Source: a bacterium (GTDB lineage Bacteria > Armatimonadota > Zipacnadia > Zipacnadales > Zipacnadaceae). Taken from it: 64,000 nt of DNA. Both the position numbers and the translations under genes were made by a program. How positions within the stretch are numbered: position 1 is the first letter of the stretch; each line of letters starts with the position of its first letter. The notes under the pieces were generated by a model. That model was given only the letters and a program-made list of their open reading frames with translations, had not been told where the DNA came from and ran no database searches. Below, piece by piece: positions 1-64,000 of the stretch. The stretch lies in the NCBI GenBank assembly GCA_030615605.1, contig JAUWYY010000005.1:43682-107681 (forward strand), written 5' to 3'.

Positions 1-537
1 GCTCCCCTTATGACACGTTTTCGCGAAACGGATCAGTCACGGTATGCTCGCAGGGTGGCGGCGGTCAATCTCATGAAGTCCCCTAGATGGAATCCAATCT
101 ATGGGATTGGTTGGCTTAACTTTAGTAACTTTAACCGAGGATTTGGCACTGAAGAAGAGATTGTTGCTTGGGGAAGATACTCCACAACAGTCGAAGCAGC
201 TGCTAGCGGCTCTGCATTACACAATGTGTGGTGGGCTATTCCGGTGGAATATGGGGTAGTGGGAACGCTAATGTTCCTGGGAATACTGGCCGGACTCGGG
301 CACGGGACACTGCGCATTTGGCGTAATGCTCGAACTGGTGCCAAAGTAGATGACGGCTTGTTGATCGCCATGTTAGGCAGTCTCGTTGCTTTAGGGATGG
401 TTGGATACTACCACAACATCTATTCATTTGACGCTTGCATGTGTATATTCTGGGCTTTCTATGCGCTATTGACAAGCCACCCCGATTCATTTCTGGAACC
501 GGAGGCAAGACAAACAGCCTCCGAATCCGCGAGGTGA
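1..537 (+). CDS. O-antigen ligase / Wzy-like polymerase family membrane protein, C-terminal part (gene starts upstream of window)
   Basis: Open frame from position 1. Motif ALHNVWWAIPVEYGVVG fits the Wzy_C pattern H-N-x-W...E-x-G-x-x-G, followed by hydrophobic TM helices. Confidence 0.5.
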   Translation, partial: APLMTRFRETDQSRYARRVAAVNLMKSPRWNPIYGIGWLNFSNFNRGFGTEEEIVAWGRYSTTVEAAASGSALHNVWWAIPVEYGVVGTLMFLGILAGLGHGTLRIWRNARTGAKVDDGLLIAMLGSLVALGMVGYYHNIYSFDACMCIFWAFYALLTSHPDSFLEPEARQTASESAR

Positions 538-612
538 ATGTGCATGCCGGTAGCATACGCCGGTGCAACAAGACTTGGCTGGCGAGCTATAGGTTTGGAA
601 TTCTGAAAGGCA

Positions 613-1785
613 TTGCGGACCCAGAGAATGACAAAGCGACGCTGCGAGCTAGGGGCCAAACCATCCATTTGTTTCGTGGAAACTAGCAAACCGATGGTCG
701 ATATCCTTACGTCGGGTGGCGAAGTGGCCATGGGTGGTGGGGAGCTGCAATTGTTTATGCTAGCTCACGCTCTTCGCAAGGAGGGATGGTCGGTATTATT
801 CTTGGTAGGAGACTATGGGCAACCCAAGGCCCTGCGAACAGCAGACGGCTTCCCGGTAGTTCGAGCATATTGCCGGAACGATCGGCCAGCCTTCTTGCCT
901 CTATTTATTGGATCCGTACGTCAATTCTGGCGATCATTGGGTCAGGTCAATGCTGATGTTTATATGTCCCGTGGGCTTTGGGGACAGGCAGGCGTCATTG
1001 CTGCCTTCGCTCGGCGGTATCGGCGCAAATACGTATTATGGTTCGCTCGCAACTGGGACGCTCAATACGGGGTGCCGTGGCTTTCTTCTCAGCCGCTCAT
1101 TGAACGATTGCCGGCTTGGTATGCTGTGCATCATGCTGATGCCGTTGTTGCACAGAGTAACGACCAGAACAAGCTGCTAAGAAAGCATACTGGACGCGAT
1201 GGCGTGGTAATACCCAATGTTTCTCCCTGGGAAGACAGCACGGCTCCCCACGTGACAAGGGAGCACGTGCTTTGGATTGGCTCGATTCGTCCCGTCAAGA
1301 GACCACATATGTTTCTGGATGTAGCCGAACGGCTCCCACGTATGCGATTTGTTATGGCGGGGGGAGAAATGCGTGGGCATTCGGAGTTGTACGATGCCGT
1401 CGCCGGTCGAGCGGACAAGTTGTCTAACGTAGACTTTCTGGGCTTTGTGCCTTATGATGAAACCATGGAACTCTTTCAACGAGCGCACGTCGTGGTTAGC
1501 ACATCCGAATCCGAGGGCTTCCCCAATGTCTTCTTACAGGCGTGGAGCACTGGCACGCCAGTGGTAGCTACAGTTGATCCAGACGGAGTCATATCTGCAA
1601 ACGGCTTGGGGTACTACTGCCGGAATGCAACGCAAATGGTGGAACGAATAAGGGAGATAGCGGAAGATGATACTTCACGAGGCGAGATAGGTCGGCGAGG
1701 CCGCGCATATGTCTCCAAGCGCCATTCCCCAGACCGGATTGGTAGTCAGCTTGATAGTCTTCTGCGGGAGCTTATTGATGATTGA
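613..1785 (+). CDS. Glycosyltransferase family 4 (GT-B, retaining)
   Basis: C-terminal E-x7-E type motif SESEGFPNVFLQAWSTGTPVV. Paralogous to the next ORF. Confidence 0.85.
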   Translation: MRTQRMTKRRCELGAKPSICFVETSKPMVDILTSGGEVAMGGGELQLFMLAHALRKEGWSVLFLVGDYGQPKALRTADGFPVVRAYCRNDRPAFLPLFIGSVRQFWRSLGQVNADVYMSRGLWGQAGVIAAFARRYRRKYVLWFARNWDAQYGVPWLSSQPLIERLPAWYAVHHADAVVAQSNDQNKLLRKHTGRDGVVIPNVSPWEDSTAPHVTREHVLWIGSIRPVKRPHMFLDVAERLPRMRFVMAGGEMRGHSELYDAVAGRADKLSNVDFLGFVPYDETMELFQRAHVVVSTSESEGFPNVFLQAWSTGTPVVATVDPDGVISANGLGYYCRNATQMVERIREIAEDDTSRGEIGRRGRAYVSKRHSPDRIGSQLDSLLRELIDD

Positions 1786-2944
1786 AACAGTGTCAACCGA
1801 GTCCCCTCAGACCGAAGCACCCACGGACGCGAAGCCCGAAGTGTGCATATTCCATACGGGGCCTGCGGTGCCGCAGATGTTGTTGGGCGAAGAAGTGGTT
1901 GGTGTTGGGGGGGCCGAACTTCAGCTTGCTGCCATAGTGCGTGGCTTGCGCGAGCGGGGATGGTCAATAAGCTTTGCGTTACGCGGCAGCAAGCCGGGCG
2001 AGACGCCCACTTGTGTAAATGGTATTAGGCTGATAAGAGCACAATCTACGAGGCGGGGCGTTCCAATTCTTCGTTTCTTTACTCACACACTACCCTCTAA
2101 TCTGAATCTAATCAGACAAGCTGGCGCGGATGTGTACGTGATGAGGGGAGTGGGATGGCAGAGCGGCCTGCTGGCGTGGGCTTGCCGGAGGTATGCTCAC
2201 CGTTTCATATTGTGGTTAGCCTCTATTACTGATCCTACGTGCGGTACACGGCGGCATTCGAGGCTGGCAGTTCAGGAGCGCTGGCTTGCCCGCTACGGAC
2301 TCAGGCACGCTGATGTTATTGTAGCTCAAACTCGCGACCAGCAGCGATTGCTCCGCGAACATCAAGGGCTGGATTCCGTACTCATCCGCAACATTTGGCC
2401 AATGGACGAAAGCGAGTACGTGGCACCAGCTGATCCACCTGAAGTATTCTGGGCAGCCTCTGTCCAAGAGCTGAAGAGGCCCGAGCTTTTCTTAGAAATC
2501 GCTCAGAGACTGGAGGATATTCGGTTCTGCATGGCGGCTGCCCCGGCCCCCGGCAAGGCCGAGCTCTATCAGGACATCAGGGCAGAGGCTGCAAAGATAC
2601 CCAACGTGGATTTCCTGGGCTTTGTGCCGTTTCGAGAAATAGACAAGTACTATGCCCGGGCGTCGGCGTATCTGTGCACTTCGACCATTGAAGGTTTCCC
2701 TAACACATTCTTGCAGGCGTGGAGTCATGGCCGGCCAGTTGTTTCTACGTTTGATCCAGATGAAGTTATCTGTGAACATAACCTTGGGTTTCATTGCCAG
2801 GATCTTGATGAGCTGGTAAGTGCTGTGCGGACAGCGTGTGAGAACAGTTCAGACTATGCAGAACGAGTGCGCACGTATTTGCGTAAGTATCACTCGCCTG
2901 AGGTGATAATGCCTCAGATCGAGAGGGTTCTATTAGGAGAATGA
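1778..2944 (+). CDS. Glycosyltransferase family 4 (paralog of upstream GT4)
   Basis: TIEGFPNTFLQAWSHGRPVV motif. Its N-terminus aligns with the upstream GT (VCIFHTG...GGAELQL vs ICFVETS...GGGELQL). Start chosen at the internal ATG 1778, which overlaps the upstream stop (ATGATTGA) and suggests translational coupling. The longest ORF starts at 1709. Confidence 0.8.
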   Translation: MIETVSTESPQTEAPTDAKPEVCIFHTGPAVPQMLLGEEVVGVGGAELQLAAIVRGLRERGWSISFALRGSKPGETPTCVNGIRLIRAQSTRRGVPILRFFTHTLPSNLNLIRQAGADVYVMRGVGWQSGLLAWACRRYAHRFILWLASITDPTCGTRRHSRLAVQERWLARYGLRHADVIVAQTRDQQRLLREHQGLDSVLIRNIWPMDESEYVAPADPPEVFWAASVQELKRPELFLEIAQRLEDIRFCMAAAPAPGKAELYQDIRAEAAKIPNVDFLGFVPFREIDKYYARASAYLCTSTIEGFPNTFLQAWSHGRPVVSTFDPDEVICEHNLGFHCQDLDELVSAVRTACENSSDYAERVRTYLRKYHSPEVIMPQIERVLLGE

Positions 2945-3025
2945 ATCTATCTATGACCCTGGCTGGGGCCGGTGATTCACCGGCTGCTTGGAGACGAGGA
3001 GGTGATCCTGGTGCCGCAGGAGACG

Positions 3026-5704
3026 ATGTTTTCGATTATCCTCGCGGGGGGACGAGGAACACGGATGCGATCAGATTCCACCCATAAGGTCTGTTTTGAG
3101 GTGGGAGGCGTCCCAGTTATCTTACGAGCACTCCAGACCTATGAAGAGTGTGGAATAGACCACCACATAATCGTGGTGGGTGAGCTTGGTGAACAGGTTG
3201 TTTCCACTGTGGGAGACCATTTCACCAATGTGTCATTTGTCTACCAGCCAGTGCCTCTGGGTACGGGAGATGCCGCCAGGTGTGGAGCGCGTGGGCTGGC
3301 GGCGGCCGGCTACGAGGGCCTGGTTCTCGTGGTAGCGGGAGACCGGTTGCTTGCTCCGCGTGCTGTGAAAAAGTTGGTAGAAACGTGGCGCGAGTCCGGA
3401 AGCGACGGGGCATTCCTTGTTAGTCACAAGGAAGACAATCCCTTTTCTGGGAGGGTTGTATGCGACGACTCGGGGCGAGTTGCCGGTATTGTTGAAGCCA
3501 GCGAGATTGCGCTTTCGGAGGTTGTCAGCGCTCTGCAGAGGCACAGATACGGAAACGGCCAACACCTGGCATGCACTCCACTTCTGGAAGAGATTCACGC
3601 ACGTTTTCCGAACCCGGACAAGGCTGCTACGGCTTGCGGCAAACTGTACTCTGCCTTGGCAAGCCAGGATAGTGTCGCCAGTGCGGACTTGGGCGACCTC
3701 ATTGAACCTCTACGCGAAATGACCAGTCTGCAACTGTGGCTGAACAACGAGCCAACGCTTCTGCCCGCCTACGAGGCGGAGGAAATGACTTCTGAGGTGA
3801 ACCTCTCAGCCTATCTGTTTCCTGCTCCAGTATTGTTTGAAGGGCTTCGGGGTTTGACGACGGACAACGCACAGGGCGAAGAATTCCTGACCGACTGCGT
3901 AAACAGTCTTGCTGCAGCCCGCGACGATGGCGGACACCCCAGATACAGAATAACTACTGTGCTGGTAGATGAGCCTGACGATGCCCTGGCGTACAACACT
4001 CCTGGGGAACTGGCGGCAGTCGAGCGAAGGCTGCGTGCAGAACAGAGCGAGACCATTAAGATAGTCGAACGGCCCAAGTTCCTGCACGAACGGAGCCTGC
4101 GATCGGTCGCCCAGTGGCATACCTTGTTCGCCACCAATGCGCCAGAAGTCGAGGAGTTCATGAGCGATACTTATGGCCCCTCCGAAGAGGTACGGGAGAA
4201 GAAGCGGCAGGAGTATCTGGAGGCTCTGGAATGCTATGGTCGCCATCATGACTTCGATGAGCAGGTCTTCATTGTGCGGTCCCCCGGGCGCATTAATCTG
4301 TTGGGACGGCACGTTGACCACCGCGGAGGGCGGATTAACGTAGTAGCCATCAATGACGAGATTATCATGGTTGCTTCGCCCCGCGAGGATGACGTGATTG
4401 AGCTTCGTAACAGTGATGCGGAGGCCTTCCGGCCGGCTTCATTTTCTATCAGTCAAGAGGTCGCGAATCTAGACTGGGGGGACTGGCTGACCTGTGTCAA
4501 CAGCCCTAAGACCCTGGCTATGGTCAGTAATGGCCACTGGGAGAACTATGTGAAGGCAGCCGTGCTCCGCCTCCAGGAACGTTTCCGCGAGGTGCCTCTG
4601 CAGGGCCTGAAGGCGGTCACGCATGGTAGTATTCCCATAGGCTCGGGGCTCAGTTCCTCCTCGGCAGTGGTCGTGGCAGCTGCCGAAGCCATGGTCGCTC
4701 GCAACAACCTGCCTGTCCATGCCAATCTCCTGGTAGACCTATGCGGCGAGGGCGAATGGTTCGTGGGAACCCGAGGAGGCAGCGGGGACCACGCAGCCAT
4801 CAAGTTTGGGCGGCGCAGTCAGGTGGCTCACGTCGGCTTCTTCCCCTTTGAAGTCAAGGAATTCCTACCCTTCTTTGATGACCATTGTGTGGTGGTGTGT
4901 AACTCAGGCATAGAAGCCAGGAAGAGCGAACAAGCCAGGGCAACCTTTAACCGAAAAGTCCTGGGGTATGTGGCTGGCGAGATAATATTCAAGCAGCTCT
5001 TTCCCGCCTTTGCTCCGTCCATTCATCACTTGCGCGATATCTCTTGCCAAAACCTGGGCATCGAACTCGAAGACCTATACCGAATGCTCAAGCAACTGCC
5101 TCTTCGACTGACTCGGCAGGAACTGTTTGAGCAGTACGGGCCCTTTGATCCCTCCAGTAGCGAAAAACTTCGGAACCTCCTGTCTGGTATTCCCGAAGGT
5201 GACGACGCCTTTGAGGTCCGGGGTGTGATGCTTTTCGGCATAGCCGAATGCGACCGAAGCCGCAGGTGCGTGGAATACCTCCGACGCGGAGACGCTGAGG
5301 GCTTTGGCGAGTTATGGTACATATCGCATGATGGCGACCGAGTTGTGGCATACGATTCACAACTGCAGCCGCAGCCGTGGGACTATGAAGTGGATGATAG
5401 TTATCTGGATGCACTCATCGCCGACCTACAGAGCGGCGAGGCGGGCCGGGTGCAGAGGGCTCAGCTTCATAGACAGCCCGGTAAGTACGCCTGCAGCACC
5501 CCAGAAACTGACATGATTGTGGACATAGCCCGCAGGATACCGGGAGTCAAGGGGGCGCAGCTAGCCGGTGCGGGTCTGGGCGGATGCGTGATGGTGCTGG
5601 TGGAGGAACAAAGCTGTGACGAGTTGTTAGAGGCCCTTGAGTCTCATGACTTCGAGACAAAGCGATACTATCCTCCTGAAGGAGCTGGGCTCGTCATTGT
5701 GTAG
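3026..5704 (+). CDS. Bifunctional sugar-1-phosphate nucleotidylyltransferase (N-terminal) / galactokinase-like GHMP sugar-1-kinase (C-terminal)
   Basis: N-terminus MFSIILAGGRGTRM is the G-G-x-G-T-R NTP-transferase signature. C-terminal half carries the galactokinase signature GRINLLGRHVDHRGG and GHMP ATP-binding motif PIGSGLSSSSAVVVA. Start set at the ATG preceding the GGRGTR motif, with AGGAG 4 nt upstream. The longest ORF starts at 2972. Confidence 0.7.
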   Translation: MFSIILAGGRGTRMRSDSTHKVCFEVGGVPVILRALQTYEECGIDHHIIVVGELGEQVVSTVGDHFTNVSFVYQPVPLGTGDAARCGARGLAAAGYEGLVLVVAGDRLLAPRAVKKLVETWRESGSDGAFLVSHKEDNPFSGRVVCDDSGRVAGIVEASEIALSEVVSALQRHRYGNGQHLACTPLLEEIHARFPNPDKAATACGKLYSALASQDSVASADLGDLIEPLREMTSLQLWLNNEPTLLPAYEAEEMTSEVNLSAYLFPAPVLFEGLRGLTTDNAQGEEFLTDCVNSLAAARDDGGHPRYRITTVLVDEPDDALAYNTPGELAAVERRLRAEQSETIKIVERPKFLHERSLRSVAQWHTLFATNAPEVEEFMSDTYGPSEEVREKKRQEYLEALECYGRHHDFDEQVFIVRSPGRINLLGRHVDHRGGRINVVAINDEIIMVASPREDDVIELRNSDAEAFRPASFSISQEVANLDWGDWLTCVNSPKTLAMVSNGHWENYVKAAVLRLQERFREVPLQGLKAVTHGSIPIGSGLSSSSAVVVAAAEAMVARNNLPVHANLLVDLCGEGEWFVGTRGGSGDHAAIKFGRRSQVAHVGFFPFEVKEFLPFFDDHCVVVCNSGIEARKSEQARATFNRKVLGYVAGEIIFKQLFPAFAPSIHHLRDISCQNLGIELEDLYRMLKQLPLRLTRQELFEQYGPFDPSSSEKLRNLLSGIPEGDDAFEVRGVMLFGIAECDRSRRCVEYLRRGDAEGFGELWYISHDGDRVVAYDSQLQPQPWDYEVDDSYLDALIADLQSGEAGRVQRAQLHRQPGKYACSTPETDMIVDIARRIPGVKGAQLAGAGLGGCVMVLVEEQSCDELLEALESHDFETKRYYPPEGAGLVIV

Positions 5705-5783
5705 GCTGATTTCAATGTTACACAGTAATGGACGCCTGATCAAGTCAGGAGCGATGTCGCCAGAGAAAGGAACCGTGTAAGCG

Positions 5784-6716
5784 ATGGCAGTGTACTTGGT
5801 CACGGGCGGCGCGGGATTCATTGGTAGCAACATTGCTGCAGCATTGGTCAAACAAGGCGAAGAAGTACGAGTGCTGGACAACCTCTCCACCGGCAAACGC
5901 GAGAATATTGCTGGTTGGGAGGACGATATCTGGCTTGTTGAGCAAGATATCACAGACCTGGAAGCAATCAGGCCCGCGTTTGAGGGCGTGGATTATGTGT
6001 TGCATCAGGCGGCCTTGCCCTCGGTGCCCCGGTCTGTCGAGGACCCTATCGCTACCACCCAGGCCAACGTCAACGGCACATTGAATGTCTTGCTGGCTGC
6101 CCGCGATGCTGGAGTGGAGCGGGTGGTATACGCCTCATCTTCTTCGGTCTATGGTCAGAATCCTGACTTGCCTAAGCACGAGAGCATGCGTCCTGAGCCC
6201 ATCTCGCCATATGCAGCGTCCAAGTTGGCGGGAGAAACCTACACAGCCGCCTTCTACGAAGTCTACGGACTGGAGACCGTCTCTTTGCGCTATTTCAACG
6301 TGTTCGGGCCGCATCAGGATCCGGAGTCGCAGTACGCCGCAGTCCTTCCCATATTTGTCTCGCGGATGTTGGACGGTAAGCCACCTATGATCTTCGGAGA
6401 CGGCGAACAATCACGAGATTTCTCCTATGTCGCCAACGTGGTGTACGCCAACCTTTGCGCTGCTCAGGCGGAGGGGGCAGCAGGCCAAGTCTTCAACATC
6501 GCCTGCGGCCAGCGTAGCACGCTCAACCAACTGGTTGAGTATCTGAACGAAATACTGGGAACCGACTTCGAGCCGGAATATGCTTCCGAACGCCCCGGCG
6601 ACGTCAGACATTCATTGGCAGATATCTCCGCGGCCCGGGGAGTCCTCGGGTATGAACCACAGGTGGACTTCCGAGAAGGTCTTGACTTGGCGGCACAGTG
6701 GTATCAAGAAGGCTGA
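5784..6716 (+). CDS. NAD-dependent SDR epimerase, WbpP/TviC-like (UDP-GlcNAc / UDP-GlcNAcA 4-epimerase family)
   Basis: VTGGAGFIGSN Rossmann motif, LDNLSTGKRENI (cf. LDNFSTGHQYNL of WbpP/TviC), YASSSSVYG and YAASK (YxxxK). Confidence 0.75.
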   Translation: MAVYLVTGGAGFIGSNIAAALVKQGEEVRVLDNLSTGKRENIAGWEDDIWLVEQDITDLEAIRPAFEGVDYVLHQAALPSVPRSVEDPIATTQANVNGTLNVLLAARDAGVERVVYASSSSVYGQNPDLPKHESMRPEPISPYAASKLAGETYTAAFYEVYGLETVSLRYFNVFGPHQDPESQYAAVLPIFVSRMLDGKPPMIFGDGEQSRDFSYVANVVYANLCAAQAEGAAGQVFNIACGQRSTLNQLVEYLNEILGTDFEPEYASERPGDVRHSLADISAARGVLGYEPQVDFREGLDLAAQWYQEG

Positions 6717-6917
6717 GCAAACAGTGCAGAACCTGTGAGATTGGCGAACCGTTAAGTAGCACACTACTGGAATACTGATACTCGGAGCAGCCAAGATGAC
6801 CACAGATGAAGTGGATACCCGGGGGATAATTGCACTTGAGGCAGAGGGGGAGTGCGCGTACAGCAGCAGGTCGGAGGACTTCTTGCGTGACCTCAAATAT
6901 GGTATGCTTGAGCTATC

Positions 6918-7110
6918 ATGACAAGATTCAAAGAGTATAATCCAGAGCAACTGTTGCTTTTGCCGCCTGATCTTAGTGAGTGGCTGGCAGATGGCCGTCT
7001 GGCCATTCCATTCGCGATGTCGTCGGCGAACTGGACCTTTGTGAGATCTGCGCCGACTACGACTCCAGTGGTGATGGTCAATGCGGAATAAGAATCGAAA
7101 CAAGAAGAAA
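6918..7110 (+). pseudogene. Decayed remnant of an IS1182/IS5-family (DUF772-type) transposase N-terminus
   Basis: Short frame reads MTRFKEYNPEQLLLLPPDLSEWLADGRLA and then shifts frame into IRDVVGELDLCEICADYDSSGDGQCG. Together these resemble the conserved IS1182/IS5 N-terminus (YNPNQ.LLLPPSL.DWLPEDH.ARFI.EVVD.LDLS.I...Y...GRG). The remainder is degenerate, with a frameshift and stops. Confidence 0.35.
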
Positions 7111-7318
7111 GGCAGAGGAGGTCTTGGTCGTAGACCTCGGGCAAATTCCGCAACGTCAACCCAGGGCCGTCGAAGCAGACACGATAGGCCCACATCGTTG
7201 TGAAATGTCTCCTGGCTTGGCGAGCAGGCTAGGTTAGATTGAGGGGATGAATCAATGAGAATATTTCGACAGTAATATGGCGTAGTTCACCGAAAGTTGA
7301 AGAATTGGGAGAAGGCAC

Positions 7319-7347
7319 TTGACAAACAGAGAAGATTTTGCTATACT
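7319..7347 (+). promoter_or_regulatory. Consensus sigma70 promoter TTGACA-17-TATACT
   Basis: TTGACA at 7319-7324, exact 17-nt spacer, TATACT at 7342-7347. Lies in non-coding DNA. Confidence 0.5.
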
Positions 7348-7469
7348 ACAGACAAATTAGGCACCGGAGTTACAGCATTATGGCCGACCGCAGGCGACGG
7401 GGGGAGCTTGCTATCGAAGAGAAGACCTGACGATTCACGTTGATGTGTTTGATCGAGTAACAGACACAG

Positions 7470-7520
7470 CCACCGGTGTATTGACCGCAGAAGTTTGTGC
7501 GGACCGGTGGTTGTTTTGAT
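7470..7520 (+). terminator. Intrinsic terminator-like hairpin + T-tract
   Basis: CCACCGGTG...GACCGCA-gaagttt-TGCGGACCGGTGG stem followed by TTGTTTTGATT. About 125 nt downstream of the predicted TSS of the 7319 promoter. Confidence 0.45.
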
Positions 7521-7546
7521 TGGGGGGGTAAGACAAGGAGAGGGCG

Positions 7547-7591
7547 AAACCAAAAACAGGAAAGGGCCGAGGAGGTGTCGCTCCTCGGCCC
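7547..7591 (-). terminator. Intrinsic terminator (minus strand)
   Basis: Perfect 10-bp stem GGCCGAGGAG/CTCCTCGGCC with a 6-nt loop. On the minus strand it is followed by TTTCCTGTTTTTGGTTTC. Confidence 0.45.
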
Positions 7592-8018
7592 CAGGACAGA
7601 CTAAAACCCTGGCTCGGGCTTAGTGCTGCCGCTTGGTTAGCATTATAGCATATCGCCGCCACCGTTGTCAAGCCAGTCTCTCGGCGGCATGCAGCACCCC
7701 CGAGTACCCAACGGTTCACTTCTGTCTTACCCCCCTTATGGGTTCGCCAAACGCATAGGTGGCTCTGGCGGATCAATACCTGAAGACTTCGGTGGCTTGC
7801 ATCTTAACTGGAAGACACGCGCCGTACATTGGGGGAGAGAGGTTGCTGCACGAAAACATCCAGGAGGTGCCGCTCCTCTGTCCAGGATGTATCCAAGGCC
7901 CTGGTTCGGGGGGATACAGTGAACCGGACTCTCTCCCCCAATACTCATACATATCGCGGTGTCACGGACTGTCCGAAGTGACTTTGGGCACATCACCGGG
8001 GGTTGTGCTGGGAGGTGA

Positions 8019-9101
8019 ATGAAGATGGTGATCCAGAAGTGGGTTGGGGCACGGGTTGGCTTGATGGGCAACCCCTCAGACGGCTTCGGTGGCAAGACGA
8101 TTGCCTGTATGGTCCGCAACTTCGGGGCGCAGGCAATCTTGAGAGAAAGCAGTACCGTGGAGATTGTGCGGCATCCCATATACGATCCACTCTCTTTCAG
8201 CAGCTTGGAGCATCTGGAGGAGACGGCCGCGCACGATGGCTATTACGGCGGAATACGGTTGCTCTACGCCACTTGCAGCAAGTTTCATCACTACTGCCGA
8301 GAGCGCGGAATACATGTGCCTGACCGCAACTTCGCGCTGCAGTATGACACGAACATTCCTCGTCAAGTTGGCCTGGGAGGCTCGAGTGCCATTATTGCCG
8401 CGGTCCTTAAGGCACTAATGGAGTTTTATGAGCTCTCTGAGGATGACATTCCCAGGCCGGAGCAACCCAACTTGATTCTAGCGGTGGAGACCGACCAACT
8501 CGGCATTGCGGCGGGCTTGCAGGATCGTGTAGCCCAGACCTACGGCGGCCTTGTATACATGGATTTCGCTCCAGAATACATGGAAACGCACGGGCACGGT
8601 TATTATGAATACCTGGACATGGCTGAGCTACCCCCCATGTATCTCGCTTACAGTTGGGAGCCTTCCTATTCGGGGAAGATGCACAACATAGCGCGGCACC
8701 GTTTTAACCAGGGCGACAAGGAGGTCATCGAGGCAGTTCGACGCTGGGCTGCCTATACAGATCAGGCCCGAGAGGCCATTGCGGACAAAGACTGGCGCAC
8801 ATTTTCCGTGTTGATGGATATGAACTTCGATCTGCGCCAGCGGGTGTACGGAGCCGAACACTTGGGCCGGGGCAACCTGGAAATGATCAACCTGGCCCGG
8901 AAACATGGCCTGCCCGCGAAGTTCGCAGGCTCGGGCGGAGCCGTCGTCGGCTTCTGCGAGGACCGTAGCTCGCTACGCAAGGCCGAGCAATCATTCTCTG
9001 AGCATGGGTACGGATTTGCGGTGCTGGAACCGGCTGATTACGAAAGTATCAATGACGCAGTGGAAGCTGGCGTCCCAAACGGCTCGCGAGTCTACGTTTG
9101 A
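8019..9101 (+). CDS. Glucuronokinase-like GHMP sugar-1-kinase (plant GlcAK homolog)
   Basis: ARVGLMGNPSDGFGGKTIA, DGYYGGIRLLYATCSKF, YDTNIPRQVGLGGSSAIIAAVLKAL, GIAAGLQDRVAQTYGGLVYMDF and FAGSGGAVVGFC closely track remembered Arabidopsis glucuronokinase motifs. Strong RBS GGGAGGTGA upstream. Confidence 0.8.
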   Translation: MKMVIQKWVGARVGLMGNPSDGFGGKTIACMVRNFGAQAILRESSTVEIVRHPIYDPLSFSSLEHLEETAAHDGYYGGIRLLYATCSKFHHYCRERGIHVPDRNFALQYDTNIPRQVGLGGSSAIIAAVLKALMEFYELSEDDIPRPEQPNLILAVETDQLGIAAGLQDRVAQTYGGLVYMDFAPEYMETHGHGYYEYLDMAELPPMYLAYSWEPSYSGKMHNIARHRFNQGDKEVIEAVRRWAAYTDQAREAIADKDWRTFSVLMDMNFDLRQRVYGAEHLGRGNLEMINLARKHGLPAKFAGSGGAVVGFCEDRSSLRKAEQSFSEHGYGFAVLEPADYESINDAVEAGVPNGSRVYV

Positions 9102-9260
9102 GAGCCGGTATGCTGGTGACCGTATGCGAGCGTGAGATATGCCGTGTACAGCTTATGACGAACACGCGCAGAGTCAACCTGCTACCGAGCCCAACGGAGC
9201 AGCAATATCGCTATCGGCTGTCCGACAAAGCCTGCCCTGCGGGGGGGAGGCGTCACAGAC

Positions 9261-9962
9261 ATGGCCCAAACAGTAGTCGTTGAAAGAACCGAAGAAGATT
9301 CACGGGTAAGCGTCCAAGACGCGGCTGTCCAGCCTATCATTGCAGCCGACGATGTCATCGCACGGCCTCGAGGGTACGGAAGGGCCAAGCGAGTGACGGA
9401 TGTGTTCGCAGCAGCAGCAGGACTCATTGTAACTCTACCCTTGTGGGTGCTTACTGCCCTCCTCATAAAGCTCAGCAGCCGCGGGCCCGTTCTGTTCCGC
9501 CAAGAAAGGCCAGGCAAAGACGGTAAGCCATTCCGGATGCTCAAATTCCGTACTATGGTGCACGATGCAGAAAAAAGACTGCACGAAGTCATTGATATTG
9601 AGGACACTGCTGATCCGCTGATAAGGCTGAAAGACGACCCCAGGGTCACGGGAGTAGGACATCTGCTGCGGGTAACCAGTATTGACGAGCTACCGCAACT
9701 CATCAATGTCTTGCGAGGCGAAATGAGTCTCGTCGGGCCCCGCCCAATCTCCCGACCCTTGCGGGACCCGCGCAATGCGCTTCGGCTCAAAGTCACACCA
9801 GGGATAACTGGCCTCTGGCAGATCTCGGGACGAAAGAACCACAACACAGATTATATGCTCGAGAAAGATATGGAGTACTTGCAGCGGCGTTCGCTCGGCT
9901 TTGACCTACTATTGCTGTTGAAGACTGTGGTCGCCGTCATCAAGGCTGATGGCGCCAGATAG
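9261..9962 (+). CDS. Polyprenyl-phosphate sugar-1-phosphate transferase (bacterial sugar transferase, PglC/WbaP C-terminal domain type)
   Basis: KRVTDVFAAAAGLIVTLPLWVLTALLI TM helix, RPGKDGKPFRMLKFRTM, LPQLINVLRGEMSLVGPRP. These are classic PF02397 motifs. Confidence 0.9.
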   Translation: MAQTVVVERTEEDSRVSVQDAAVQPIIAADDVIARPRGYGRAKRVTDVFAAAAGLIVTLPLWVLTALLIKLSSRGPVLFRQERPGKDGKPFRMLKFRTMVHDAEKRLHEVIDIEDTADPLIRLKDDPRVTGVGHLLRVTSIDELPQLINVLRGEMSLVGPRPISRPLRDPRNALRLKVTPGITGLWQISGRKNHNTDYMLEKDMEYLQRRSLGFDLLLLLKTVVAVIKADGAR

Positions 9963-10623
9963 AAGACATACTGTGAAGACTGAAGAGACCAAAGCTATAA
10001 TTTCAAAACGGCGATGGATGCAAGCCGTAGTGTTGGTAGCCTTGATTGCCACAATGAGCATCGGCTGGCATGAACGGAGAGAGGTATCTGCGGCAGATAT
10101 TCCTCTGGCGCAATTGCCGCAGGAGCTTAGGGGATGGCAGACCGTGCAGGAAGAAGTAAGTCTGTCGGAGGGTGGCGCTTACAGACTGCTCGAGCGCACG
10201 TACGAAAATGGTGACGGATACAGGCTGCACATGACAGTTCAGGCTACGCATACCCGTCTCGGGAGTTTGCGCGATTGGTCGCTGTCGAGTATGGCGGAGG
10301 GTTGGTCAGTCGAGGACGAATCCATTTGGAGCAGCGCTCGGGAATCTGCTGTACGGGCACGGATACAGAGATTGGTCAAGGGCGCGCGTTCCCGGGTAGC
10401 TCTGACCTGGTACACTTCAGCTGAATCTCACGCACCGACCTTGCAGTCGGCTACCTTGAAGGCCTGGCGCGACCGGCTGCTCGGTGGCAAGAAGCCGTGG
10501 GCAAGCTTGTACATGGTAGCGGAGACGACGTCGGACACTGCGGCCGAAGACTCCGTAACGGACTTAGCACAACAGTTGGGGCCTGAGCTGCAACAATTGA
10601 TGTCCGAACTGGGACCGCAGTGA
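9949..10623 (+). CDS. epsI: Exosortase-associated EpsI-family protein
   Basis: N-terminal TM helix followed by LPQELRGW...YRLLERTYENGDGYRLHMTVQ...AEGWSV...RVALTWYTSAES, matching the EpsI pattern (L.GW...L..dyl.RtY.n..g..v.l.vaY......GW.....valYWY). Overlaps the upstream stop by 14 nt. Confidence 0.7.
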   Translation: MAPDRRHTVKTEETKAIISKRRWMQAVVLVALIATMSIGWHERREVSAADIPLAQLPQELRGWQTVQEEVSLSEGGAYRLLERTYENGDGYRLHMTVQATHTRLGSLRDWSLSSMAEGWSVEDESIWSSARESAVRARIQRLVKGARSRVALTWYTSAESHAPTLQSATLKAWRDRLLGGKKPWASLYMVAETTSDTAAEDSVTDLAQQLGPELQQLMSELGPQ

Positions 10624-10685
10624 TAAGGACAGCAAAGTCTTGGGCCGGTTAGCAGCAAGAGTTTCGCACAAGTGAGGCACACCAG

Positions 10686-12392
10686 ATGGCTGTAGACGAG
10701 ACGTCTCAGACCGCACAAAACGCTCGCAGGTCGCACCAGGCGCGAGCCCGCGCTCGGCATCGGGACTTGACTGAAAGGCTCAACGTGTTCGCCAAGGCGG
10801 TTGGCCTGGGCGTGTTGATCGTTCTCATAGGCATAGGCGCCTTTGGGCGATTCTATTCCATTCGGTTTAATGGCCTGGCATCCGCAGACGCTATGGATGC
10901 TGGCCAGATAGCTGAACAGCTACGATATGGGCGCGGTCTATCAACCCGAGTGATCCGTCCTCTTGCACTATCATATGCTGGAGTAAACGAGGACGGCGTA
11001 ATGCCGGAGATGCTGCACGCGCCTTTGTATCCGTTGTTACTGTCCTGGCTATTCAAGGTCCGGGGGGGGGGAGACGCCTCAGTAGTCATGTTTAATGGCC
11101 TGGCCTTCTTACTCACTGGTTGGGTGCTGTATGCCATAGCAAGAAGACTCTGGGAAAAGACCACAGGAGTAGTGGTCGTAATCTTATATTTCGTCAGTGT
11201 GGAGGCATTGGGTAACGTCTTGACTGCCTCCGGAGCATCACTGACTGGGTTGTTGATCACGCTCGCAATATGGGCGGCCTTGCGCCAGCGCGAGACATTG
11301 GAGGCTATCCAAGAACAGAGTCAAGGGCTTACAGACCGTCGGTGGTTTATCGGGCCGGCAATAGTAGGGGGCCTATTTGGGCTAACTTATCTGGCTGGTC
11401 TCGCTTCTTTACTGTTGGTGCTCCCCTTAGCTTTCCTGGCCATCACCCGGGCCCGCCGCCTGCAACAAGCTGCAGTCATGGCAATTGTCGCGCTCGTGGT
11501 GATGGTGCCGTGGTTTGTACACAACTTAGCGGCAACTCACACCCTGTTCCCGGCTTTGTCCACCTACAAACTTCTGACGTACACCGACACTTATCCCGAT
11601 AATTCGGTGTTTCAACAGCTACCCGGCCAGGTGCCATCACCGGCTTCATTCATAGTTGCTCACCCCGGAGAGTTGGTGAAGAAAGTAGCGTGGGGCCTCA
11701 CTCGCCTGTACCGTCCGGTTGCTCGATTGGTTAGCCCATACCTGTTTCCCTTCTTTCTGCTTGGCGGATTGTGGTTCGGGGCCGCCAGTCCAAGGCGAGC
11801 CCTATGGCGAACGGTAATGGCAATGTTGGCCATTCAGGTTCTCACTATCTGCCTATATGAACACAACCTAGAGGCAATTATGCTCTTCACGCCCATAGTG
11901 CTATGCTTGGCCGCTGGAGGTGGTCTGCAAGCCTTGCGGGGCACCGGGGCTTCCCGGCTCTCTCAGGGTCTGGTAATAGGAGCCGTTTTCGCTGTGGTCC
12001 TATTCCCTACTGTAGGCTCCATGGTACTGGGAGGAAGAGTGGAGATAGACCGGTCGGCTGCCAGCCTGGGCCTACTCCGCAAGGGTCTGACGAGCGATGC
12101 GGTGATCGCTACGGACAAAGCGCCGGCAGTGGCTTGGTCCGCAAGTAAGCAAGCAGTGCTACTGCCTAGCAAACCTGAGGACCTGAGAGTGCTGGAAGAG
12201 CAAGGCATCACGGTCGACTACGTCTACTTCTCTCACAAAGTTTTAGGGCCAGAAATTCGGCCCTACTTCCAGCCCTGGCGAAGCGAAAAGGCCGCCGAGT
12301 ATCTGGGCAAACCGTTAGCCATTGGCTACGGAGAAATGCTTTTCGAGCGAAATGACAAGAGAGCCGTAGGAGATGTTGGCTCAACTGGCTAG
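10686..12392 (+). CDS. GT-C fold membrane glycosyltransferase, ArnT/PMT (GT39/GT83)-like
   Basis: About 11 predicted TM helices in the N-terminal two-thirds. A D/E-containing first periplasmic loop (SADAMDAGQIAEQLRYGRG) resembles ArnT/PMT. The C-terminal soluble domain is about 130 aa. Contains a G10 tract. Confidence 0.5.
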   Translation: MAVDETSQTAQNARRSHQARARARHRDLTERLNVFAKAVGLGVLIVLIGIGAFGRFYSIRFNGLASADAMDAGQIAEQLRYGRGLSTRVIRPLALSYAGVNEDGVMPEMLHAPLYPLLLSWLFKVRGGGDASVVMFNGLAFLLTGWVLYAIARRLWEKTTGVVVVILYFVSVEALGNVLTASGASLTGLLITLAIWAALRQRETLEAIQEQSQGLTDRRWFIGPAIVGGLFGLTYLAGLASLLLVLPLAFLAITRARRLQQAAVMAIVALVVMVPWFVHNLAATHTLFPALSTYKLLTYTDTYPDNSVFQQLPGQVPSPASFIVAHPGELVKKVAWGLTRLYRPVARLVSPYLFPFFLLGGLWFGAASPRRALWRTVMAMLAIQVLTICLYEHNLEAIMLFTPIVLCLAAGGGLQALRGTGASRLSQGLVIGAVFAVVLFPTVGSMVLGGRVEIDRSAASLGLLRKGLTSDAVIATDKAPAVAWSASKQAVLLPSKPEDLRVLEEQGITVDYVYFSHKVLGPEIRPYFQPWRSEKAAEYLGKPLAIGYGEMLFERNDKRAVGDVGSTG

Positions 12393-12516
12393 GGTTGCAA
12401 TGAGAGCTACACAAAGGCCGTACGGTTCTTCTCGCGGCGTTGTATGTCGCGGGAGCAACCTTCATCACCGCGGTGAGCAAAGTTGTGCACAACTGACAGA
12501 AAGGAGGTGAGGACTT

Positions 12517-13131
12517 ATGAGACGGTTTAGTATAATGAGCTTCGCCTGCGTAGTCGTACTAGTTGCGCTGGCGGCGGGTACGGGGTACCCCATTATCATC
12601 GAGAACGACACGTACTACTGGCCCCCGGGGACCGTTGAGGGTACCTGTGACCTGAAGGTCGAGGAGGACGTCTACTACATCGACTACGAGCTCTCCGACC
12701 CGGCTGATGCCCTAAATTGGGTGTACTTGACGCCGGGTGACCCAGACGGCAAGTACCTGTACCGATACACCGTTACTCGGGTGAATTGGACCGAGGGTGT
12801 TACGGAGTGGGGCTACGCCATGCCCGGAATTGGGTTTGAGTACGCCAATTCGCCGGTGGGCTGGGCCCCCGGTGGCCCCGCAGGTACTGACGTGGGCTGG
12901 TATGACACGGATGTCGACCCAAACGGGCCCATCGTCGACGCCCTGGATAGCTTCATGATCTGGTCTGACGCCGCGCCGTTCGTCCTGTACGCCGGCACGG
13001 CCACAGGCACCGATGAAGGCACCGTGACTGGAGAGGTCTCCGGGCCGACGCCGGAGCCGATCACCATGGCTCTGCTGGCGCTCGGTCTGCCGCTGGGGCT
13101 CCTCGCTAGCCGACGCAGGAAAGAAGACTGA
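12517..13131 (+). CDS. PEP-CTERM sorting-signal protein (exosortase substrate)
   Basis: N-terminal signal peptide MRRFSIMSFACVVVLVALAAG. C-terminus is PTPEPITMALLALGLPLGLLASRRRKED, i.e. PEP + TM helix + Arg-rich tail. Strong RBS AAGGAGGTGA. Confidence 0.8.
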   Translation: MRRFSIMSFACVVVLVALAAGTGYPIIIENDTYYWPPGTVEGTCDLKVEEDVYYIDYELSDPADALNWVYLTPGDPDGKYLYRYTVTRVNWTEGVTEWGYAMPGIGFEYANSPVGWAPGGPAGTDVGWYDTDVDPNGPIVDALDSFMIWSDAAPFVLYAGTATGTDEGTVTGEVSGPTPEPITMALLALGLPLGLLASRRRKED

Positions 13132-13196
13132 TCTCTTAGCTGAGATATAGTCTTGGGTGCCGTCTGGTTGCCCCGGCGGCACCCAACGTATTCTAC

Positions 13197-14282
13197 ATGT
13201 GCGATGTTGCATGGGAGCACAGACTGTTCGAGTTCTGTAAGCTGTATACGATGAAGATACCCGATTATATCAAGCAAAACCGCCTGGCAATTGCCTGGGC
13301 AGGCGCAGTGGCAGTACTGCTCGTGGGGATGTACTGGGAAGCCGGCTCAGTGTTTGTCAGACGCTGGCTCGGCGAATCCGCATACTACCACTGCATGGCG
13401 GTGCCCGCCATTGCCGGCTGGCTGCTGTGGCGGCGCTGGGAGCGTGTGGTGGACGCCGAGCGAAAGACGTGGTTGCTAGGTTTCGTGCTGCTGGGCTTTG
13501 GGTTGCTTATGTACCTGGGATACGCACGAACCGGTGTGCGTATGGCCGCCGGGGTAGCGTTTCCTGTCATCCTGGCGGGCATCGTGGGCGCCGTCTATGG
13601 TCGCCGGCTGTTGAAGATTACGGCTGTGCCTATTGGCTTGCTGATCTTCGCAGTTCCCTTTCCGGAGCACGCTATTGGCATGGTTGCCATGCCCATGCAG
13701 AAGATTTCGGCTGTTATTACGGGAAAAGTAGCGCCTCTGCTGGGCCTGCAGGTGGTGCAACAGGGCATCAACCTGGATCTGCATGGATTTAGTTTCGTGG
13801 TCGCCGAGGAATGCAGTGGCATGCATTCTCTGGTGGCTTTGCTACTTACTGGAGTGGTGCTGGTCGAACTGTCGCAACTTCACAAATACCGTAAAGTCAT
13901 CTCTATTGCAGTCATTCTGCCTATCGTATTGCTGGCGAACGTAGTGCGACTCACTGTAGTGCTCTTGCTCGCCGAGTACTTTGGTCCCGAGCTAGCCCTG
14001 GGTGCGATGGTGCATGGCTTCTCGGACATCATAGTCTACCTTGCAGCGATGCTCGGTTTCATTCTGTTTATTGGCTGGCTGTATGAACATCAGACCAAGC
14101 CACAATCTGGAGACATGCCGTCGTCACCCCCTAGGGCTCCAGGGGGACTTGTGGTTCATGTTCCCGACGAACTGCTGGGTTACTACGAAGTAGCGAAAGC
14201 TGGCGCTTCTCAGCTCGGCGAAGAGCTGGTAGGGAGTAGCCGGTCGGGCGCGAAGAGTCAGACCGAGGAGGCCCGGCAATGA
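13197..14282 (+). CDS. Exosortase (Xrt/EpsH family transmembrane transpeptidase)
   Basis: Polytopic membrane protein with the exosortase active-site motif VVAEECSGMHSL (conserved Cys). Alternative start at 13251 (MKIPDY). Sits next to a PEP-CTERM gene and near EpsI. Confidence 0.85.
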   Translation: MCDVAWEHRLFEFCKLYTMKIPDYIKQNRLAIAWAGAVAVLLVGMYWEAGSVFVRRWLGESAYYHCMAVPAIAGWLLWRRWERVVDAERKTWLLGFVLLGFGLLMYLGYARTGVRMAAGVAFPVILAGIVGAVYGRRLLKITAVPIGLLIFAVPFPEHAIGMVAMPMQKISAVITGKVAPLLGLQVVQQGINLDLHGFSFVVAEECSGMHSLVALLLTGVVLVELSQLHKYRKVISIAVILPIVLLANVVRLTVVLLLAEYFGPELALGAMVHGFSDIIVYLAAMLGFILFIGWLYEHQTKPQSGDMPSSPPRAPGGLVVHVPDELLGYYEVAKAGASQLGEELVGSSRSGAKSQTEEARQ

Positions 14283-15442
14283 AGATCGCCATGCTGGGTG
14301 TCAAGGCAGTCCCTTGTGCGGGTGGGATCGCAGCGTATGCCGAGCAACTCGGCAAGCGACTTGTGGAGCGAGGCCATGAGGTAACGGTCTACTGCCGCCG
14401 CCAGTATCTTGACGGCGACGCTGGTTCTTCAGCTCTTCGGCCACATAACGGACTGAGGCGCAGAGCCACACCGGGACTACGCGGCAAGTACCTGGATGCC
14501 GTCACCCACACTTTCACCGCCGCGCTCGATTCACTGTGGCAGGACTACGATATCATTCATATTCACGGCTCTGCCCCAGCAGTGGTGGCACCGTTGCTGC
14601 GATTGCGTCCCGGCCGCCGCTTGGTTGTCACGATTCATGGTGTGGACTGGCAGGGAGGCAAATGGGGTCCCTTGGCGACGGGGGGCATGAGAATTGCAGC
14701 AAACACGCCAGTTCGGTTTGCCCACGAACTCACTGTAGTCTCCCAGGGTCTGCAACAATTCTACCGGGACAACTTCGGACGAGAGACGACCTACATACCG
14801 ACCGGGGTTGAGCTGCCCGAAATCCTGCCCCCGCGTGAGATCAGGGACACGTGGAATCTGGATACTGACGACTACTTGCTCTTTGTAGGCCGCCTCACGC
14901 CGGAAAAAGGCCTGCAATACCTGCTATCAGCCTATGAGACCCTTGATACTGAGAAGAAACTGGTGATAGTTGGAGACGCTAACTTCAAGGATTCCTATGT
15001 AGACGATTTGAGAAAGCTCGCGACGGATGATGTGATATTCACTGGCTATCGCAAGGGTCGTACTCTTACGGAGCTTTTCTCGAACGCATATCTGTACGTA
15101 CAGCCCTCAACATTGGAGGGCATATCGGTGGCTGTGCTTGAGGCCCTCAGTTACGGCCGTTGTGTGTTGGCCAGTGATATTCCGGGCAACCAGGAAGTCC
15201 TAGGAGAATGCGGCCATACCTTCCAGGCGGGCAATGTAGACGACCTGCGCCGCAAGCTAGCGATGCTCGTGGATGATCCGGACTTAGTCGCAGCTCAGTA
15301 CGGCGCAGCCAGAGACTATGTACGCTACGAGCACAACTGGGAGACGACCACTGACCAATTTGAGGGGCTCTACCGTCGGGTAGTAGGCGAAGACCTAAGG
15401 GATGTGACGAGTAAGAGTGCCGTAACAGCGAAGGTAGAATAG
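14279..15442 (+). CDS. Glycosyltransferase family 4
   Basis: MKIAMLG...GGIAAYAEQLGKRL N-terminal GT-B domain. EGISVAVLEALSYGRCVLASDIPGNQEV motif. ATGA overlap with the exosortase stop. Confidence 0.85.
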   Translation: MKIAMLGVKAVPCAGGIAAYAEQLGKRLVERGHEVTVYCRRQYLDGDAGSSALRPHNGLRRRATPGLRGKYLDAVTHTFTAALDSLWQDYDIIHIHGSAPAVVAPLLRLRPGRRLVVTIHGVDWQGGKWGPLATGGMRIAANTPVRFAHELTVVSQGLQQFYRDNFGRETTYIPTGVELPEILPPREIRDTWNLDTDDYLLFVGRLTPEKGLQYLLSAYETLDTEKKLVIVGDANFKDSYVDDLRKLATDDVIFTGYRKGRTLTELFSNAYLYVQPSTLEGISVAVLEALSYGRCVLASDIPGNQEVLGECGHTFQAGNVDDLRRKLAMLVDDPDLVAAQYGAARDYVRYEHNWETTTDQFEGLYRRVVGEDLRDVTSKSAVTAKVE

Positions 15443-15489
15443 GATCAAACGCTGCCCGGACGGGGACCGGGATCCGGAGGTGTTCAGTC

Positions 15490-16860
15490 GTGAGAATATC
15501 GGTCATAGGCGCGGGGTACGTAGGTTTAGTGCTGGGAAGCTGTATGGCAGAGAGCGGGGTGGATGTCGAGCTGATAGATATTGACCACGGTCGCGTCCGC
15601 CTTCTGAACAAGGGAATGGTCCCCCTGCACGAGCCTGGACTAAAGGAATTGCTTGTATCCAACCTGGAGGCGGGCGGTATTGCGTTTACTGCCTCTTATC
15701 CCAAAGGACTGCGTGGTGCGCAGGTCGCCTTTGTGGCGGTGGGCACTCCTCCGTTGCAAGACGGAGGTGCAGACCTCAGCGGTGTCAAGGCAGCCGCCGC
15801 AGAAGTTGCCCGCTATGCTGCTGCTGATTTAGTTTTGGCGATTAAGAGCACAGTCCCGGTGGGGACTGCATCGCAAGTTCGACAGCTACTCGCCGATGAG
15901 GGGCGCACCGACATCGAAGTCATCTCTAACCCCGAATTTCTCCGCGAAGGCCGAGCAGTTGAAGACTTCCTCCATCCTGACCGTGTGGTAATCGGGACCA
16001 ACTCCGCAGAAGCTGCCCGGCTTATGAAGTCTCTATATCGGCGCTTCTTGGATTCTGACATCCCTGTTATGGTCATGGACAATGCCTCGGCCGAGATGAC
16101 CAAATATGCCTCCAACGCTTTTCTGGCTACCCGGATATCATTTGTCAATGAAATAGCCAACATTTGCGAGCACGTGGAGGCAAATGTTGACGATGTGGTT
16201 CGAGCCATGGGCGCAGACCGGCGCATAGGTAGCCATTATCTATATCCTGGTTGTGGCTACGGCGGATCGTGTTTCCCTAAGGACGTACAAGCCCTTATCA
16301 ATATGGCCAATGGTAACCGATATGCAGCCAGTCTGCTTTCTTCTGTTCACCAGACCAATATTAACCAGAAGCGGCGGTTGGGTGAGAAGATCGCTGACTA
16401 CTTTGCCGGTACGCTGCGGGGCCGGATGATCGGCGTGTGGGGACTGTCGTTCAAAGAAAACACTGATGATGTTCGTGAATCGCCGAGTTTAACACTAATA
16501 GACTACCTAGTTGGAAAAGGTGCTCGTGTTCAGGTATTTGATCCTGCCTCGCTGCACCGCGTACCCGATATCTTCCCCGATGGCGTGACTGCATGCCGCG
16601 ATCAATATGACGCCGTACGCGATGCGGACGCCCTTGCAGTGGTAACGCCGTGGGAACAGTTCCGCAGCCCCGATTGGGAACGAGTGAAATCGCTGCTGAA
16701 ACATCCTGCAGTGTTCGACGGCCGCAACCTCTATGATCCTGATCAGTTGATGGATATGGGCTTCGCTTACGATGGCTTCGGTCGCCCCAATGGACATCAA
16801 ATTCGACCTGTGTTACAGGATAGCGATCTCGTAGATACTCAGCTCATCACTCAAGGATAG
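15490..16860 (+). CDS. ugd: UDP-glucose 6-dehydrogenase
   Basis: GTG start after GGAGGTG. MRISVIGAGYVGLV Rossmann motif. Catalytic GYGGSCFPKD motif. Confidence 0.9.
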   Translation: MRISVIGAGYVGLVLGSCMAESGVDVELIDIDHGRVRLLNKGMVPLHEPGLKELLVSNLEAGGIAFTASYPKGLRGAQVAFVAVGTPPLQDGGADLSGVKAAAAEVARYAAADLVLAIKSTVPVGTASQVRQLLADEGRTDIEVISNPEFLREGRAVEDFLHPDRVVIGTNSAEAARLMKSLYRRFLDSDIPVMVMDNASAEMTKYASNAFLATRISFVNEIANICEHVEANVDDVVRAMGADRRIGSHYLYPGCGYGGSCFPKDVQALINMANGNRYAASLLSSVHQTNINQKRRLGEKIADYFAGTLRGRMIGVWGLSFKENTDDVRESPSLTLIDYLVGKGARVQVFDPASLHRVPDIFPDGVTACRDQYDAVRDADALAVVTPWEQFRSPDWERVKSLLKHPAVFDGRNLYDPDQLMDMGFAYDGFGRPNGHQIRPVLQDSDLVDTQLITQG

Positions 16861-17037
16861 TCGGGGCATCTATGCGAGTGCCGTGTTTGGATGGTAAAAC
16901 TAATGCTAAGAGTCGTCAGAAGAAGAATACTGTCAGACTTGGGGGAGTACTGACGAGGCTATCGTGACTTGGTGAGTTAGCACCTTTTGGAATGTGGGAA
17001 CCAAGTCCCAATAGCCGAGAATGGAGGATATGGTGCG

Positions 17038-18369
17038 ATGAAATTGATTTCGAGATTGAAGAATCGGGACGCGCAGATCGGTGTCATTGGCCTCGGTTAC
17101 GTGGGACTCCCCCTGGCCATGGAGTTTGCCAAAGCGGGATTCCAGGTGCACGGAGTGGACACCAGTGAAGAAGTCGTAAGACGAGTTAAGGAGTGCTGCC
17201 CCGCGTGCAAGGATGTCTCTCCGGAACTGCTAGCCAAACTGATTGCAGCCGGGCGTTTTGAACCTACGACTGACTACGATGCATTGCGGGATTGCGACGC
17301 AATATGCATTTGTGTGCCGACACCTCTTGCCGCCGATCGAGAACCGGATCTCTCGTTCGTGGAGTCCGCCTCGCGGGAAATTGCGGCCCGTCTCCGCGCT
17401 GACCAACTGGTAGTGCTGGAGAGTACAAGTTACCCTGGGACGACTGCCGAGGTTGTGCTGCCCATCCTGAGTAGCAATGGTCTCGCTGTCGGACAGGACT
17501 TTTTCCTGGGCTACTCGCCGGAGCGTGTGGACCCCGGTAATAAGACGTACACGGTCAAGAATACACCCAGATTGGTTGCCGGCATAACGCCCCCATGCTT
17601 GGAGGCTACCGTCACCCTTTACTCCCAAATAGTAGACCAGGTGGTGGAGGTCTCCAGCCCGGCGGCTGCCGAGATGGCCAAGCTCTTGGAGAACACGTTC
17701 CGTGCTGTGAATATTGCCCTGGTAAACGAAGTAGCGTTGCTCTGCGACCGGCTCGGCTTGAACGTGTGGGAGATCATTGAGGCAGCGGCGACTAAGCCCT
17801 TTGGCTTCATGAAATTCACTCCTGGTCCTGGTGTCGGCGGCCATTGCATCCCCGTGGACCCGCACTACCTGTCCTGGAAGGCCCGGCAGCACGGCTTTAA
17901 TACCAGGCTTGTGGACGTAGCGACTCAGGTAAACGCACAAATGCCAGAGCATGTTACACATAAGGTGGCCGCGGCTCTCAGCGAGCACGGAATACCCATT
18001 GACCAGGCCAGCGTCCTGATACTAGGAGTGGCCTATAAGCCTGATGTCGGGGATGTCCGGGAAACGCCGGCTGCCGGCATAATCGAGGGATTGGCACAAA
18101 AGGGTGCAAAAGTGACCTACCATGATCCCTTCGTGCCTGAGTTTTCGGCGAATGGCTACAGAATGCACTCTCAACAGATGACCGAGGAATTGTTGGCCAG
18201 TTCGGATTGTGTTGTTTTGGTGACCAACCACTCAGCATATTCCCACGGGAGGATAGCTGAGAAAGCGAAAATACTGATCGACACACGAAACTCGGTCAAG
18301 AGCTGCAATGGGCGGACGACCGAGAACGTCATCTCGATGTATGAGGTAACTGGGCAAGGGCAGGGGTAA
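17038..18369 (+). CDS. UDP-N-acetyl-D-glucosamine / -mannosamine 6-dehydrogenase (WbpA/WecC/TviB family)
   Basis: IGVIGLGYVGLPLA Rossmann motif. GVGGHCIPVDP catalytic-Cys motif typical of UDP-HexNAc dehydrogenases. Start at MKLISRLK after GGAGGA. The longest ORF starts at 16987. Confidence 0.85.
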   Translation: MKLISRLKNRDAQIGVIGLGYVGLPLAMEFAKAGFQVHGVDTSEEVVRRVKECCPACKDVSPELLAKLIAAGRFEPTTDYDALRDCDAICICVPTPLAADREPDLSFVESASREIAARLRADQLVVLESTSYPGTTAEVVLPILSSNGLAVGQDFFLGYSPERVDPGNKTYTVKNTPRLVAGITPPCLEATVTLYSQIVDQVVEVSSPAAAEMAKLLENTFRAVNIALVNEVALLCDRLGLNVWEIIEAAATKPFGFMKFTPGPGVGGHCIPVDPHYLSWKARQHGFNTRLVDVATQVNAQMPEHVTHKVAAALSEHGIPIDQASVLILGVAYKPDVGDVRETPAAGIIEGLAQKGAKVTYHDPFVPEFSANGYRMHSQQMTEELLASSDCVVLVTNHSAYSHGRIAEKAKILIDTRNSVKSCNGRTTENVISMYEVTGQGQG

Positions 18370-19227
18370 GGAGAATGGCGCACTCGCAGGCTGTATCTGC
18401 GGCGCTGGCGGTGGAGGCTGCATGACGATGTTCTGCAGGCCCGGAGCCCAGCGCGCCGTCATCGCCGCCTTAGAAGATCTTGGCGCCGAGCACATCCCCT
18501 ACAGCGTTGACACGGATGGCCTGAACGTCCGGGTGAGGGAGAAGTCCACTCACGCCCTGCGGACGACCCTGGCAGGTGCGCCCATTGATAGCAGTGCTTG
18601 GCAGCCTGTTCCACACTAGGCTAAGCCTCTGACGCAATTGTGTGTCCTCGACAGATTCTCCCCCGTTAACTGTCAATGTAGCATTCTACGACAGCAACTA
18701 CCATGCCTCTGGCACATATTGCACATCTTTGCGGTGTACTATTGGTAACGAAGACCCCCTGGCTTGCGTATCCTCTTCTATATCCCATTAACTGTCTTAC
18801 TGTCTGAACCAGACCGCTGGTGAGCAGCAGCAGCCTCACTTGCGCTAACCTCGTTACGTCGCGCGCCATTATCGCTCTTAGATCGCAATAATCTCCTGCA
18901 CCGTGGCCTCACGGCTGCGCCTTATGTTTTCCTGAGAATAACACGAAGTAAAGTTTAGCTATCTAAGTAAAGGGTAAAATACACTCGCCGATACATGTTG
19001 ATAGACGAACATGTGAAGTCGCTGCGAGCAGGAACCTTGTGATAGGACCTTGCGGAACCAGGGACGAGCATACTATCAACAAGTTGCAACAGCACAGTAA
19101 ACTGTCCCTCAAATTCCGCAGGCCGGCCTTAAGAAGCTTCGGTTGGTGCCCTATACAAATAGTGACAAACACCGGGGGAAATCAATATGTTACCGAACAC
19201 ACATTGATAAGGCGATGAATGAGATAA

Positions 19228-22200
19228 ATGAGAAGACCCCTCCCGCACCGAAATGATAGCTACTTGTTAATCCTTGTCTTAGCAACTGCTTGCTTCCTTA
19301 TCCCCACAGCCCTCGCCGACGCCGCCACATACTACGTCGCCACTGATGGTGACAATCTCAATCCGGGCACCATTGAGCTGCCTTGGGCTGATCTTTACAA
19401 GCCGAGGGAGGTTGTGGGACCGGGTGATACCATCTTCTTGCGCGGTGGTACTTATAGCCCCGAGCTGGACAGAGCGTGGAGCTTTCACCACGTCTCCGGT
19501 ACTGCAGCACTCCCCATAACGCTGCGCAACTACCCGGGCGAGCATGTGGTTTTTGACAACAAAGTGGGCGAGGACTACATGACCCGCACTATACTGGAGA
19601 CTCGTAGCCACTACGTTGTTCAAGGCTTTGAGTTCGTGCACAATGACGTGTACGGGATAGCCGCAGCCGACGCCCAAAACGTTGTGATCCGCAACTGTGT
19701 CTTTCATGATGGAAACCCGGCCATAGCGGGCGACTTCATAAAGTTCCAGAGGTCCCACAATATGCTTGTTGAACACTGTGAGTTCTATGGAGTATGTGCA
19801 GGCAATGCCTTGGACACGACTCATTCTCAGGTTGAGTTTAGATACAACTATATCCATGACTGGGTACCCGTCATTAGCGGACAAGCCACGACTATCTACA
19901 ACAAGGGCGAATCCTATGACAGCAAGTTCCACCACAACGTCTGGAAGAATTGCCCGGCACCAGGTACTAGTGGCTGGGCGAATTATTCAGGCTATACAGT
20001 TGTATTGGGGGAATCGGTCGGTGCAGGGAACCCAGACACCTATGACTGTAATCGACCTGAGTTCTACAACAATATCATCTATGGGAGTGACTGGTGGGCA
20101 GTTTGCATGTGGGATTGTGTCGATGCTAAGATTTACAATAATACGTTTGTCGTTGAGGATACACAGTCAAGCTGGACTCGAGGGGTTATACTGGTAAGGA
20201 GCAATTCCCACAACACAACTATCAAGAACAACATCATGATCAGCAGGCGGCCAGGCTGGGCTGTCTTTATCTGCATGGCCAACGACACCAGTGACCAGGG
20301 CTTTGTGTCTGACAATAATCTGTTTTATGCTACAGCAGGCACTCCGTGTTTCGCCTGGAAGCCGCTCATAGCCAAGTATCCGCATCAGGACCCACTGCCC
20401 ATCACTCTTGAGGAGTGGCAAGCGATCAGTGGGCAGGATGAACACAGTACAGTGGCCGACCCCCTGTTTCTGAGTCTCCCCGGCAACGACTTCCACTTGA
20501 CTCAGGACTCGCCCGCCATTGACGCTGGCGTATACGAGCTTGGTGTGCCATCAGATGATTTTGACGGTAATCCTAGGCCTTACGGCGACGCCATAGACAT
20601 TGGGGCTTATGAGTATACGGGTGCGGGTGGTGGCAATGAGGCGCCGGTATTGGCCTGGGCCGGGGAAAGTGGCTATGAATCAGATGGGCTGGACCCGGAG
20701 ACCGGCACTGCGGCCACCGACTTCACCTGGAAGATTGAATATTCGGATCCTGACGACGATGCGCCATATGGTGTCTATCTGCACGTACTTGAGGACGGCA
20801 CAGAACTGGGCGATAGCCCACACGACATGACGGCTGAAGAGAGCGGTGATTGGTCGGCTGGAGTGGTCTTTGCAAAGGCGCTGACGCTGCCCAAGGGCAA
20901 CGACTATACCTACTACTTCTCCGCCGCTGATGAGCACGGTGCCCAGACGTCTTATCCTGCAACACCGCTGGCCGGGCCCCAGGTCAATAACTCGCCTCCC
21001 AGTACGCCGACTGTTACCATATCGCCGGAATCTCCCACTGATCAGGATGAGCTGCAGGCGACCGCAGAAGGCAGCATTGACATTGACGAGGGCGACGAGA
21101 TTTCCTATCAGTATCAGTGGTATTGTGATGACGTGCTCCAAGAGGACTTGACCGAAGCCACTGTCCTCGCCACCCGTACCTCCGTTGGCGAGGCGTGGGG
21201 CTGCGAAGTTGTCGCTACAGACGGGCAGGATGATAGTGAGGCCGGGAGCGCGGAGGTAACAGTTACTACTGCGTACTCCATCTCTGGCACAATGCTGGGC
21301 ACTGACGGCAATCCTGTTGCTGATGTCAATGTGACAGCCGGGGGCGATTCGGCGACCACTGCTGCAGATGGTACCTATACGATACAGGGCCTCCCGGCTG
21401 GCACTTATACAGTCACCCCAAGCCTGGCCGAGTATGGCTTTGATCCAGGCAGCCAGGAGGTCACCGTAAACGAGACTCAGGGCGATGCCAGCGCAGTCGA
21501 CTTCACCGCTAGCCAGGAGATCTACTCGATCTCGGGTATTGTGACCAGCGGAGGGAGTGGCCTGCAAGGAGTGCAAGTAGCCGCTAATGGGCATTCGACC
21601 GCTACCGCTGCGGATGGAAGGTACACTATACAGGGCCTGATCGCTGGCACCTATACGGTGACACCAGCACTGGCTGGATACGGATTTGCCCCCGAGAGTG
21701 CCGAGATAAGCGTGGGGTCAGGTGAGGGCAGTGCCACGGGAGTTGACTTCGTCGGAGGCAGCATATTCACACTGACAGTTCCCGCTGGCCTGTCCCTGAT
21801 TGGAGTGCCGTGCACCCCGCTGGGTGATAGCAGCCCAGGCTCTCTGTTCGGTGATGCTCCGGTGGTCGTGCGGTGGGATCCGATCGCACTGCAGTATGTG
21901 GCCTCCGACCCGGGTGCTGGTCCTACCACCGAGGAGTTTCTTGCAGTAGCACCCAGCAAGGGCTATTTCGTGTACATGAGCGAGGCACAAGAACTGCGCA
22001 TCGCCGGAGAGCCGGCGGGCACTGCGACCCCCTTCGCAGGCGTGGCACTATCGCCAGGTTGGAATATGGTGGCCAATCCATTTAATGAGGAACTACCGTT
22101 TGCCAATTTCCTCACTCACACTACGAACATCCGGCCCTACGGTTTCGCCTACGATTGGGAAGCCAATTCCTACCGCGTAGTGATTGCGGAGGCAGGAATA

Positions 22201-23049
22201 AGCGGGGTGGGGACCTCGCTCTTGCCCGGGGAGGGCATCTGGGTGTGCGCCGTGGAAAGCGGGACCTTGATCGTTGAGCCACCCATGGGCACCTCAGCAC
22301 AAGCTGCCCAGCAGCAGGAAGAGCCACAGCATGACGGTTGGACGATTCCGATAGTGGCACGGGCCGCTGGCTGCGCTGACTTGTCATCTCTGGCTGGCGT
22401 TACCGGGACCGAAGTGAGCTGGCAAGTATACAATCCTCCTTCGGTGCCGGATAGCGTGGATGTCTATTTCGTGAGTACTGGCGATCGCCGGTTGGCGCAC
22501 GATCTCAGGCCGGGCATCAGCGGCAGCTTTAGCTGGGACTTCGTGGTATCTACTGATATTCGTGATGCTGAGGTTGCTGTGTCACTGCCTGATTTGAGCC
22601 GGGTTCCGGCTGATCTGTCGCTCATACTCGAGGATAGAGACGTCTCACGGGCGATGTACGCCCGCACGATGACCAGTTACATGTTTCGGAGCAACAACGA
22701 TGGTCCCACCGAGCGACATTTCCGGCTCAGCGTTGCTCCTCCCAACGACCGGGGCTTGGTGATCTCTACGGCCTCGGCCCACGCAGCAGGTAGCGTAGTG
22801 AGATTGGCCTATTCAGTCAGCAGGCCCTGCAGCGTAAGTATAATAGTCCTCAACATAGCAGGGAGGTTGATCGACAGACTCTGCACCGACCGAGTGGTGT
22901 CGGAGGGGACCAACATGCATACTTGGGACCTGCGCAGCCAAGGCGGGAGCCGGGTACCCGGTGGCTTCTACCTGGTATCAATTGAGGCCAAAGCCGAGAA
23001 CGGCCAGCGCGTACGCAGTATCGTTCCCGCTACAGTCATGCTGCGATAG
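19228..23049 (+). CDS. Large secreted multi-domain protein: right-handed beta-helix (pectate-lyase-like) N-terminal region, three CarboxypepD_reg-like repeats, FlgD-Ig/T9SS-type C-terminal domain
   Basis: Signal peptide. DGDNLNPGT...GDTIFLRGGTYS and repeated NN/NC/HD beta-helix turns. Three repeats GTYTIQGLPAGTYTVTPxLAxYGF. C-terminal ~90 aa (VSIIVLNIAGRLIDRL...HTWDLRSQGGSRVPGGFYLVSIEAKAENGQRVRSIVPATVMLR) matches the Por/T9SS CTD / FlgD-Ig pattern. Confidence 0.7.
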   Translation: MRRPLPHRNDSYLLILVLATACFLIPTALADAATYYVATDGDNLNPGTIELPWADLYKPREVVGPGDTIFLRGGTYSPELDRAWSFHHVSGTAALPITLRNYPGEHVVFDNKVGEDYMTRTILETRSHYVVQGFEFVHNDVYGIAAADAQNVVIRNCVFHDGNPAIAGDFIKFQRSHNMLVEHCEFYGVCAGNALDTTHSQVEFRYNYIHDWVPVISGQATTIYNKGESYDSKFHHNVWKNCPAPGTSGWANYSGYTVVLGESVGAGNPDTYDCNRPEFYNNIIYGSDWWAVCMWDCVDAKIYNNTFVVEDTQSSWTRGVILVRSNSHNTTIKNNIMISRRPGWAVFICMANDTSDQGFVSDNNLFYATAGTPCFAWKPLIAKYPHQDPLPITLEEWQAISGQDEHSTVADPLFLSLPGNDFHLTQDSPAIDAGVYELGVPSDDFDGNPRPYGDAIDIGAYEYTGAGGGNEAPVLAWAGESGYESDGLDPETGTAATDFTWKIEYSDPDDDAPYGVYLHVLEDGTELGDSPHDMTAEESGDWSAGVVFAKALTLPKGNDYTYYFSAADEHGAQTSYPATPLAGPQVNNSPPSTPTVTISPESPTDQDELQATAEGSIDIDEGDEISYQYQWYCDDVLQEDLTEATVLATRTSVGEAWGCEVVATDGQDDSEAGSAEVTVTTAYSISGTMLGTDGNPVADVNVTAGGDSATTAADGTYTIQGLPAGTYTVTPSLAEYGFDPGSQEVTVNETQGDASAVDFTASQEIYSISGIVTSGGSGLQGVQVAANGHSTATAADGRYTIQGLIAGTYTVTPALAGYGFAPESAEISVGSGEGSATGVDFVGGSIFTLTVPAGLSLIGVPCTPLGDSSPGSLFGDAPVVVRWDPIALQYVASDPGAGPTTEEFLAVAPSKGYFVYMSEAQELRIAGEPAGTATPFAGVALSPGWNMVANPFNEELPFANFLTHTTNIRPYGFAYDWEANSYRVVIAEAGISGVGTSLLPGEGIWVCAVESGTLIVEPPMGTSAQAAQQQEEPQHDGWTIPIVARAAGCADLSSLAGVTGTEVSWQVYNPPSVPDSVDVYFVSTGDRRLAHDLRPGISGSFSWDFVVSTDIRDAEVAVSLPDLSRVPADLSLILEDRDVSRAMYARTMTSYMFRSNNDGPTERHFRLSVAPPNDRGLVISTASAHAAGSVVRLAYSVSRPCSVSIIVLNIAGRLIDRLCTDRVVSEGTNMHTWDLRSQGGSRVPGGFYLVSIEAKAENGQRVRSIVPATVMLR

Positions 23050-23117
23050 CTGGTGTGGCGGGCGTGCTAGCGCTGTTCGCGGTTTGCAACGTATTGGGGG
23101 TGAAAAGGAGAATACAG

Positions 23118-23531
23118 ATGAAATCTACGACTGATCGAGCTGTGCTTATAATTATGTTAGGAATGGCCTTGGTTGGGTTCGCGGGCTGTGGTGGTGGCGG
23201 CGGTTCACCAGCAGAACCCGGTCAATCCGGCACAGTCACCGGGTTTGTAGTGTCATTGGACACCGACAGTGGTGATGTCGAGGGATTGGCAGGTGCGGAA
23301 GTGAGCATAGCCACTCTGGCAGGCACGTCCGATGCGGAGGGATACTTCTCAGTCACCGGCGTTCCGGCTGGCCAGCAGCAGCTCGTCGCCGTGACGCTGC
23401 CCGAGTTCTTCGTCCTGCTTAGCAGCGAACCGATTTACTGTGATACAGTCTCGGGGCAAACAACGCAACTGCCGGAGCCAATCATGGCAGTTCCCGAAGA
23501 CATGGGCGTCCCTGATCCGCCTTCGCTCTGA
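23118..23531 (+). CDS. Lipoprotein with CarboxypepD_reg-like domain
   Basis: RBS AAAAGGAG. Lipobox LVGFAGC. GTVTGFVVSLDTD...AEVSIATLAGTSDAEGYFSVTGVPAG. The longest ORF starts at 23055. Confidence 0.55.
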   Translation: MKSTTDRAVLIIMLGMALVGFAGCGGGGGSPAEPGQSGTVTGFVVSLDTDSGDVEGLAGAEVSIATLAGTSDAEGYFSVTGVPAGQQQLVAVTLPEFFVLLSSEPIYCDTVSGQTTQLPEPIMAVPEDMGVPDPPSL

Positions 23532-23918
23532 GCACAGTGGGGGCCCCGCCAAGCCTGCACACACTGTGCACGCGGATCTGCGCAACGAACGCGCAGCCCC
23601 GCCGGTGTTGGCTTGTACCTGATGCGGCTTACAGCTCACAGACGAAGGGATCAACCAAGCCACGCCCCAACTGGGTGCAATACCTCGCGGCGACGAGACC
23701 CCCCCGCTGAAGGGCACTGTCTCATAAGCCCGCCCGGATCACCAAGTGATTTGCGCACTCCTTGCACGTTAGCGGCCGACAGTCGCGGTGTTTGCCCATT
23801 TCGGCTGTGTTCTTGTGGCGTCGTTGGATCGCGGTCGCCAGGTCCGCATGACCGTGGGAGGGATTATTGGCTCCCGCGGTCAATGTTCGTGGGAGATAGT
23901 GTTCCCACACCGGACCTG

Positions 23919-24908
23919 ATGACAACTCGAGGTGACCCAATGACGATTGACCCAGTCCTGGTGACCGGCGCTGCTGGCTTCATCGGCTCCCACACAGCGG
24001 AGGCGCTCCTGCGGCGGGGAACTTCGGTGGTAGGGATAGACAACTTCGATCCCTATTACGATGTAGCAATAAAGCGCCGCAATGTCCAGGAGATCGAGAC
24101 CACTGCTGAGCAAGCCGGTACCAGCTTCGCGATGGCCGAGGGTGATATCTGCAATCGTGACTTGATACAGGAGCTCCTGGCTGGGCACGATGTGCAGGCC
24201 ATCATCCACCTCGCTGCTAAGGCGGGAGTGCGCCCGTCACTGGAGGATCCAGTGGGGTACGCACGTACTAATATTGAAGGCACAATCAACCTTCTCGAAG
24301 CTGCCCGCGGCGCGAAGATAGTCCGCTTCATTTTTGGTTCCTCTTCTTCGGTGTATGGTGACGCTGCTCAAGTGCCTTTCTCCGAGGATCAGCCCGTAGC
24401 CATGCCGATTTCCCCATACGGCGCCTCCAAAGTCGCCGGAGAAACCTATTGCTATGCTTACCACAGCTTGTATGAGGTGTCTGTAGTGTGTCTTCGCTTC
24501 TTCACTGTGTATGGTCCTCGCCAACGCCCTGACTTGGCCATAAACAAGTTCGTTCGCTTGCTATCGACAGACGAGGCCATTCCCAAGTATGGCGACGGCA
24601 CCTCTATGCGCGACTACACCTACATCGCAGACATCGTTCGGGGGATTCTGATGGCTCTGGACAGCGATATACAGTGGGACATCATCAACCTGGGCAGCGA
24701 TAATCCGATTATGCTCAACCAACTAATCGCCGCCATAGAAGAGGTCCTGGATAAGCGGGGGACTATTGACCAGCTTCCTCCCCAATCTGGCGATATGCGC
24801 CAGACCCACGCGGACATAAGCAAAGCCGAACAGCTACTTAACTGGCAGCCCCAGATCCCGCTACACGAGGGCCTACGGGAGTTTGTCCAGTGGTGGCAGT
24901 CAACATGA
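23919..24908 (+). CDS. NAD-dependent SDR epimerase, UDP-glucuronate 4-epimerase-like
   Basis: LVTGAAGFIGSH, GIDNFDPYYDVAIKRRN (cf. the DNxNDYYDVxLK motif of UDP-GlcA 4-epimerases), SSSSVYG, YGASK. The longest ORF (from 23613) has an implausible non-homologous N-terminal extension. Confidence 0.75.
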   Translation: MTTRGDPMTIDPVLVTGAAGFIGSHTAEALLRRGTSVVGIDNFDPYYDVAIKRRNVQEIETTAEQAGTSFAMAEGDICNRDLIQELLAGHDVQAIIHLAAKAGVRPSLEDPVGYARTNIEGTINLLEAARGAKIVRFIFGSSSSVYGDAAQVPFSEDQPVAMPISPYGASKVAGETYCYAYHSLYEVSVVCLRFFTVYGPRQRPDLAINKFVRLLSTDEAIPKYGDGTSMRDYTYIADIVRGILMALDSDIQWDIINLGSDNPIMLNQLIAAIEEVLDKRGTIDQLPPQSGDMRQTHADISKAEQLLNWQPQIPLHEGLREFVQWWQST

Positions 24909-25453
24909 CACTCGTAAGCAGCGGCCTGTGGGGGTAAGTCATTACAAATCGGCGAAGATACGTCGCAGCGCCAGGAACGCCTCCAGGAACTCCTGTTTGG
25001 ATTTTGGATACATGACCCGGCGTACATCCTTCCGGCAGTGGAGCAGAACCGAGATTGGCGAATATAGTGCATCTGCTTAGTTGATTGCCCTCGTGGCTGT
25101 GCCACGTGCACACGCGCGGGCGCAGAGAGGCAGGAGGTGCTGGACGTTGGCAAGAAGATTAACTTACATCTAGTGCCCAAAGCAAAGGGCTGATTGAGTT
25201 GCTAATGCTTCGCGGACCAGATTAGGTCGTGGGCTTATATTCCCTTGGTGCATGGGGTGGAGGGTAGGAGGTCACATGACCAGTGTATAAGTGGCATATA
25301 AGCGTTGCCGCAGAGACAGTCAATATGCGATTATTCAGAAATATAGCTGGGCAAAGGTCATATAAGCCCGAGTGGGTACATAACTCAGGAAACAACACTG
25401 GTAAAGCGCGCAACCTGGCGGCTCAAATGCTGCCCACCGTGGCCCGAAGGGAT

Positions 25454-25481
25454 ATAACTCGGCTTATAGATTCACTTTCCG
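25454..25481 (+). repeat. 28-bp motif ATAACTCGGCTTATAGATTCACTTTCCG (copy 1), ~135 nt upstream of integrase
   Basis: Second copy at 36328-36355 differs at one position (T to C). Both precede paralogous integrase genes in the same orientation. Confidence 0.7.
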
Positions 25482-25616
25482 GCATTTTGGGCTATTTCGC
25501 CAGTATTATGGCCTCACTGTGAGGGGACATAATCCAGACTTATAGCCCGGTTAGCTCTTCCTCGCTGCAACCTCGTATCGAGCCAAAACACTAACCGAAA
25601 GGATGTGTGATGGCGC

Positions 25617-26510
25617 ATGCGTATCGAGGAAGCGGCACAGTTGTTCCTGACGTATCTTCAGCACGAACGAGGTTGCAGCGCCGCCACGTCGACAGCCTAC
25701 GGCTCCGACGTGGTGGCGCTGCTTCGGTATCTGGCGGAGGAGGGCATCGAGCCGTGCGTCGAGTGTGTTACGGCGCAGGTGCTACGGCGGTATGTAAGCT
25801 GGCTGTCGATGTTGGGGTACAGCGCGGGGACTATCGCGCGGCGGGTGTACGCGATTTCGTCGCTCTACAAGTATCTGGTCAACTACGGGTACGCGGAAAG
25901 GAACCCTTGCGGCCAGGTGGTGCTGCCGAAGAAGGTGAAGCGGATGCCGGCGGTGCTGACTCTGGAGGAGGCGCGGCGGGTGCTGCGGGCGGCTGATGAC
26001 CACCGGTGTCCGTGGATGGGCTTCCGCAATCGGGCGATGGTGGCCGTGCTTCTGTTCTGCGGTCTGCGTCGGCAGGAGCTGGCCGACCTGAAGCTCTCCG
26101 ATGTGGATGTGCGCTCGCGGTGGTTGAAGGTGCGGCGGGGGAAGGGTGGCAAAGGTCGGTCAATCCCCTTGGCGCCGGAGGTAGCGGAAGCGATCAATGA
26201 CTGGCTGGAGTTCAGGCCGCAGGTAGATCATGAGTACCTGCTGACGGGTCTGGGTGGTAGGCGGTTGGAGAAGAATGGGCTGGTGGGAGTGTTCCGCAGG
26301 GTAGCGAAGCGGGCAGGGGTGTACCGTAAGGGGGTAAGCCTGCACACACTGCGGCATACCTTCGCTTCGCTGCTGCTACAGGAGGGGTGCGATCTGGTGT
26401 CTATACAGGAACTGCTGGGGCACGCCGACCTCTCCACGACGGCGATCTACTTGCACCTGGACGCAGCGCACCTGCAGGGGGCGATGGAACGCCATCCGTT
26501 AAGTGGATAA
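25617..26510 (+). CDS. Tyrosine recombinase / phage-type integrase (XerC/D-like)
   Basis: N-terminal SAM-like core-binding domain. C-terminal HTLRHTFASLLLQEGCDLVSIQELLGHADLSTTAIYLHL (R...HxxR...Y catalytic signature). Confidence 0.9.
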   Translation: MRIEEAAQLFLTYLQHERGCSAATSTAYGSDVVALLRYLAEEGIEPCVECVTAQVLRRYVSWLSMLGYSAGTIARRVYAISSLYKYLVNYGYAERNPCGQVVLPKKVKRMPAVLTLEEARRVLRAADDHRCPWMGFRNRAMVAVLLFCGLRRQELADLKLSDVDVRSRWLKVRRGKGGKGRSIPLAPEVAEAINDWLEFRPQVDHEYLLTGLGGRRLEKNGLVGVFRRVAKRAGVYRKGVSLHTLRHTFASLLLQEGCDLVSIQELLGHADLSTTAIYLHLDAAHLQGAMERHPLSG

Positions 26511-26683
26511 TGGGTCAATGAGAGTAGTGGTGCTGATGGGAATAGGTGAGCTGAAAGAGAAGATGGGCAGAGCCGGTGCGTGGTGTCAATGCGCCTTGGG
26601 CTACGATGCAGGAGACTACCCCATGTGTGAAGCCAATGTAACCGATTATTGTTGCGGTCTGCTGGGCGTATACGATTGCAGTT

Positions 26684-27082
26684 TCAGAGACTCTGGTGCA
26701 GGATATGGGAGAAACGGTCGAACATATGGGGGAGATAGAAAACGAGGAACAGGATAGAAAAAGTTAGGAGCAGCCAGATCATACAACCGCAAATGGATAT
26801 AAGAATGCCCTTTAGCGCCAACCTACTATTTTCGCCGGTACGGTGGGATTTAACACCGGTCCATATCGCAAATGGTGCGACAAGCGGGCAGAGCAGAGAT
26901 ATGAAAGCCAGCACTACGGACCAGATGGCCCAGGTTTCCCGTTGTACAGGTGGAGCAGAGTAGGGAGGCTGGGCGTGGGTGGGTTGCTGTCCAGCAATGA
27001 CAGATGGGCCGTGTGAGATGCCAGGCTCATTGGTAATGTAGACTTCAGCGCCACAGTGCGGACAATTGTGTGACTCGACCAT
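26684..27082 (-). CDS. Small membrane protein with N-terminal zinc-ribbon (CPHCG) and DUF4190-like TM region
   Basis: CPHCGAEV zinc-ribbon start. Pro/Gln-rich linker. Two TM helices. Confidence 0.45.
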   Translation of the reverse strand: MVESHNCPHCGAEVYITNEPGISHGPSVIAGQQPTHAQPPYSAPPVQRETWAIWSVVLAFISLLCPLVAPFAIWTGVKSHRTGENSRLALKGILISICGCMIWLLLTFSILFLVFYLPHMFDRFSHILHQSL

Positions 27083-27286
27083 GAACCTTCACCATTCGAT
27101 CAACAGAGATAGGTATTGTGCATGTTAACAGCTACGTCCTGGTTACTTCTCTTAAGTATAGCCATTTGGCTATGCGCGTGAAACACGGGCAGCGGAAATG
27201 ATTGATGCAGGGCAAGAATATCAGATGATAAATGCAGTAGCAAAAGACACGAGGAATCTCAGTCCGCGGTTCCTTCCAGATGGGTT

Positions 27287-28219
27287 CTAGGTTGTGGCGG
27301 CAGGTGGGCGCAAGCAAAAGTCAACCGCGACTGCGGCTCGTTGTATCTCATCGAGATCATAGTTGAGGTACAGGATGGTGGTTTGCAGCTGCTCGTGACC
27401 GAGAAGTATTTGGACCTGGCGGATGTTGAGGCCGCTCTCCAGCCAGCGTTTGGCGGCGAAGCGGCGCAGGCTGTGGAGGGTATAGTGAGAATCGGTGAGG
27501 CAGGCGGCTTCTGTCCAGTGTCGGAACCAGCGGTTAAGTGTGCTGAGACACAATGATCCTCCCTGGCGGCCTCGAAACAGTGGGCCGGTGTGGGGGAAGT
27601 GTTGCTCGGCATGGAGAGCGTAGATGGCCGGGAGAAGGTCGTCGAAGATCAGTACCTCGCGTTGCTTGTCACCCTTGCCATGGATACGCAGGCGGCGGTT
27701 GGGAAGATCTGCGTCATTCCAGGTGAGGCCAAGAAGCTCAGCGCGGCGCAGGCCGCTAGTGGCAAGGGTGAGCAGAACAGCTCGTTCGGTGAGGTTGCGC
27801 GTCGCGTCAAGCATGGTCTGGACCTCCTGGGGGGACGGGCAGGTAGCGATGCGGCGGCGCTTCTTGGGGCGGTGTACGAGGTCAATGGGATTGCTGGAGG
27901 CATGGCCGAAGCGAATGGCCCACTTGAAGAGACCTGATAGTGAGTTGAGGGCGCGGCGCACCGTGGCGTCGGAGAGATGGTGCACGGTGGCGATCCAGTT
28001 CTCGACCGTCGGGGTGTCGATGGTGGCGAGTGGACGCTGGGGGTCGCTGTCGAGAAAGCGGGCGAAGCGCGCGAGGTCCAGACGATAGGCCGCGATGGTG
28101 CGGGGTGAGCGCCGCGCGACCTTCTGCAGGTAGTCAAGATACAGGCTGATCGCCTCAGTCATCCTCACGGTGATCACCTCGCTCGTGGGCTTGGGCAGGC
28201 CAAGTCCCAAGAGTATCAC
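27287..28219 (-). CDS. Tyrosine recombinase / integrase
   Basis: HSLRRFAAKRWLESGLNIRQVQILLGHEQLQTTILYLNY catalytic C-terminus. Last gene of a three-gene minus-strand operon. Confidence 0.9.
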   Translation of the reverse strand: MILLGLGLPKPTSEVITVRMTEAISLYLDYLQKVARRSPRTIAAYRLDLARFARFLDSDPQRPLATIDTPTVENWIATVHHLSDATVRRALNSLSGLFKWAIRFGHASSNPIDLVHRPKKRRRIATCPSPQEVQTMLDATRNLTERAVLLTLATSGLRRAELLGLTWNDADLPNRRLRIHGKGDKQREVLIFDDLLPAIYALHAEQHFPHTGPLFRGRQGGSLCLSTLNRWFRHWTEAACLTDSHYTLHSLRRFAAKRWLESGLNIRQVQILLGHEQLQTTILYLNYDLDEIQRAAVAVDFCLRPPAATT

Positions 28220-29300
28220 CGGGACTTGGGTACAGTTTTGAGTGGTTTTGTTGTGATTGGGTTTCGTTGTGCTTAGCGATTAGGTCGACAACGGATTCGG
28301 CTCTCTTGTGTGGAATGAGTCTCCCTGGGGGTGTGAAACGCGGGTCGGGAGGCCAGGCTATTTCGAGCGGAGGGAGGTCTTCTATGTCGGCGAGGGCGCG
28401 GGCGAGGCCTGCCTGGGCGGCTTCGCGGAAGTAGCGGTTGACGGTATGACGTGAGAGATCAGCCTCGTGAGCGATGGTCTGTTTGTCGCGTTCCTGGTTG
28501 GCGCACAGGGCACCATAGATTTTCATGACTTTGGCGGGTTTGTAGTAGAGGCCGAGTTGCCGGAGGGAGCTATCCCTGGTGGCAAAGCGGCAATTGAAGA
28601 TGCCAAGGTGTTGCATGTCACGGCGTAGGATGTCGAGCACTGGCTCGCGAGCAAGATCGCCTAGTCTGACGGGTTTTGGAGCGCGAAGAGCTGCGGCTGT
28701 GGTGTCGGTTTTGTTGTAGTTACTCTCGTGGCGGAGGGTTCCAGGAGGGGGAGAGACTTCGCGAGGGAGGCGGTGGTGTTTGGCCTCCTGGAACTTGTCG
28801 TAATACTTGGTCTTGGAGGAGACGGAGCGGTATTCGACGCCAGTACCCATGAATGGTACGGTCTGGCGGCGGGGGTATTCGAGTGTGTTGAGGGCGCGCA
28901 GGTAGTGGGGAAGTGCGTCGCCCACGAAGTAATTGTAGCAAGCGTCGATGCGCATGAGCTGTCCGTCCGCGGCAGTGGGGATGTATGGGAGGGCCGGGCA
29001 GTCGTGGAAGAGGGCGTCGAGCGCGGCAATGGCCGTGGGGATGTCAGGTATCATCGGCCAGTTGTATCCGTAGAGAACTCTGGGCAAGGACAGCTCAATC
29101 CAGAAAAGCGGGTTGCCTTGCCAATCTATGGGGCGGTAGGTGGCTTTGAGGGGGATGCGGTATATTTTGTCTGGATTGTAGACGAAGAAGCTCTCGATGT
29201 CGCCGGATGCGAGGTAGGTAGTGCCCTTCTGTTCCCATCCAGCACGGAAGTGGTCGTCAGTGGGCTGCACGTCGAACTTGAGTCGGACTGAGTCTATCAT
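28155..29300 (-). CDS. Hypothetical protein (element-associated; possible replication-initiation-like function, unverified)
   Basis: 381-aa ORF with coding-like composition. Its 3' end overlaps the integrase start by 65 nt. No motif I can assign with confidence. Confidence 0.5.
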   Translation of the reverse strand: MIDSVRLKFDVQPTDDHFRAGWEQKGTTYLASGDIESFFVYNPDKIYRIPLKATYRPIDWQGNPLFWIELSLPRVLYGYNWPMIPDIPTAIAALDALFHDCPALPYIPTAADGQLMRIDACYNYFVGDALPHYLRALNTLEYPRRQTVPFMGTGVEYRSVSSKTKYYDKFQEAKHHRLPREVSPPPGTLRHESNYNKTDTTAAALRAPKPVRLGDLAREPVLDILRRDMQHLGIFNCRFATRDSSLRQLGLYYKPAKVMKIYGALCANQERDKQTIAHEADLSRHTVNRYFREAAQAGLARALADIEDLPPLEIAWPPDPRFTPPGRLIPHKRAESVVDLIAKHNETQSQQNHSKLYPSPGDTLGTWPAQAHERGDHREDD

Positions 29301-29399
29301 CTTCTTCTCCTTGTTATGGGGCGGAGCACAGGGTGCTCTTTGGTGTTGCGGTTGAGCATATCAGGAGAAGAAGTGAGCGGGGTGTAACTTAAGGAGCGG

Positions 29400-30260
29400 C
29401 TATGTTTCCGGGTTGTTTTCGGGGGTGTTTTCGGCGGGTATGGTGCGGCGGAGCCAGTCTCGGTAGTTCTGGAGGTTTTTCCGAATGGTGTCGGCGTCCG
29501 TGCGAAGAGCAGCCTCGTACTCGGGCGAGACGGTGTCGAAGTCTGGGCGAGGGCGAAATCCTAGTTCATAGGAGATGTCGGCGAGGTGCATGTGAATGTT
29601 GTGTCTGGCGTGGTCTGAGAGCCGGAGAATGCGGTCGCAGGCGTCCAGCCAGCCGGTCTCGGTGATCAGGTCGGGGCCGCGGCGGCGCTGGGGTAAGTCA
29701 AACGTCTCTTTGCAGGTATCGCGGAACTCTGTGAGAAGCGTGTCGAGGTCGGTGGCGGCGGAAGCAACGGCTATTACCATCAGCTCGCCGTCGATATCGG
29801 AGACGCAAACGCCTCCAAAGATCATGGGGATTGGGGCGGGGACCTCAAGGAAGCCGGTGACGATGTGACGCGAGAGGGCCCGGCCGACTGCGATGGGGAA
29901 GTTGTCAAAGTCTAGGGCGGGGCGAAGAGCCTCGATGATGGAGGGGATAGTGTCCTGGGGGCCCGTGGGCGGCGGCGGGGATGGCTGTGAGAGGAAATCG
30001 GGAAGGCCAGGCGAGTCCTGGTCGAGGTCTTCGGTCAAGGTACGAAAAGCGAAGTCACAGGCTTCGGCCTCGAAGTTCTCGGGCGGGTGGTGTTCCAGGT
30101 TATAGCGAAGACCATCGAGGGTCTCGGCTGGGACGATATCCTCCCGGTCGCGAATGGATTCGACGAAGCGTTGGTATTTCTCGCTGGATATGAGGCGCCA
30201 GGTGATGGCGTCGGCGAGTTTGTCGGGCGCGCCTATGAGTTCGGTGTCGAAGTCGCTCAT
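29400..30260 (-). CDS. Hypothetical protein (acidic, Pro-rich linker), first gene of integrase operon
   Basis: 286-aa ORF co-directional with and upstream of 28155-29300. No recognisable domain. Confidence 0.45.
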   Translation of the reverse strand: MSDFDTELIGAPDKLADAITWRLISSEKYQRFVESIRDREDIVPAETLDGLRYNLEHHPPENFEAEACDFAFRTLTEDLDQDSPGLPDFLSQPSPPPPTGPQDTIPSIIEALRPALDFDNFPIAVGRALSRHIVTGFLEVPAPIPMIFGGVCVSDIDGELMVIAVASAATDLDTLLTEFRDTCKETFDLPQRRRGPDLITETGWLDACDRILRLSDHARHNIHMHLADISYELGFRPRPDFDTVSPEYEAALRTDADTIRKNLQNYRDWLRRTIPAENTPENNPET

Positions 30261-30663
30261 GATAGGTAAGAGAAAAGGTCCTCGATGTAGTGGGGCAGCA
30301 GTCGCCGATATATTCTTCGCGGCGGGTAGGATTCCTTTGGTGTGGTTGGGAGAAGGTTAATGGTGAAGGTGTCGAGGGGGTTATTCATGGCCGATGTTCT
30401 GCACTTTCTGCACCTCAGGTGAGTGCTGGTGTGATCGAATTTGCTGTGACAAGCTCTTGGACAGGTTAAGTGGAGAGGAGGTTCTCAGCAGGCGGCGAAA
30501 GTGGAGAACAGCGGCGGGCCGGGACAATTGACAGGAACCGGGGGACCAGCGTACACTGGGGGTAAGTAGCGGTGACGTTGAACGCTGCCATAGTGGCACC
30601 CGCCGAAGGCAGAGGTCCGACGGCGAAGGAATAAACGTAGTCGACGGAACGGGAGCCCGGCCT

Positions 30664-31806
30664 ATGTCATACGAGTCCGTTGATGCTCTGCAAAAGTTGC
30701 TATCCGAAGAAGTGTTTCACTATGCCAGCGACAAGAAAAAGGCCGCCGGTAGGGCACTAGGGACCATTGTTGAAATTATTACCTACTATATCTTGCGCAG
30801 TTGGGGGCTTCGAGATTGTGTAGCCATAGAGACGCGACTTCCCGAGTTCGCAAATCCTGAGATCAGTCATAATGTTGAATTTTCTCTCCACCCAATCATT
30901 GCGACCCGCTCCGTCGAGTTTGATGCAGTACCTCCGATCACTGCGAAGAAGATTTGCAGGCAAACGTGTATCACTGCCGATGATCAGCTGAGCAGTAGCA
31001 AGAGTACTCAGCTGCTGAGCACAGATGGACTGCTAAGGAATTCCTGCTCTGTTCTAGATGTACCGATAGGTTCGTACGTTGCGCATTTGGATTCATTCTT
31101 GGATGGGAAATGCTGTATTACGCTTTGTCTTCACGATGCGCACCCTTACGCAGTTGTTGAGTGCAAGCGCGTGGGGGTGGAAGAGGGTATGAAGAAGGGA
31201 CCTCAGACTATCGAGAAGGCGAAGCAGGGCGCATATGTGGCAAGTAGGGTGTCGAGCGTTCAGAAAATCAGATTGAGAGACGGCACTCTGGGCGGTGTCG
31301 TTGAGAAGGTGAATGGAACACTTCTCTACGAAAAGAGATACGACGACCTTCGAAAAAGGATCATGGACTCAGATGTGTCGGAACTGCTGAGGGGGTTCAT
31401 TCTTACAGTAGGTGTTGTGAGCAATCACGGAAATTGGTTTACTTCTGGCGATCAAAATAAGGAGCTCAAAGTCCTATCCCAGTCGTATGATTGGTTGATC
31501 TTCTTGACAGATACAGGACTGGTGCAGTTCATCAATGACCTATTGATGGACACGGTGGCAGAGCTAGAGTCAGCCCGAGATGCTTTCCAGCGAAGCTATT
31601 CGGAGGGTAAAACGAAGAACAGGTTTACAAAGGTCAGAATCGACTGTGAAGCTGATGAGGGAATGCAGGCATATTTTGCCCGGAACTCAGAAAAGGTTGA
31701 GACATGGTTCAATGTGATCGCGCCAGAATCACAAACACTTGAAGTACTGCGAACAGAACTTGATGCATTGAGTAGAAAGGATTGGAGGCGGATTCATTCG
31801 TTATGA
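30664..31806 (+). CDS. Putative type II restriction endonuclease (PD-(D/E)xK candidate), cognate of the downstream MTase
   Basis: GC clearly lower than flanks. Candidate catalytic motif LHDAHPYAVVECK (D...E-x-K). 25-nt overlap with the downstream adenine MTase gene. Confidence 0.4.
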   Translation: MSYESVDALQKLLSEEVFHYASDKKKAAGRALGTIVEIITYYILRSWGLRDCVAIETRLPEFANPEISHNVEFSLHPIIATRSVEFDAVPPITAKKICRQTCITADDQLSSSKSTQLLSTDGLLRNSCSVLDVPIGSYVAHLDSFLDGKCCITLCLHDAHPYAVVECKRVGVEEGMKKGPQTIEKAKQGAYVASRVSSVQKIRLRDGTLGGVVEKVNGTLLYEKRYDDLRKRIMDSDVSELLRGFILTVGVVSNHGNWFTSGDQNKELKVLSQSYDWLIFLTDTGLVQFINDLLMDTVAELESARDAFQRSYSEGKTKNRFTKVRIDCEADEGMQAYFARNSEKVETWFNVIAPESQTLEVLRTELDALSRKDWRRIHSL

Positions 31807-32390
31807 CAGCTGGGCGAAGCGCGAACTCATTGAGCCAAGATTGGGGCACTCCTAAGAAATATGTGGATGCCGTGAAGAAAGTTTTCGGGGGAGTGATTGA
31901 CTTAGACCCGTGCTCTAATGAGCATTCGGTCGTTGGAGCACAAACAGAGTATTGCCTCCCAGAAAAGGACGGACTTTGCGAATCGTGGTGCTTTGGGCGG
32001 ATATACGTTAATCCTCCTTATGGAGCGGACCGTGAAAGAGGGACAAGGATCAGTAACTGGTTGTCTAAGTGTGCGGAGGCCTACAGAGCACATGGGTCAG
32101 AAGTTCTGGCGCTAGTCCCAGTGGCCGCCAATACTACTCACTGGAAGAAATATGTGTGGGGGTGCGCAACAGCGGTCGCCTTTCTCTATGACACGAGATT
32201 GAAATTCTTGATAGGTGGGGTAGAGAACGGGAAGGGAGCACCGATGGCTTGTGCAATGGTTTACTGGGGAGGTAATTACGATAGATTCTTCGATGTCTTC
32301 ACTATGTTTGGGGCGGTCGCTGACTTGCGACCACTGAAGGGAAAGAGGATTGGTGGACGTGACTTGGCTCTTCCGGCGCTGGCGCAATAA
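31782..32390 (+). CDS. DNA N6-adenine methyltransferase, phage-type Dam (PF05869-like)
   Basis: DWGTPKKYVDAVKKVFGGVIDLDPCS...GRIYVNPPYG. The DxWxTP...LDPcs...NPPY family signature. Confidence 0.8.
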   Translation: MEADSFVMTAGRSANSLSQDWGTPKKYVDAVKKVFGGVIDLDPCSNEHSVVGAQTEYCLPEKDGLCESWCFGRIYVNPPYGADRERGTRISNWLSKCAEAYRAHGSEVLALVPVAANTTHWKKYVWGCATAVAFLYDTRLKFLIGGVENGKGAPMACAMVYWGGNYDRFFDVFTMFGAVADLRPLKGKRIGGRDLALPALAQ

Positions 32391-32719
32391 CGCACGAAGT
32401 GCAACATCCAGTGTAGTGTGGTTATTGGGGAGGACTTCCAGTGGCGAGCAAGGATGACTACGAGCAGGTGGGTGGTTGGGTAGGGGCGGGGGTGAGGGGT
32501 AGAAGCGAGGCCTCGGGGGTAGTGCGGCAGCAGTGGGTGGTGTATTCGTTGCGGGGCGTAGGATTCCGTTGGCGTGCCGGGGAGAAGATTAGTGGTAGTC
32601 GGTGGGGAAATGTCGTGGCCTAGTCTATGAGGGGGAGGCTCGTCGGGATGATGCAAGAGGTAAAGCGCTGGTTAGGGTGTCCGTTGCGCCGATGAGGGGG
32701 AATATAGATTGGGTATGGG

Positions 32720-32935
32720 TTAGGCAATCCTCGCATATGGGTAACCGGCCTTCTTGATGTGCTGGTCGAGGTAAGTGCCTTTAGAGGAGGCGCTTAGAAG
32801 ACCTAAGTGGTGGGCTTCGGGGACGCCAATATATTGGTAGACAGCTCCCGTTAGGAACATGATCTCCAGAGTCTGGGTTTGAGGATCGTAGCCGACTTCA
32901 GCTAGGTTAGAGGAAGAGACAGGCATGCGGTCCAT
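32720..32935 (-). CDS. KTSC domain protein
   Basis: VSSSNLAEVGYDPQTQTLEIMFLTGAVYQYIGVPEAHHLGLLSASSKGTYLDQHIK matches the KTSC pattern. Confidence 0.6.
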   Translation of the reverse strand: MDRMPVSSSNLAEVGYDPQTQTLEIMFLTGAVYQYIGVPEAHHLGLLSASSKGTYLDQHIKKAGYPYARIA

Positions 32936-32947
32936 TTTCTGTTCTCC

Positions 32948-34711
32948 TTAGGATGTGGACTGGGTACGCCAGGCTGTGACAGCTTGGTCATAAGGGGTTG
33001 ATGCCTCCGGGTTGGTGGCCCACGCCGCGATGACATCAGGATCAGTGCTCTGGGGGCGTGGTTCAACGAGCGGGAAGCGGACTCTTGTTGGAATCTGAAT
33101 GGCTTCGCCGCTGACGACGGCCTCTCCGGTGCGGAGGGCCGGGAGGAGGTCGACGAGGGCGGTCAGACCCTCGGGAAGAGTGGATCGAATTCTGGCTCGG
33201 TCATCGGAGTTGGATAGACGTAGGGCGAAGAATGTGCCGCACTGCGAGAGAAGGGTTTCGTCGATCTCTGCGGGGCGTTGAGTGACCAGTATTGCGCCGA
33301 CGCCATACTTGCGACCCTCCTTTAGGACGCGCTGAACTGCGCGCCTTGCATAGCCTGTGACTGACTGGACATCTGATCGTGGGAGATACGAGTGGGCCTC
33401 CTCGTAGACTAGGACGATGGGTCGCTGGCGGCCGATGCCCGGCAGATTTCGGCCCCAGAACATGCCCTCAAAGAGTATGCGGGTTAGTGTGCTCACTACG
33501 AGGTCGATAACCTCAAAGGGGACGCCAGCGAGGTCGAAGACGGTGATAGGGTGAGTATGTCCTATCCAGTCTTGGAGAAGGTGATGGAGGTCTTTGTTGT
33601 GACCATCGTACTGCGTGGGGTTGAGAAGGAAGTCGAAGCGACGGTCTTTCAGGCGGCCAAGTATCTTGCTGACATATGATGACATGGGAGTCTGGATGGC
33701 TGGCTTGTACGGGGCTGCAGAGCCTGCTCCTGGGGGAGTAAACGTGGCCGAAATCAGAGTGGTGGCATCTCCCTCGCTGACTAAGGCTTCTTGCGAGCGT
33801 GGCATGTCGAGGTACGTGACGCGCTCTGCTCGGTCTAAAGCGTACCAAAGCTCGCGGATATCAAAGGGGATAGGTGAATCAACAGTGATCTCGTCTGGGC
33901 TTACGGCACCGGCTGATAGGGAGTCGGCGCGGGCGCGCTTGGCCTGGAATATGTGCTCCCGAAGGATGACGTCCTGTAGCGATTCTGAAGTAGTCTTCCG
34001 TTCAACGAGGAACCAGGAGAGTTCGTCAAAGGATAGTGCCCAGTAGGGGATGAGCAAAGGGTGTTGAGGGTCACGGATGCGATAGACGCGACTGTAGCCT
34101 TGGAAAGCACTCGCATACTCGCCATGCGGGTCGATGACGAGGAAGCGGGCGTTGGGGTAGGTAGCGGGGTTGACGGCTGTCAGAAGGTTGGCGACGGCGT
34201 TGGACTTTCCAGCGCCGGTTGCGCCCACGATACATAGATGTCGTGTCACAATCTTGTTCAGGTCAACTCTCGCTGGTAGGGATTGCGAGGCAGCATGGGT
34301 GCCTACGATGATGTGGGATGGTCCCTGCGGGGGATAGATGGTTGCTGTGTCTTCTTCGGTGACGACGTGCACCTCGTCATCAATGGTGGGAAAGATGCTG
34401 ATTCCTCTTTGGAAGGGGTCGCCGGAGTAGGATTCGCCAACTAGCTGGACCTCTATCCAGCGTTGGCCGGTTGGGGGAAGAGGCGGCGCGCTTTCGAGCA
34501 CGTCAAGTTCGGAGGCGCCGACCATGGATACAATGCCATAGAGGTTGAGGTAGCCTATGGGGATCCGAACGAAGGAGCCGATTTGGCCGAGGCGGTGGAG
34601 TCTTCCGCCAATGATGGGGCTGGCTGAGGGAATCTGCGGTGACAGTTCGATGAAGATTCTCGCTCCGACGACACGACGAACGATCCCTAGGAAGGTTGGG
34701 TCAGTCTTCAT
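32948..34711 (-). CDS. herA: HerA-like (DUF87) ATPase of SIR2-HerA antiphage system
   Basis: Walker A HLCIVGATGAGKSNAVANLL. Walker B IVLVYEEAHSYLP. 4-nt overlap (ATGA) with the upstream SIR2 gene. Confidence 0.8.
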   Translation of the reverse strand: MKTDPTFLGIVRRVVGARIFIELSPQIPSASPIIGGRLHRLGQIGSFVRIPIGYLNLYGIVSMVGASELDVLESAPPLPPTGQRWIEVQLVGESYSGDPFQRGISIFPTIDDEVHVVTEEDTATIYPPQGPSHIIVGTHAASQSLPARVDLNKIVTRHLCIVGATGAGKSNAVANLLTAVNPATYPNARFLVIDPHGEYASAFQGYSRVYRIRDPQHPLLIPYWALSFDELSWFLVERKTTSESLQDVILREHIFQAKRARADSLSAGAVSPDEITVDSPIPFDIRELWYALDRAERVTYLDMPRSQEALVSEGDATTLISATFTPPGAGSAAPYKPAIQTPMSSYVSKILGRLKDRRFDFLLNPTQYDGHNKDLHHLLQDWIGHTHPITVFDLAGVPFEVIDLVVSTLTRILFEGMFWGRNLPGIGRQRPIVLVYEEAHSYLPRSDVQSVTGYARRAVQRVLKEGRKYGVGAILVTQRPAEIDETLLSQCGTFFALRLSNSDDRARIRSTLPEGLTALVDLLPALRTGEAVVSGEAIQIPTRVRFPLVEPRPQSTDPDVIAAWATNPEASTPYDQAVTAWRTQSTS

Positions 34712-36075
34712 TTGGGTGCCTCGTCATCTCCTGGTGGTGGGGGAGTCGGGGGCATTGGTGGCTCTGGTGGAGACGAGTGGACAGTGACTGACGAGCCGAG
34801 AAAAGAGGCCAGGTACTGCGCGAACTCCGAGAAGTGGCCAAGGGTGAAGACACCGGATGGGGGGCCTTCGGCAGCGGGGGGAGCGTTCAACGGGGGTTCC
34901 TGGGGGGAGTGCCAATCTCCTTTTACGGTGCCGACGTAAGCGTTGATTGGATCATACACGGTGAGGTTCCGATGCTGTGAGGCGTGGCGGGCGAGGGTGG
35001 GGGTAGCTGGGTCGTGGAGCAGGACCGTAACTGCAAGGCTGGAGTTCGCGCGTAGGCATTGGAGTATGATCTCGTTGATGTGCTGATCAGCAAAGCTATA
35101 TCCAGCGACGATGAGAAGGACGTCTGGGATCAAGAGCAAGGTGCGGAGACGGTCGTGGTATGCCACGAATGGCAGTTTGCGTGAGTCGGAGTACTTCTCG
35201 TGGGACGGAAATATGATGTATTCGTCGGCTTCAGTGACAGTGTCAAGGGGAGCTCGGGCAATGCGATGGGAGTCGTCGAGCTGGGTCTTGACGCGTCGCC
35301 AGCCGATTGAGCCATGGAGCTTCCACAGACGAACCCAGGTGCGGGGCACCGCAGATATATCTGTGCCGAGTCTGGCGTCAGCTTCCACGGTGGAGGGGGC
35401 GAAGAATGGCTCGACGGAGCCAACGAAACCGTCGAAGAAGTAGGTACCAACGTCTTCCATGGCCATTTCGAGCAGAAGGTCGTAATTGGTGGTAAAGACC
35501 TCGATAGGGTAGTCTCTGGGGATGGTACGTAGCCATTGTGCGAAGATTCGCTGGGGGAGGGAATCTTTGGGAGGGGGCTCACTGAGGATCTTAGCGATTG
35601 ACCTGCATATCTGGCGGTCGAGGGGGCAAGCATGCGGACAGGCCAGGGCGGTGTCTGTGGCAGACATTCCAGGGTCGCCATGAGCGGCGCAGATTCGCCC
35701 GCTATCGAGAGAATCGGGAGTCATTGGCGAGACGATCTCGCGGCAAAGACGGATGCGGGTCAGTGCGGCCTCTATGTTGGCATCCGGTCCAAGGCGTTGG
35801 AGCAGATCGGAATAGATGGCAAGCCAGGGAGGGGAAAGCTCCTGTGGAAGCCTTTGGGTGAGTTGGGCCATTCCTGGCATTCCGACGGCCATGGAGGTTC
35901 CGGCGCCGAGCAGGAAGGCGATTCGCCGCTTGTCGGAGGCAAGCTGTTCTCTGAGTTCGGACCTCTCGCGCGCAGGGTCATAGATGAGCCGGTTGGTCAA
36001 TGGAGGCCTCCCCGTCGGATGAGGTACGGGACGTTGGGCTGGGGTGTAGGCCGAATGGATGTGACGCAGTGTCAA
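34708..36075 (-). CDS. SIR2-family (SIR2_2/DHS-like NAD-binding) protein of SIR2-HerA antiphage system
   Basis: IAFLLGAGTSMAVGMPGMAQL (GAGxS...G.P motif) and VFTTNYDLLLE (TTNYD motif of SIR2_2). Confidence 0.75.
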   Translation of the reverse strand: MTLRHIHSAYTPAQRPVPHPTGRPPLTNRLIYDPARERSELREQLASDKRRIAFLLGAGTSMAVGMPGMAQLTQRLPQELSPPWLAIYSDLLQRLGPDANIEAALTRIRLCREIVSPMTPDSLDSGRICAAHGDPGMSATDTALACPHACPLDRQICRSIAKILSEPPPKDSLPQRIFAQWLRTIPRDYPIEVFTTNYDLLLEMAMEDVGTYFFDGFVGSVEPFFAPSTVEADARLGTDISAVPRTWVRLWKLHGSIGWRRVKTQLDDSHRIARAPLDTVTEADEYIIFPSHEKYSDSRKLPFVAYHDRLRTLLLIPDVLLIVAGYSFADQHINEIILQCLRANSSLAVTVLLHDPATPTLARHASQHRNLTVYDPINAYVGTVKGDWHSPQEPPLNAPPAAEGPPSGVFTLGHFSEFAQYLASFLGSSVTVHSSPPEPPMPPTPPPPGDDEAPK

Positions 36076-36327
36076 CCAGCATTTGATTTAGTATACAGAT
36101 TCGCGGTCACTAGTGCAAGTTCTCCAATGTGGAGAACAGGGGACGAGGAATGGCGGCGTAACGAGTTTTTGGGTTAGAGGGGCAAGGAGGTGGCAGGCTC
36201 GGTTTGGTCGAACTATGCACCAGCTCGGTGTGGTGGTGGCGGGGAAGGGCAATAGTGGAACCTTTGGCCGATATTATGTATTCACTGGGAAGCCTGAAAA
36301 GGCCGAAGAAGGGGCATTTCTGAATAC

Positions 36328-36355
36328 ATAACTCGGCTTATAGACTCACTTTCCG
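36328..36355 (+). repeat. 28-bp motif ATAACTCGGCTTATAGACTCACTTTCCG (copy 2), ~170 nt upstream of integrase
   Basis: See copy 1 at 25454-25481. Confidence 0.7.
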
Positions 36356-36523
36356 TGGACAAATCGGGGCCGGATGTTCACAAGTAGCCAGAAAAAGCGG
36401 GCCATAACCTCTCTTATCGTGCCTACTTGTGGCAGGCTTGTGAATTCCGGCAGACAAATGTAACTCCTGAGCGCAGTAAGGTTCGCTTCGCGCTTCTGGT
36501 GCACAGAAAGGATGTGCACATAA

Positions 36524-37468
36524 GTGCAAAGCATTATAGACACACTTGCTCAGGAATTCCTGCTCTACCTGCAGGCCGAGAGGGGCTGCAGCCCCCTTAC
36601 CGCCACGTCTTACCGCTCCGATCTGACACAATTGTTCACACATTTGCAAGAAAGCTACGGGGTGGATGAGCCTGCGGAAATCACTGTGGAAATGGTCCGG
36701 TCGTGGATCGTTGCCATGTACGAACGCGGGCTGTGCAGCAACAGTGTGGCCCGTAGGGTCTGTTCGCTGAAGAGCTTCTGGAAGTATCTGTGCGAACGGG
36801 ATCTGGCTGCACCAGAGGTCGTAGCGAGAGTCAGCACGCCGCGACGGGAGAAGACGCTTCCGACTTATCTCAGCAAAGAGTCGTTGCAGAAGCTGCTAGA
36901 TGCAACTCTGCAACAACGCACTGAGTATTGCGCTTTCCGTGACTATGCGATAATGGCCACGTTCATCTACGCGGGCCTACGGCGGGGCGAGCTGCTCAAT
37001 CTTAAAATGGGCGATGTTGATCTAGGCGCTCGGACACTGCGTGTTGTGCGCGGAAAGGGGAACAAGACGCGTATTATTCCGCTGGTCGAGGAGCTGGAGG
37101 AGGCGATTGCTGATTGGCTAGAGTACCGCCGCACCAAGGGGCACGATTACCTGTTCACCACCAACCGGGGCAACCGCATCTACCCAAGCCGCCTGCAGAT
37201 CATCTGGAAGAACATCCTTAACCGGAGTGGCATCAACCGGTCCGGCGTGAGCATGCATACGTTGCGGCATTCTTTTGCGACGCTCCTGCTGCAAACTGGT
37301 AACGCTGATCTGGTCTCCATCCAGCATCTGCTTGGCCACAGCCGACTGGACACGACGGCCATCTATCTGCATGTCGATGCCCAGCAACTGCGTGAGGCAA
37401 TCACGGCGCATCCGCTGTCTAGCGCAAGCGGAGGCGCACAGCCAAGTCGCTCAGTACAGAGCTTATGA
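36524..37468 (+). CDS. Tyrosine recombinase / integrase (paralog of 25617-26510)
   Basis: LYLQAERGCS, RVVRGKGNKTRIIPL, HTLRHSFATLLLQTGNADLVSIQHLLGHSRLDTTAIYLHV. Collinear similarity to the 25617 integrase. Confidence 0.9.
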   Translation: MQSIIDTLAQEFLLYLQAERGCSPLTATSYRSDLTQLFTHLQESYGVDEPAEITVEMVRSWIVAMYERGLCSNSVARRVCSLKSFWKYLCERDLAAPEVVARVSTPRREKTLPTYLSKESLQKLLDATLQQRTEYCAFRDYAIMATFIYAGLRRGELLNLKMGDVDLGARTLRVVRGKGNKTRIIPLVEELEEAIADWLEYRRTKGHDYLFTTNRGNRIYPSRLQIIWKNILNRSGINRSGVSMHTLRHSFATLLLQTGNADLVSIQHLLGHSRLDTTAIYLHVDAQQLREAITAHPLSSASGGAQPSRSVQSL

Positions 37469-37573
37469 CCTCCGGGGGAAGAATAGAAGATAGTCGCGGC
37501 GTGCCTGGTGAGGGAAGGACGCTGCAGCGGCTGCATCCTCCGCGGACGCCAGCATCCTGGGTCCCGCCAACAG

Positions 37574-38149
37574 TCACTCCATCTTCCTAATGCAAGCGGT
37601 ACACCTTTCCTCGCCATCAATGAACCATCGCTGGCAGGGCACGTCGGTCGCCGTGTCGCCAAAGATGAGTAAGAGCCCGTAGCGGTATCCGAACTGTCCA
37701 CAGCGGCTGGTGAAGCGCTTGAGTTTGTCCTCATCTATTGACATGCTATCGGGGTGGCACCGTTTCTTGGCCTCGATCACCAGCAGGTTGTGGCTGGTGC
37801 ACCTGCGGTGGACGATGATATCAGGATAAACCGTCTTGGCCTCTACGTCATCTGGCTCCAGACATTTGTACTTGGCTTGCGAGCATTCGTATTCTCGGCG
37901 CAAGCGCTTAATCTGATCGCCGTCCCTATTGTACTCGCAGTCTACATCCCAGTCGGGGAAGACCTTCTGCAGATGCTCGCCAAGTTTGTGGGTGATAGAC
38001 CGCTCGTTCGCGTCGACGTGGATCAGGTCTTGGTCATTATTGAGGAACCGCCCGAGTGCTTCGTCAACGCGTTCCGCCACCTCTTCACCCGATGGATACT
38101 GTGGGTCTGCTTGCTCCCGATTTGCCATGCGCGTCGCCTCCGGTGCCAC
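37574..38149 (-). CDS. Small PD-(D/E)xK nuclease-fold protein (putative)
   Basis: VYPDIIVHRRCTSHNLLVIEAKK (PD-x13-E-A-K) preceded by an acidic helix. Confidence 0.45.
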   Translation of the reverse strand: MAPEATRMANREQADPQYPSGEEVAERVDEALGRFLNNDQDLIHVDANERSITHKLGEHLQKVFPDWDVDCEYNRDGDQIKRLRREYECSQAKYKCLEPDDVEAKTVYPDIIVHRRCTSHNLLVIEAKKRCHPDSMSIDEDKLKRFTSRCGQFGYRYGLLLIFGDTATDVPCQRWFIDGEERCTACIRKME

Positions 38150-38159
38150 AAGAGTGCCT

Positions 38160-38262
38160 ACTTCGTCTTTGCCGCGTCTCCCATCCGGTACTTGATGTCG
38201 TAGTTGATGATGAAGTCCAGCTCCTCAATGGCGTGGTCGGTGGCGCTTATCTGCCGCTACGT
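38160..38262 (-). repeat. Degenerate copy (DR-A) of the 3' end of the type IIG R-M gene
   Basis: Directly after the TAG stop of the 467-aa ORF, in the same frame, it encodes RQISATDHAIEELD..., cf. QIAATDQAIDKL at the C-terminus of the 40921-44022 gene. About 36 nt of nucleotide similarity (TCAATGGCNTGGTCGGTGGCG). Confidence 0.5.
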
Positions 38263-39660
38263 GCGTGTCAATTGAGTGTAGACGTGCGCAAGTAAGCCAA
38301 CAAGCCGTGTGAGAAGGTACCGCTGCAGCTTCCGATAGTCGCCAGGCCCATGAGGCATGGCCTTGCCAATGCACTGGCTAAAGAACTGAGTGAGCCTAAC
38401 CATCTTCTCCTCAGCACCACTATCATGCTCCACATCGTGGCGATAGAAGTTGTCACGTAGCAGCCTGACTTCATCGTTGACAAAGTCTTGATGTTGAGCA
38501 TCCAGCAAGCTCCATAGAAGACCTTCCTTCTTGCCCCCATCTTCCCACAGCAGGAAATATAAATAATCTACTACCTCGCCAAGAAGCTTCTCTGTCGCCG
38601 CTATAATGCCAGGGAAAGCTGCGATTATACTCATGAACTTCGAGCTGGCACCGAATATGGGTTTCTCCCCGGCAAATCTGGAAGCTCTGTCACAGTCGAG
38701 GATCAATGCACGCACTTGTAGCCCCAATGCCAACTCTGTTTCGTACGGGAGATCTGCCAAGAGTTCTTCTGCATCGATCTGAATACCACGTTCGGCGATT
38801 CGATCGTGTATCTCGGTCCGCTGGACTTGCAGGATGTTATAAGTAGGCAAGGCTCCCACAAAAGGTCCGGAAATGCCCGTTTCTGGATCGTACAGAGTCA
38901 GTGCTTCAAGGTTGCTCGCGCATACTATGCTCGTTGCAGAAGAACTAGCGACTATTCCTGCGCTCGCCCGAACAGTCGCGATCTCATCACCTTCGGCTTC
39001 TTCCTCTTCTATGCGGTAGCGGTTAGCAGTCTGCTCGAACATTCTTGGGGGCTGCAGCAGAACCTCGTGAAGTAAGTCACTCCGCGGAATGTCAAACTGG
39101 GCCAATGAGGCCCTAACTGCAGGGCCCATTGCGAGAGCAGCCTGCGCTGCTTCGGCAATCGCTAGGCTCTGCCCTAGCGCTGCGGCCCGTGTCTTATCCA
39201 TTCGCGCCGACCAAGACAGCAGCGGCGCCATGGACGCCGACACCGCTGCAGATTGCGTTATGGCCGTCTGCATGATCGAGGCCGATTGTTCTTCCAGTCG
39301 CTGGAGGTGCTGAAGATATGATCCTGACACGACGGACGCCAATGATATGGACAACATTACAGATTGGCCTATGGTCACCTCCATCATCCGGTTAGACTGT
39401 TCTTCCATATGCTGAAGGTGCACACCCCATGATTGTGAGAACAACGAGGTTCGATCAATGGCAGCCACAATGGATGATAGGTGGTCCTGCCGCGCTGCCC
39501 ACGCCGCCGTGCGCGCCTCCATTAACGAGTATATATGTGACGGCGAGTAGCCACCCAGCACCCGACTCAGCCCTTCGAAAGATGCCATCCGGGCTTGGAG
39601 TCCTTCGATCGCCTCAAGCTCGTCCTGGTCATCATCTGTCTCGTTGCTCATATCTATCAC
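38257..39660 (-). CDS. Hypothetical protein with internal Gln/Ser-rich helical repeats
   Basis: 467-aa ORF. Tandem approximate repeats HLQHMEEQSNRMMEVTIGQSVMLSISLASVVSGS / YLQHLQRLEEQSASIMQTAITQSAAVSASMAPLLS. No assignable domain. Confidence 0.55.
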   Translation of the reverse strand: MIDMSNETDDDQDELEAIEGLQARMASFEGLSRVLGGYSPSHIYSLMEARTAAWAARQDHLSSIVAAIDRTSLFSQSWGVHLQHMEEQSNRMMEVTIGQSVMLSISLASVVSGSYLQHLQRLEEQSASIMQTAITQSAAVSASMAPLLSWSARMDKTRAAALGQSLAIAEAAQAALAMGPAVRASLAQFDIPRSDLLHEVLLQPPRMFEQTANRYRIEEEEAEGDEIATVRASAGIVASSSATSIVCASNLEALTLYDPETGISGPFVGALPTYNILQVQRTEIHDRIAERGIQIDAEELLADLPYETELALGLQVRALILDCDRASRFAGEKPIFGASSKFMSIIAAFPGIIAATEKLLGEVVDYLYFLLWEDGGKKEGLLWSLLDAQHQDFVNDEVRLLRDNFYRHDVEHDSGAEEKMVRLTQFFSQCIGKAMPHGPGDYRKLQRYLLTRLVGLLAHVYTQLTRT

Positions 39661-39747
39661 ACCGCCTTAGGAACAATGCTTTCACCCTCTTATGATATGA
39701 TTTTGATAAACATCCGCCTGCGTCGCTTCCCATGTAGGTAGGTGACT

Positions 39748-39843
39748 TCATGTTTCCGCTGCTTGGACCATCGCGATCTCCTCGTCGGTCAGCTCGTACA
39801 GCTCATGGATTAGCTCATCAATGGCCTGGTCGGTGGCGGTTTA
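39748..39843 (-). repeat. Partial copy (DR-B, ~88% nt identity over ~70 nt) of the 3' end of the type IIG R-M gene
   Basis: Encodes TATDQAIDELIHELYELTDEEIAMVQAAET* immediately after a TAA, cf. ATDQAIDKLVYELYELSDEEIAIVEGQT*. Overlaps the last 8 codons of the FGE-domain gene in another frame. Confidence 0.6.
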
Positions 39844-40885
39844 CAGACTCAGGCTTGGGCGTGTAGACGCAGCGAAACCCGACGGAGTTGTTGCTATATT
39901 TGGGTGGGGGATGGTGTTCGCGGTTTGTCGTGCGGCACTCATCTTCTCCGTAGAAACAGTTGCCGCCCCGGACGACGCGGCCCTCGCCCTGGAGACGTCC
40001 CCGAGGGTCTTGCACGGTGGCTTCGCTGTCGGGGTAGTCGCCAAACCAGTCTTCGCACCATTCCATGAGGTTTCCGGCCATGCCCAAGGCTCCGCGCCAG
40101 CTTGCACTGTCTGGGAAGGAACCGACAGGACTTGTATACGTAACCTCCGTTTCGTCCCAAGAGTCACCCTCCTCTACGTACTGCTTCCTTTCCCAGTGCC
40201 ATGCTCGGCCTTGATTCTCGCTGCAGCAACACCGAGTCGCGTCCCAACAGTCGCCCCACGGGTATATTCTTCTCTCCGGCCCACGAGCGGCCCACTCCCA
40301 TTCCGCCTCTGTGGGCAGACGCAGGCCATAGTACTCGGCGTAGTCGTGGGCCGCCTGCCAGGTCGCTCCGACAACGGGGTACTTGTCGCGGTCTTCCAGC
40401 GTTCGGTAGTGCCCGCTTTCTAGCACAATATCGGACGGTTCGCACATCACAACGGGGTCAATTCTGGCTCGGTTGTGACCGCTCTCAATGAGCTTGTTCA
40501 GATACTGTGCGTACTGCGTGTTAGTAACGAGACACTTCATAAGCCAGAAGCCATTGGAGATGCATACCTTTTGAGTCGGTCCACCCCCGGGCTTGTCGTC
40601 TCCCATTAGGAACTCGCCATCTGGCACCCAGACCATGGACGCAAGCGTCGGGCCAGCAATTACCTGACCCAGCTCCCCTGGGGTGCGCCAGAGGTGGCCC
40701 GACGGCCCATTCGCTGCGCCAAGGCCTCGCCGCAAAGCCTGGCCCGCTCTGCGTCTCGCTCGGCGCGCATTCCACCATCTGCTGAGCCGTGTCTCGACTG
40801 GCCCCGACACCCGACGCTTGAAATCGCTCCACAGCACTACCAATAGACTGTTGTCCTTTATTTCCACCTGATCCCCCTCCTTCAA
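39818..40885 (-). CDS. Formylglycine-generating enzyme (FGE/SUMF1)-sulfatase domain protein
   Basis: GATWQAAHDYAEYYGLRLPTEAEWEWAARG...GNLMEWCEDW...RVVRGGNCF. Matches the PF03781 pattern. Confidence 0.75.
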   Translation of the reverse strand: MKEGDQVEIKDNSLLVVLWSDFKRRVSGPVETRLSRWWNARRARRRAGQALRRGLGAANGPSGHLWRTPGELGQVIAGPTLASMVWVPDGEFLMGDDKPGGGPTQKVCISNGFWLMKCLVTNTQYAQYLNKLIESGHNRARIDPVVMCEPSDIVLESGHYRTLEDRDKYPVVGATWQAAHDYAEYYGLRLPTEAEWEWAARGPERRIYPWGDCWDATRCCCSENQGRAWHWERKQYVEEGDSWDETEVTYTSPVGSFPDSASWRGALGMAGNLMEWCEDWFGDYPDSEATVQDPRGRLQGEGRVVRGGNCFYGEDECRTTNREHHPPPKYSNNSVGFRCVYTPKPESVNRHRPGH

Positions 40886-40920
40886 CTAAGCATAAGAGTG
40901 TCTGGCTCCTGGCTGACCTC

Positions 40921-43900
40921 CTACGTCTGTCCCTCCACTATCGCAATCTCCTCGTCGCTCAGCTCGTACAACTCATAGACCAGCTTATCAATGGCCTGGT
41001 CGGTGGCGGCTATCTGGCGCTGGAGGCGCTCGCGGCTGCGCGGCGTCTTGACCTGGGCCAGGCGCTTGTGCAGCTCCAGCATCGTCTCCACCAGCTCAAC
41101 CATCTTATCGTGCCGCGCCACATCCGCCGGGTCATCAAAATCAATCGTGCGGATGGGAAGGCGCTTAACGTATCGCGGCTCATATGCAAACCAACCGCCC
41201 TGAAACCGCGAGCTGATCTTCTGGAGATAGAAGGTAAGAACACGTGAATTAAGGACACCGAGAACGTACATTGTGAGCGCCTTGTCGGCGATGACGATCC
41301 CCATTCCACCACCAGCCCCCTGCGGGAAATAGAGCCCAGAGTCGTCGAGCGCGAACGCATTGGCTGGTGCGAGTGTCGGAGTTACGATTTTCGTAGATTC
41401 GAACATCATCATAGACGAACTGAAACTCAAGCCATACCAAGCAGGCCCCTTCATCTTGCCTTTTTCTCGTCGTTGGAGTTTGGATTGATTGTCACGGAGG
41501 CGCTGCCAAATCTCTGGCGCACTTGCCTTGACGGTCGCTTCCGGCAGTAAGGTAGTGGCACCACCCTCAAGTGCATACGGATAGATCAAGTGCCTAGCAC
41601 TAGGACCGACATAATAGCGTTTAAGGCTTTCAGCCTTAAGGTATTTCTTGAGACAGCTACTACCTTCTTCACGTGTGGCCATTATTCCAATTCCGTTCGG
41701 AATCTCTCCCGCCTCTAACACGAACACGTCATTGGCGCCTGTCTTAACACCCGTGATCATTTCCGAAGCGAGAGCAGGCAGTGGCTGGCCAATCTGATCC
41801 AGCTTCTGGCAGAGGTCTTGTTCGTCCCTATACCCGAGCGTCCATGGCCCAGTGCCCAATCGCCCGACGTCTATCTCCTCTATACGCCCGCCGCCGAGTA
41901 GTGTCTGCGGTGTCTCGTCTCTCGGATTGAACTGTGCTAGGAAAGAGTCTTGAGGAGAAGGCGTTGCAAATACGAGGCATGTGTATGATGTTGCGCCCTC
42001 GAAGACCTGTGCTGCTTGGAAGTCAACTATGCGCTGCAGGCCGCACTTTTTGGTCAAGAGTTGACGCAGACCCACACCATAATCAGCCTGTAGGAATTTA
42101 TTGGGGACGATGAAACCCATTTGGCCATTGGACCTGAGGACCTGCAGGGCTAATTCAATGAATGCAACGTAGATGTCAACCTTGCCAAATATAGCCGATC
42201 TGAAGTGCGTTTGAATGTAGCGAACCTCGGTTGGGTAGAAGTCGACAAGTCTGTGTATACGAATATACGGCGGATTACCGATGACGCAGTCGAAGCCGCC
42301 GGCGGACATTATCTCGGGGAACTCCGCGTCCCAGTCAAAGGCGTTGACGCGGCGGGCCTCCTCCTCGTCAATCAGTGCAAGCTGCCTCCCCTCATAATAG
42401 TCCGGCCCGATGAGACTGTTGCCACACTTGATATTATCGTCAATATTGGGCAGCACCCGCTCCTGGGCCAGTTGCAACTGCCCGCTGAGCGTCTCCTCGG
42501 TCTCCCCCTCCATACATTTGAGCAGCAGGTTGAGCTTGGTGACCTCCACGGCCTGCGAGTCAATATCCACACCAAAGATGTTGTTGAGCAGGATGCGCTT
42601 GCGCTCGAAGGTGGACAGCCGCCATTCGTTCTCGAGCACCTGGATAATGGCCGGCTGCGGGCCACGGGCATGCTTCCTGGGGCTATGGTTGGTGTAGTAG
42701 TCCAGGTGCCAGTTGAGCAGATACTGGTACGCACCCAGCAAAAATGAACCGGAGCCACAGGCCGGGTCGAGAATGCGCAGCTTGCTGGCCGCTTCCGGCG
42801 TCTCGGCCTCTTCCAGCGCCGGGCCGACGGTGTGCTCGACGATGTAGTCCACGATGTAGGTGGGTGTGTAGTAGACGCCACCGGCCTTCTTGACCTCGGG
42901 CTTCTCCTCGACTTTGGCGCGGTGGCTGGGGGTCAGGCGAATTACCTTGCCCAGGAACTGCTCGTAGACAGCCCCGAGGATATCGGCACCCAGCACGGAG
43001 AACTCATAGGGGCACTGCGGATAGTAAAGCTCGGCCAGAATAGACTGCAGAGCCTTGTCGGAGACCTCCAGTTCGGGCGTCAACTGATCCCCGCTGGAGC
43101 TGAAGTCAAACAGCCCGGCGTTATACTTGGTATCGGCCTGCTGGTAGAGCTGGCACAGACGCGGGTAGAGACCCGTGCCGTCCAGCAGGTCGCGCAGGCG
43201 ACCGTACGGCTCAACGCCCCGGTCTTCGGCAATGCGAAAGAACAGGATGCGGTCAATAGTGGTCTGGACGGCGAAGTTCAGGTCGTGCACGGACAGGTCA
43301 AGGTTGTGGCGGGCGATGTCTTTGGCCAGCATCTCCCGCCACTGCTCAATCTCCTGGAGGAACTCCGAGTCAACCTCGGTGGTGCCACGCTTGCGGCGTG
43401 TGCCTTCGGCATAGCGGTCAAAGGACCCCTTCAGTATCGCCTCTTTGGCGAAGATCGAGTAGATGTCGTCCAGGCGATCGACGTATTCATCATAGGTTAT
43501 GAAGTCAACCCGAGCCACGCTGGGCCCATCTGCCTCCTGAGGCCGCTTGCTGCAGTCGTAAACCGCGAATTCCTCAAAGTCAGTCAGGATGGACCGGGGC
43601 AGCTTCGCACTCCAGCCGTAACGGCGAAGCTGGTAGGCCGGCGAGGGATCGGTCTTTATGTGCACCGAGGGCTTCTTTGCTTCCAGGAAGAACTTGCGCT
43701 GGCCGCCGATGCGGAAGCAGTAATCCGGCGCTTTGGTGGCACCCCGGACCTTGATGGCGTCCTCGTGGATAACTTCCTTGTAGGGCTCGGCATAGCCCTG
43801 CTCGTTGGCAATATCCCAGCCCAGCGCCTCAAAGAAGGGGTCAATGAACTCCTGCCTCAGTTGCGCTTCACGGTACGAGACAGCAGCATACTGGTCAGCG

Positions 43901-44022
43901 TTACGCCGGTACCGTTCCACCAGCTCCGCTACAACGTCGCGTGTATCATCCGGCGCGTTGATTGAGCGTGGCTCGTAAGCTTCAGGCATTTTCAGAACCC
44001 CTCCACCAATACAGTTCCACAC
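40921..44022 (-). CDS. Type IIG/IIL restriction-modification enzyme: fused PD-ExK endonuclease + N6-adenine MTase (MmeI/PglX-like)
   Basis: N-terminal EAQLRQEFIDPFFEALGWDI...APDYCFRIGGQRKFFLEAKKP (PD...EAK). MTase motif I LRILDPACGSGSFLLGAY and motif IV VIGNPPYIRI. C-terminal ...IDKLVYELYELSDEEIAIVEGQT. No BREX partners nearby. Confidence 0.8.
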   Translation of the reverse strand: MWNCIGGGVLKMPEAYEPRSINAPDDTRDVVAELVERYRRNADQYAAVSYREAQLRQEFIDPFFEALGWDIANEQGYAEPYKEVIHEDAIKVRGATKAPDYCFRIGGQRKFFLEAKKPSVHIKTDPSPAYQLRRYGWSAKLPRSILTDFEEFAVYDCSKRPQEADGPSVARVDFITYDEYVDRLDDIYSIFAKEAILKGSFDRYAEGTRRKRGTTEVDSEFLQEIEQWREMLAKDIARHNLDLSVHDLNFAVQTTIDRILFFRIAEDRGVEPYGRLRDLLDGTGLYPRLCQLYQQADTKYNAGLFDFSSSGDQLTPELEVSDKALQSILAELYYPQCPYEFSVLGADILGAVYEQFLGKVIRLTPSHRAKVEEKPEVKKAGGVYYTPTYIVDYIVEHTVGPALEEAETPEAASKLRILDPACGSGSFLLGAYQYLLNWHLDYYTNHSPRKHARGPQPAIIQVLENEWRLSTFERKRILLNNIFGVDIDSQAVEVTKLNLLLKCMEGETEETLSGQLQLAQERVLPNIDDNIKCGNSLIGPDYYEGRQLALIDEEEARRVNAFDWDAEFPEIMSAGGFDCVIGNPPYIRIHRLVDFYPTEVRYIQTHFRSAIFGKVDIYVAFIELALQVLRSNGQMGFIVPNKFLQADYGVGLRQLLTKKCGLQRIVDFQAAQVFEGATSYTCLVFATPSPQDSFLAQFNPRDETPQTLLGGGRIEEIDVGRLGTGPWTLGYRDEQDLCQKLDQIGQPLPALASEMITGVKTGANDVFVLEAGEIPNGIGIMATREEGSSCLKKYLKAESLKRYYVGPSARHLIYPYALEGGATTLLPEATVKASAPEIWQRLRDNQSKLQRREKGKMKGPAWYGLSFSSSMMMFESTKIVTPTLAPANAFALDDSGLYFPQGAGGGMGIVIADKALTMYVLGVLNSRVLTFYLQKISSRFQGGWFAYEPRYVKRLPIRTIDFDDPADVARHDKMVELVETMLELHKRLAQVKTPRSRERLQRQIAATDQAIDKLVYELYELSDEEIAIVEGQT

Positions 44023-44336
44023 GTGCAGACGGAATCCTTGCTGTTATGTGTCCGTAACGTGTGGGGAAGACTTCGCGGGCCGAAAGGTTGGGCCGTCTCC
44101 CAAGAGGGCTCGGGCACGTGATGACGAAAAGGATGGGCATAGAGAGGCGGTGCGGATGCCAACCGACGAACCGTGCGAGGAGGATCTTCCCAACGCCCGG
44201 AGAGCCGCGAACTCGGCTTGGCACGACGTGTGCGAGCAACTGGGGCGCTTTCCGCTGCCCCGGCCTATCGCTACTCATCCTTGGCAGCGGGCATCTCTCC
44301 GTCTTTAGCCCATTTGTAAACCGCCAAGGGCCTTAC

Positions 44337-45185
44337 CTACAGGTATTCCGCGACCTCCTGTGCCACATCAGCCTGCTCTGTGCTCTCGGAGGACACGGTC
44401 GTTTCCGCGAGCGGCCGCCGTACAGAAGGCACGGCAACGCCCGCCTGCAATGCCGTCATTACACCAACTGCCTCAAGATAGTTGTCTACAATAAACAGCT
44501 TTCCTGGCGCAAATGGGAAGGCTTCGAGATCGTTCCTCATGCGGTTGCGGTTTTCTCGCACGGCTACTACCGGTATGCCCTGCTCCAGAGCTGCAAGGGT
44601 TGGCAGTCCTACGCAACCGTCAGGAATCACCAGGCACGATACGTCAGCCGCAGTTAACACACCAGGGCGCTTCCAGACCGCCGCGCCTCGGACAATGCGC
44701 GGGCTCCGATGCAGCCCCTTCAGGACTGAGTAAAGGAAAGAAGTCGATATGACCTCGGCTGACATGCGGGGGTCAACTGCCCCAACATCCAGGTTCAGAA
44801 TCTCCATGGACTCTGCCATAGGGGCATGCGCAGATGGCATGTTGAAGATCATCGATATCGCATGAGTCAGCATCGCCTCAACACCGCCCCATGGATTGAC
44901 AATCTCGCCGCGGCTCTCGTAGTAGTCGTGATGAAAGCGCTCAGGCACATCAATTATCGAACCGAGGGCGATAGCATCGAATTCCGTCCGGCGGCGCGAG
45001 AGCACCTCACATAGCCGTTCGAGCCCTTCAACCCGTCCGACGGCTCTGCCAGACGACGAATACTCGCCCCACATGTGGATCGGTGGGTCCAGCTTAACAA
45101 CAACCGGACAGTCCAAGCCTAACGTGGCCCGTGCGCTGTGATAGCATCCAGCTTCTGCATCTCGTAGTAAGCCACCTGTCACCAA
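44337..45185 (-). CDS. Hypothetical protein
   Basis: 282-aa ORF, 15 nt downstream of the interrupted HD-ATPase gene. No assignable domain. Confidence 0.5.
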   Translation of the reverse strand: MVTGGLLRDAEAGCYHSARATLGLDCPVVVKLDPPIHMWGEYSSSGRAVGRVEGLERLCEVLSRRRTEFDAIALGSIIDVPERFHHDYYESRGEIVNPWGGVEAMLTHAISMIFNMPSAHAPMAESMEILNLDVGAVDPRMSAEVISTSFLYSVLKGLHRSPRIVRGAAVWKRPGVLTAADVSCLVIPDGCVGLPTLAALEQGIPVVAVRENRNRMRNDLEAFPFAPGKLFIVDNYLEAVGVMTALQAGVAVPSVRRPLAETTVSSESTEQADVAQEVAEYL

Positions 45186-45199
45186 CGAACGATGGTCAG

Positions 45200-47845
45200 T
45201 CAGCAGTCCTGGCGGCGCAACACGTACACAGGAGCCTCGACCTCCTCATTCGCTGCGGTGCCTATTGGCCGCTGTTCCCAAGGCGGCGGTTGTCGCTCAA
45301 TGCCGGAAGCTGCAACAAGGGTGGAAACAGGACACTGCCATGCGGCGGCAATGGCGGAGAGCACGATTCCTACAAGGGTGCGTGAGTGGTGGGTAACGGG
45401 ATCTCCCCGCATTTCGCGCGGCACCGGCCACAATGCAGGCGTTAGCTCCCACCCTATGCCGACAAGGTTAGCAACGTGCGTGTGTGTCGCCACAACATGA
45501 TCCTCGACGACAATATCATGCGCTTCTTCGCGTTTCTTGTTGAACACGCCGATAGCCATGATGAGCACCTCATCACTCCACTCAATGGTTGACAGCTCTG
45601 TTGCAGCGCGCGGTCGACCACCGACATATGCCACGGGGAGCGGGCCCGTATCACCACCCACTGCACGAACAGAAGCGGCAAGTTTCATCGCGTTCTCCGC
45701 TGCGAGCGTCGACCCCAAGAGCTGCGCCTGTTCGGTCGCCCATCGCGCGAGTTCCTCATCGTTGACGATGGGCCTGGCAGCCCCTCGGGATGCGGTGACG
45801 GGCATCCCGAACAGCACGCCAGCAACACCATCGAGCCGGGTGGCGTGGAGCCCTCCCACGACCACAGCCCCCGGACCCGGTCGGCCGCCTCTCGGTCCAC
45901 CCACGACGGCGACCGGGGGAATGAGCCATGCACGTCCGATCACGCGGCCAGACCGGTCATGCAGAGCACGGCAATTGCTCGCGAGTGCAAGCATCGTCTC
46001 CGCATTGTGGGTTGATTCCCAGTAAGGTGTAATCCTCTGTAGACGCGCGACAAGTTCGGTCGGGTTCATTTCCATCCAGTCGTTGACCCTGACTGGACAC
46101 CGCGTATCTCTCCCCTCATACTGCGTCTCAAGCGTCACGTCAAGGCATGGGTATGCAGCCTCGCAGAACTCGGCGAGCGGGTCCTCCCGAAATGCGATGT
46201 GCCCAATGAGGCCATCTTCGGCGCGTGGCGGCTGATCGAGCCAGACACGCACCACTGTACCCCCGTCTTCGAGCCTCTGGTCAGTGCTCGCTGGGCGAAC
46301 CACGGGTCGCCGCTGCAGGGAGTTGAACTCCAGTACGAGGGTGCTGTCCAGGCCCCTATCGCAGCGCCTCGTCGTAACGCGGACACGTTCGCCAAGCATG
46401 AAGACTGAGAAGAAGCCAATCCCGAAGCGACCGATCGGCCGAAAGCCGCTCGACAGCAGGCCCGGGGATTCGCGCTGCAGGAGAGGGCTGTCCCAGTAGC
46501 ATGTGCCAAAATCGAGGAGAGGCCCTGTGAGGACCTCCTAGGACATGCCCACACCATTGTCCTCGACCTCAAGCCAGTGGGTGTCCCCGTCGCTGCCGAT
46601 TCTGACACGAATGGTGCCCCAGCCATCACCGCGCTCTTCGAGGGCTCTGCGAGCACGCACGGCGTCTGCCGCATTCTGCACGAGTTCGCGCAGTGCCACG
46701 CTTGGATCGTCGCCATACAGAGCCCTGCCCCCCAACTTCTCGATCACCGCGAGTGGCTCGGATACCCCTACTCTCGCATCGACGGGCACCCATCCCACGA
46801 CAGGAACGAGTTGCGCGAGCCGGCGCGGGCTTTCGATACCGGCCACGCCGCGCACGGCAAATCGCTGCCGGCCCGTATCGGCGAGAAGCTGATCAACGCG
46901 ATGTAACTCGTCGTCAACCGTGACGAGTGTGTCGTGACACAGCCACCACGCATCTGCCAGATCCTCGCCGAACGGTGCTCCGGCAGTGAACATGAGGCGG
47001 TCGACGTGAAGGTACGGACGGTGAAGGTGCTCCTGGAACCGCCAGTGATCCCGAGAGAGCCCCTCCGGCTTTCGGAGCACTCTCAGGAGAACCGGAGCCC
47101 GGCTCGCGTCGATGTGAGCCGCGTCAGCAGCCCTCAAGAGGCACGCCACCTTCAGCGGGTCCATCTGCCACTGCCGAGGGAAGAGGCTTGGCGCCCCAAG
47201 GCCAGACCCGAACTCATGTTCGAGTTGCTCCACTGACCACCAGTGGCTGTGACCCAACCGGCCTATGGTGGGCCCGAGGTGCGAGCGGAGAGTGGAGTCC
47301 TCGAGCAAGAAGATCTGCTCACCTGTATCGGGATCATCCCAGTACATTGCAGGCAACTCCTCTGCCCTTAGAGCATGAAGTTCTCTAAGCGTGATTGCGT
47401 CCGCGCGCCGCTTGATGTCTTCAGGGGCGTTATCGATTTCCTCCTCACCTGGATATTGGCCCGTGTGCTCACGCAACTCCGCCACAACCGTGTCTCGCCA
47501 GATGGGATGCTGTCGCAACTGATCGGCGCCTCCGGGGTAGACGGCCAGGCTCAGTCCCAGATCATGGAGAAGGAAGGCCGCGCCCAAGACGAAGGCCTCG
47601 CACGGGGTCATTTTGTAGTCCTCGCCGGCGACCAGATCAGCGCTCTTCCAGAGCCCATCCAGGTGGCTGACGTCGTGCAACGTGTAGTCGGGAAGATCAC
47701 GGGCTATCTCGCCAGCAAGTAGCGCCGCCCTGGCCCGCATGCGCCGGAACGAGGTCCTGAGGCGCTCTCGCGGTTCCTCATGCTTGTCATCTGGTATTGA
47801 CGCGAGCGTGGCCCTCCATAGAGTGGTAGACTCATACTCAGGCAT
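45200..47845 (-). pseudogene. HD-domain + HSP90-like (GHKL/Bergerat) ATPase gene interrupted by one in-frame TAG at 46538-46540
   Basis: Upstream ORF ends ...ELVQNAADAV (N-box)...EVEDNGVGMS (G1 box) then TAG. The same frame continues EVLTGPLLDF...GRFGIGFFSVFMLGERV (G2 box, cf. HSP90 IGQFGVGFYSAF) into ORF 45200-46399. N-terminal region has HD motifs TLHDVSH...AAFLLHDLG. Confidence 0.7.
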
Positions 47846-47875
47846 GTGACATCTCCCGTGCTGCCTTTGTCACTG

Positions 47876-48067
47876 TCAACTCAGCCCAGTCGCACTGGAT
47901 TCGTCGCAAAGCCCCATGGCAATACTGCGCAGAAGCGTTGTATTGCCATTCCCGTTGTCCCCGACCAGCACCGTCCACATCGTGGTCTCCCCTTCTTCAG
48001 ATTCAAGATTCAGGGTGACATCATCAAAACACCGGACGTTTTCCAGGACGACCTTCGTTATGTACAT
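47876..48067 (-). pseudogene. Truncated N-terminus of an ABC/OLD-type (AAA_15/21, PtuA/GajA-like) ATPase
   Basis: MYITKVVLENVRCFDDVTLNLE...WTVLVGDNGNGNTTLLRSIAMGL is the typical N-terminal strand plus Walker A region of this ATPase family. The ORF stops after 63 aa. Confidence 0.45.
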
Positions 48068-48452
48068 TGCCGATTACCTCCCAGCTCTAATACTCCCACG
48101 GATCTTGCCAGCACCTGACCTGGCCGCATAATGGTACCACCTGCTGTGTTAGTCCTAGTGCGCCTGTACAGCCATGGCACCTGGAACCGGTGGCCGATAG
48201 TGAAGCGCACTGTGTCGCCCCCAGTTTTGTAGTATCTTCGCCATCGCGCGCTCGATCCCTTGCGCATCTCCACAAGTGCCTCGTTGGACCACTATTCCTC
48301 GGCCAGCGCGGCAATCTGCTCCTGCAATTCCGTAAGCTGCTGCTGCAACTCGACGATCTGCTATTGCCGTCTGTTGTGTGGTCAGCTCAAGGTCTGGCAC
48401 GATCCCTGCTGCAATTCGCCGCTGTGTGTCTGCCACCTGCTCGACGGTCAGC

Positions 48453-48776
48453 TCATTCTGCCAATAGCGCTGCGGCACCTTTTTCGATAGCCTCGGCAAA
48501 CAATCGCAGTCTCTCGTCGAGTCCCTTTCCTGCGAACAGTCTGCACAACTGCTGCTCCACGCCTGGGAGCAGGATCGGATTATGGATCATCTCTTCATGG
48601 CACCAGTAACACAGAACAATCAGCTCCTCCCGCATCTCCTCAGGGAAGCTGCCAGTCCATTCGCTCAGCCGCAAGGGGAGGCGATGGTGCCGGCTACGGT
48701 CAGTCAGGTTGCGGCCATAGTCGGTATTGGTCAGCTCACAGTCGCATAGTGTGCATCGGTCGGTCAATGTGTTCAC
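48453..48776 (-). CDS. Small HNH-like endonuclease ORF (possibly decayed)
   Basis: CTLCDC...RHHRLP...LCYWCHEEMIH spacing resembles an HNH/zinc-finger nuclease. Surrounded by short degenerate direct repeats. Confidence 0.3.
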   Translation of the reverse strand: MNTLTDRCTLCDCELTNTDYGRNLTDRSRHHRLPLRLSEWTGSFPEEMREELIVLCYWCHEEMIHNPILLPGVEQQLCRLFAGKGLDERLRLFAEAIEKGAAALLAE

Positions 48777-48799
48777 CTCCTATCTGCTCGACGGTCAGC

Positions 48800-49525
48800 T
48801 CAAGGTCGGCATCGGCTTTCTCCTATTATTGCCGAGGCAGCCTTCAGCGCACGTATTCTCTGCCTCAGCAACTTCAGAGAGTCCTTTGTCCATTCCCTCC
48901 CGTCGTCGTCTAATTCCCCTTGCCGAAGGTGCCAGCGCAGCTCTCTCGCGCTGTCCTGTAGACAGGCGATGAGCCTGCTACCAAAACCCCATTCGGCTGC
49001 CAACTGGTCGGCCTCCATCTGTAGCCGTTGCTCCTCGGCCTCTGACCACTCGTCAACCTTATGACTGCACTGATGACCGGCGACAACGTGGCCTATCTCA
49101 TGCGCGAGCGTGGCAGCCAAATCTGGCGAAGAAAAGCCGATATCACCATCGGGCAGTGGGCACCAACCTATGTGTACCTCGTATGTCCTGCCATAAGGAC
49201 CTCTAACTTCGGTGTCCAGTGAGTCCCCGAAGCCCTCCGGGTCTACCATGCTGAAATAGAGCGCTGGTCTGCCGCGCCGGATACGGTCCCAGACCTTTGC
49301 GGGTAAAGCCTCCATGATCTCAACGATATCCGGCTCAACGATTGGCCGGATTACTCTCGCCCACGCCCTTGTGTTCCGGTTCCTGGCCAAACGATGCTGT
49401 TTCTGGCTTGCCTCCTCAGGGCCTACCCACGCAGGAAGCGGAGGTTCTAGTTCTAATGGCTTGAAGTGATGGCGAACCCACTCACGTCTACTCAAGTTGT
49501 CTTCAGCGTCTGTCTGATCGCTCAT
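48800..49525 (-). CDS. Putative HEXXH zinc metallopeptidase (ImmA/IrrE / DUF955-like)
   Basis: ATLAHEIGHVVAGH motif. Adjacent to an integrase, as is common for ImmA-type anti-repressor proteases. Confidence 0.45.
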   Translation of the reverse strand: MSDQTDAEDNLSRREWVRHHFKPLELEPPLPAWVGPEEASQKQHRLARNRNTRAWARVIRPIVEPDIVEIMEALPAKVWDRIRRGRPALYFSMVDPEGFGDSLDTEVRGPYGRTYEVHIGWCPLPDGDIGFSSPDLAATLAHEIGHVVAGHQCSHKVDEWSEAEEQRLQMEADQLAAEWGFGSRLIACLQDSARELRWHLRQGELDDDGREWTKDSLKLLRQRIRALKAASAIIGESRCRP

Positions 49526-49645
49526 CGCTCTCCCATTCGGTACGGTCAGACCGGCAATCGCTTCCGCTTCTTTCCGCTTAAGAGCCCCGCCCTACCCCAT
49601 GCTATGGGTCAGATCGAGTCCTAGCTTTTGCTCAGAGGCCCCCTG

Positions 49646-50359
49646 CTATACGTCCTTATCTGGCTGATTCGGTACGCCGCGCGCCTGGGCCACCATTGCA
49701 AGCATTTCGTTGGCCGCTGCCTCCATCTGGTCTAGTTTCAGGTCAGACTCTTCGGCGGTCGGCGCACTTTGTACCTTCTGGCGCAGGTCCTTGGGGTTGA
49801 CGTGTAAGTACACGCTGGTCGTGATGATATTCGAATGACCGAGAAGCTGCTGCACCTCCGCCAGCGAGAAGCCGCTGTCCAACAAGCTGCTTGCGTATGT
49901 GTGCCGGAGTGCGTGGGGCTTAATACGGTACTGCCTCTGCCCGCTTTCCTGCACTTCAAACTCCTGAATACCCGTCTCCTTAGCATACCTCTTCACCATT
50001 TGGTCAGGATATCGTGAGTTGATCTGTTTGCCTGGCTTCGCGCCGCTAATAGTTGTGAAGAAGTACCGGCTATGCTTTGGCCTCTTCTCATTCCATAGGT
50101 GCAGCCAGTCCATTGTGCTGCGGTGCAGGGGAATCACCCTCTCCCGGCCGCCTTTGCCATTATGGATTTCCACCTCGCCAGTATCCCATCGGATATCACC
50201 AGGCTTGAGGTTTATAATCTCCCCGACTCGCAGGCCACCATGCGCCATAAGTTCGAGTACGCACCTGTTTCGCAGGCCGGTTATCGTCCTCACATTCGGC
50301 TGATCAAGTAGTACTGTGAGTTCACTTTGGGTTAGAATCTGTGGCAGTTTCTTTGCCAT
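49646..50359 (-). CDS. Tyrosine recombinase, short form (catalytic domain only)
   Basis: HALRHTYASSLLDSGFSLAEVQQLLGHSNIITTSVYLHV. Only 237 aa; the N-terminal core-binding domain is largely absent. Confidence 0.85.
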   Translation of the reverse strand: MAKKLPQILTQSELTVLLDQPNVRTITGLRNRCVLELMAHGGLRVGEIINLKPGDIRWDTGEVEIHNGKGGRERVIPLHRSTMDWLHLWNEKRPKHSRYFFTTISGAKPGKQINSRYPDQMVKRYAKETGIQEFEVQESGQRQYRIKPHALRHTYASSLLDSGFSLAEVQQLLGHSNIITTSVYLHVNPKDLRQKVQSAPTAEESDLKLDQMEAAANEMLAMVAQARGVPNQPDKDV

Positions 50360-50555
50360 GATGACTCCTTTGGGTATAACTATTGTACTTCACTCTATGT
50401 ATTATATAGGATTGCTTAATCTATGTCAAATAGTTATTAGATATAGTGATTCGGTAGGTAGGCACAGGCCCAGACTGCACCTGTCCGGCAAGCGGGGGCC
50501 TATTGTCCGGCCACCTGCTCCTGCCCTGCCCCTGGGCCGCGCCCTGCCCTGGCCT

Positions 50556-51524
50556 TCACCTCCGTGCCACCTCCTGCTCGACCGCCGCTGTAATCCTGTG
50601 CCCGACTGCCGCAAGCACCTGCGCCTGTGACTGCACGGCCCGCAACTGATCGCCGGTTAGCTGACAAAGCTGCTCCACGTGCTCCATTGCCCAGGTGTCA
50701 AGCCGCCCGATAGCCTCAAGCCGCCGCTCAAACTCACTCTTCGCCCGCACAACCTCCTCACTCAACTGGTGGTCAGAGAATCCAAGTGAGGTCTGAACCG
50801 GCGTTTCACTGAGTCCATACCCGCCCTTGACCTTCTCAATTATGGTGATCACCGCTGCAACTGGCCGGTTTCGCGCAGCAGAGGTGGCTTCTTCTTGGGG
50901 ATTGCCCACAACCCAAGCTTCCGGCAGGTCATACTGGCAAGCTTCGCAACGTACTATGCCCTCCGCGTTGATCTTATGACAGCGCGGGCAACGCACTGGC
51001 GACAGGTTAGCGCAAGGCAGCTTGCTCAATTCCTGCAACGCTACTAACCCCACCTTCCCGTCAATGTATGCTTGCTTGAGTTTGTCGCCTGCGTTATCGG
51101 CGAGATCAATTCTCCCGTCAATGAATGCCACTGATCGGCCCGCCTTCTGCCCTACAGCCGCTGCGCTGAGACCGTGTTTCTCGATCAGCTCTGCGAAACC
51201 GGCCCCCTCCTCCCAAGGCCAAATATCCTCTCGGTTAAGATTGTCCAGGAGAACATATTCCCGCGCCGCCTGGTCGTCTAGGTCAACAACAATCGCAGGC
51301 AACTCGTGCAAGCCCGCCTTGATCGCGGCAAGCCGCCGCCGGTGACCGGCCAGTAACTCAAACGACCCGTTCGACCGTCTCACCGTGACTTGCCCAATGA
51401 ACCCCTGCGCCCGAATGCTATCGGCAAGCTGATCAATGCCTTCGGTGCCGAAATGCTGCCGAGGTTGATCCTCACGCGGCTTGATCTGCGCTATCGGAAT
51501 TGTCGTTATGCTCGTCATCATCAT
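50556..51524 (-). CDS. ParB/Spo0J-like N-terminal (ParB nuclease) domain protein with C-terminal Cys-rich zinc-ribbon region
   Basis: IPIAQIKPREDQPR...FELLAGHRRRLAA (GHRR box). CPRCHKINAEGIVRCEAC. Confidence 0.75.
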   Translation of the reverse strand: MMMTSITTIPIAQIKPREDQPRQHFGTEGIDQLADSIRAQGFIGQVTVRRSNGSFELLAGHRRRLAAIKAGLHELPAIVVDLDDQAAREYVLLDNLNREDIWPWEEGAGFAELIEKHGLSAAAVGQKAGRSVAFIDGRIDLADNAGDKLKQAYIDGKVGLVALQELSKLPCANLSPVRCPRCHKINAEGIVRCEACQYDLPEAWVVGNPQEEATSAARNRPVAAVITIIEKVKGGYGLSETPVQTSLGFSDHQLSEEVVRAKSEFERRLEAIGRLDTWAMEHVEQLCQLTGDQLRAVQSQAQVLAAVGHRITAAVEQEVARR

Positions 51525-52167
51525 TCTCCTCTTCTGCTACAGGGAATGCCTCTCGCGGCACCCAACTTTTCTTAAACACCTTTGGCAGTCCGCATTCCTT
51601 CTGAGAATACACAAACTGCTGCCCGTCAATCTCTCGGGTTCGCGGCTGCCCTTCGGCGTCAAGCACTGGCACCCAGGGCCGCCCAGGATAGTAAACACGC
51701 CGGACATAATGCCAATACCCACCCCACCATATAAGCACGGCTAATAAGCTTGCTATCGGTGCAGAGTTAGGTGCGCTAAACACTAACCCGATCCACACTG
51801 CCGGCCCGATTATGAATTGACCAACACCCCACGCTAACCCGAAGAATACAACACAACACCCAGCCATTGTTGACCAGAAACTCGCAGGTTCCTGTGGTAG
51901 AATCTCCACGGCCTCCTCGTCAACCGCCTCGCTGTCGTTGTCGTTTGCTGTCGTTGTATTCTCTGAGGCCGTTCGTGGCTCTGGCTCTACCTCCACGCCT
52001 AGGGCCTCCTGCTGCACCGCCGCCTCCCCGCTGCCCGTCAACCTGTCCGGTGGCACCCAGGACTCGTTACCGAATTCGTCCACGGCAAGCACCCTCTCCT
52101 CCTGCCCGCCAGCAACCTCCTGCATCCGACTGACCGTTTGACCTTCTCTGCGTATAGGTATAAGCAT
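51472..52167 (-). CDS. Hypothetical membrane protein (two TM helices, acidic C-terminal tail)
   Basis: ORF overlaps the parB-like start. Hydrophobic core CCVVFFGLAWGVGQFIIGPAVWIGLVF. Confidence 0.4.
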   Translation of the reverse strand: MLIPIRREGQTVSRMQEVAGGQEERVLAVDEFGNESWVPPDRLTGSGEAAVQQEALGVEVEPEPRTASENTTTANDNDSEAVDEEAVEILPQEPASFWSTMAGCCVVFFGLAWGVGQFIIGPAVWIGLVFSAPNSAPIASLLAVLIWWGGYWHYVRRVYYPGRPWVPVLDAEGQPRTREIDGQQFVYSQKECGLPKVFKKSWVPREAFPVAEEENDDDEHNDNSDSADQAA

Positions 52168-53134
52168 TACAACTCACCTCCTCTTTACAAGCCCAGAATG
52201 ACCTTGATTAGCCGCGCCACCACCCCGCCGCCAAACAATTCTTTACTGAAGATTCGCCCAAGCTTCCTGTGTACTGCGCGTCGAAGAATTTTTCTCGGGG
52301 CCTTCGGATCTAGCATGAATAATTCTGCCCAGGGTTGCACGTTCCCCTGCCATCGGGCAAGCCGATAACAACCCTGCCGAACTCGTTTCCAACTCCTCAG
52401 TCTCACTGTCCTCGGCATTTTGACCACCTCCTCCTGCTCAGTTTATATTGATGAACACTATTATTATACTCTTTCTAGGCACGTTTGTCAAGTGTTTTAG
52501 CTTGTATTTCAATTCTTTTTTTTGGACCTGCCCTCTTCGCCACCTCAGAAACGCCCCTCTAAGCCCCTGCCCTCCTACCATTCACTTCTCCCGTGTCCAC
52601 CCCCGCCGTCGCCCCTGCTCGCCCTGCTTGCCCTGCTCTACCCCCCTACAATCTGCATTGTGGTATTCTCACCGGCACCACCACCCTCCCCTCCTATATT
52701 GAAGATAAAGAGAGAACGGTAGCGGAGTGCAACTGAAAACACACTTGCCGGGGGCTTGCGAGCCCCTAGGGATCTACTGGAGGGGGCAGCCAGCCCAGGT
52801 CCAGCCAGCGGCCAAATCACCGCCGGCAACAGCGCGGCAATGGCGCCGGAGCCATCTACTTTGCGAGTATCGTTCCTATTATACATTAAGCGACTGATAT
52901 ACGCCTTCTTAACTACATCTTCTGTATAGAATATGTAGTATATCCTGTTTTGCCTGTCTGTACGATAATTAGAATATATGTCCAAAACCCGCACGCTCGG
53001 GGTCAGCCGAAATTGAGATTGCCAGAGCAACGGGGGCTGCACGAGAAGTTGCGGGGCGTTGCGAGTTGTGTATGTTATATTGGGCGATTTGGGTGATACA
53101 TTCGTGATGTTTTGTTACAAATTTGATGTGAAAA

Positions 53135-53230
53135 GGGGGTAAAATGGCTGGCCGTGGGGGTAAAACTGGCGTCTGTGGGGCCGAAAATGGCTAGACGGGA
53201 GGGCGAGAGGGGGTAAAATGGCTAGACGGA
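53135..53230 (+). repeat. Iteron-like array: four ~22-bp direct repeats, consensus GGGGGTAAAATGGCTRGNCG
   Basis: Copies start near 53135, 53157, 53178 and 53209. Immediately flanked by an AT-rich, gene-free stretch (52400-53100). Candidate replication origin. Confidence 0.5.
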
Positions 53231-53235
53231 GGCTA

Positions 53236-53733
53236 CTAGAAGCCCGAATACTTGCTCTGGTGGATTCGTGATGTGGCGAGACAGCCTAAGATTTTATCGT
53301 GTTCTTCCTCGCGTTCGCGGTCTGCCTGGCGGCTGTCGCGGACTTTGGCGCGGATCTGCTCGACGTCGGCGCGCTGTTCGTCAGACCAATCGGCTTCGGC
53401 AATGTCCCACCAATCAAGCTCCTCGGAGTCCGGGTTCCCAGTATCTACCGCACCGACCGCGGATACCAGCCAAATACGGATGATATGCCTGCGTCGGAGG
53501 GTGCCCTCTCGCCCGCGCTCGAAGTCAATGCCGGCGGCAAGGAGTTCTGGCGTCCAGTTCCGAAGGTAGCGGATAAGCCAGGAGGCATTTGCAGGCCAAC
53601 CTTTTTGAGCGACGTCAATCTCATTCTCTTCGGCACACTGAGTCAACTCCTCAAAGAGCATCTCAGCAGTCCCCAGCCACTGCTCGCCCGGTTCCGAGAA
53701 CAGGAAATCACGAATGGCTTCAACCAGGATCAT
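53236..53733 (-). CDS. Hypothetical acidic protein (replication-module associated)
   Basis: 165-aa ORF with 4-nt overlap to the upstream HTH ORF. No assignable domain. Confidence 0.45.
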   Translation of the reverse strand: MILVEAIRDFLFSEPGEQWLGTAEMLFEELTQCAEENEIDVAQKGWPANASWLIRYLRNWTPELLAAGIDFERGREGTLRRRHIIRIWLVSAVGAVDTGNPDSEELDWWDIAEADWSDEQRADVEQIRAKVRDSRQADREREEEHDKILGCLATSRIHQSKYSGF

Positions 53734-53960
53734 AACAACACCTCCAAAGAATTAAACGACAGCACTACAACGTCAACGGCGTACAGTGGCGGCTCCCAGT
53801 CCGGCTCTTGGTAGAGAGCGAGGGGTTTATCGGATTTCGGAAAACTTTCCAATTTCCGACGTTCCTTCAAGTTCTCCGTGATTGTATCCTTGTGAACCCC
53901 CACCTCGTCGGCTATCTGCTGCTGGCTATAGCACGTCAACGCCGTCACCGCCTTCGTCAA
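53730..53960 (-). CDS. Small HTH DNA-binding protein
   Basis: QQQIADEVGVHKDTITENL helix-turn-helix-like segment. Confidence 0.45.
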   Translation of the reverse strand: MTKAVTALTCYSQQQIADEVGVHKDTITENLKERRKLESFPKSDKPLALYQEPDWEPPLYAVDVVVLSFNSLEVLL

Positions 53961-54189
53961 AATGAAGCTCTCTCACGGCGTCATCATCGCCTCCTTCCTT
54001 TGCCGTGGTCGTCGTGCTGTTCTATGTTTTCTGGTTGTCGTTTCTCTGCTTTGCTCACTGACGGTTATCCAAAGCAAGTCCGAGAGCAGTTTGGCCTTGA
54101 GTCTGCTAGGCAGGCTAAACTCGTGGCCTCGACCATTCGCTCGTTGAGTCGACTCAACGAGTTAACCTTAGGTCTCTGCAAAGGCGGCT

Positions 54190-54332
54190 TTCCTGTGTAA
54201 AATTCCTGTGTAACCCCCTTAAGGATATTACACAGGTTACACAGAGAGGACATTGCTCCATGTTTGGGGGCTTTGAGACCCCCCAAAACGTTGGTAGCTC
54301 GTCCTTTGTCCTGCTGTGTAATTACACAGCAT
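54190..54332. promoter_or_regulatory. Cluster of TGTGTAA / TTACACA half-sites forming palindromes (e.g. CTGTGTAATTACACAG)
   Basis: CCTGTGTAA x2, TTACACAG x4 within 140 bp, between the repA-like helicase 3' end and the HTH gene. Likely an operator array. Confidence 0.5.
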
Positions 54333-54340
54333 TACACAGG

Positions 54341-55501
54341 CTATTGACTCTGATCCATTAGCCGGATTTCAAATCGCTGTCTCGGCTGCCTATCCGTGGG
54401 CCTAACTGAGACAATCCCTGCTGCTGTCAATTTGTCAATATGATTGAATACGGTTTTACTCGTGACGTTGGCTGCTGCCTCTACCGCAACCTTCACTTCA
54501 TTTGACCAATGCCACTCGCCGCCCTTGAGTTCGCTAGTTATTGCGCTGTCCGTGGCGTCGAGTTGGACTGGCTCCAGCCCGTGTTCCACCTCGCCTATGC
54601 GCTCGAACCGCAAACTGCCATCGGTGAAGATCATTCGCGTGTTGAACCGAACTGGCGACCCCATGCGGTTTTTGTCCTGCATAATTTGCAAAATACCCGA
54701 ATTGTCTGATCGCCGGATTTGACATACCACATCCACGCCGCCCATAAGTGCCGACGCGCCCCTTGCAGTCTGTTGGGCGGTGCCTGAGGTACTCTTCGCG
54801 ACATGATGAATAACGATCACTGAGGCCCCAGTCGCCTCGGATACTTGCCGCAACCGCCCTGCTGCTGCACCCATCTGCGAATTGCTGTTCTCGTCGGTGT
54901 CGCCGAGGAAGTCTGATAGTGAGTCCAAGATGATGAGGCGGGCCTCTGCGTCTATTGCCAAACCACTTAGCTCCTGCACAAACTTGTCGGCGTCTAGGTC
55001 AAACTCCATATCCGTTACTATGGTGATCGGCAAGTTGGCCTTGGCTGCCAGCTTCTTGAATCGTTCCCTCAAGCGGACTGGGCGGTTTTCCTTATCCACT
55101 AACAACACGCCACCCTGGTGGACGGCGAGGCCTTGCCAAGGCTTGTCACCGGCCAGCGTAACGGCGAGCTCAAGTAGCAAATAGCTTTTGCCCACCCCCT
55201 CTTTACCTGCTAGTACAACCACGCTCTCTCCAGGCACGAACCCCTGCACGACATCCGGGGGCACGGGCCGCTTGTCTGCCAGCAGGTCGGCAAGGGTGAA
55301 GATATTTCGCTGCCGCCAGGCCTGCTTTCGCGCATGGTGCAGAATATCTTCGTAGCTGTGTCCGCCGAGGGTGGCCCAAGTCAAGCAAAATTGTTCGGCT
55401 GCTTGCTTCTCTGGGCTTGCGACAAGAAGCTCTGCGAGGTCTACTACTAGTTCCTCAAATGTCGGGCTTTTTGTGTCTAAGACGAAACTGTCCTTTTTCA
55501 T
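54341..55501 (-). CDS. RecA-fold AAA_25 ATPase, RepA-like replicative helicase with C-terminal winged-helix
   Basis: Walker A VVVLAGKEGVGKSYLLLELA. Walker B ARLIILDSLSDF. IVIHHVAKS. C-terminal KTVFNHIDKLTAAGIVSV HTH. Confidence 0.75.
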   Translation of the reverse strand: MKKDSFVLDTKSPTFEELVVDLAELLVASPEKQAAEQFCLTWATLGGHSYEDILHHARKQAWRQRNIFTLADLLADKRPVPPDVVQGFVPGESVVVLAGKEGVGKSYLLLELAVTLAGDKPWQGLAVHQGGVLLVDKENRPVRLRERFKKLAAKANLPITIVTDMEFDLDADKFVQELSGLAIDAEARLIILDSLSDFLGDTDENSNSQMGAAAGRLRQVSEATGASVIVIHHVAKSTSGTAQQTARGASALMGGVDVVCQIRRSDNSGILQIMQDKNRMGSPVRFNTRMIFTDGSLRFERIGEVEHGLEPVQLDATDSAITSELKGGEWHWSNEVKVAVEAAANVTSKTVFNHIDKLTAAGIVSVRPTDRQPRQRFEIRLMDQSQ

Positions 55502-56003
55502 TTCTACGCCTCCTGACTAAAGTTTGCGGCAACGGGCGGTCTTTAGGCCCGAGGCTTGGGCAGTGGTAAAGCCACACCGCCCGCTGCCGCTGGGATGAGG
55601 GGCCTCCTGATCAAAGATGCCCCGGCTGACTGTGCTTTACAAGGTTCAATGTGCCGCTGGCCTCGTGCGGGCTATGCAGACCGTAAGGACACCGAGGGCA
55701 CCAGCGAGCCCCCGTCGCGAGAGGGCTGATGTCTAGCATTGGCTGAGGTTCGGCGGTCATTGCCAAACCGGCATGCTGCAACTGGCCGACATGGGCCACG
55801 CCGCCCAGACTATTTGTGAACCCGGCGGCCCTGCCCGACTGACTGACCTTTGCCGCAGCAGGCCCCCCAGGCTGGTAAGCGTCTTCGGAAAGGATGGCAT
55901 AGGCTGGCACTCTGACTATCAAGAATTGCCGGCTCTATCGAGCTCTGTGTGTCTTCAGCGGGGTTGGCGCTTGCCGGCAGCAATGTGCCCCGGGAACTAC
56001 TAC

Positions 56004-56032
56004 TTGACAAACTAGTGATAGTACTCTATACT
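56004..56032 (+). promoter_or_regulatory. Consensus sigma70 promoter TTGACA-17-TATACT with overlapping inverted repeats (operator)
   Basis: TTGACA 56004-56009, 17-nt spacer, TATACT 56027-56032. AGGAGG RBS and ATG at 56070. TTGACA/TGTCAA and AGTAC/GTACT inverted pairs flank it. Confidence 0.5.
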
Positions 56033-56069
56033 TTGTACTCGTAGATGTCAAGCTACTACTTATAGGAGG

Positions 56070-56354
56070 ATGATGACTGTGACAAAGAGCAGCACGAACG
56101 AGGCACCGCTGCGCAGGATTCGGCGGGAGCTGGATCTGAGCCAAACGGACCTGGCGACCCTCTGCCAGATCAGCTCGCACAGCGTTACGCTTGCTGAGCA
56201 AGGCGGCACGCAGCGCCTACCCGGCAAGATTCTCGGCGTCCTCGCGGATCTGGGCTACGACCCGGATGCCCTCGCTGCAGAGCACGAGAAGTTCATGGCA
56301 GACCGCCGAGAGCAACTGCTCAAGCAGGTGAAGGCAAGGCGTCGCAACGGATAA
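56070..56354 (+). CDS. XRE-family HTH transcriptional regulator
   Basis: IRRELDLSQTDLATLCQISSHSVTLAEQG helix-turn-helix. Confidence 0.7.
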   Translation: MMTVTKSSTNEAPLRRIRRELDLSQTDLATLCQISSHSVTLAEQGGTQRLPGKILGVLADLGYDPDALAAEHEKFMADRREQLLKQVKARRRNG

Positions 56355-56650
56355 GGATCAAGCGAGCTCAGAACGCTGCTAAGTAGTTGACACAAGACCG
56401 GCCCGCGCGAACCTGGCGAGGCAGACGCGGGCCGAATAGCAGACCCGTGGGGCACCATCAAGACCAAGGCGGTTATGACGCTGTCCACGAGCTATCTGAT
56501 GAGTATACCGAAACCAGGTCCCAAGTGCAAGGCTCGACGACGTATGGAAGTGGCGATTCGTTATGAATCTGATTCAATGTATGCGAGGTCGGCCGTGAGA
56601 AAGGCAGACACGGAGAGCAGATTTGGTGCAAGCGGTTGTAAGCTCGCGGA

Positions 56651-56875
56651 GTGGCATCCATGGTCAGTGTGACAGCAGACAAGATCAAGACAATCGCGAA
56701 GACTGATCCACAGAGCGCCTACCGGCGCGCAGGCTTCAGTGGACAGCTCAAGAAGCAGGGCAAGAACTTCGTCGGTCTATGCCCATTTCATCAGAACACC
56801 AAGCCGAGTTTCACTATTACGCTGAGCGGCGACGACGCTCAATGCTTTCACTCGGGCAACCGCGTATTGACGTGA
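56651..56875 (+). pseudogene. Truncated DnaG-type primase N-terminal CHC2 zinc-finger fragment
   Basis: [37 protein letters not shown]...C-F pattern of zf-CHC2. The ORF terminates inside the finger, about 50 nt before the integrase gene. Confidence 0.45.
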
Positions 56876-56925
56876 CGCAAGTGGTGTCGTGATGCCCCCG
56901 CCGGACACCAGTTAGGGATAGATAT

Positions 56926-57921
56926 ATGAGAAGCACTGTAGCTGAACATCAAAGCGAGACAACAACAATAAGCCCCGGCTGCCAGCCGGGAGCAGCCGTT
57001 GTCGCTGACAATGAGCAGGGAATCTACGACTTCCAGTACTTGGTGGATTCTTTTCTGACCTATCTTGGCCAGTACCGCCAAGCTTCTCCGCTTACCCTAC
57101 AAGCCTACGGCCGGGATCTGAGGCGGCTGCATGGCTTCCTGATGTCTCATGGCCTAACGACGGATGCCCACAAGATCAGCAGCCGCCACCTCCAAGCCTT
57201 TGCCATCTCGATGAGTGGACTATCCGCAGCCACGATCACGCGGGCACTGAATGCCACCAGCTCGTTCTTCAGTTATCTAATGAGGAGCGGACTGGTAGAC
57301 TCCAATCCGGTGGCCGGCGTGATCAAGCCTAAGCAGAAGTCGAGTCTGCCCCAGGGGCCGACAATTCAGCAATGCCATCGGTTGGTCCAGGCCACTTGCG
57401 ATATTCGCGACCGAGCCATGATCATGATGCTTTTGACCGCCGGCGTGCGACGCTCCGAGCTGCTGAATTCGCGAACCAGCGATTTGACAGCCGATCTCAG
57501 TCGCATTCGCATTACTGGCAAAGGCGGCAAGGAACGGGTAATCCCCCTGCCGGGACAGACCCGGCGAATACTCAAGCAATACCTGGATGAGCGAGAGTCA
57601 ACATCAGAGCTTCTCTTCCCTAACACGTGCGCTAAGCGCATGGGCAACTCGACGTTCTATCGAATCTTCAAGCGCATTGTGAAGAAAGCCGGGCTTGACC
57701 AAGCAGGCATCACGGCCCATAGTCTGCGTCACGCCTATGCCACAATGCTGCTGCACTCGGCAGTGGATGTGAAGACAGTCCAGGAGCTGCTGGGCCATGC
57801 TGACCTGAGCACCACTTCCCGCTACCTGCACTCGGATGGCGCCACCAAGCAGGCTGCCGCTGAGGCTTTGCCTGAGTTTCTGGATGTGAGCGACGAAGGG
57901 GAAGAAACCAACGAGTCCTAG
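56926..57921 (+). CDS. Tyrosine recombinase / integrase
   Basis: FLTYLGQYRQASPLTLQAYGRDL N-terminal domain. HSLRHAYATMLLHSAVDVKTVQELLGHADLSTTSRYLH catalytic domain. Confidence 0.9.
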   Translation: MRSTVAEHQSETTTISPGCQPGAAVVADNEQGIYDFQYLVDSFLTYLGQYRQASPLTLQAYGRDLRRLHGFLMSHGLTTDAHKISSRHLQAFAISMSGLSAATITRALNATSSFFSYLMRSGLVDSNPVAGVIKPKQKSSLPQGPTIQQCHRLVQATCDIRDRAMIMMLLTAGVRRSELLNSRTSDLTADLSRIRITGKGGKERVIPLPGQTRRILKQYLDERESTSELLFPNTCAKRMGNSTFYRIFKRIVKKAGLDQAGITAHSLRHAYATMLLHSAVDVKTVQELLGHADLSTTSRYLHSDGATKQAAAEALPEFLDVSDEGEETNES

Positions 57922-60135
57922 AATGGTAAACTGACACCAGTAGGGGATGCCGGAGATGCGCGAGGAGCTCAGCGTCGTGGCCCAAGTCGAGAGGTTGATC
58001 TAGGTCGTCAAGGACTTCTTCCACCACGGCGGCGAGGCGTACCACGAACTGGGTCTCTACTCACTTATGACCTTTGCCGAGGGTCCACATCTCTACAGGC
58101 AACGTAAGGCGTCCAGCAGCGAACGAGGTCGGCCTATTGGGGTGGTGGACTAGCTGTGGGACCGAGAGTGATACACAACTTGCTGTAGACAGACGGAGAA
58201 CTGATGTGCGCGTGCCTGACTGGACGAGCGCACGAGTCGAAGGTCCCCGCTGAATGGCCCTTGATGGGCAACTGTAAAGGTTCGGGGGGCCATTCTTGTA
58301 CAACGCTTGACAAGACCCGCACATTGTGGTATTATTTTTCAGCAAAATGACGTGAATGGTGGTGGTCCAACGGATGCTTTTCCGGGTTCCCACGACCTCA
58401 GGAATCGGCAACGCGGGCCAGGCTGCATCGCACACAGAGGGCGGCCCGGACGAACTCCATGGGTGAGCCTGAGGGAGGAGGCCGGGGACTTCCACGAAGG
58501 GTGCACGTCGTTCGGAGGACAAGGGGGAGGTGATTACCAGGTTGGCGTCGAAATGCACAACCTGTGTGAAGTTGTAGCTAAGAACAATGTGACTTGTTCA
58601 TTCGGTGCCGTCAGGGCAGGGATAGGGGCGGCGCATGAAGAGGAACACGGTATTGCACGATTCGCGGGATACAGAGTTCAGATAATGAGTTGGCCAACGC
58701 CTGGCCCGAGGGGGCGTAACACTAAGCCGAGCGGAGCATCAAGGCTCGTTGACAAACTCACATACCAGGGCCTCGAAGCTACCAGGCGGGTGTGGCTTGC
58801 GAAGGCTAGGGACAGACAGCACGGTGTAGCCGATCAGAGATAGCTTGCCGGATGGATAGCTCATGAAGGCAGGTGTCCCGTTAGATACAAGCGCGACCCG
58901 GGCAAGGCCGAATCAGGCGGCGGGGATAGCAGGGCAGGTACGCCAGAGCGCAGATCAGGACGTTACGCATCAGGCAACGTATTCGTACGTGCGCAGGGCG
59001 TGGTTCATCTGTAATACCTGAATTGGCGGTCAGGAAGTTCACTTTCGCAAGCACATCACGGTATAATTGGGTGGCTTCAGCGGCCGAGCCCAACGAGCAG
59101 TTGTTGACAAAGTGTGGCGATCCCTGTATGATGAGTGCAGCAATCCAGCCACATGTGTTATGTAGGGGGCTTTCTGGGCAGTCTGTCACCCGAGACTACC
59201 CGGTGAGCCAAATGTCTATTCAAGCCCGTGCGGCACCACGAGTGCGCGCGGGCTTTTGGTTCTTATATATGAGGATGTGTCTTGTGTGGAGCCCGCCTTG
59301 ACAACGGCGCCCTCAGCGTGTCGCTAGGCCGAGAGTGAGCACCTTGATACGGAAGTAGTCTGGTTGGGTGTCCCGAACTGAGCTAGGGGTTTGTCTGGAC
59401 AGGCAGGTGTGGGGCAGGTCGACCAGGAAATGGCACATGATGCCCCAAGTAGAACCTACATGCAAATCTCGGATTAGGAGCAGAAGAAACACTGGGGTGT
59501 GGCCGGGTACGGCACTGGGGCTTGGCGAAGACTGCTATTTGAGACTCGCTGACTTGTATTGGGGTCAGCGGCGAGCAACTGATGCAACTGCTTGATAGTC
59601 CGCCTTACGAGCCAGGGTAGGCTATGGCAGGGCGAAACAGTGCGGGGAGGAGGTAATTAGCTAAAGGGCGCGAACATAAGCAGCGGGCAAGGGAGTAATC
59701 ATGCTCCGAAGCTCTAAGAGTGTCGACAGCCCTGATCGTCTCCAAAACTATGTATGGTAGATCCATTGTCAACGGTTGCCTACTGTTCTAGCCGGTCAAG
59801 AGGCCTGTGCACAGGTACAATTGAGTTGGCGAATCATCCTAAGCAGGCATAGGAACGGATGTGGCCGGGGAGAGGGCGAGGGGGCGACACAGTATGCGAG
59901 ACGTGGTGAGCCGCAGGCTGGGCAAGAGGTTGGTCATCACTGATGTGTGAGAGTATAGGTCCCGCCGGGATCAGGGTCGTGACGGTCGAGACGCGAGTGA
60001 GTGCAGACAGCGTGGACACCTCGATGAAGTAGGCTGAGACCGTTGATCTGACGGAGGCAAGTACCAAAGTAGCCAGAGAGGCGAATTTAGGCTAGCAACG
60101 AGTACTAGCTAATTGGGAAAGAGTGGGTCGAATTC

Positions 60136-61080
60136 ATGGATCCTGTTTACGTGTGGTCAGTTGGGGTGGTTCTTGCTGTCGCAGCTTGCGTTGAACCGAT
60201 ACGCTTGTTCTGCCGTAACATGCGCATAGCCGCTCAAACCGGCAGTGATCTCATTCTGGGCATCATAGAGCAATTGGATGATCCCGCGGATAGAGCGTTG
60301 GTGGCAGGCTGGGTGCATGGGCGGGGCAAAGGAGCCCGCGCCAGCCAACCGAACCATACAGCAAAGTGGATACTTCTAATCGCGGGTTGCGTGGCCTTGA
60401 GTCTCTGTTTGGTGGGTTTGCCATACCTACTTGAAAAGTTAGTGACTCAAGGGCCAAATGTGGGCTACAACGTCGTGGTATTCCCGCTTGTTCTGACAGG
60501 GGTATGTTGTTTCTCGAGCATTTACTTTAGGCAAGTGGTCCGTGCATACACGGGTTGCCCCTATGAAGAGGCTCGCCACAGGTGGGTGACCCTACTGTTG
60601 CCGCTGGTGCCGAATGGTGGGCACGTATGGGTGTCAGCAGGTGCCATGGATCCGGCACTGTACCACGACGACGTTTTATTGGGCGCACTGGGGTGGGTGA
60701 AGCGAGAGAAGGGTGCGAAGATTCGAATCCTGACATGCAACCCGTTCAAGGAGCTTGTCGAGAACGAGCAGAACAAAGAGAAACTTGGTGACTGGGAGGA
60801 GACCATTAGGATGCTGGCAAACCACGGACTGTTCGAAGATTTGTGGATAATAGATGAAACGCCGCTCGTGGGATTTGCGGTGTCCGAACGGTTTGTGTGG
60901 ATGCAGGGGGGACACGAATCTTGGATAACGCGGGATGCCGATATTAAGGTAGAGAGCCACATCCGCATTAGTGACAGAAGGCTACGGGACAAACTGCGGA
61001 GCACGTTTCAGAAAATGGCGGCCGATGCGAATCCAGCCGAACATATTCCAGAACTTCACAATCTGATCACAGGAGGCTAA
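60136..61080 (+). CDS. Hypothetical membrane protein (N-terminal TM segments + soluble domain)
   Basis: 314-aa ORF with several hydrophobic helices. No assignable domain. Confidence 0.45.
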   Translation: MDPVYVWSVGVVLAVAACVEPIRLFCRNMRIAAQTGSDLILGIIEQLDDPADRALVAGWVHGRGKGARASQPNHTAKWILLIAGCVALSLCLVGLPYLLEKLVTQGPNVGYNVVVFPLVLTGVCCFSSIYFRQVVRAYTGCPYEEARHRWVTLLLPLVPNGGHVWVSAGAMDPALYHDDVLLGALGWVKREKGAKIRILTCNPFKELVENEQNKEKLGDWEETIRMLANHGLFEDLWIIDETPLVGFAVSERFVWMQGGHESWITRDADIKVESHIRISDRRLRDKLRSTFQKMAADANPAEHIPELHNLITGG

Positions 61081-61081
61081 C

Positions 61082-61432
61082 ATGCCCACTGACGGATCAT
61101 TGTTCCTACTTAGCATTACCGGGCTTCTGTTCGCACTAGTCGAGACTGACGCTGCCTCAACGTTGGCAGTGGTGCAACGCATTAAGGATCAGCAGGCACG
61201 GATGGGGAACTTTGAATGGATGTTCCATCTAACTCACTGCCTCTTGTTGTTGTTTGTCGGTGTGTGTTTTGCTTATTCTGTGACTCACCTCACCCTACCC
61301 TCCTCTGGCATGATTCCTGCCCTGTGTGTACTGGCAGTAGGCTTGATGGTAGTTACTTATATTAGCTACCGCAACCTCGCGAGCGAAGTAGATGAGTTAT
61401 ATATGTGGCGGGCATCCCCAGGATGTCAATAG
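61082..61432 (+). CDS. Hypothetical small membrane protein
   Basis: Starts 2 nt after the previous stop. Three hydrophobic helices. Confidence 0.35.
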   Translation: MPTDGSLFLLSITGLLFALVETDAASTLAVVQRIKDQQARMGNFEWMFHLTHCLLLLFVGVCFAYSVTHLTLPSSGMIPALCVLAVGLMVVTYISYRNLASEVDELYMWRASPGCQ

Positions 61433-62410
61433 CGAGGTTAGCAGACCTTCTCCGGTTGCCGCGTCCAGCTTCAAGTGTTCCATCTGCTATCTGGTAGGCG
61501 GCGTCTGTAAGGAGATAGTAGCCGGGCAAGGATAAGCCAGGGCTAGAGTAGGTTTCCGCGAAGCCTATCAAGGCGATCGCAGCGGTTCCCTTTAACACAG
61601 GATACAAGTCGAATACGAGCGCGTCAGGCATGTTGTTACTACGCGTATGCGGCTCTTTGAACCATCGCGGGAGAAGCTCACTGTAGAGTACGGCGGGCAG
61701 AGTCTGTTGTGTGAAGTCTATGAGATACCGGCCCGTGGTGGCAAGTGACTTACACATGCAGGACACTGCTTCTTCAAGTGATCGCATCTGGAAGCGAACT
61801 CGATTACTTGTGTTGTGTGTCATCTTCATCATGGTACTTCTATACTTGGGAACCCCATGTAATGTGTATCAGTTGTCAGAATGCAAACCTTAAATATCTT
61901 TCGGTTTTGCTCATATAATGCTTACCCGTTCCCGAGCTAGTTAAACGCGTGCTCATGTTCGGAGGCTGGGGCAGAGGACGTTCGCAGAGCAGATCCAAAG
62001 GTGCGGCGAATGAACACGGAGGAGTACTACAGTGAGAAGGACGGATGGTAGGACATAAGACGAAGTGCTTGCTAGGAAATCAATAGATTCGAGCGGAAGG
62101 GGCAGTATAGGGGTTACATTGGGCTGGCATTGCGCGTAGCTTCTGCGTTGTTCGGAGTCGACGCTTAGTTCCCGTCCTGCACTCTCGATTGGTGCATATT
62201 GCAGAGCACGACTGCTGGATTACCCTGAGGCCAAGTCTTCAGATCCGCAAGTTCGTCTGTTAGGGAACACTGGAAGAGAAGACCGACTGCATCAACGAGC
62301 GGAAGAGGGAGGTCGCCGATGAACAGTAGTGTCACTTGTGCCTAAGGTGCACGGTTCCTGCTATTTGCCCGAAAGCCGTCAAGGCTGCACAATGCGGTAA
62401 TAGATTCGTA

Positions 62411-63151
62411 TCATCCGGGCTGCGCGAGATGCGGCCGGATATCAGAGTGTGTCACGAGCAATGCTAGCAAATCGGCGGGCTCCAAGTCTTGGTTCTTGTG
62501 GCCCACATCCAATCGAACCGCAGCGAGCAGTTCCCCAAAACGTTCCAGTTGCTCGGGCTGGGCATGAGTCGGCTGCGTCTCGGAGGAGGCAAAGCTCTTC
62601 GCGAATTGGGCGCACTTGCGGACGACATCGTCGGCCCCCCAAAGGATTAACTTCTGCGTGAAGGTGGTTTGAAAGTCGAGCGTCTCCTTCTCAGAGACTT
62701 CGGCCACTCCGGTCTTGTCTCCCACTACGACACGAAGCCAGAACTCCAAGAATTCCTTGTAGAGGCGCAGCTTGTGCTCGCGCTGTTCCTGCTGGACCTG
62801 GCGTCTGCGTTCCCACTGCTTTGATACCACGGGGGTCAGAACCGATGCAAGGACAGTGGTAATGCCTGCAACAAGTGCCGCCGCTACTTGTGGGGCAAGG
62901 CCGGCAAAAGCCCGCCAAATGCTCACGCCAATTAGCACGATTAGCACCAGTAGTAGGACCAGCAGTACATGCGGGACAGGATCTTCCTTCCAAGAGCTGG
63001 GTGGCCTACGACTACTTGGTCGGTGATCTACCATTGGTTCGCTGCCCCCAATCTGTGCGGCAGGTTGGCTCGTGTTGGTCGAACAAGATAGGTGGTCTGG
63101 TGAAGTCAAGTATACTTTGGCATATATGTGCTTGTCAAGTGGACTCCGCAC
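62411..63151 (-). CDS. Hypothetical membrane-anchored protein
   Basis: 246-aa ORF. TM helix HVLLVLLLVLIVLIGVSIW. Probable start at MVDHRPSS. Confidence 0.4.
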   Translation of the reverse strand: MRSPLDKHIYAKVYLTSPDHLSCSTNTSQPAAQIGGSEPMVDHRPSSRRPPSSWKEDPVPHVLLVLLLVLIVLIGVSIWRAFAGLAPQVAAALVAGITTVLASVLTPVVSKQWERRRQVQQEQREHKLRLYKEFLEFWLRVVVGDKTGVAEVSEKETLDFQTTFTQKLILWGADDVVRKCAQFAKSFASSETQPTHAQPEQLERFGELLAAVRLDVGHKNQDLEPADLLALLVTHSDIRPHLAQPG

Positions 63152-64000
63152 GGGATCGATGCCTCAAAAGAAGGACAACCACCCTGGAAAGAATGCTGAG
63201 CACAATGAGGTGCTTGTCGTGGCGACATCCACCTCTGGATGGGCCGGTTGCCGGCTAACCATCAACACGGGTGTGACGCAGCAGATGAAGACCCGGCGGG
63301 TAGCGGTCGAAAAGTGAAGCACCCGTAGAACTGCAGCCCGCTTAGACGCGGTTGCCAGTCCTGACAGAGTCTCCGTCTACTCAACTGGCACCCTCAGCCA
63401 GGACGCTCCAGGATGAGTTTCCAGTGTTAGCAGGATGTAGCTGCCTTTCATGGCGCCAGCGGGGGGACTTGCTAATTGTTGAAGCATCCAGCATAGCATT
63501 CGCGCTTGAGTGCCCCAACACCTGTATTCGGACACTGACCCCTGGCGGGGCGAAAAGCATAAATGGTCGCTTGCTGTGGCAAGCGACTTGCCCTGCGGGC
63601 AACTGTGTGACCTCAGGGAAGTCGTCCATTTCACGAACTGTCGGTCCTAGATGACCAGAGGGTGGCAGGGATGCTCTCCCAAGCGTCGGACGATGCGTGA
63701 TCACGTGGCGGCAGTGCTTGACCTAATCTTCGTGCTGGTTTGGAGGCGGCGGGACAGAACACGGTTGCATCCGCATGGGAGGCTTGCCGTGAGGGCAAAC
63801 GAACAAACTCACAACAAAGGAACTCGACGGGTGCCCTGATGCGATGAGTAGCAATGGCTCAGGGCAACGATACGACCCATTTTGAGCGATATCCTTCATT
63901 TGGGCTGTGTCAAGCGAGCTCATATCGGGGGACTTGGCCGGGTGGAAGTGCCATTCACCCAGGTAGTACTCACGCTTCTCGCCTCGCCAGAGCCGAGCCA

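What the first reader, a model, noticed from the sequence alone, without database searches (positions are those of the whole stretch)
37574..41010. Serial partial duplications of the type IIG R-M gene 3' end after two downstream cassette-like genes, with a small nuclease-fold ORF beyond the last copy
The last ~90 nt of the 1033-aa gene (encoding ...ATDQAIDKLVYELYELSDEEIAIVEGQT*) recur at 39748-39843 (~88% nt identity) and, more degenerate, at 38160-38262. Each copy sits right at the 3' end of an unrelated gene on the same strand: the FGE-domain gene overlaps its copy out of frame, and the 467-aa repeat protein is followed by its copy in frame after the TAG. The PD-(D/E)xK ORF 37574-38149 lies beyond the degenerate copy (DR-A) and an integrase gene (36524) follows. 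The pattern is what serial site-specific insertions into a conserved gene 3' end would leave (as with tRNA-targeting islands), or cassette capture by recombination at this motif. The cassettes (FGE-domain protein, 467-aa repeat protein, small nuclease-fold protein) are not known R-M partners.
Basis: seen in the sequence. Interest (0 to 1): 0.65.

Follow-up and report, generated by a model that had tools for sequence, protein, structure and literature searches.

The report
Defence-gene cassettes bounded by methylase tails
Behind a restriction-modification gene, three unrelated defence-type genes are each preceded by a copy of that gene's last ~90 bases. Related strains carry different genes between the same repeats, so the conserved gene end acts as a docking point where single-gene cassettes accumulate and are exchanged.

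Summary
Three same-strand copies of the type IIG gene's 3' end lie at 40921-41021, 39748-39840 and 38161-38258, with 0 expected by chance. An independent assembly reproduces the copy-3 junctions at 100% identity.

The copies are not decayed duplicates of this gene's own end. Each is the tail of a different methyltransferase allele, and its last codons and the intergenic DNA co-vary with the gene downstream. Copy 3 is a hybrid with a second tail family (…ELDFIINYDIKYRMG).

Each unit has the form replacement tail, short spacer, one gene, then a 15-50 nt left remnant.

- Close relatives have other cassettes at the same flank (L113, 95% flank identity).
- The same cassettes occur at other loci (L081, L181, L202).
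- One relative has an empty gene end (L179), and one has an array with no type IIG gene (L081).
- PD-Lambda-3A homologues are flanked by type-2 tails in three further metagenomes.
- Eight of 73 distant type IIG homologue loci carry an orphan tail, always downstream and on the same strand.

The neighbouring Xer-like integrase has its own 28-nt att repeat on its other side, flanking a 10.85-kb SIR2-HerA island. It is probably not the enzyme involved.

Most likely mechanism: recombination anchored in the conserved tail. The type of recombination is unresolved.

The parts
40921..44022 (-). Type IIG restriction-modification gene (1033 aa). Its TRD segment (about 41160-42265) is swapped relative to a 94%-identical relative.
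   Evidence: PADLOC REase_MTase_IIG 8.9e-243; Pfam Eco57I, N6_Mtase, MmeI_Mtase, HSDR_N, TaqI_C. L179 matches 43705-42265 at 94% and 41160-40931 at 92.6%, with no match between.
40921..41021 (-). Copy 1: the functional tail of the type IIG gene (…RQIAATDQAIDKLVYELYELSDEEIAIVEGQT*). Its last codons and the following spacer are of the 'FGE type'.
   Evidence: The r-part GGACAGACGTAGGAGGTCAGC is shared with L149 and L181, which are also followed by FGE genes, but not with L179 or L184.
39818..40885 (-). Cassette gene 1: FGE-sulfatase-domain protein (355 aa).
   Evidence: Pfam PF03781 3.9e-47. Homologues behind tails occur in L181, L149 and L202.
39748..39840 (-). Copy 2: orphan tail. A 15-nt left remnant (ACCGCCACCGACCAG) belongs to the FGE cassette, and a 78-nt right part (AIDELIHELYELTDEEIAMVQAAET*) belongs with the 467-aa gene.
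   Evidence: 89% to copy 1 over 73 nt. The same FGE|tail junction is in L202. The right part plus spacer is homologous to L081 copy c1 upstream of the 437-aa homologue (79% over 218 nt).
38257..39660 (-). Cassette gene 2: 467-aa protein with no family assignment.
   Evidence: No Pfam, NCBIfam or PADLOC hit. Only 3 homologues among 5.8 billion clusters. The 58% homologue in L081 is also flanked by tails.
38161..38258 (-). Copy 3: hybrid orphan tail. The type-1 left part runs to GCCATTGA (38225-38258). The type-2 right part is ELDFIINYDIKYRMGDAAKTK* (38161-38224).
   Evidence: The right part plus the PD-Lambda-3A gene match L213 at 80.6% from window 38226 onward. The type-2 tail is the C-terminus of annotated DNA methyltransferases.
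37574..38128 (-). Cassette gene 3: PD-Lambda-3_A-like protein (184 aa from the ATG at 38128).
   Evidence: PADLOC PDLC03986 1.3e-37. Homologues in L213, L215 and L216 are flanked on both sides by type-2 tails.
37500..37573 (.). Distal end of the array. Homology to the sister locus L113 resumes at about 37499-37518. No tail remnant is present here.
   Evidence: L113 1-193 equals window 37307-37499 at 95.3%.
36524..37468 (+). Xer-like tyrosine integrase, convergent with the array. It is probably the integrase of the island that carries the array, not the enzyme acting on the tails.
   Evidence: Pfam Phage_integrase 2.7e-38. NCBIfam XerC 250 bits against a cut-off of 335, and integron integrase 105 against 265. 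Orthologues at 68-92% have entirely different downstream cargo.
36328..36355 (+). 28-nt direct repeat ATAACTCGGCTTATAGACTCACTTTCCG, the likely att site of the integrase. Its partner copy is at 25454-25481.
   Evidence: 27/28 identity. The repeats flank a 10.85-kb insertion that is absent from L208.

Best explanation
This is an accretion array of single-gene defence cassettes docked on the conserved 3' tail of a DNA-methyltransferase (type IIG) gene.

Each cassette is a contiguous piece of a donor 'methyltransferase + downstream partner gene' operon. It consists of the right part of the donor's tail (from about GCCATTGA to the stop), the short spacer with its ribosome-binding site, the partner gene, and 15-50 nt of tail left part.

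Recombination inside the tail inserts the cassette directly behind the resident gene. The incoming tail completes the resident ORF, so the R-M gene stays intact. The displaced older tail is pushed downstream in front of the older cassette.

Repeating this gives, in the window: type IIG, then [L|r-FGE], FGE, [l|r-467], the 467-aa gene, [l|r-PDL3A], and PD-Lambda-3A.

I think the crossovers are mostly homology-driven (RecA-type, with occasional microhomology joints). They use the tail because it is the only conserved DNA on the 3' side of the hypervariable TRD. The same segment serves as the right-hand anchor for TRD swapping.

Shown: the repeats; the cassette structure; co-variation of tail ends with downstream genes; variable content at identical flanks; recurrence in other lineages and with a second tail family.

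Inferred: the order of events, the type of recombination, and the defence function of the cassettes.
For: - The repeats are real and far beyond chance.
- Tail ends co-vary with the downstream gene. The FGE-type end is in the window, L149 and L181. The 467-type end is in the window and L081. The type-2 end is in front of PD-Lambda-3A in the window, L213, L215 and L216.
- The FGE right junction CTGAGTCTG[T/C]AA|ACCGCC is identical in the window and L202 but is followed by different tails and flanks.
- The same flank carries different cassettes. L113 versus the window: 95% flank identity. L081 versus L181: 95% over 1989 nt of hslUV.
- L179 shows an empty state with a swapped TRD between conserved flanks.
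- L081 has an array without any type IIG gene.
- All nine orphan tails keep an open frame. Their differences fall at codon positions 13/9/46, so they diverged as functional tails.
- Orphan tails lie downstream and on the same strand in 8 of 73 distant homologue loci and nowhere else.
- Immediate downstream partners of type IIG genes are highly diverse: 26 unrelated families in 38 loci.
- Copy 3 joins two non-homologous tail families at a GAnGAnCTGG microhomology.
- Cassette genes are defence-type: FGE, PD-Lambda-3A, TIR, DUF4062, YfbU.
Against: - No recombination event was observed directly. All inference comes from static comparison of (meta)genome assemblies.
- Left remnants are confined to 15-50 nt although about 165 nt of conserved sequence is available (P about 7e-5 under a uniform model). 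Simple homologous recombination does not predict this.
- Two junctions in L081 and one in the window fall exactly at the edges of GCCATTGA. That would fit the overlap region of a tyrosine recombinase.
- Homologous exchange explains shuffling of existing cassettes, but not how a gene first acquires tails on both sides.
- The last cassette in the window has no tail on its distal side.
Confidence: 0.55

Rival explanations
1. Site-specific insertion. The tail contains an att-like core around GACCAG-GCCATTGATAAG-CTGGTC, recognised by a tyrosine recombinase acting in trans or by the neighbouring Xer-like integrase. Cassettes would excise as circles carrying an l|r junction and re-insert at any tail. 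This resembles tandem islands at tRNA 3' ends, or an integron whose attC is a coding tail.
For: - Direct repeats flank every unit, and the incoming tail restores the target ORF, as in tRNA-type integration.
- Three junctions lie exactly at the edges of GCCATTGA: L081 c2 and c3 on the left, window copy 3 on the right.
- Left remnants are confined to a narrow 15-50 nt zone.
- L131 is a 931-bp [tail + TIR gene] unit closed by an exact 99-nt terminal repeat. This is compatible with a circular cassette.
- A Xer-like integrase lies next to the array in the window and in L113.
Against: - The integrase's own 28-nt repeat is on its other side and is unrelated to the tail core.
- Integrase orthologues carry cargo without tails.
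- The L081/L181 arrays have no such integrase. Only a 30%-identical housekeeping-type xerC lies nearby.
- Left boundaries differ between cassettes.
- The 6-bp inverted repeat is broken in copies 2 and 3.
- The same architecture occurs with an unrelated type-2 tail and with AT-rich Bacteroidota tails.
- The tails have no attC-like fold: z-scores are +1.4, -1.0, +1.9 and 0.0.
Confidence: 0.25
2. Remnants of deleted genes. Several complete 'methyltransferase + partner' pairs once lay in tandem. Later deletions removed the bodies of all but the first methyltransferase gene and left only their last 90-125 nt.
For: - Orphan tails look like formerly functional tails of different alleles.
- Each is followed at operon distance by a partner gene, including an ATGA overlap in L113.
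- L041, L057 and L076 carry a displaced older tail with a long left extension 137-200 nt behind a gene whose tail is of another type.
Against: - At least 8 independent deletions would all have to end within the same 35-nt zone of a 3.1-kb gene.
- It does not explain why the FGE cassette has the same right junction in two different downstream contexts.
- It does not explain why PD-Lambda-3A is flanked by tails on both sides in three unrelated contexts.
Confidence: 0.1
3. In-situ partial tandem duplications of this gene's own 3' end, followed by decay and by unrelated insertions between the copies. This is the literal reading of the first reader's title, and is related to 'insertion with long target duplication'.
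For: - Identity to the gene's tail decreases with distance: 89%, then 84% over the core only.
- A true 429-nt tandem duplication at a type IIG 3' end exists in L060, at 98% identity.
- Insertions flanked by long target duplications are documented around R-M genes (PMC2853133).
Against: - Differences between copies are mainly synonymous, and none has a frameshift or stop.
- The right parts match tails from other genomes that precede the same downstream gene better than they match copy 1.
- Copy 3's right half is another tail family altogether.
Confidence: 0.04
4. Assembly artefact: chimeric joins at a repeat shared by several type IIG loci in a metagenome.
For: - The window probably comes from a metagenome-assembled genome.
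- Tails are repeated in the community.
Against: - An independent Logan assembly is 100% identical across copy 3 and both its junctions.
- Unique gene-to-tail junctions recur in other projects (L202, L081).
- The copies share at most about 23 nt of exact identity, too little to mislead an assembler.
Confidence: 0.02

Closest known systems
Tandem integrative islands at gene 3' ends (tRNA/tmRNA-targeting islands; tycheposons of Prochlorococcus, bioRxiv 10.1101/2020.12.28.424599; only its title, abstract start and term counts were seen, the rest is from my own knowledge)
   Same: - Serial insertion at the 3' end of a conserved gene.
- The element supplies a replacement 3' end, so the target stays intact.
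- Displaced partial target copies separate the units.
- Cargo-only units lack their own integrase.
- Content varies between strains.
   Different: - The target is the coding tail of a protein gene (a methyltransferase), not a tRNA.
- Units are single genes of about 0.6-1.5 kb.
- No dedicated integrase could be tied to the repeats.
- Left boundaries are variable.
- Two unrelated tail sequences show the same architecture.
Integron cassette arrays (IntI, attI, attC)
   Same: - Arrays of mostly single-gene, promoter-poor cassettes in one orientation.
- Cassettes are separated by repeats of about 60-130 nt.
- Cassette content differs between strains.
- The origin of the cassettes is an open question.
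   Different: - The repeat precedes its gene and is a protein-coding tail without hairpin potential.
- The neighbouring integrase scores far below the integron-integrase cut-offs and is convergent with, and distal to, the array.
- No attI was identified.
[quoted passage not shown]
   Same: - Inserted DNA linked to R-M genes.
- Flanked by direct repeats of tens of bp, single-copy in the empty allele.
- No mobility gene in the insert.
   Different: - Here the R-M gene is the target, not the insert.
- The flanking copies are not duplicates of one target. They are tails of different alleles, and the upstream copy's end belongs to the insert.
TRD swapping / domain movement in Type IIG, Type I and Type III specificity genes by recombination at conserved flanks (allelic TRD diversity in a Type IIG gene is reported in PMC2853133; the term 'domain movement' is from my own knowledge)
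   Same: The conserved segment 3' of the TRD is used as a recombination anchor. The window and L179 show exactly such a swap.
   Different: TRD swapping replaces an internal segment and leaves no duplication. Here extra genes are carried along and orphan tails are left behind.
Xer-dependent modules (pdif modules of Acinetobacter plasmids; IMEX arrays at dif); from my own knowledge
   Same: - Small gene modules without their own recombinase.
- Bounded by short recombination sites and arranged in arrays.
   Different: - The tail core is not a dif-like 11-6-11 palindrome.
- The repeats are direct, coding, and of two unrelated sequence families.

Membership tests
Type IIG restriction-modification enzyme (the 1033-aa gene) | A single polypeptide with an N-terminal nuclease, a gamma-class N6-adenine methyltransferase domain and a C-terminal target-recognition domain | tested here: met
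   PADLOC REase_MTase_IIG 8.9e-243, residues 28-1028. Pfam HSDR_N (84-162), N6_Mtase/Eco57I/MmeI_Mtase (346-674), TaqI_C (870-957).
Integron | An IntI-type integrase that reaches family cut-offs | tested here: not met
   NCBIfam integron integrase 104.9 bits against a cut-off of 265, and 66.9 against 435. The best match is XerC at 250 against 335.
Integron | attC sites: imperfect palindromes that fold as single strands | tested here: not met
   ssDNA folding z-scores of the three copies and the bottom strand are +1.38, -0.96, +1.86 and -0.01.
Integron | The integrase lies next to the insertion point and is divergent from the cassettes | tested here: not met
   The integrase is convergent with the array and at its distal end. 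Its own 28-nt repeat lies on the other side.
Gene-3'-end-targeting integrative islands (tRNA-island / tycheposon type) | Each unit is flanked by direct partial copies of the target's 3' end, and the target is kept intact by an element-borne replacement end | tested here: met
   Tail ends co-vary with the downstream unit, and the type IIG ORF is intact.
Gene-3'-end-targeting integrative islands (tRNA-island / tycheposon type) | A cognate tyrosine or serine integrase associated with the att repeats | tested here: inconclusive
   The adjacent Xer-like integrase has a different att-like repeat. Its orthologues carry tail-less cargo. The L081/L181 arrays lack it. Action in trans cannot be excluded.
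Gene-3'-end-targeting integrative islands (tRNA-island / tycheposon type) | A precise, shared crossover position | tested here: inconclusive
   Three junctions lie at the edges of GCCATTGA, but left remnants range from 15 to 50 nt and differ between cassettes.
Insertion with long target duplication (Kobayashi group) | The two flanking repeats are duplicates of one target sequence that is single-copy in the empty allele | tested here: not met
   An empty allele exists (L179). However, the flanking copies differ in an allele-like, mostly synonymous way, and the upstream copy's end belongs to the insert.
Phase-variable R-M shufflon (hsdS/PglX type) | Inverted repeats and silent partial specificity-gene copies, with an adjacent invertase | tested here: not met
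   All copies are direct. The intervening genes are FGE, an unknown protein and PD-Lambda-3A, not TRDs.
Xer/dif-type modules (pdif, IMEX) | A 28-bp site with two 11-bp inverted arms around a 6-bp spacer | tested here: not met
   Only a 6-bp inverted repeat (GACCAG…CTGGTC, 12-nt spacing) is present, and it is broken in copies 2 and 3.
PD-Lambda-3 defence system (the 184-aa gene) | Match to the PD-Lambda-3_A model. Whether further components are required is not known to me. | tested here: inconclusive
   The A component matches at 1.3e-37. No other PD-Lambda-3 model hit any neighbour.

The most novel reading that the evidence does not exclude
The short conserved C-terminal helix-coding segment of many DNA methyltransferase genes may be the attachment site of a widespread class of single-gene defence cassettes, in effect an 'integron without its own integrase'. 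At least two tail families are involved: …LVYELYGLTEEEIAIVEG and …HYGFTDEELDFIINYDIKYRMG.

On this reading, cassettes excise as small circles carrying a tail junction and re-insert behind any compatible methyltransferase gene, each time donating a new tail. Cassette traffic would then itself help keep these tails so similar across otherwise unrelated methyltransferase families. Breaks made by the restriction enzyme could stimulate the exchange.
Probability: 0.2. Interest if true: 0.85.

Novelty: new variant of a known kind. Interest (0 to 1): 0.68.

Why it matters
If confirmed, this is a further way in which defence islands are built. A conserved coding tail of R-M methyltransferase genes would serve as a docking point where single defence genes accumulate and are exchanged between strains and loci.

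- It gives a simple, sequence-based handle for finding new defence genes: 'the gene that follows an orphan methyltransferase tail'. The 467-aa, 269-aa and 311-aa proteins here are such candidates.
- It explains the many 30-90-aa 'hypothetical proteins' that are just tail fragments.
- It offers a small, tractable system for asking how gene cassettes originate, a question that is still open for integrons.
- It shows that the same DNA segment supports both specificity (TRD) swapping and cargo accretion.

Tried and rejected
- **Fourth copy.** I looked for a copy beyond the integrase or anywhere else in the window. There is none, with a 29-mer or a 17-mer at up to 3 mismatches, or with an HMM of the tail.
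- **Tail remnant at the distal boundary.** Nothing convincing at about 37500. Only a 7-nt ACCAGGC coincidence in the window, which is absent from L113.
- **tRNA/tmRNA and Rfam families.** None in the window or in the L081 array.
- **Promoter-in-tail idea**, as a reason to keep the copies. The sigma-70 consensus scan finds no site in any copy.
- **attC-like folding.** Rejected.
- **Common integrase for the window and L081 arrays.** Only 30% identity. L081's integrase is the xerC next to hslVU.
- **Copy 3's right half as a decayed type-1 tail.** Rejected once L213, L215 and L216 showed it is a type-2 tail that travels with PD-Lambda-3A. My permutation test was misaligned by 2 nt and is not used.
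- **Exact look-ups.** The window's type IIG protein, P0001 and P0002 are not on record.
- **Metagenome 20-mer scan.** 112 of 120 loci were chance matches, and the 5 viral hits were also chance.
- **PDB searches with either tail.** Nothing useful. The closest solved relative, CamA, does not cover the tail.
- **Literature searches.** The tail motif as text, and cassette/type IIG/defence-island terms, found no prior description.
- **Not attempted.** Structure prediction of the 467-aa protein, because only 3 homologues exist and the alignment would be too shallow.

Full report
**1. The observation**

All genes from 37574 to 44022 lie on the minus strand: a 1033-aa gene (40921-44022), a 355-aa gene (39818-40885), a 467-aa gene (38257-39660) and a 191-aa ORF (37574-38149). 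An integrase (36524-37468) lies on the plus strand.

The repeat finder reports a 73-nt pair at 89% identity (39767-39839 and 40937-41009). It also reports a three-member family with copies at 38214-38258, 39807-39851 and 40977-41021.

A 29-nt core occurs three times in the window, against 0.00 expected in shuffles.

The large gene is a full-length type IIG enzyme. The 355-aa protein has an FGE-sulfatase domain. The 191-aa ORF matches PADLOC PD-Lambda-3_A, and the 467-aa protein matches nothing.

A Logan assembly of run SRR14872670 is 100% identical over 37321-38283. Together with junctions seen in other projects (below), this removes the mis-assembly objection.

**2. The tail is a family signature, and orphan copies recur**

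I fetched eighty loci encoding 36-59% identical homologues. All end with I[DN]xLVYxLYGLTxEEIxIVEG.

An HMM of the last 32 residues, run on six-frame fragments, finds a second confident copy in L033, L034, L041, L057, L060, L063, L076 and L077. L001 has a weaker one. Every one is downstream of the gene and on the same strand.

The DNA between the two copies varies:
- one or a few small ORFs in L063 (279 aa), L077 (139, 248 and 72 aa), L034 (103 aa), L033 (62 aa) and L001 (286 aa);
- only 137-200 nt in L041, L057 and L076, where an older tail of another type was displaced;
- a 98% tandem duplication in L060.

In 38 of 67 loci a same-strand ORF starts within -30 to +200 nt of the stop codon. These ORFs fall into 26 unrelated families. 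A variable partner gene is therefore the rule.

**3. Close relatives show that the repeats are cassette boundaries**

The 467-aa protein has only three homologues. The 58% homologue lies in L081 between two tail copies, followed by a YfbU gene and a third copy. There is no type IIG gene on that contig stretch.

A metagenome scan with the core found eight true tail loci, seven of them from the sister projects SDBU01 and SDBT01:
- L113: tail, 269-aa gene, tail, 311-aa gene (weak TIR match).
- L131: tail, TIR gene, tail.
- L184: unknown gene, tail, DUF4062.
- L149 and L181: tail, FGE.
- L202: FGE, tail.
- L179: a 94%-identical type IIG gene with nothing behind it.
- L139: the same contig as L081 (SDBU01000012.1), so it repeats that array.

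Two pairs of loci share a flank but differ in cassettes:
- L113 1-193 equals window 37307-37499 at 95.3%, covering the integrase 3' end.
- L081 and L181 share hslUV at 95% and the adjacent 79 nt at 95%.

**4. Anatomy of a cassette**

I aligned all copies on GCCATTGA. The last five or so codons of each tail and the spacer behind it go with the downstream gene:
- The FGE-type end is in the window (copy 1), L149 and L181.
- The 467-type end is in window copy 2 and L081 c1, whose homology continues through the spacer into the gene (79% over 218 nt).

The left boundary of each orphan goes with the upstream gene. The FGE junction is the same in the window and L202, although what follows differs.

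Left remnants measure about 15-21, 17-21, 26, 29, 31, about 40, 43 and about 50 nt.

A unit is therefore [right tail part, spacer, gene, left remnant]. That is a contiguous slice of a donor 'methyltransferase + partner' operon. Several partners start at operon distance from the tail stop (ATGA overlap in L113; GGAGG plus 8 nt in the window).

**5. The copies are not in-situ duplicates**

All nine orphan type-1 tails keep an open frame to a stop at the usual place. Their differences from the consensus fall 13/9/46 on codon positions 1/2/3. They diverged as functional tails.

Copy 3 is a hybrid. Up to GCCATTGA it is type 1. From GGAGCTGGAC onward it encodes ELDFIINYDIKYRMGDAAKTK*.

That second tail precedes PD-Lambda-3A homologues in L213/L214, L215 and L216, and a second copy follows the gene in each. 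The neighbours differ: TIR, a 179-aa protein, DUF3800 and a SIR2-like gene.

The type-2 tail is the C-terminus of an 1100-aa annotated DNA methyltransferase on Synechocystis pSYSX, and of others. It also turns up in many 34-88-aa ORFs, some holding two copies.

**6. The integrase**

It is Xer-like but below the XerC and XerD cut-offs, and far below the integron-integrase cut-offs.

Orthologues at 68-92% identity have entirely different genes on their 3' side and no tails: PQQ proteins; Prok-E2/ThiF/JAB; AAA_15 plus an N6_N4 methyltransferase; PD40 proteins.

Relative to L208, the window carries a 10.85-kb insertion (25482-36327). It is bounded by a 28-nt direct repeat at 25454-25481 and 36328-36355 (27/28 identical). 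The right copy lies about 170 nt upstream of the integrase.

That island has a markedly higher GC skew (+0.21 to +0.29). It also encodes its own integrases, one of which (25617-26510, 44% identical) sits about 135 nt from the left repeat.

The picture is two tandem [att, integrase, cargo] elements. The type IIG array is cargo of the second. The 28-nt repeat has no similarity to the tail core.

The L081/L181 arrays have only a near-cut-off XerC next to hslVU.

**7. Mechanism**

What is shown is a recombination product. The incoming tail completes the resident gene and the older tail is displaced. This happened repeatedly, with exchange between strains and loci.

For homology-driven exchange:
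- The tail and about 165 nt before it are the only conserved DNA on the 3' side of the TRD (window versus L179: 94%, no match, then 92.6%).
- The architecture recurs with unrelated tail sequences and in distant phyla.
- No recombinase is consistently linked.
- One junction is a microhomology joint between two tail families.

For a site-specific process:
- The left remnants fall in a narrow zone.
- Three junctions lie at the edges of GCCATTGA. Two of these are in L081, where a 56/93-nt structured insert splits two tails at the same point.
- L131 is closed by an exact 99-nt terminal repeat.

The tails have no hairpin potential and no dif-like symmetry.

I favour tail-anchored, mostly homologous recombination. 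How a gene first acquires tails on both sides remains unexplained.

**8. Comparison and novelty**

The logic matches tandem islands at tRNA 3' ends and, more loosely, integron arrays. The anchor role of the tail matches TRD swapping. The R-M context recalls 'insertion with long target duplication' (PMC2853133).

Defining features of integrons, shufflons, dif modules and simple target duplication were tested and not met (see the membership table).

I found no description of methyltransferase-tail-bounded cassette arrays in the searched literature. Those searches were limited. I class this as a new variant of a known kind.

Noticed in passing
window 25454-36355: A 10.85-kb island (SIR2 34708-36075, HerA 32948-34711, a Dam-like methyltransferase 31782-32390, two integrases 25617-26510 and 27287-28219) is absent from L208. 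It is flanked by a 28-nt direct repeat, ATAACTCGGCTTATAGA[T/C]TCACTTTCCG. Its GC skew is +0.21 to +0.29, against about +0.06 and -0.06 on either side. It forms a tandem [att, integrase, cargo] arrangement with the element that starts at 36328.
   Followed up: yes
window 41160-42265: The TRD-coding segment of the type IIG gene has no detectable similarity to the 94%-identical gene in L179. Both flanks are conserved. This is a clean specificity-domain swap.
   Followed up: partly
L081 11450-11505 and 12520-12612: A small structured insert (56 nt, and 93 nt in a longer form) splits two orphan tails at exactly the same point (ACCGA|…|GCCATTGA). The two forms share their ends, and the long form has a 9-bp inverted repeat GATTCAGCC…GGCTGAATC. 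No copy occurs elsewhere in the fetched loci, and there is no Rfam match.
   Followed up: partly
L131 1-1030 (SDBU01402435.1): The contig has an exact 99-nt terminal repeat. It represents a 931-bp cycle of [tail + TIR gene], which could be a circular cassette, a tandem duplication or an assembly-graph loop. The contig start coincides with the left edge of the tail homology.
   Followed up: partly
window 45200-47845: An HD-CE domain protein (46538-47845) ends in a truncated HATPase_c match. It is followed by a 399-aa ORF without any family, and a third ORF (46135-46716) overlaps both. This may be one frameshifted gene.
   Followed up: no
L012, L013, L014, L018, L019, L023, L033, L036, L062, L069, L070, L080 (directly after the type IIG stop): Twelve Bacteroidota-type loci share one small partner ORF (62-153 aa) that overlaps the type IIG stop codon by 3-25 nt. 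It is the only recurrent partner among 26 families. It was not identified.
   Followed up: no
L060 3044-3580 (Candidatus Methanocrinis alkalitolerans): A 429-nt tandem duplication (98% identity) covers the type IIG 3' end plus downstream sequence in an archaeal genome.
   Followed up: no
window 48187-48247 and L209 16033-16093: A 61-nt stretch is conserved at 80% between the window and a relative whose integrase-side cargo is entirely different. It is a candidate far boundary of the variable region downstream of the integrase. No third copy of the 28-nt repeat was found.
   Followed up: no
L081 15211-16681 versus L181 5011-6570: The interval between hslV and xerC also differs between these two 94-96%-identical strains (an Mrr_cat nuclease gene in L081, other genes in L181). 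This is a second variable spot next to a Xer-type recombinase.
   Followed up: no
L218 4089-5123 (Candidatus Chlorohelix allophototropha plasmid): A 344-aa 'hypothetical protein', three genes downstream of a DNA methyltransferase, ends with a complete type-2 tail. It could be a split methyltransferase part, or a gene fused to a tail.
   Followed up: no

Follow-up and report, generated by a model that had tools for sequence, protein, structure and literature searches.

The 64,000-nt stretch of DNA analysed here (the window) contains two adjacent open reading frames that together form a single gene interrupted by one in-frame amber codon. Judged by its sequence, this gene is a member of the widespread, computationally described HD-CE-HSP90 immune-type family rather than an unknown system, and it is most likely either freshly killed or the victim of a base-calling error, rather than a new system or a case of regulated read-through. 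Taken as a whole, the explanation we favour, and hold to be somewhat probable, is a divergent HD-CE-HSP90 copy carrying a real and recent single-base amber mutation, in a protein that would work by the mechanism proposed below. The interpretation of an earlier first-pass annotation of this DNA is partly supported.

One gene interrupted by a single amber codon

Translated along the minus strand, positions 45200–47845 give 882 codons with one internal stop, which cuts the frame into an ORF of 435 aa (46538..47845) and an ORF of 399 aa that opens at an internal ATG (45200..46399). The first-pass annotation had read these two ORFs as one gene broken by a single TAG, and both the translation of the frame and Pfam matches that run across the stop (HATPase_c_3, aa 382–513; HATPase_c, aa 384–538) agree. 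The N-box, G1, G2 and HD motifs that it had pointed out are all present in the repaired frame, whose features are as follows, with residues numbered along the repaired protein.

47845..45200, minus strand: HD-CE-HSP90 fusion gene, whole interrupted frame of 882 codons, counting the internal TAG and the terminal TGA, supported by homolog alignment
47853..47857, minus strand: GGGAG resembling a Shine-Dalgarno sequence, 7 nt ahead of the start codon (ATG at 47845)
46901..47695, minus strand: HD-CE domain, aa 51–315 (Pfam PF24391, E 6e-47, profile positions 1–262 of 263)
46232..46702, minus strand: Hsp90-type GHKL ATPase N-domain, aa 382–538, cut by the TAG (Pfam HATPase_c_3 and HATPase_c)
46661–46687, minus strand: N-box ELVQNAADA, aa 387–395, with E387/N391/D394 (ExxxNxxD)
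46541–46561, minus strand: G1 box DNGVGMS, aa 429–435, with D429/G431/G433 (DxGxG)
46540..46538, minus strand: in-frame TAG, codon 436, in the context TCC TAG GAG, at the first residue past the G1 box and the start of the ATP lid
46406–46432, minus strand: G2 box GRFGIGFFS, aa 472–480, with G472/G475/G477/F478 (GxxGxGF)
46397..46399, minus strand: internal ATG (M483, in ...FFSVFM...) that opens the 399-aa ORF, with no preceding ribosome-binding site
45203..46231, minus strand: Hsp90 middle-domain-like and C-terminal region, aa 539–881, with W590, G664-G665, G676, R687 and W836 kept

Among 38 long non-overlapping ORFs of the window, TAG closes 15, TGA 18 and TAA 5. Because TAG terminates 14 long ORFs besides this one, the genetic code is standard and the codon acts as a genuine stop elsewhere in the window, as had been noted from the letters.

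Domains and relatives of the repaired protein

The N-terminal HD-CE match scores 161 bits against a gathering threshold of 27, and the HD residues H57/D58/H61, H94-D95 (within LLHDLG), H201 and D241 are present. H57, H94-D95 and D241, together with H61, H157 and H201, are invariant in 103 sequences including the window copy, so that the metal ligands are intact. The first-pass annotation had taken this part for an HD nuclease, but nuclease-type HD domains are not its nearest solved folds; these are PPX/GppA C-terminal domains and cyclic-nucleotide phosphodiesterases. In a profile search the ATPase matches the N-domains of HtpG, GRP94 and TRAP1 (E ~1e-16), and no Hsp90-type ATP-binding motif is missing on either side of the TAG. 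The roughly 400-aa C-terminal region, at first unrecognised, proved to be an Hsp90-like middle region following the ATPase. AF2 models of the closest homolog and of the window's own 435-aa fragment reach pLDDT values of 92 and 92.3, respectively.

Over its full length the repaired protein can be aligned with 102 homologs, to which it is 40–49% identical, a similarity therefore far beyond chance. A word-indexed search returned 2,143 matches, the best 120 of which are ~870–900 aa long (a few are shorter and cut) and cover 78–100% of the query, and a profile search returned 1,842 cluster representatives at E ≤ 1e-30 (clusters at 50% identity). The fused architecture is the rule in this family: the best 150 of these representatives are essentially all single chains covering nearly the entire profile, and in 80 of 80 genome loci, from bacteria and archaea and ranging from Acidobacteriota to Methanosarcinales, the gene is one unbroken ORF of 850–910 aa, whereas in the window copy it is not. 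The homologs are thus not two genes split at this point, one of the two observations that the first-pass annotation had named as fatal to its reading, and with a TAG at codon 436 set against 80 intact loci the window copy must be either disrupted or mis-sequenced. It is also a divergent member, sharing no more than 49% identity with any other on record; a scan of the genome collection gave no relative closer than 48%, and protein, genome and metagenome searches gave none above 50% identity that would reveal the ancestral codon.

The first-pass annotation had considered the gene part of no named system, a view overtaken by the match of its N-terminal domain to Pfam PF24391, HD-CE. Nicastro, Burroughs, Iyer and Aravind (2023, Nucleic Acids Res 51:11479) reportedly described HD-CE domains coupled to HSP90-related modules, and the class is attributed to that work. 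The window copy shares with this class the N-terminal family, the Hsp90-type fusion and a single-gene, patchy, mobile-region lifestyle, and differs from it by the amber interruption and by an identity of at most 49%. PADLOC v2 gave no match for the repaired protein and contains no model for HD-CE-HSP90. In our literature search ‘HD-CE’ was absent from the relevant searchable papers, and no experimental test of the family's immune or nucleotide-degrading role was found; Kaur et al. 2020 and Iyer et al. 2008 (PMC2292703) do not mention the HD-CE-HSP90 fusion, and ‘CE’ stands for ‘conflict effector’ (PMC12871103). A search for phage copies found none at full length, and among plasmid-labelled records only two carry one.

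Genomic setting and origin of the amber codon

The gene sits in a decaying mosaic mobile/defence region with other gene stumps. The defence island proposed by the first-pass annotation was confirmed by a SIR2-HerA pair, a type IIG restriction-modification enzyme and four tyrosine recombinases near the gene. A search for flanking repeats or insertion scars around the gene gave only short repeats at chance level. A nearby recombinase of 237 aa consists of the catalytic domain only. On either side of the gene lies a remnant:

47876..48067, minus strand: N-terminal stub (63 aa) of an AAA_15/AAA_23 ABC-type ATPase, a gene remnant (AAA_15 E 1e-7, AAA_23 E 6e-7)
44337..45185, minus strand: DUF3326 ORF, a 5′-truncated remnant (Pfam profile positions 98–336 of 337)

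The ATPase stub has a degenerate Walker A motif (GDNGNGNT) and ends 30 nt upstream of the HD-CE-HSP90 start, and the DUF3326 ORF, which lacks ~97 N-terminal profile positions, starts 15 nt past the HD-CE-HSP90 stop codon. The suggestion that pairs of an HD-GHKL gene and a gene like the latter might recur in other genomes did not hold, and we rejected it as a conserved partner: it is a truncated DUF3326 and is absent from all 80 homolog loci. All-against-all ORF clustering across these loci found no shared neighbour except an ABC/SMC-like ATPase in a subclade of about 10 loci, in which a protein of 830–880 aa is encoded directly upstream and overlaps the start of the HD-CE-HSP90 gene (~10 of 80 loci). 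These loci fall in a 21-leaf clade that does not include the window copy, and a two-gene variant of this kind was rejected for the window, which has only the 63-aa stub. More broadly, ABC/SMC-type defence ATPases, recombinases and transposases abound among the genes nearest to the homologs.

Apart from the stop, the gene shows no decay. All invariant residues are kept in both halves of the interrupted frame, and over 184 columns conserved at 90% or more the window copy deviates at 8, against a homolog median of 6.5, with 38 of the 102 homologs deviating as much or more. Since the invariant residues are kept and the deviations are no greater than those of intact homologs, the lesion is either very recent or not real, which fits the earlier suggestion of a fresh nonsense mutation or a sequencing error. 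At the position of the stop the homologs vary freely (T19 S18 E16 A16 P10 Q7 K5..., n = 102) and none has a stop.

The TAG could be an artefact of base calling, polishing or consensus building in a metagenome-assembled contig, or a minority allele, in which case the real 881-aa protein would be intact and functional. This reading accommodates the lack of further decay just as well as a fresh mutation does, with deviations in the range of intact homologs on either side of the stop, and single-base changes at the codon give residues that homologs use (GAG for E, in 16 of 102; CAG for Q, in 7; TCG for S, in 18). It also accommodates an assembly break in the 184-kb contig's source run, SRR14872670: the independent Logan assembly of this run ends its contig at 47909, 64 nt upstream of the gene, leaving the TAG site outside the overlap, and neither half of the gene was found among the Logan records, where a look-up of the 435-aa ORF also returned no contig, as microdiversity predicts. 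This gap could reflect polymorphism or low coverage at the gene. Against an artefact, the two assemblies agree at 7,675 of 7,675 nt across their overlap, and in general the contig is therefore accurate. Seven repaired proteins, each one step from the TAG (E, Q, S, K, W, L or Y at residue 436), were looked up as exact matches in a collection of 15 billion proteins without any being found, and a DNA scan of JGI metagenomes with N at the mutated base found no contig with the site. Finally, both adjacent genes are truncated remnants, and gene inactivation was therefore already under way in the region. We consider an artefact possible though doubtful, and think it somewhat more probable that the T of the TAG is real. 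As for a mutational origin, a 5-methylcytosine deamination hotspot (CCAGG -> CCTAGG) was considered and is unsupported, because the window shows no shortage of CCWGG (214 observed vs 182 expected).

If the stop is real, its two products might each be functional, with the 435-aa HD-CE fragment serving as an effector that is free of regulation or regulated in another way, and/or a 399-aa piece being made from the ATG at 46399. The HD-CE domain lies wholly upstream of the stop in a fragment that, by its AF2 score, is confidently predicted to fold on its own, and the Shine-Dalgarno-like GGGAG is kept ahead of the gene start. However, this fragment ends within the Bergerat fold rather than at a domain boundary, and neither the 80 loci nor the best 150 representatives, essentially all fused, include a protein split here. 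The first-pass annotation had proposed that the downstream part could still be made from the internal AUG, a proposal left unsupported by the absence of a Shine-Dalgarno sequence at the ATG at 46399 and by the nature of the product, which would be unable to bind ATP because its start falls after the N-box, G1 and G2. Re-initiation closer to the TAG was also considered and rejected: TAGGAGGT is Shine-Dalgarno-like, yet there is no in-frame ATG, GTG or TTG between the TAG and the ATG at 46399. A functional split is, in our view, very unlikely.

Decoding of the TAG, by programmed read-through, a host amber suppressor or pyrrolysine-type recoding, would instead give a regulated full-length protein. 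Sense translation across the codon does yield a perfect family member, the base after the TAG is G, and the overlapping AGGAGG could slow ribosomes, although its link to decoding is speculative. Yet TAG ordinarily terminates ORFs in the window, which holds no tRNA gene, the alignment column is unconstrained, with no stop at or beside it in the 102 aligned homologs and none there in the 80 loci, and a TAG-bearing copy is known once only. The regulated read-through that had been raised for this codon is therefore highly improbable. A more specific version, to which we give scarcely any credence, would make the amber a conditional switch, with full-length HD-CE-HSP90 produced only when an amber-suppressor tRNA is supplied, for example by a TAG-recoding phage; if true, infection by phages that recode stop codons would be the specific trigger that arms this immune gene. 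TAG is commonly recoded to Gln, which 7 of 102 homologs have at this residue, the single TAG being the sole support for such a switch.

Comparison with known systems and proposed function

A canonical Hsp90/HtpG chaperone was rejected given the added HD-CE domain, the variable mobile contexts and an identity of 12–17% to Hsp90 chains, about 15% for the chaperones HtpG, TRAP1, GRP94 and Hsp82. The window protein has an extra N-terminal HD-CE part of 360 aa, lacks a chaperone context and is not encoded by a conserved housekeeping gene, and its C-terminal end, past the middle region, has no match to the Hsp90 dimerisation domain. Similar in design is VcSduA/paraMORC3 (Shedu type I-D), which joins a GHKL ATPase to a PD-(D/E)xK nuclease and whose anti-phage activity needs ATPase and effector residues (PMC12137116); both are single proteins that combine a GHKL ATPase and clamp-like middle domain with a hydrolytic effector. 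Membership of Shedu type I-D was rejected, as the window protein has no DUF4263 Pfam match and no PADLOC match of any kind. With MORC/paraMORC and MutL GHKL ATPases from restriction-modification settings (PMC2292703) it shares the Bergerat-fold ATPase followed by an alpha/beta domain as well as defence neighbourhoods, and the Pfam HATPase_c_3 model that it matches is a MORC-type model.

The only ‘-CE’ module with experimental data that our literature search found is PUA-Calcineurin-CE-HAD of E. coli ECOR28, in which the activated effector depletes dNTPs and aborts infection (PMC12871103). By analogy, HD-CE action may resemble this dNTP depletion. The two differ in effector (calcineurin-like vs HD) and in sensor (a PUA domain binding m6-dAMP vs an Hsp90 module), and the E. 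coli system is two-gene and filament-forming, unlike single-gene HD-CE-HSP90. The HD-CE-HSP90 family is predicted to degrade nucleotides and to act against phage, the evidence that bears on its activity being its fold neighbours and its defence-type neighbourhoods.

We propose that the Hsp90-like ATPase and middle region would form an ATP-driven dimeric clamp or switch, taking the role that STAND NTPases hold in other immune proteins. On sensing an infection cue, this part would free or activate the N-terminal HD-CE phosphohydrolase, which would then degrade free or signalling nucleotides and so halt phage replication; the immune role, the nucleotide substrates and this regulatory logic are all putative. 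In the window copy, a single base change would have created the amber codon just past the G1 box, so that translation would stop at 435 residues and leave a product with a complete HD-CE domain and the first third of the ATPase, lacking the lid, the G2 box and the middle region. A truncation at this point would therefore inactivate the gene, and since the rest of it is undecayed, the inactivation would be very recent.

For annotation, we recommend combining the two ‘hypothetical’ CDSs into a single entry marked as a disrupted HD-CE-HSP90 gene. The window copy brings no new principle; its contribution is a divergent sequence and a case of rapid gene loss in a decaying defence/mobile mosaic. The family to which it belongs is large, with ~1,840 representatives at 50% identity across bacteria and archaea; its structure is modelled with confidence and its function is a prediction. 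An immune effector switched by an Hsp90-like ATPase would mechanistically parallel STAND- and GHKL-regulated defence proteins.

An interrupted HD-CE and Hsp90-like fusion gene

Translation of the window gives 882 codons in one frame at 47845..45200 (-) with a single internal stop, a TAG at 46540..46538 (codon 436; context GGC ATG TCC TAG GAG GTC). This confirms the first-pass annotation, which had described one large frame split by a single TAG, and every N-box, G1, G2 and HD motif that it quoted was found in the translation.

Reading frames (mechanical ORF listing) and motifs (translation) of the interrupted gene, minus strand
46538..47845: 435-aa ORF
45200..46399: 399-aa ORF, opening at an internal ATG
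H57/D58/H61 and H94-D95: HD residues
aa 387-395: N-box, ELVQNAADA
aa 429-435: G1, DNGVGMS, one codon short of the stop
aa 472-480: G2, GRFGIGFFS

In Pfam searches, aa 51-315 match HD-CE (PF24391; E 6e-47, 161 bits against a cut-off of 27) and aa 382-538 match HATPase_c_3 and HATPase_c, the two HATPase matches crossing the TAG site; PADLOC v2 has no matching model for the product. The combination had not been recognized as a named system, a view that does not survive the assignment of the N-terminal domain to HD-CE, whose family has already been described computationally, and the window gene is a divergent further member of that known family rather than a novel type of system. A word-indexed search across 5.8 billion proteins returned 2,143 relatives, the best 120 of which show 40-49% identity and query coverage of 78-100% (mostly 95-100%), nearly all being 870-900 aa long, with a few shorter cut versions. 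The 49% of the best match does not alone exclude closer relatives, as near-identical sequences were apparently left out of this search, which returned neither the 435-aa nor the 399-aa product of the gene itself though both are in the collection; exact look-ups and DNA scans complement it for such sequences. When 1.84 billion cluster representatives were searched exhaustively with a profile, 1,842 matched at E <= 1e-30, the best 150 being nearly all single chains of 840-930 aa with near-complete profile span. Scanning one genome per species yielded 309 homologue loci; those retained, 80 in all, represent Acidobacteriota, Planctomycetota, Bacteroidota, Proteobacteria, Firmicutes, Actinobacteria and Methanosarcinales/Methanophagales archaea. 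Each of the 80 carries one unbroken ORF of about 850-910 aa, which bears out the reading of the halves as one gene whose homologues are not two genes: the fused single polypeptide is the rule for the family, and against these loci only the window copy is split. A functional split of the gene keeps just a sliver of the probability.

Genomic neighborhoods

No conserved adjacent gene was found for the family across the 80 loci, so a suggested pairing with a gene like that at 44337-45185 was not upheld. In about ten loci (L032, L036-L039, L041, L042, L045, L048 and L063) the gene is immediately preceded by one for an ABC/SMC-like ATPase of 830-880 aa, which lies about 2.5 kb upstream of the match and often overlaps the start codon; these loci all fall within a single clade of 21 leaves to which the window copy does not belong. 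PADLOC matches of these ATPases include mad3 and LmuB, and the pair has the look of a two-gene form of the family. Among the 135 nearest neighbors of homologues, the commonest families were SMC_N, AAA_21, AAA_23 and AAA_15 ATPases (PADLOC matches mad3, LmuB, AriA, PtuA, GajA and Old), with RloB, recombinases and transposases likewise recurrent; four neighborhoods inspected singly were variable, with IS elements, integrases, toxin-antitoxin-like or phage genes. The pattern is that of a defense-type gene that is mobile and stands alone.

The window gene is flanked on one side by a SIR2-HerA pair and a restriction-modification enzyme of type IIG (Eco57I/MmeI-like), and on the opposite side by a recombinase, ParB and an AAA_25 protein. 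Both of its immediate flanks are gene remnants.

Immediate flanks of the interrupted gene
47876-48067 (-): 63-aa N-terminal stub of an AAA_15/AAA_23 ABC-type ATPase, 30 nt upstream of the gene
44337-45185 (-): DUF3326 ORF, profile positions 98-336 of 337, beginning 15 nt past the stop of the gene

The stub has a degenerate Walker A motif (GDNGNGNT, Lys to Asn) and probably derives from an ATPase gene of Gabija, PARIS or Septu type; the DUF3326 ORF, missing about 97 N-terminal positions, is a 5′-truncated remnant.

Elsewhere in the window, a HerA/DUF87 ATPase gene (32948-34711, -) and a SIR2_2-domain gene (34708-36075, -) overlap and make up a SIR2-HerA anti-phage pair (32948-36075, -); a 71-aa KTSC-domain ORF is called beside HerA on a Logan contig. 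The type IIG enzyme (1,033 aa, HSDR_N and TaqI_C parts, 40921-44022, -) is adjoined downstream, at lower coordinates, by an FGE-sulfatase-domain gene (39818-40885, -), and also downstream lies a 467-aa protein with no family match (38257-39660, -). Four tyrosine recombinase genes occur within 30 kb (27287-28219, 36524-37468, 49646-50359 and 56926-57921), one product having only 237 aa and no N-terminal SAM-like domain; together with ParB_N and AAA_25 genes (50556-51524 and 54341-55501) they suggest a mosaic of integrated mobile elements, or a plasmid-/ICE-like region. A 241-aa protein with a HEIGH zincin motif (48800-49525, -) has only weak M78/M48 matches and weak CapP/Lit matches in PADLOC (E about 2e-3), and its neighbor (48453-48776, -) is a Cys/His-rich ORF of 107 aa that matches no family. 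This short-ORF region upstream of the window gene contains imperfect direct repeats of ~66 nt (48340-48455 and 48728-48807) and four copies of a 16-26-nt motif ending GGTCAGCTCA. Plus-strand GC skew reaches +0.21 to +0.29 over ~10 kb (26000-36000), several-fold above the rest of the window. An exopolysaccharide-type locus (1-26500) includes an exosortase (13197-14282), GT4 glycosyltransferases, NDP-sugar epimerases and dehydrogenase, a fusion of nucleotidyltransferase and kinase (910 aa) and a secreted beta-helix-like protein of 1,273 aa that has a choice-of-anchor Q domain.

Nature of the internal TAG

Long ORFs in the window stop at TGA (18), TAG (15) or TAA (5), and TAG, as had been claimed, is a genuine stop, ending 14 besides the interrupted gene; no tRNA genes were found within the window, and its genetic code is standard. 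At the stop column, 102 aligned homologues have T, S, E, A, P, Q, K, R and others but never a stop (0/102), and the residues one base change away from TAG (E, Q or S) occur in 41 of them. Regulated read-through, which had been entertained, is unsupported because TAG is a normal stop here and the column is variable and never a stop in homologues, and recoding of the TAG is likewise very improbable. Invariant columns are all retained on either side of the TAG. At the 184 columns at least 90% conserved, the window copy differs at 8, the homologue median being 6.5, and 38 of the 102 intact homologues deviate equally or more; at the 80% level or above the counts are 12 vs 11 and 8 vs 6, with the halves upstream and downstream of the TAG alike. 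The true start (47845) has GGGAG 7 nt upstream, whereas nothing comparable precedes ATG 46399, and no in-frame ATG, GTG or TTG lies between the TAG and that codon. Since its product would also begin past the N-box, G1 and G2, expression of the downstream part from the internal AUG finds no support. Together, the standard code, unconserved column, lack of decay and lack of restart indicate that the TAG is a very recent inactivating mutation or is not real, in line with the initial suggestion of a fresh nonsense mutation or a sequencing error.

We lean toward a real, very recent inactivating mutation. A sequencing error or minor allele is a less probable though substantial alternative, against which the contig is accurate wherever checkable and the adjacent genes on both sides are stumps: the Logan assembly of run SRR14872670, which also contains other window proteins, has contigs that agree with the window at every base over 5,160 and 2,515 nt. 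That independent assembly nevertheless breaks exactly at the window gene, the nearer contig stopping inside the ATPase stub at 47909, 64 nt before the gene begins, and this, with the absence of other damage in the gene, speaks for an error or minor allele. Neither half of the gene was found in Logan records, and the protein collection has the 435-aa and 399-aa products solely as singletons, both from a single NCBI contig of 184,065 bp. Exact look-up of the seven one-step repaired proteins found 0 in that collection, and a DNA scan found no JGI metagenome contigs containing the TAG site with any base. The sequence would allow an origin of the TAG at a deamination hotspot (CCAGG to CCTAGG); CCWGG frequencies lend this no support (214 observed vs 182 expected).

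Predicted fold and proposed function

We modeled the closest homologue, P0001 (49% identical to the window protein), with a 103-sequence alignment in place of the repaired window protein (pLDDT 92.2, pTM 0.87). Foldseek against the PDB aligned 440-540 columns of this model to the N-terminal and middle domains of Hsp90, TRAP1, GRP94 and Hsc82 (E about 1e-10), and the family profile matched PDB sequences only in Hsp90-family N-domains (E about 1e-16), with no solved structure of any family member in the PDB by profile search. The C-terminal region of ~400 aa that had gone unrecognized is therefore the remainder of the Hsp90-like module, and the family is confidently predicted to fold as Hsp90-like and HD/PDE-like modules, whose catalytic residues are invariant across the family and all present in the window copy.

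In 2023 Nicastro and colleagues reportedly named Calcineurin-CE, HD-CE and PRTase-CE as immune effectors predicted to degrade nucleotides, and are said to have described systems with HSP90-/HSP70-related modules replacing STAND NTPases; the window gene has exactly this HD-CE plus HSP90 design. Our literature search turned up no experimental work on any HD-CE-HSP90 protein. 'CE' is short for 'conflict effector', and the -CE domains are credited to Nicastro, Burroughs, Iyer and Aravind 2023 (Nucleic Acids Res 51:11479) (PMC12871103). Tested analogues are VcSduA, in which a GHKL ATPase is joined to a PD-(D/E)xK nuclease and whose anti-phage defense requires both ATPase and nuclease activities (PMC12137116), and PUA-Calcineurin-CE-HAD, which carries a -CE effector and whose activation leads to dNTP depletion (PMC12871103).

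Family genes are housed in defense-type neighborhoods. We infer that the Hsp90-like ATPase of intact members, together with the middle region, probably makes up a dimeric clamp driven by ATP. This clamp would detect an infection cue and control the HD-CE domain, which in turn would hydrolyze nucleotides or nucleotide signals and so arrest phage replication. Termination at codon 436 would leave the window copy with a complete HD-CE domain on a broken Bergerat fold, and with it the regulated function would be lost. The single-stop disruption was correctly spotted in the first-pass annotation, and the gene that carries it belongs to a known family described computationally.

Follow-up and report, generated by a model that had tools for sequence, protein, structure and literature searches.

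Two putative protein-DNA cassettes, a RepA/DnaB-type helicase with 3' octamers and a winged-helix gene with phased repeats, in a small mobile element

Introduction

In the IncQ plasmid RSF1010, replication depends on the RepA helicase, the RepC initiator and the RepB' primase; in its oriV, 3.5 copies of a 20-bp iteron are accompanied by an AT-rich segment and the ssiA/ssiB hairpins, and RepA is recruited there by RepC. In the satellite phage P4, the alpha protein (origin-binding domain, 1ka8) works with ori/crr. The Rep protein of staphylococcal pathogenicity islands (SaPIs) has a C-terminal winged-helix domain, and 6-12 short iterons lie directly downstream of rep in two sets of opposite orientation (PMC9371898). 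Plasmid pRN1 has a stem-loop origin 3' of its rep gene, an arrangement for which its authors note similar cases in bacteriophages (PMC4234260).

Here we analyzed a 64,000-nt stretch of bacterial DNA (the window), in which a first-pass annotation had described a plasmid-type replication origin. We propose, with about an even chance that the explanation holds as a whole, that 49.6-57.9 kb of the window is the core of a small (~8 kb) mobile element with recombinase genes at both bounds, set inside a larger replicon, and that two protein-DNA cassettes, separable from each other, make up its replication region: the helicase with its octamer array (cassette A) and orf165 with its 21-nt repeats (cassette B). 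The element is small and uncharacterized, and the finding extends known principles and is not a new kind of system.

Results

Gene content and related elements

The features of the element are collected in Table 1. The ParB proposed by the first-pass annotation was confirmed as a ParB_N protein, and the integrase was found to be 39% identical to one that adjoins a Prim-Pol and helicase in another locus (L002). The scan of ORFs from 29 to 63 kb turned up no relaxase, coupling protein or T4SS gene, and the sole FtsK/HerA-like ATPase (32948-34711) pairs with a SIR2 protein as a defence-type pair. The surroundings form an island of defence and mobile genes, with truncated neighbouring genes such as DUF3326. 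Capsid, tail, portal and terminase genes had no match in Pfam or PHROGs among the ORFs scanned (some small ORFs lay outside the scan), and no recognized plasmid Rep was found among them. No ParA/CbiA-type ATPase was present among the ORFs of 48.4-57.9 kb and no ParM or TubZ motor in the element. Searches of 72,556 plasmids returned no match to orf165 or the 231-aa membrane protein, and searches of 50,697 phages none to the latter. Because ParA, a relaxase, a T4SS and an intact primase were not detected, and phage structural genes and a recognized Rep were likewise missing from the ORFs scanned, the earlier reading of a near-complete integrated plasmid, phage-plasmid or ICE was not supported; its broader idea, that a mobile element lying within a larger replicon has its replication module here, was supported.

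Table 1. Coordinates of genes and DNA features of the element within the window.
Feature	Position	Strand	Remarks
Tyrosine recombinase, 237 aa, without N-terminal core-binding domain	49646-50359	-	Pfam, NCBIfam
ParB_N/HTH protein	50556-51524	-	Pfam and NCBIfam; TIGR00180 96.7 bits vs cutoff 58.45
231-aa membrane protein	51472-52167	-	Downstream operon 49646..52418
orf77, small conserved gene	52185-52418	-	Downstream operon 49646..52418
Consensus sigma-70 promoter, TTGACA, 17 nt, TATAAT	52463..52491	-	12/12; kept in L254 and L259
Conserved non-coding DNA, incl. GC-rich block and G-rich run (- strand, 52530-52700)	52492..53059	.	Aligns to L254 1840-2560
Palindrome, 12-nt arms	52912-52939	.	Among least stable DNA of the window
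Low-stability AT-rich segment adjoining repeats, with conserved block ATCACGAATGTATCACCCAAA	53060..53134	.	GC 35%; 32% over 53085-53134
Four phased direct repeats, unit CCGTCTAGCCATTTTACCCCC (- strand)	53135..53229	.	Begin 7 nt past orf165 stop codon
orf165: N-terminal winged helix (1-90), acidic disordered linker, long C-terminal helix	53236..53733	-	Structure model
HTH76, small ORF, 69-76 aa, HTH-like motif QQQIADEVGVHKDTITENL	53730..53960	-	Motif by eye; 4-nt overlap (ATGA) with orf165 start
Perfect 22-bp palindrome, halves CTCGTTGAGTC and GACTCAACGAG, between octamer array and small HTH gene	54140..54161	.	100% complementary
Octamer set 2, four CTGTGTAA, two per orientation	54193..54244	.	
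Central spacer, 69 bp, between octamer sets	54245-54313	.	GC 54%, not AT-rich; hairpin-bearing part annotated at 54247..54305
G-run hairpin core in spacer, TTTTGGGGGG-TCTCAAAG-CCCCCAAA	54291-54266	-	ssDNA folding
Octamer set 1, three CTGTGTAA (on helicase strand two direct, one inverted)	54314..54339	.	Starts 2 nt past helicase stop
RepA/DnaB-like replicative helicase, 386 aa	54341..55501	-	Pfam AAA_25, E = 1.7e-35
orf103	55611-55922	-	51% identity to L253 counterpart
P(+) promoter, 11/12, for XRE gene	56004-56032	+	In symmetric divergent promoter region (entry 55611..56059)
P(-) promoter, 10/12, for operon orf103, helicase, HTH, orf165	56051-56023	-	Same divergent region as P(+)
XRE-type repressor	56070-56354	+	Pfam; 77% identical to L253, 44% to L254
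orf59	56387-56566	+	
CHC2 primase zinc-finger stub, 74 aa	56651-56875	+	Pfam
XerC/D-like integrase	56926-57921	+	Pfam

Three related elements were found (L253, L254/L255 and L259/L260). The downstream operon was syntenic with those of L254 (77% nucleotide identity; ParB 91% identical) and L259 (ParB 78% identical), and homology with L254 stops near 49595, ~50 nt beyond the end of the recombinase gene. In common with L254/L255 and L253, the window has the XRE gene, orf165 with its repeats, and the ParB operon; those two relatives are without the AAA_25 helicase, octamers and HTH76. L255 instead carries an SF3 helicase of the P4 family, and GTAACC arrays of its own lie directly 3' of that gene. 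Both helicase types have their own C-terminal winged helix as well as their own 3' arrays. One element backbone was seen to bear interchangeable cassettes (AAA_25 helicase, P4-type SF3 helicase or a 253-aa protein), with the orf165-repeat cassette constant. It is this comparison of related loci that suggests the split of the replication region into two.

A RepA/DnaB-type helicase with a C-terminal winged helix

The RepA-like AAA_25 helicase gene of the first-pass annotation was confirmed. Pfam PF13481 scored the protein at 122.9 bits (cutoff, 27), Walker A and B motifs were present, and no SF3-type match (D5_N, DUF5906 or Pox_D5) was returned by Pfam. The ORF is intact and includes all invariant family residues (G99, K105, D136, E138, N139, D193 and S194, invariant across 22 relatives). 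The protein starts with a short helical region, continues with the AAA_25 core of RecA fold (~69-310) and ends in a C-terminal winged helix (~316-381). In the AF2 model (pLDDT 88) this last domain has the order H-H-H-beta-beta (H316-324, H333-344, H348-360, E364-368 and E377-381, at pLDDT ~90-96), and it is conserved within the subfamily (W-HWSNE...T motif). The best solved relative was RSF1010 RepA (1g8y), which the family profile matched at 2.4e-17 and with which the helicase shares ~30% identity by tblastn. When the model was searched by Foldseek, RepA (1nlf/1olo) had the top target-normalized TM-score, 0.68-0.69, among the matches listed, RAD51-family chains came first by E-value, and DnaB and Twinkle were matched as well. 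Relatives of the helicase number 5,384 at E <= 1e-10, and fusions to DnaB_N, Prim-Pol, PriCT or Toprim domains occur among them. Taken together, sequence and model assign the protein to the RepA/DnaB-type (AAA_25, RecA-fold) replicative helicases, and it is predicted to form a hexamer and unwind DNA.

Octamer arrays directly 3' of the helicase gene

Seven exact CTGTGTAA octamers were found in 54193-54339, on strands + + - - and then + - -. Only one further copy lies elsewhere in the 64 kb. The whole window would be expected to hold 1.4, and a count of 8 did not arise in any of 100 shuffles. The spacer between the two sets is predicted to fold as single-stranded DNA into a hairpin of -16.1 kcal/mol (z = -4.85; 0/200 shuffles as good), with counterparts in L002, L004 and L012 that likewise separate two sets of repeats; this hairpin could simply be a weak terminator. 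The same order of repeats, G-run hairpin and repeats was present 3' of the stop codon in homologues at 56%, 44% and 26% identity, with differing repeat sequences.

The arrangement was found to be a trait of the helicase family. Arrays were detected 3' of homologous helicases at 26/58 loci, compared to 0/58 in the 5' flank and 1/58 in a distal control (Wilcoxon p ~3e-7; the loci are not phylogenetically independent), and the 250 nt 3' of the helicase gene ranked in the top 5% of their own locus for 8-mer repetition in 37/74 loci. Family-wide, the 3' arrays are built from ~20 distinct motifs, whose sites point both ways and form two clusters separated by 65-90 bp; no such array is seen at about half of the homologous loci.

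The first-pass annotation had seen these octamers as TGTGTAA/TTACACA palindromic operators separating the helicase from the small HTH gene. The repeats themselves stand, but no promoter was detected in the octamer region, and the array does not separate the two genes as a promoter region would: it begins 2 nt past the helicase stop codon and ends ~230 nt short of the HTH ORF. Because it is a helicase-family trait located directly 3' of the gene and without a detectable promoter, an origin or loading site of the helicase itself is a better reading of the array than an operator. It is also a likelier replication origin than the four "iterons" described below. The melting step is less obvious for the octamer array since, unlike SaPI origins, its spacer is not AT-rich. 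The palindrome at 54140-54161 could be an operator or a hairpin.

Phased repeats that accompany orf165

Four direct repeats of ~22 bp had been reported; they were confirmed as four copies of ~21 nt (53135-53155, 53156-53176, 53178-53198 and 53209-53229; spacing 21, 22 and 31), 71-100% identical to the reference copy (Tandem Repeats Finder score 63). The full unit with up to 3 mismatches occurred three times at the array, nowhere else in the window and in none of 100 shuffles. Absence of the array from homologous elements had been named at the outset as the result that would count against the origin reading; the array was present at a conserved position in 3/3 related elements. It lies directly 3' of every orf165 homologue found, with 4-7 copies in L253, L254/L255 and L259, a consensus of CGTA(C/T)AG(G/C)CA(AAA/TTT)..CCCC and spacings of 20-22, 31-32, 43, 53 and 74-75 nt, which are multiples of ~10.6.

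The repeats were assigned to orf165 and not to the helicase because two relatives keep them without an AAA_25 helicase; by this comparison they appear to travel with orf165. ParB is not a suitable binder, as it is 91% identical to its L254 counterpart although the repeats differ. By contrast, the winged-helix region of orf165 varies together with the repeats between the window and L254, a covariation across two specificity classes only, and orf165 is likely the binder of the 21-nt repeats. Only one winged helix is seen in its model, and searches of Pfam, PHROG and NCBIfam gave no match for it, whether to a Rep family (Rep_3, RepC) or to any other. The small HTH gene of the first-pass annotation was recovered as an ORF with a motif by eye; it had no homologues and no Pfam, PHROG or NCBIfam match, and an in-frame TGA follows its best start site.

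The 700-bp AT-rich, ORF-free stretch said to abut the repeats was found to be AT-rich only in patches, with GC of 35-40% restricted to 52400-52550, 52850-53000 and 53060-53134 and of 64-72% at 52550-52850; the T8 run is present (52513-52520). The stretch is also no featureless gap: it holds a full-consensus sigma-70 promoter and blocks conserved in related elements, and its lower end overlaps orf77. No Rfam family was found in 52492-53059 at E <= 1. The promoter is predicted to drive the operon of orf77, the membrane protein, ParB and the recombinase. Next to the repeats, 53096-53135 falls within the least stable 0.3% of all 40-mers in the window, and the block ATCACGAATGTATCACCCAAA is kept in L254, L253 and L259. 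DnaA boxes (TTWTNCACA) were absent from 52430-53240 and from the corresponding DNA in L254 and L253; in L259 the sequence occurs once, close to the downstream promoter of that element. Thus, the four repeats appear from the compared sequences to be a genuine, conserved and phased protein-binding array, with binding predicted, beside easily melted DNA.

Discussion

Proposed mechanism

From the observed features, folds and conserved positions we infer the binder-site pairings, DNA melting, helicase loading and, indeed, any replication in the following scheme. An XRE-controlled leftward promoter would express the RepA/DnaB-type hexameric helicase, the C-terminal winged helix of which would recognize the CTGTGTAA octamers in two opposed sets past its own stop codon. 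Helicase assemblies on both sets may then distort or extrude the spacer and load themselves, which would make the array the origin of the element. Cassette A would in this way follow the logic of SaPI Rep/ori and P4 alpha/ori-crr on a RecA-fold rather than an SF3 motor. Since the element's own primase is a stub, priming from host or helper would be needed; with this truncation and the in-frame TGA of HTH76, the element may also be in decay. The co-transcribed orf165 protein would bind the four helically phased repeats beside easily melted DNA. In this scheme cassette B is a conserved iteron-type nucleoprotein site that most likely acts as a second, initiator-style origin or in copy control; alternatively, it may serve partition or assist recombination.

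Alternative explanations

The classical origin hallmarks belong to cassette B, and because of this the true origin could be the four iterons of the first-pass annotation, with the helicase recruited there. In such an IncQ/lambda-type scheme, which we regard as possible but doubtful, the repeats and AT-rich DNA form the origin, orf165 is the initiator that melts it, and the CTGTGTAA array acts as operator, as terminator or as a hairpin for ssi-like priming. The phased 21-22-nt repeats, the adjoining DNA of 32% GC and very low stability, and the winged-helix gene that is attached to the repeats and varies with them all fit this scheme, as do the sharing of one operon by orf165 and the helicase, the standing of IncQ RepA as the closest solved relative of the latter, and the retention of the repeat array in all relatives found. 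However, orf165 and its repeats persist beside an unrelated SF3 helicase or without AAA_25, so that one small protein would have to recruit two unrelated motors, both of which carry their own C-terminal winged helix and 3' arrays. The single winged helix of orf165, its lack of a match to Rep_3 or RepC and the absence of DnaA boxes also argue against it, and the octamer region has no detectable promoter for an operator role.

Replication might instead be carried out wholly by the helicase cassette, with the orf165-repeat array serving maintenance or recombination. We judge the two forms of this idea improbable even when taken jointly. A centromere-like site with a TubR/ParR-style winged-helix binder would work with the ParB-containing operon or a hijacked motor, but the element has no ParA, ParM or TubZ motor, its ParB is 91% identical to that of L254 although the repeats differ, and a centromere would not need the conserved AT-rich block that adjoins them. 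A Xis/Cox-like phased accessory array for the tyrosine recombinase acting at the conserved 52912-52939 palindrome is at odds with the size of orf165, which is bigger than typical Xis proteins, and with our finding no att-like duplication of that palindrome or of the element ends. Finally, it is very unlikely that the cassettes are no more than neutral DNA left behind by an element that was once mobile, as the primase stub, the in-frame TGA of HTH76, the truncated neighbours (DUF3326) and the lack of att repeats might suggest, given an intact helicase ORF, seven exact octamers, promoters at or near consensus and non-coding blocks conserved across four elements.

Implications

Returning to the two-cassette explanation, we tentatively suggest that AAA_25 helicases with a C-terminal winged helix may make up a large and as yet undescribed class of initiator-helicases that load themselves at a 3' octamer-hairpin origin, convergent with the SF3 Rep/ori modules of SaPIs and P4, and that such cassettes may be swapped within a new family of ~8-kb integrative elements of an uncultured lineage that always keeps the second, independent orf165-repeat cassette, of new function. 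If the helicase-adjacent arrays are origins, origins could become predictable from sequence alone for thousands of AAA_25-encoding phage, satellite and island replicons, and the plan of initiator-helicase, winged helix and 3' iterons would have arisen on two unrelated motor folds. How the two cis sites share the work is directly testable because one backbone bears interchangeable cassettes with a constant orf165-repeat cassette. The compact modules are also candidate shuttle-vector replicons for poorly tractable bacteria.

Comparison with known systems

Unlike ParABS systems, the ParB of the window has no adjoining ParA-type ATPase. The phased repeats (21, 22 and 31 nt) beside low-stability AT-rich DNA, here without DnaA boxes, resemble those of iteron theta plasmids; the initiators of the latter (Rep_3/RepE/pi/RepA-WH1-WH2) have two winged helices, whereas orf165 has one and no Rep_3 match. 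As in pRN1, with its ORF904 (prim-pol/helicase/winged helix), a structured element, which in pRN1 is the origin, lies directly downstream of the replication-protein gene, but pRN1, a plasmid of archaea, combines an SF3 helicase with a 100-nt stem-loop and lacks two sets of short repeats.

Similarity to IncQ RSF1010 lies in RepA, the closest solved structure to the helicase core, and in the four ~21-bp repeats beside an AT-rich stretch (GC 32%), with the window's hairpin ~1 kb from the repeats. By contrast to IncQ, no RepC or RepB' match was obtained among the module ORFs (Pfam, NCBIfam), the helicase is longer than RepA by a C-terminal winged helix and an N-terminal extension, the repeats go with orf165, and the module lies within a chromosome, where recombinase genes are linked to it. 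P4 alpha differs in being an SF3 protein with a primase domain, and the second cis site of the window (the 21-nt repeats) differs from that of P4 in sequence and apparently also in its binder, orf165.

The SaPI/PICI Rep-ori modules differ from the window in motor (SF3 AAA+ rather than RecA-fold AAA_25, SF4-type), in repeat length (penta- or hexamers rather than octamers) and in their AT-rich centre, for which the window has a spacer of 54% GC with a G-run hairpin; the window element is also without evident packaging or interference genes or a helper phage. Similarly to SaPI/PICI modules, its helicase has a C-terminal winged helix, and its seven octamers start 2 nt past the stop codon in sets of 3 and 4 around a central spacer, each set having both orientations. 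The module likewise lies in a small integrase-bearing island with a divergent repressor switch and is exchangeable between islands. Thus, by analogy, the helicase with its 3' octamer sets would match the plan known from SaPIs and P4, in which an initiator-helicase loads itself and the origin lies 3' of its gene.

The helicase and the array at its 3' end

The region surrounding the AAA_25 helicase gene is very probably a replication region. A first-pass annotation had described it as a plasmid-type origin with four direct repeats, a RepA-like AAA_25 helicase gene, a palindromic operator array and parB, an observation that is largely confirmed and an interpretation that is supported in part. All of these genes and repeats were located. 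The four repeats of about 21 nt are 71-100% identical to the reference copy, with spacings of 21, 22 and 31 (Tandem Repeats Finder score 63), and are absent elsewhere in the window (0 expected from shuffles). The CTGTGTAA octamer occurs seven times exactly within 147 nt, compared to 1.4 occurrences expected in the whole 64 kb.

The helicase family is very large, with 37,073 representatives at E <= 1e-3, of which 22 reach E <= 1e-30. Closer relatives combine the AAA_25 core with DnaB-N, Prim-Pol, PriCT or Toprim/zinc-ribbon domains, and PHROG annotations and phage matches identify these fused proteins as primase-helicases from mobile elements and phages. Among solved structures, the nearest to the core by sequence is RSF1010 RepA, a hexameric replicative helicase, which also gave the top target-normalised TM-score (0.68) among the fold-search matches listed. 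The AF2 model (pLDDT 88) has in addition a C-terminal winged helix (residues ~316-381), which is kept across the subfamily. When the family alignment was compared to species-representative genomes, no relative was found; relatives in plasmids and phages reach 25-32% identity at most, and plasmids gave no nucleotide match to the 4-kb region.

Features of the window, in order of position (nt)
Feature	Position	Strand	Remark
28-bp direct repeat	25454-25481 / 36328-36355		96% identical; brackets ~10.9 kb
XerC/D-like integrase gene	36524-37468
45-nt repeat	38214-38258 / 40977-41021		84%
73-nt repeat	39767-39839 / 40937-41009		89%
DUF3326 ORF	44337-45185	-
HD-CE/HATPase_c protein	46538-47845
Tyrosine recombinase, 237 aa	49646-50359	-	aligns to XerD positions 97-285
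ParB_N protein	50556-51524
orf77	52185-52418
Sigma-70 promoter, perfect	52491-52463	-	drives the conserved 52185-52418 gene and the membrane protein/ParB/recombinase operon
G-rich stretch	52530-52700	-	~170 nt, between repeats and promoter; + strand GC skew to -0.62
Palindrome	52912-52939		L254 2025-2055; 12-nt arms, 4-nt centre: ACTACATCTTCT GTAT AGAATATGTAGT
AT-rich block ATCACGAATGTATCACCCAAA			downstream of repeats; kept between elements
Four 21-nt repeats	53135-53229		unit CCGTCTAGCCATTTTACCCCC
orf165 (165-aa winged-helix protein)	53236-53733
HTH76 (small HTH ORF)	53730-53960	-
Octamer array	54193-54339
Octamer set 1		helicase strand	2 nt past stop codon: CTGTGTAA, CTGTGTAA, TTACACAG
Spacer after set 1			69 nt; hairpin TTTTGGGGGG-loop-CCCCCAAA
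Octamer set 2		helicase strand	after spacer: CTGTGTAA, CTGTGTAA, TTACACAG, TTACACAG
AAA_25 helicase	54341-55501	-	386 aa
orf103	55611-55922	-
Divergent promoter region, symmetric	55996-56059		inverted repeat CTACTACTTGACA / TGTCAAGCTACTAC
XRE-type regulator	56070-56354
CHC2 primase zinc-finger ORF	56651-56875	+	only 74 aa; stops 50 nt ahead of integrase gene
Tyrosine recombinase (XerC/D-like integrase)	56926-57921

Related helicases were examined for arrays at the same place. In loci L002, L004 and L012, with helicase homologues of 56%, 44% and 26% identity, short repeats, in two sets and in both orientations, lie on either side of a G-run hairpin past the helicase stop codon; the motifs are CCTAGGTAA-type, CTGTGCAA and GTCCCAAA, respectively. 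Among 74 non-identical loci surveyed, the 250 nt 3' of the helicase gene fell in the locus's top 5% for 8-mer repetition in 37. Both flanks were available for 58 loci; in these, arrays were detected on the 3' flank in 26, on the 5' flank in none and at the distal control in one (p about 3e-7). These 3' arrays comprise about 20 unrelated motifs, typically in two clusters 65-90 bp apart. Not every relative has this layout: in the 42% identical homologue P0006 the downstream gene overlaps and an array is absent. The operator reading of the window's octamers was rejected, since a search of both strands over 53960-54340 gave no sigma-70-like promoter.

HTH76 is preceded on the minus strand, at 53961-54000, by a strong ribosome-binding site (AAGGAGG) and by ATGATG in the frame of its ORF, but a TGA after four codons intervenes; this may be chance, recoding or the mark of a pseudogene. 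No HTH76 homologue was found beside related helicases.

The orf165-repeat cassette and exchange of the helicase

A search of about 15 billion proteins plus contig collections gave only three elements homologous at orf165, and orf165 has no match in plasmids. The repeat array was seen in all three. L253 has the order XRE gene, orf103, 253-aa protein, 88-aa and 93-aa proteins, orf165 homologue and repeat array; L254/L255 the order XRE gene, orf165 homologue, repeat array and ParB operon, with an SF3 helicase of the P4 family beyond the XRE gene; and L259/L260 the order 100-aa protein, orf165 homologue, repeat array and ParB operon. The arrays comprise 4-7 direct repeats each, beginning at the stop codon of the orf165 homologue, with the unit CGTA(C/T)AG(G/C)CA(AAA/TTT)..CCCC (CGTACAGGCAAAA in the L254 type) and spacings that are multiples of ~10.6 nt. 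The window repeats, which start 7 nt past the orf165 stop codon, are a diverged form of this unit. The four "iterons" are part of a conserved cassette of winged-helix protein and repeats, separate from the helicase. A search of genomes and viral contigs with the exact iteron 15-mer matched no locus more than once, and such matches carry little information, as ~1,000 are expected by chance in 596 Gb. ParB was rejected as binder of the 21-nt repeats because it is 91% identical across elements with differing repeats. No DnaA boxes were found at 52430-53240 or in the corresponding regions of L254 and L253, and L259 has one isolated match.

From XRE gene to orf165 homologue, L254/L255 is devoid of the AAA_25 helicase, octamers and HTH76; its SF3 helicase (TIGR01613, 205 bits) is followed directly 3' by a dense GTAACC/GGTTAC array of its own. 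In L253 the slot of the helicase cassette is filled by the 253-aa protein (L253 1058-1819), which has a CxxWxCxxC motif and no Pfam match and is perhaps a replication initiator of a kind not yet recognised. At the nucleotide level, the homology of the window to L253 is lost near 55640 and returns near 53680, and thereby brackets helicase, octamers and HTH76 as a single exchangeable unit. The finding of two unrelated helicase folds, each with its own array, beside a constant orf165-repeat cassette points to helicase plus array as self-contained. On the most economical reading of these sequences, the pair would be the replication module, and orf165 with its repeats would serve another conserved purpose. 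The roles probably differ from those first annotated: we give about even credence to the octamer array as a likelier origin than the four 21-nt repeats.

In an IncQ- or lambda-like scheme, binding of orf165 to the iterons would open the AT-rich DNA and let the helicase in at that site. This scheme is less probable but a serious rival, because the repeats have the textbook hallmarks of an origin (phased iterons abutting DNA of GC 32%, among the 0.3% least stable of the window) and helicase and orf165 are co-transcribed. No members of the ParA, Rep_3, RepC or RepB families were found. That the cassette is centromere-like, or a recombination accessory near the conserved palindrome, is improbable.

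The non-coding DNA past the repeats is homologous between elements, the AT-rich block, palindrome, G-rich stretch and promoter included. It had been described as a 700-bp, AT-rich, ORF-free gap; GC of 35-40% holds in three short patches, but 52550-52850 has 64-72%, and a perfect sigma-70 promoter lies within the stretch on the minus strand. The palindrome sits where the DNA of the window is least stable, and its geometry is like that of a tyrosine-recombinase core site or ParB-type site. The G-rich stretch is conserved, its equivalents in L254 and L259 being also G-rich, and is a potential R-loop or G-quadruplex. Structured RNA was rejected for the non-coding stretch, as no Rfam family was found at gathering score in the whole window, nor at E <= 1 over 52100-54400. 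The -35 box of the XRE promoter (+) and that of the helicase-operon promoter (-) both fall within the inverted repeat of the divergent promoter region, a compact switch geometry.

The element and its surroundings

The near-complete plasmid, ICE or phage-plasmid first proposed is not supported: relaxase, T4SS and virion genes were all unseen in the scanned ORFs. A better fit is an integrative element of small size that may depend on a helper or be decayed in part. The 237-aa recombinase is devoid of the N-terminal SAM-like core-binding domain, and the same short form is kept in L254 and L259. On the side of the XRE gene where the window has its CHC2 ORF, L255 has a short ORF and then the 469-aa SF3 helicase; in the window, a primase or helicase seems to have been lost from that side. 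The membrane protein has no match in plasmids or phages. In L257 and L258, orf77, membrane protein and ParB occur together, 64-79% identical to those of the window, in longer runs of small genes that are phage-like in look; as orf165 is absent there, the trio is a mobile module by itself.

Homology to L254 ends ~50 nt past the 237-aa recombinase gene, near 49595. The sequences beyond the two recombinase genes have no direct repeats of at least 11 nt in common; the only shared repeat is a 10-mer, CGAGTCCTAG, at 49615 and 57912, compatible with chance. The merged L255/L254 element likewise has no att-type repeats. The ends of Logan contig L001 (53063, 57060) were considered as junctions and are taken as assembly breaks, since no repeat or other feature accounts for them.

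The first 25 kb of the window carry polysaccharide biosynthesis genes, and 25-48 kb defence-type and restriction genes with another integrase. Thus, the module is embedded in a larger replicon, beside other islands. The block at 25.4-36.4 kb, bracketed by the 28-bp repeat, has an unusually strong positive GC skew (0.2-0.34), encodes a SIR2_2 and HerA/DUF87 pair and a Dam-like methyltransferase, and is directly adjoined by the integrase gene at 36524; it has the look of a distinct integrated defence island whose ends are att-like. Three minus-strand genes in a row have the 73-nt and 45-nt repeats at their 5' ends, which suggests a shared leader or regulatory element; their products are an unknown 467-aa protein, an FGE-sulfatase-like protein and an Eco57I/MmeI-type IIG restriction-modification enzyme. 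The DUF3326 ORF matches only profile positions 98-336 and is therefore N-terminally truncated. It adjoins a 399-aa ORF and the HD-CE/HATPase_c protein, which resemble a conflict-system pair, and the DUF3326 gene may have been disrupted by insertion.

Comparison with known replication modules

SaPI Rep has a C-terminal winged helix, and directly 3' of rep lie 6-12 short iterons in two oppositely oriented sets about a centre (PMC9371898). The window helicase is similar in its C-terminal winged helix and in the short repeats in two sets past its stop codon. By contrast, its motor is of RecA fold and that of SaPI is SF3, and the centre of the window array is not AT-rich (GC 54%). In pRN1 a stem-loop origin is located 3' of the rep gene (PMC4234260), an arrangement that the window array echoes. 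The initiator-helicase/iteron design is already known; the window would have a variant of it on a different motor fold, in an uncharacterised element family.
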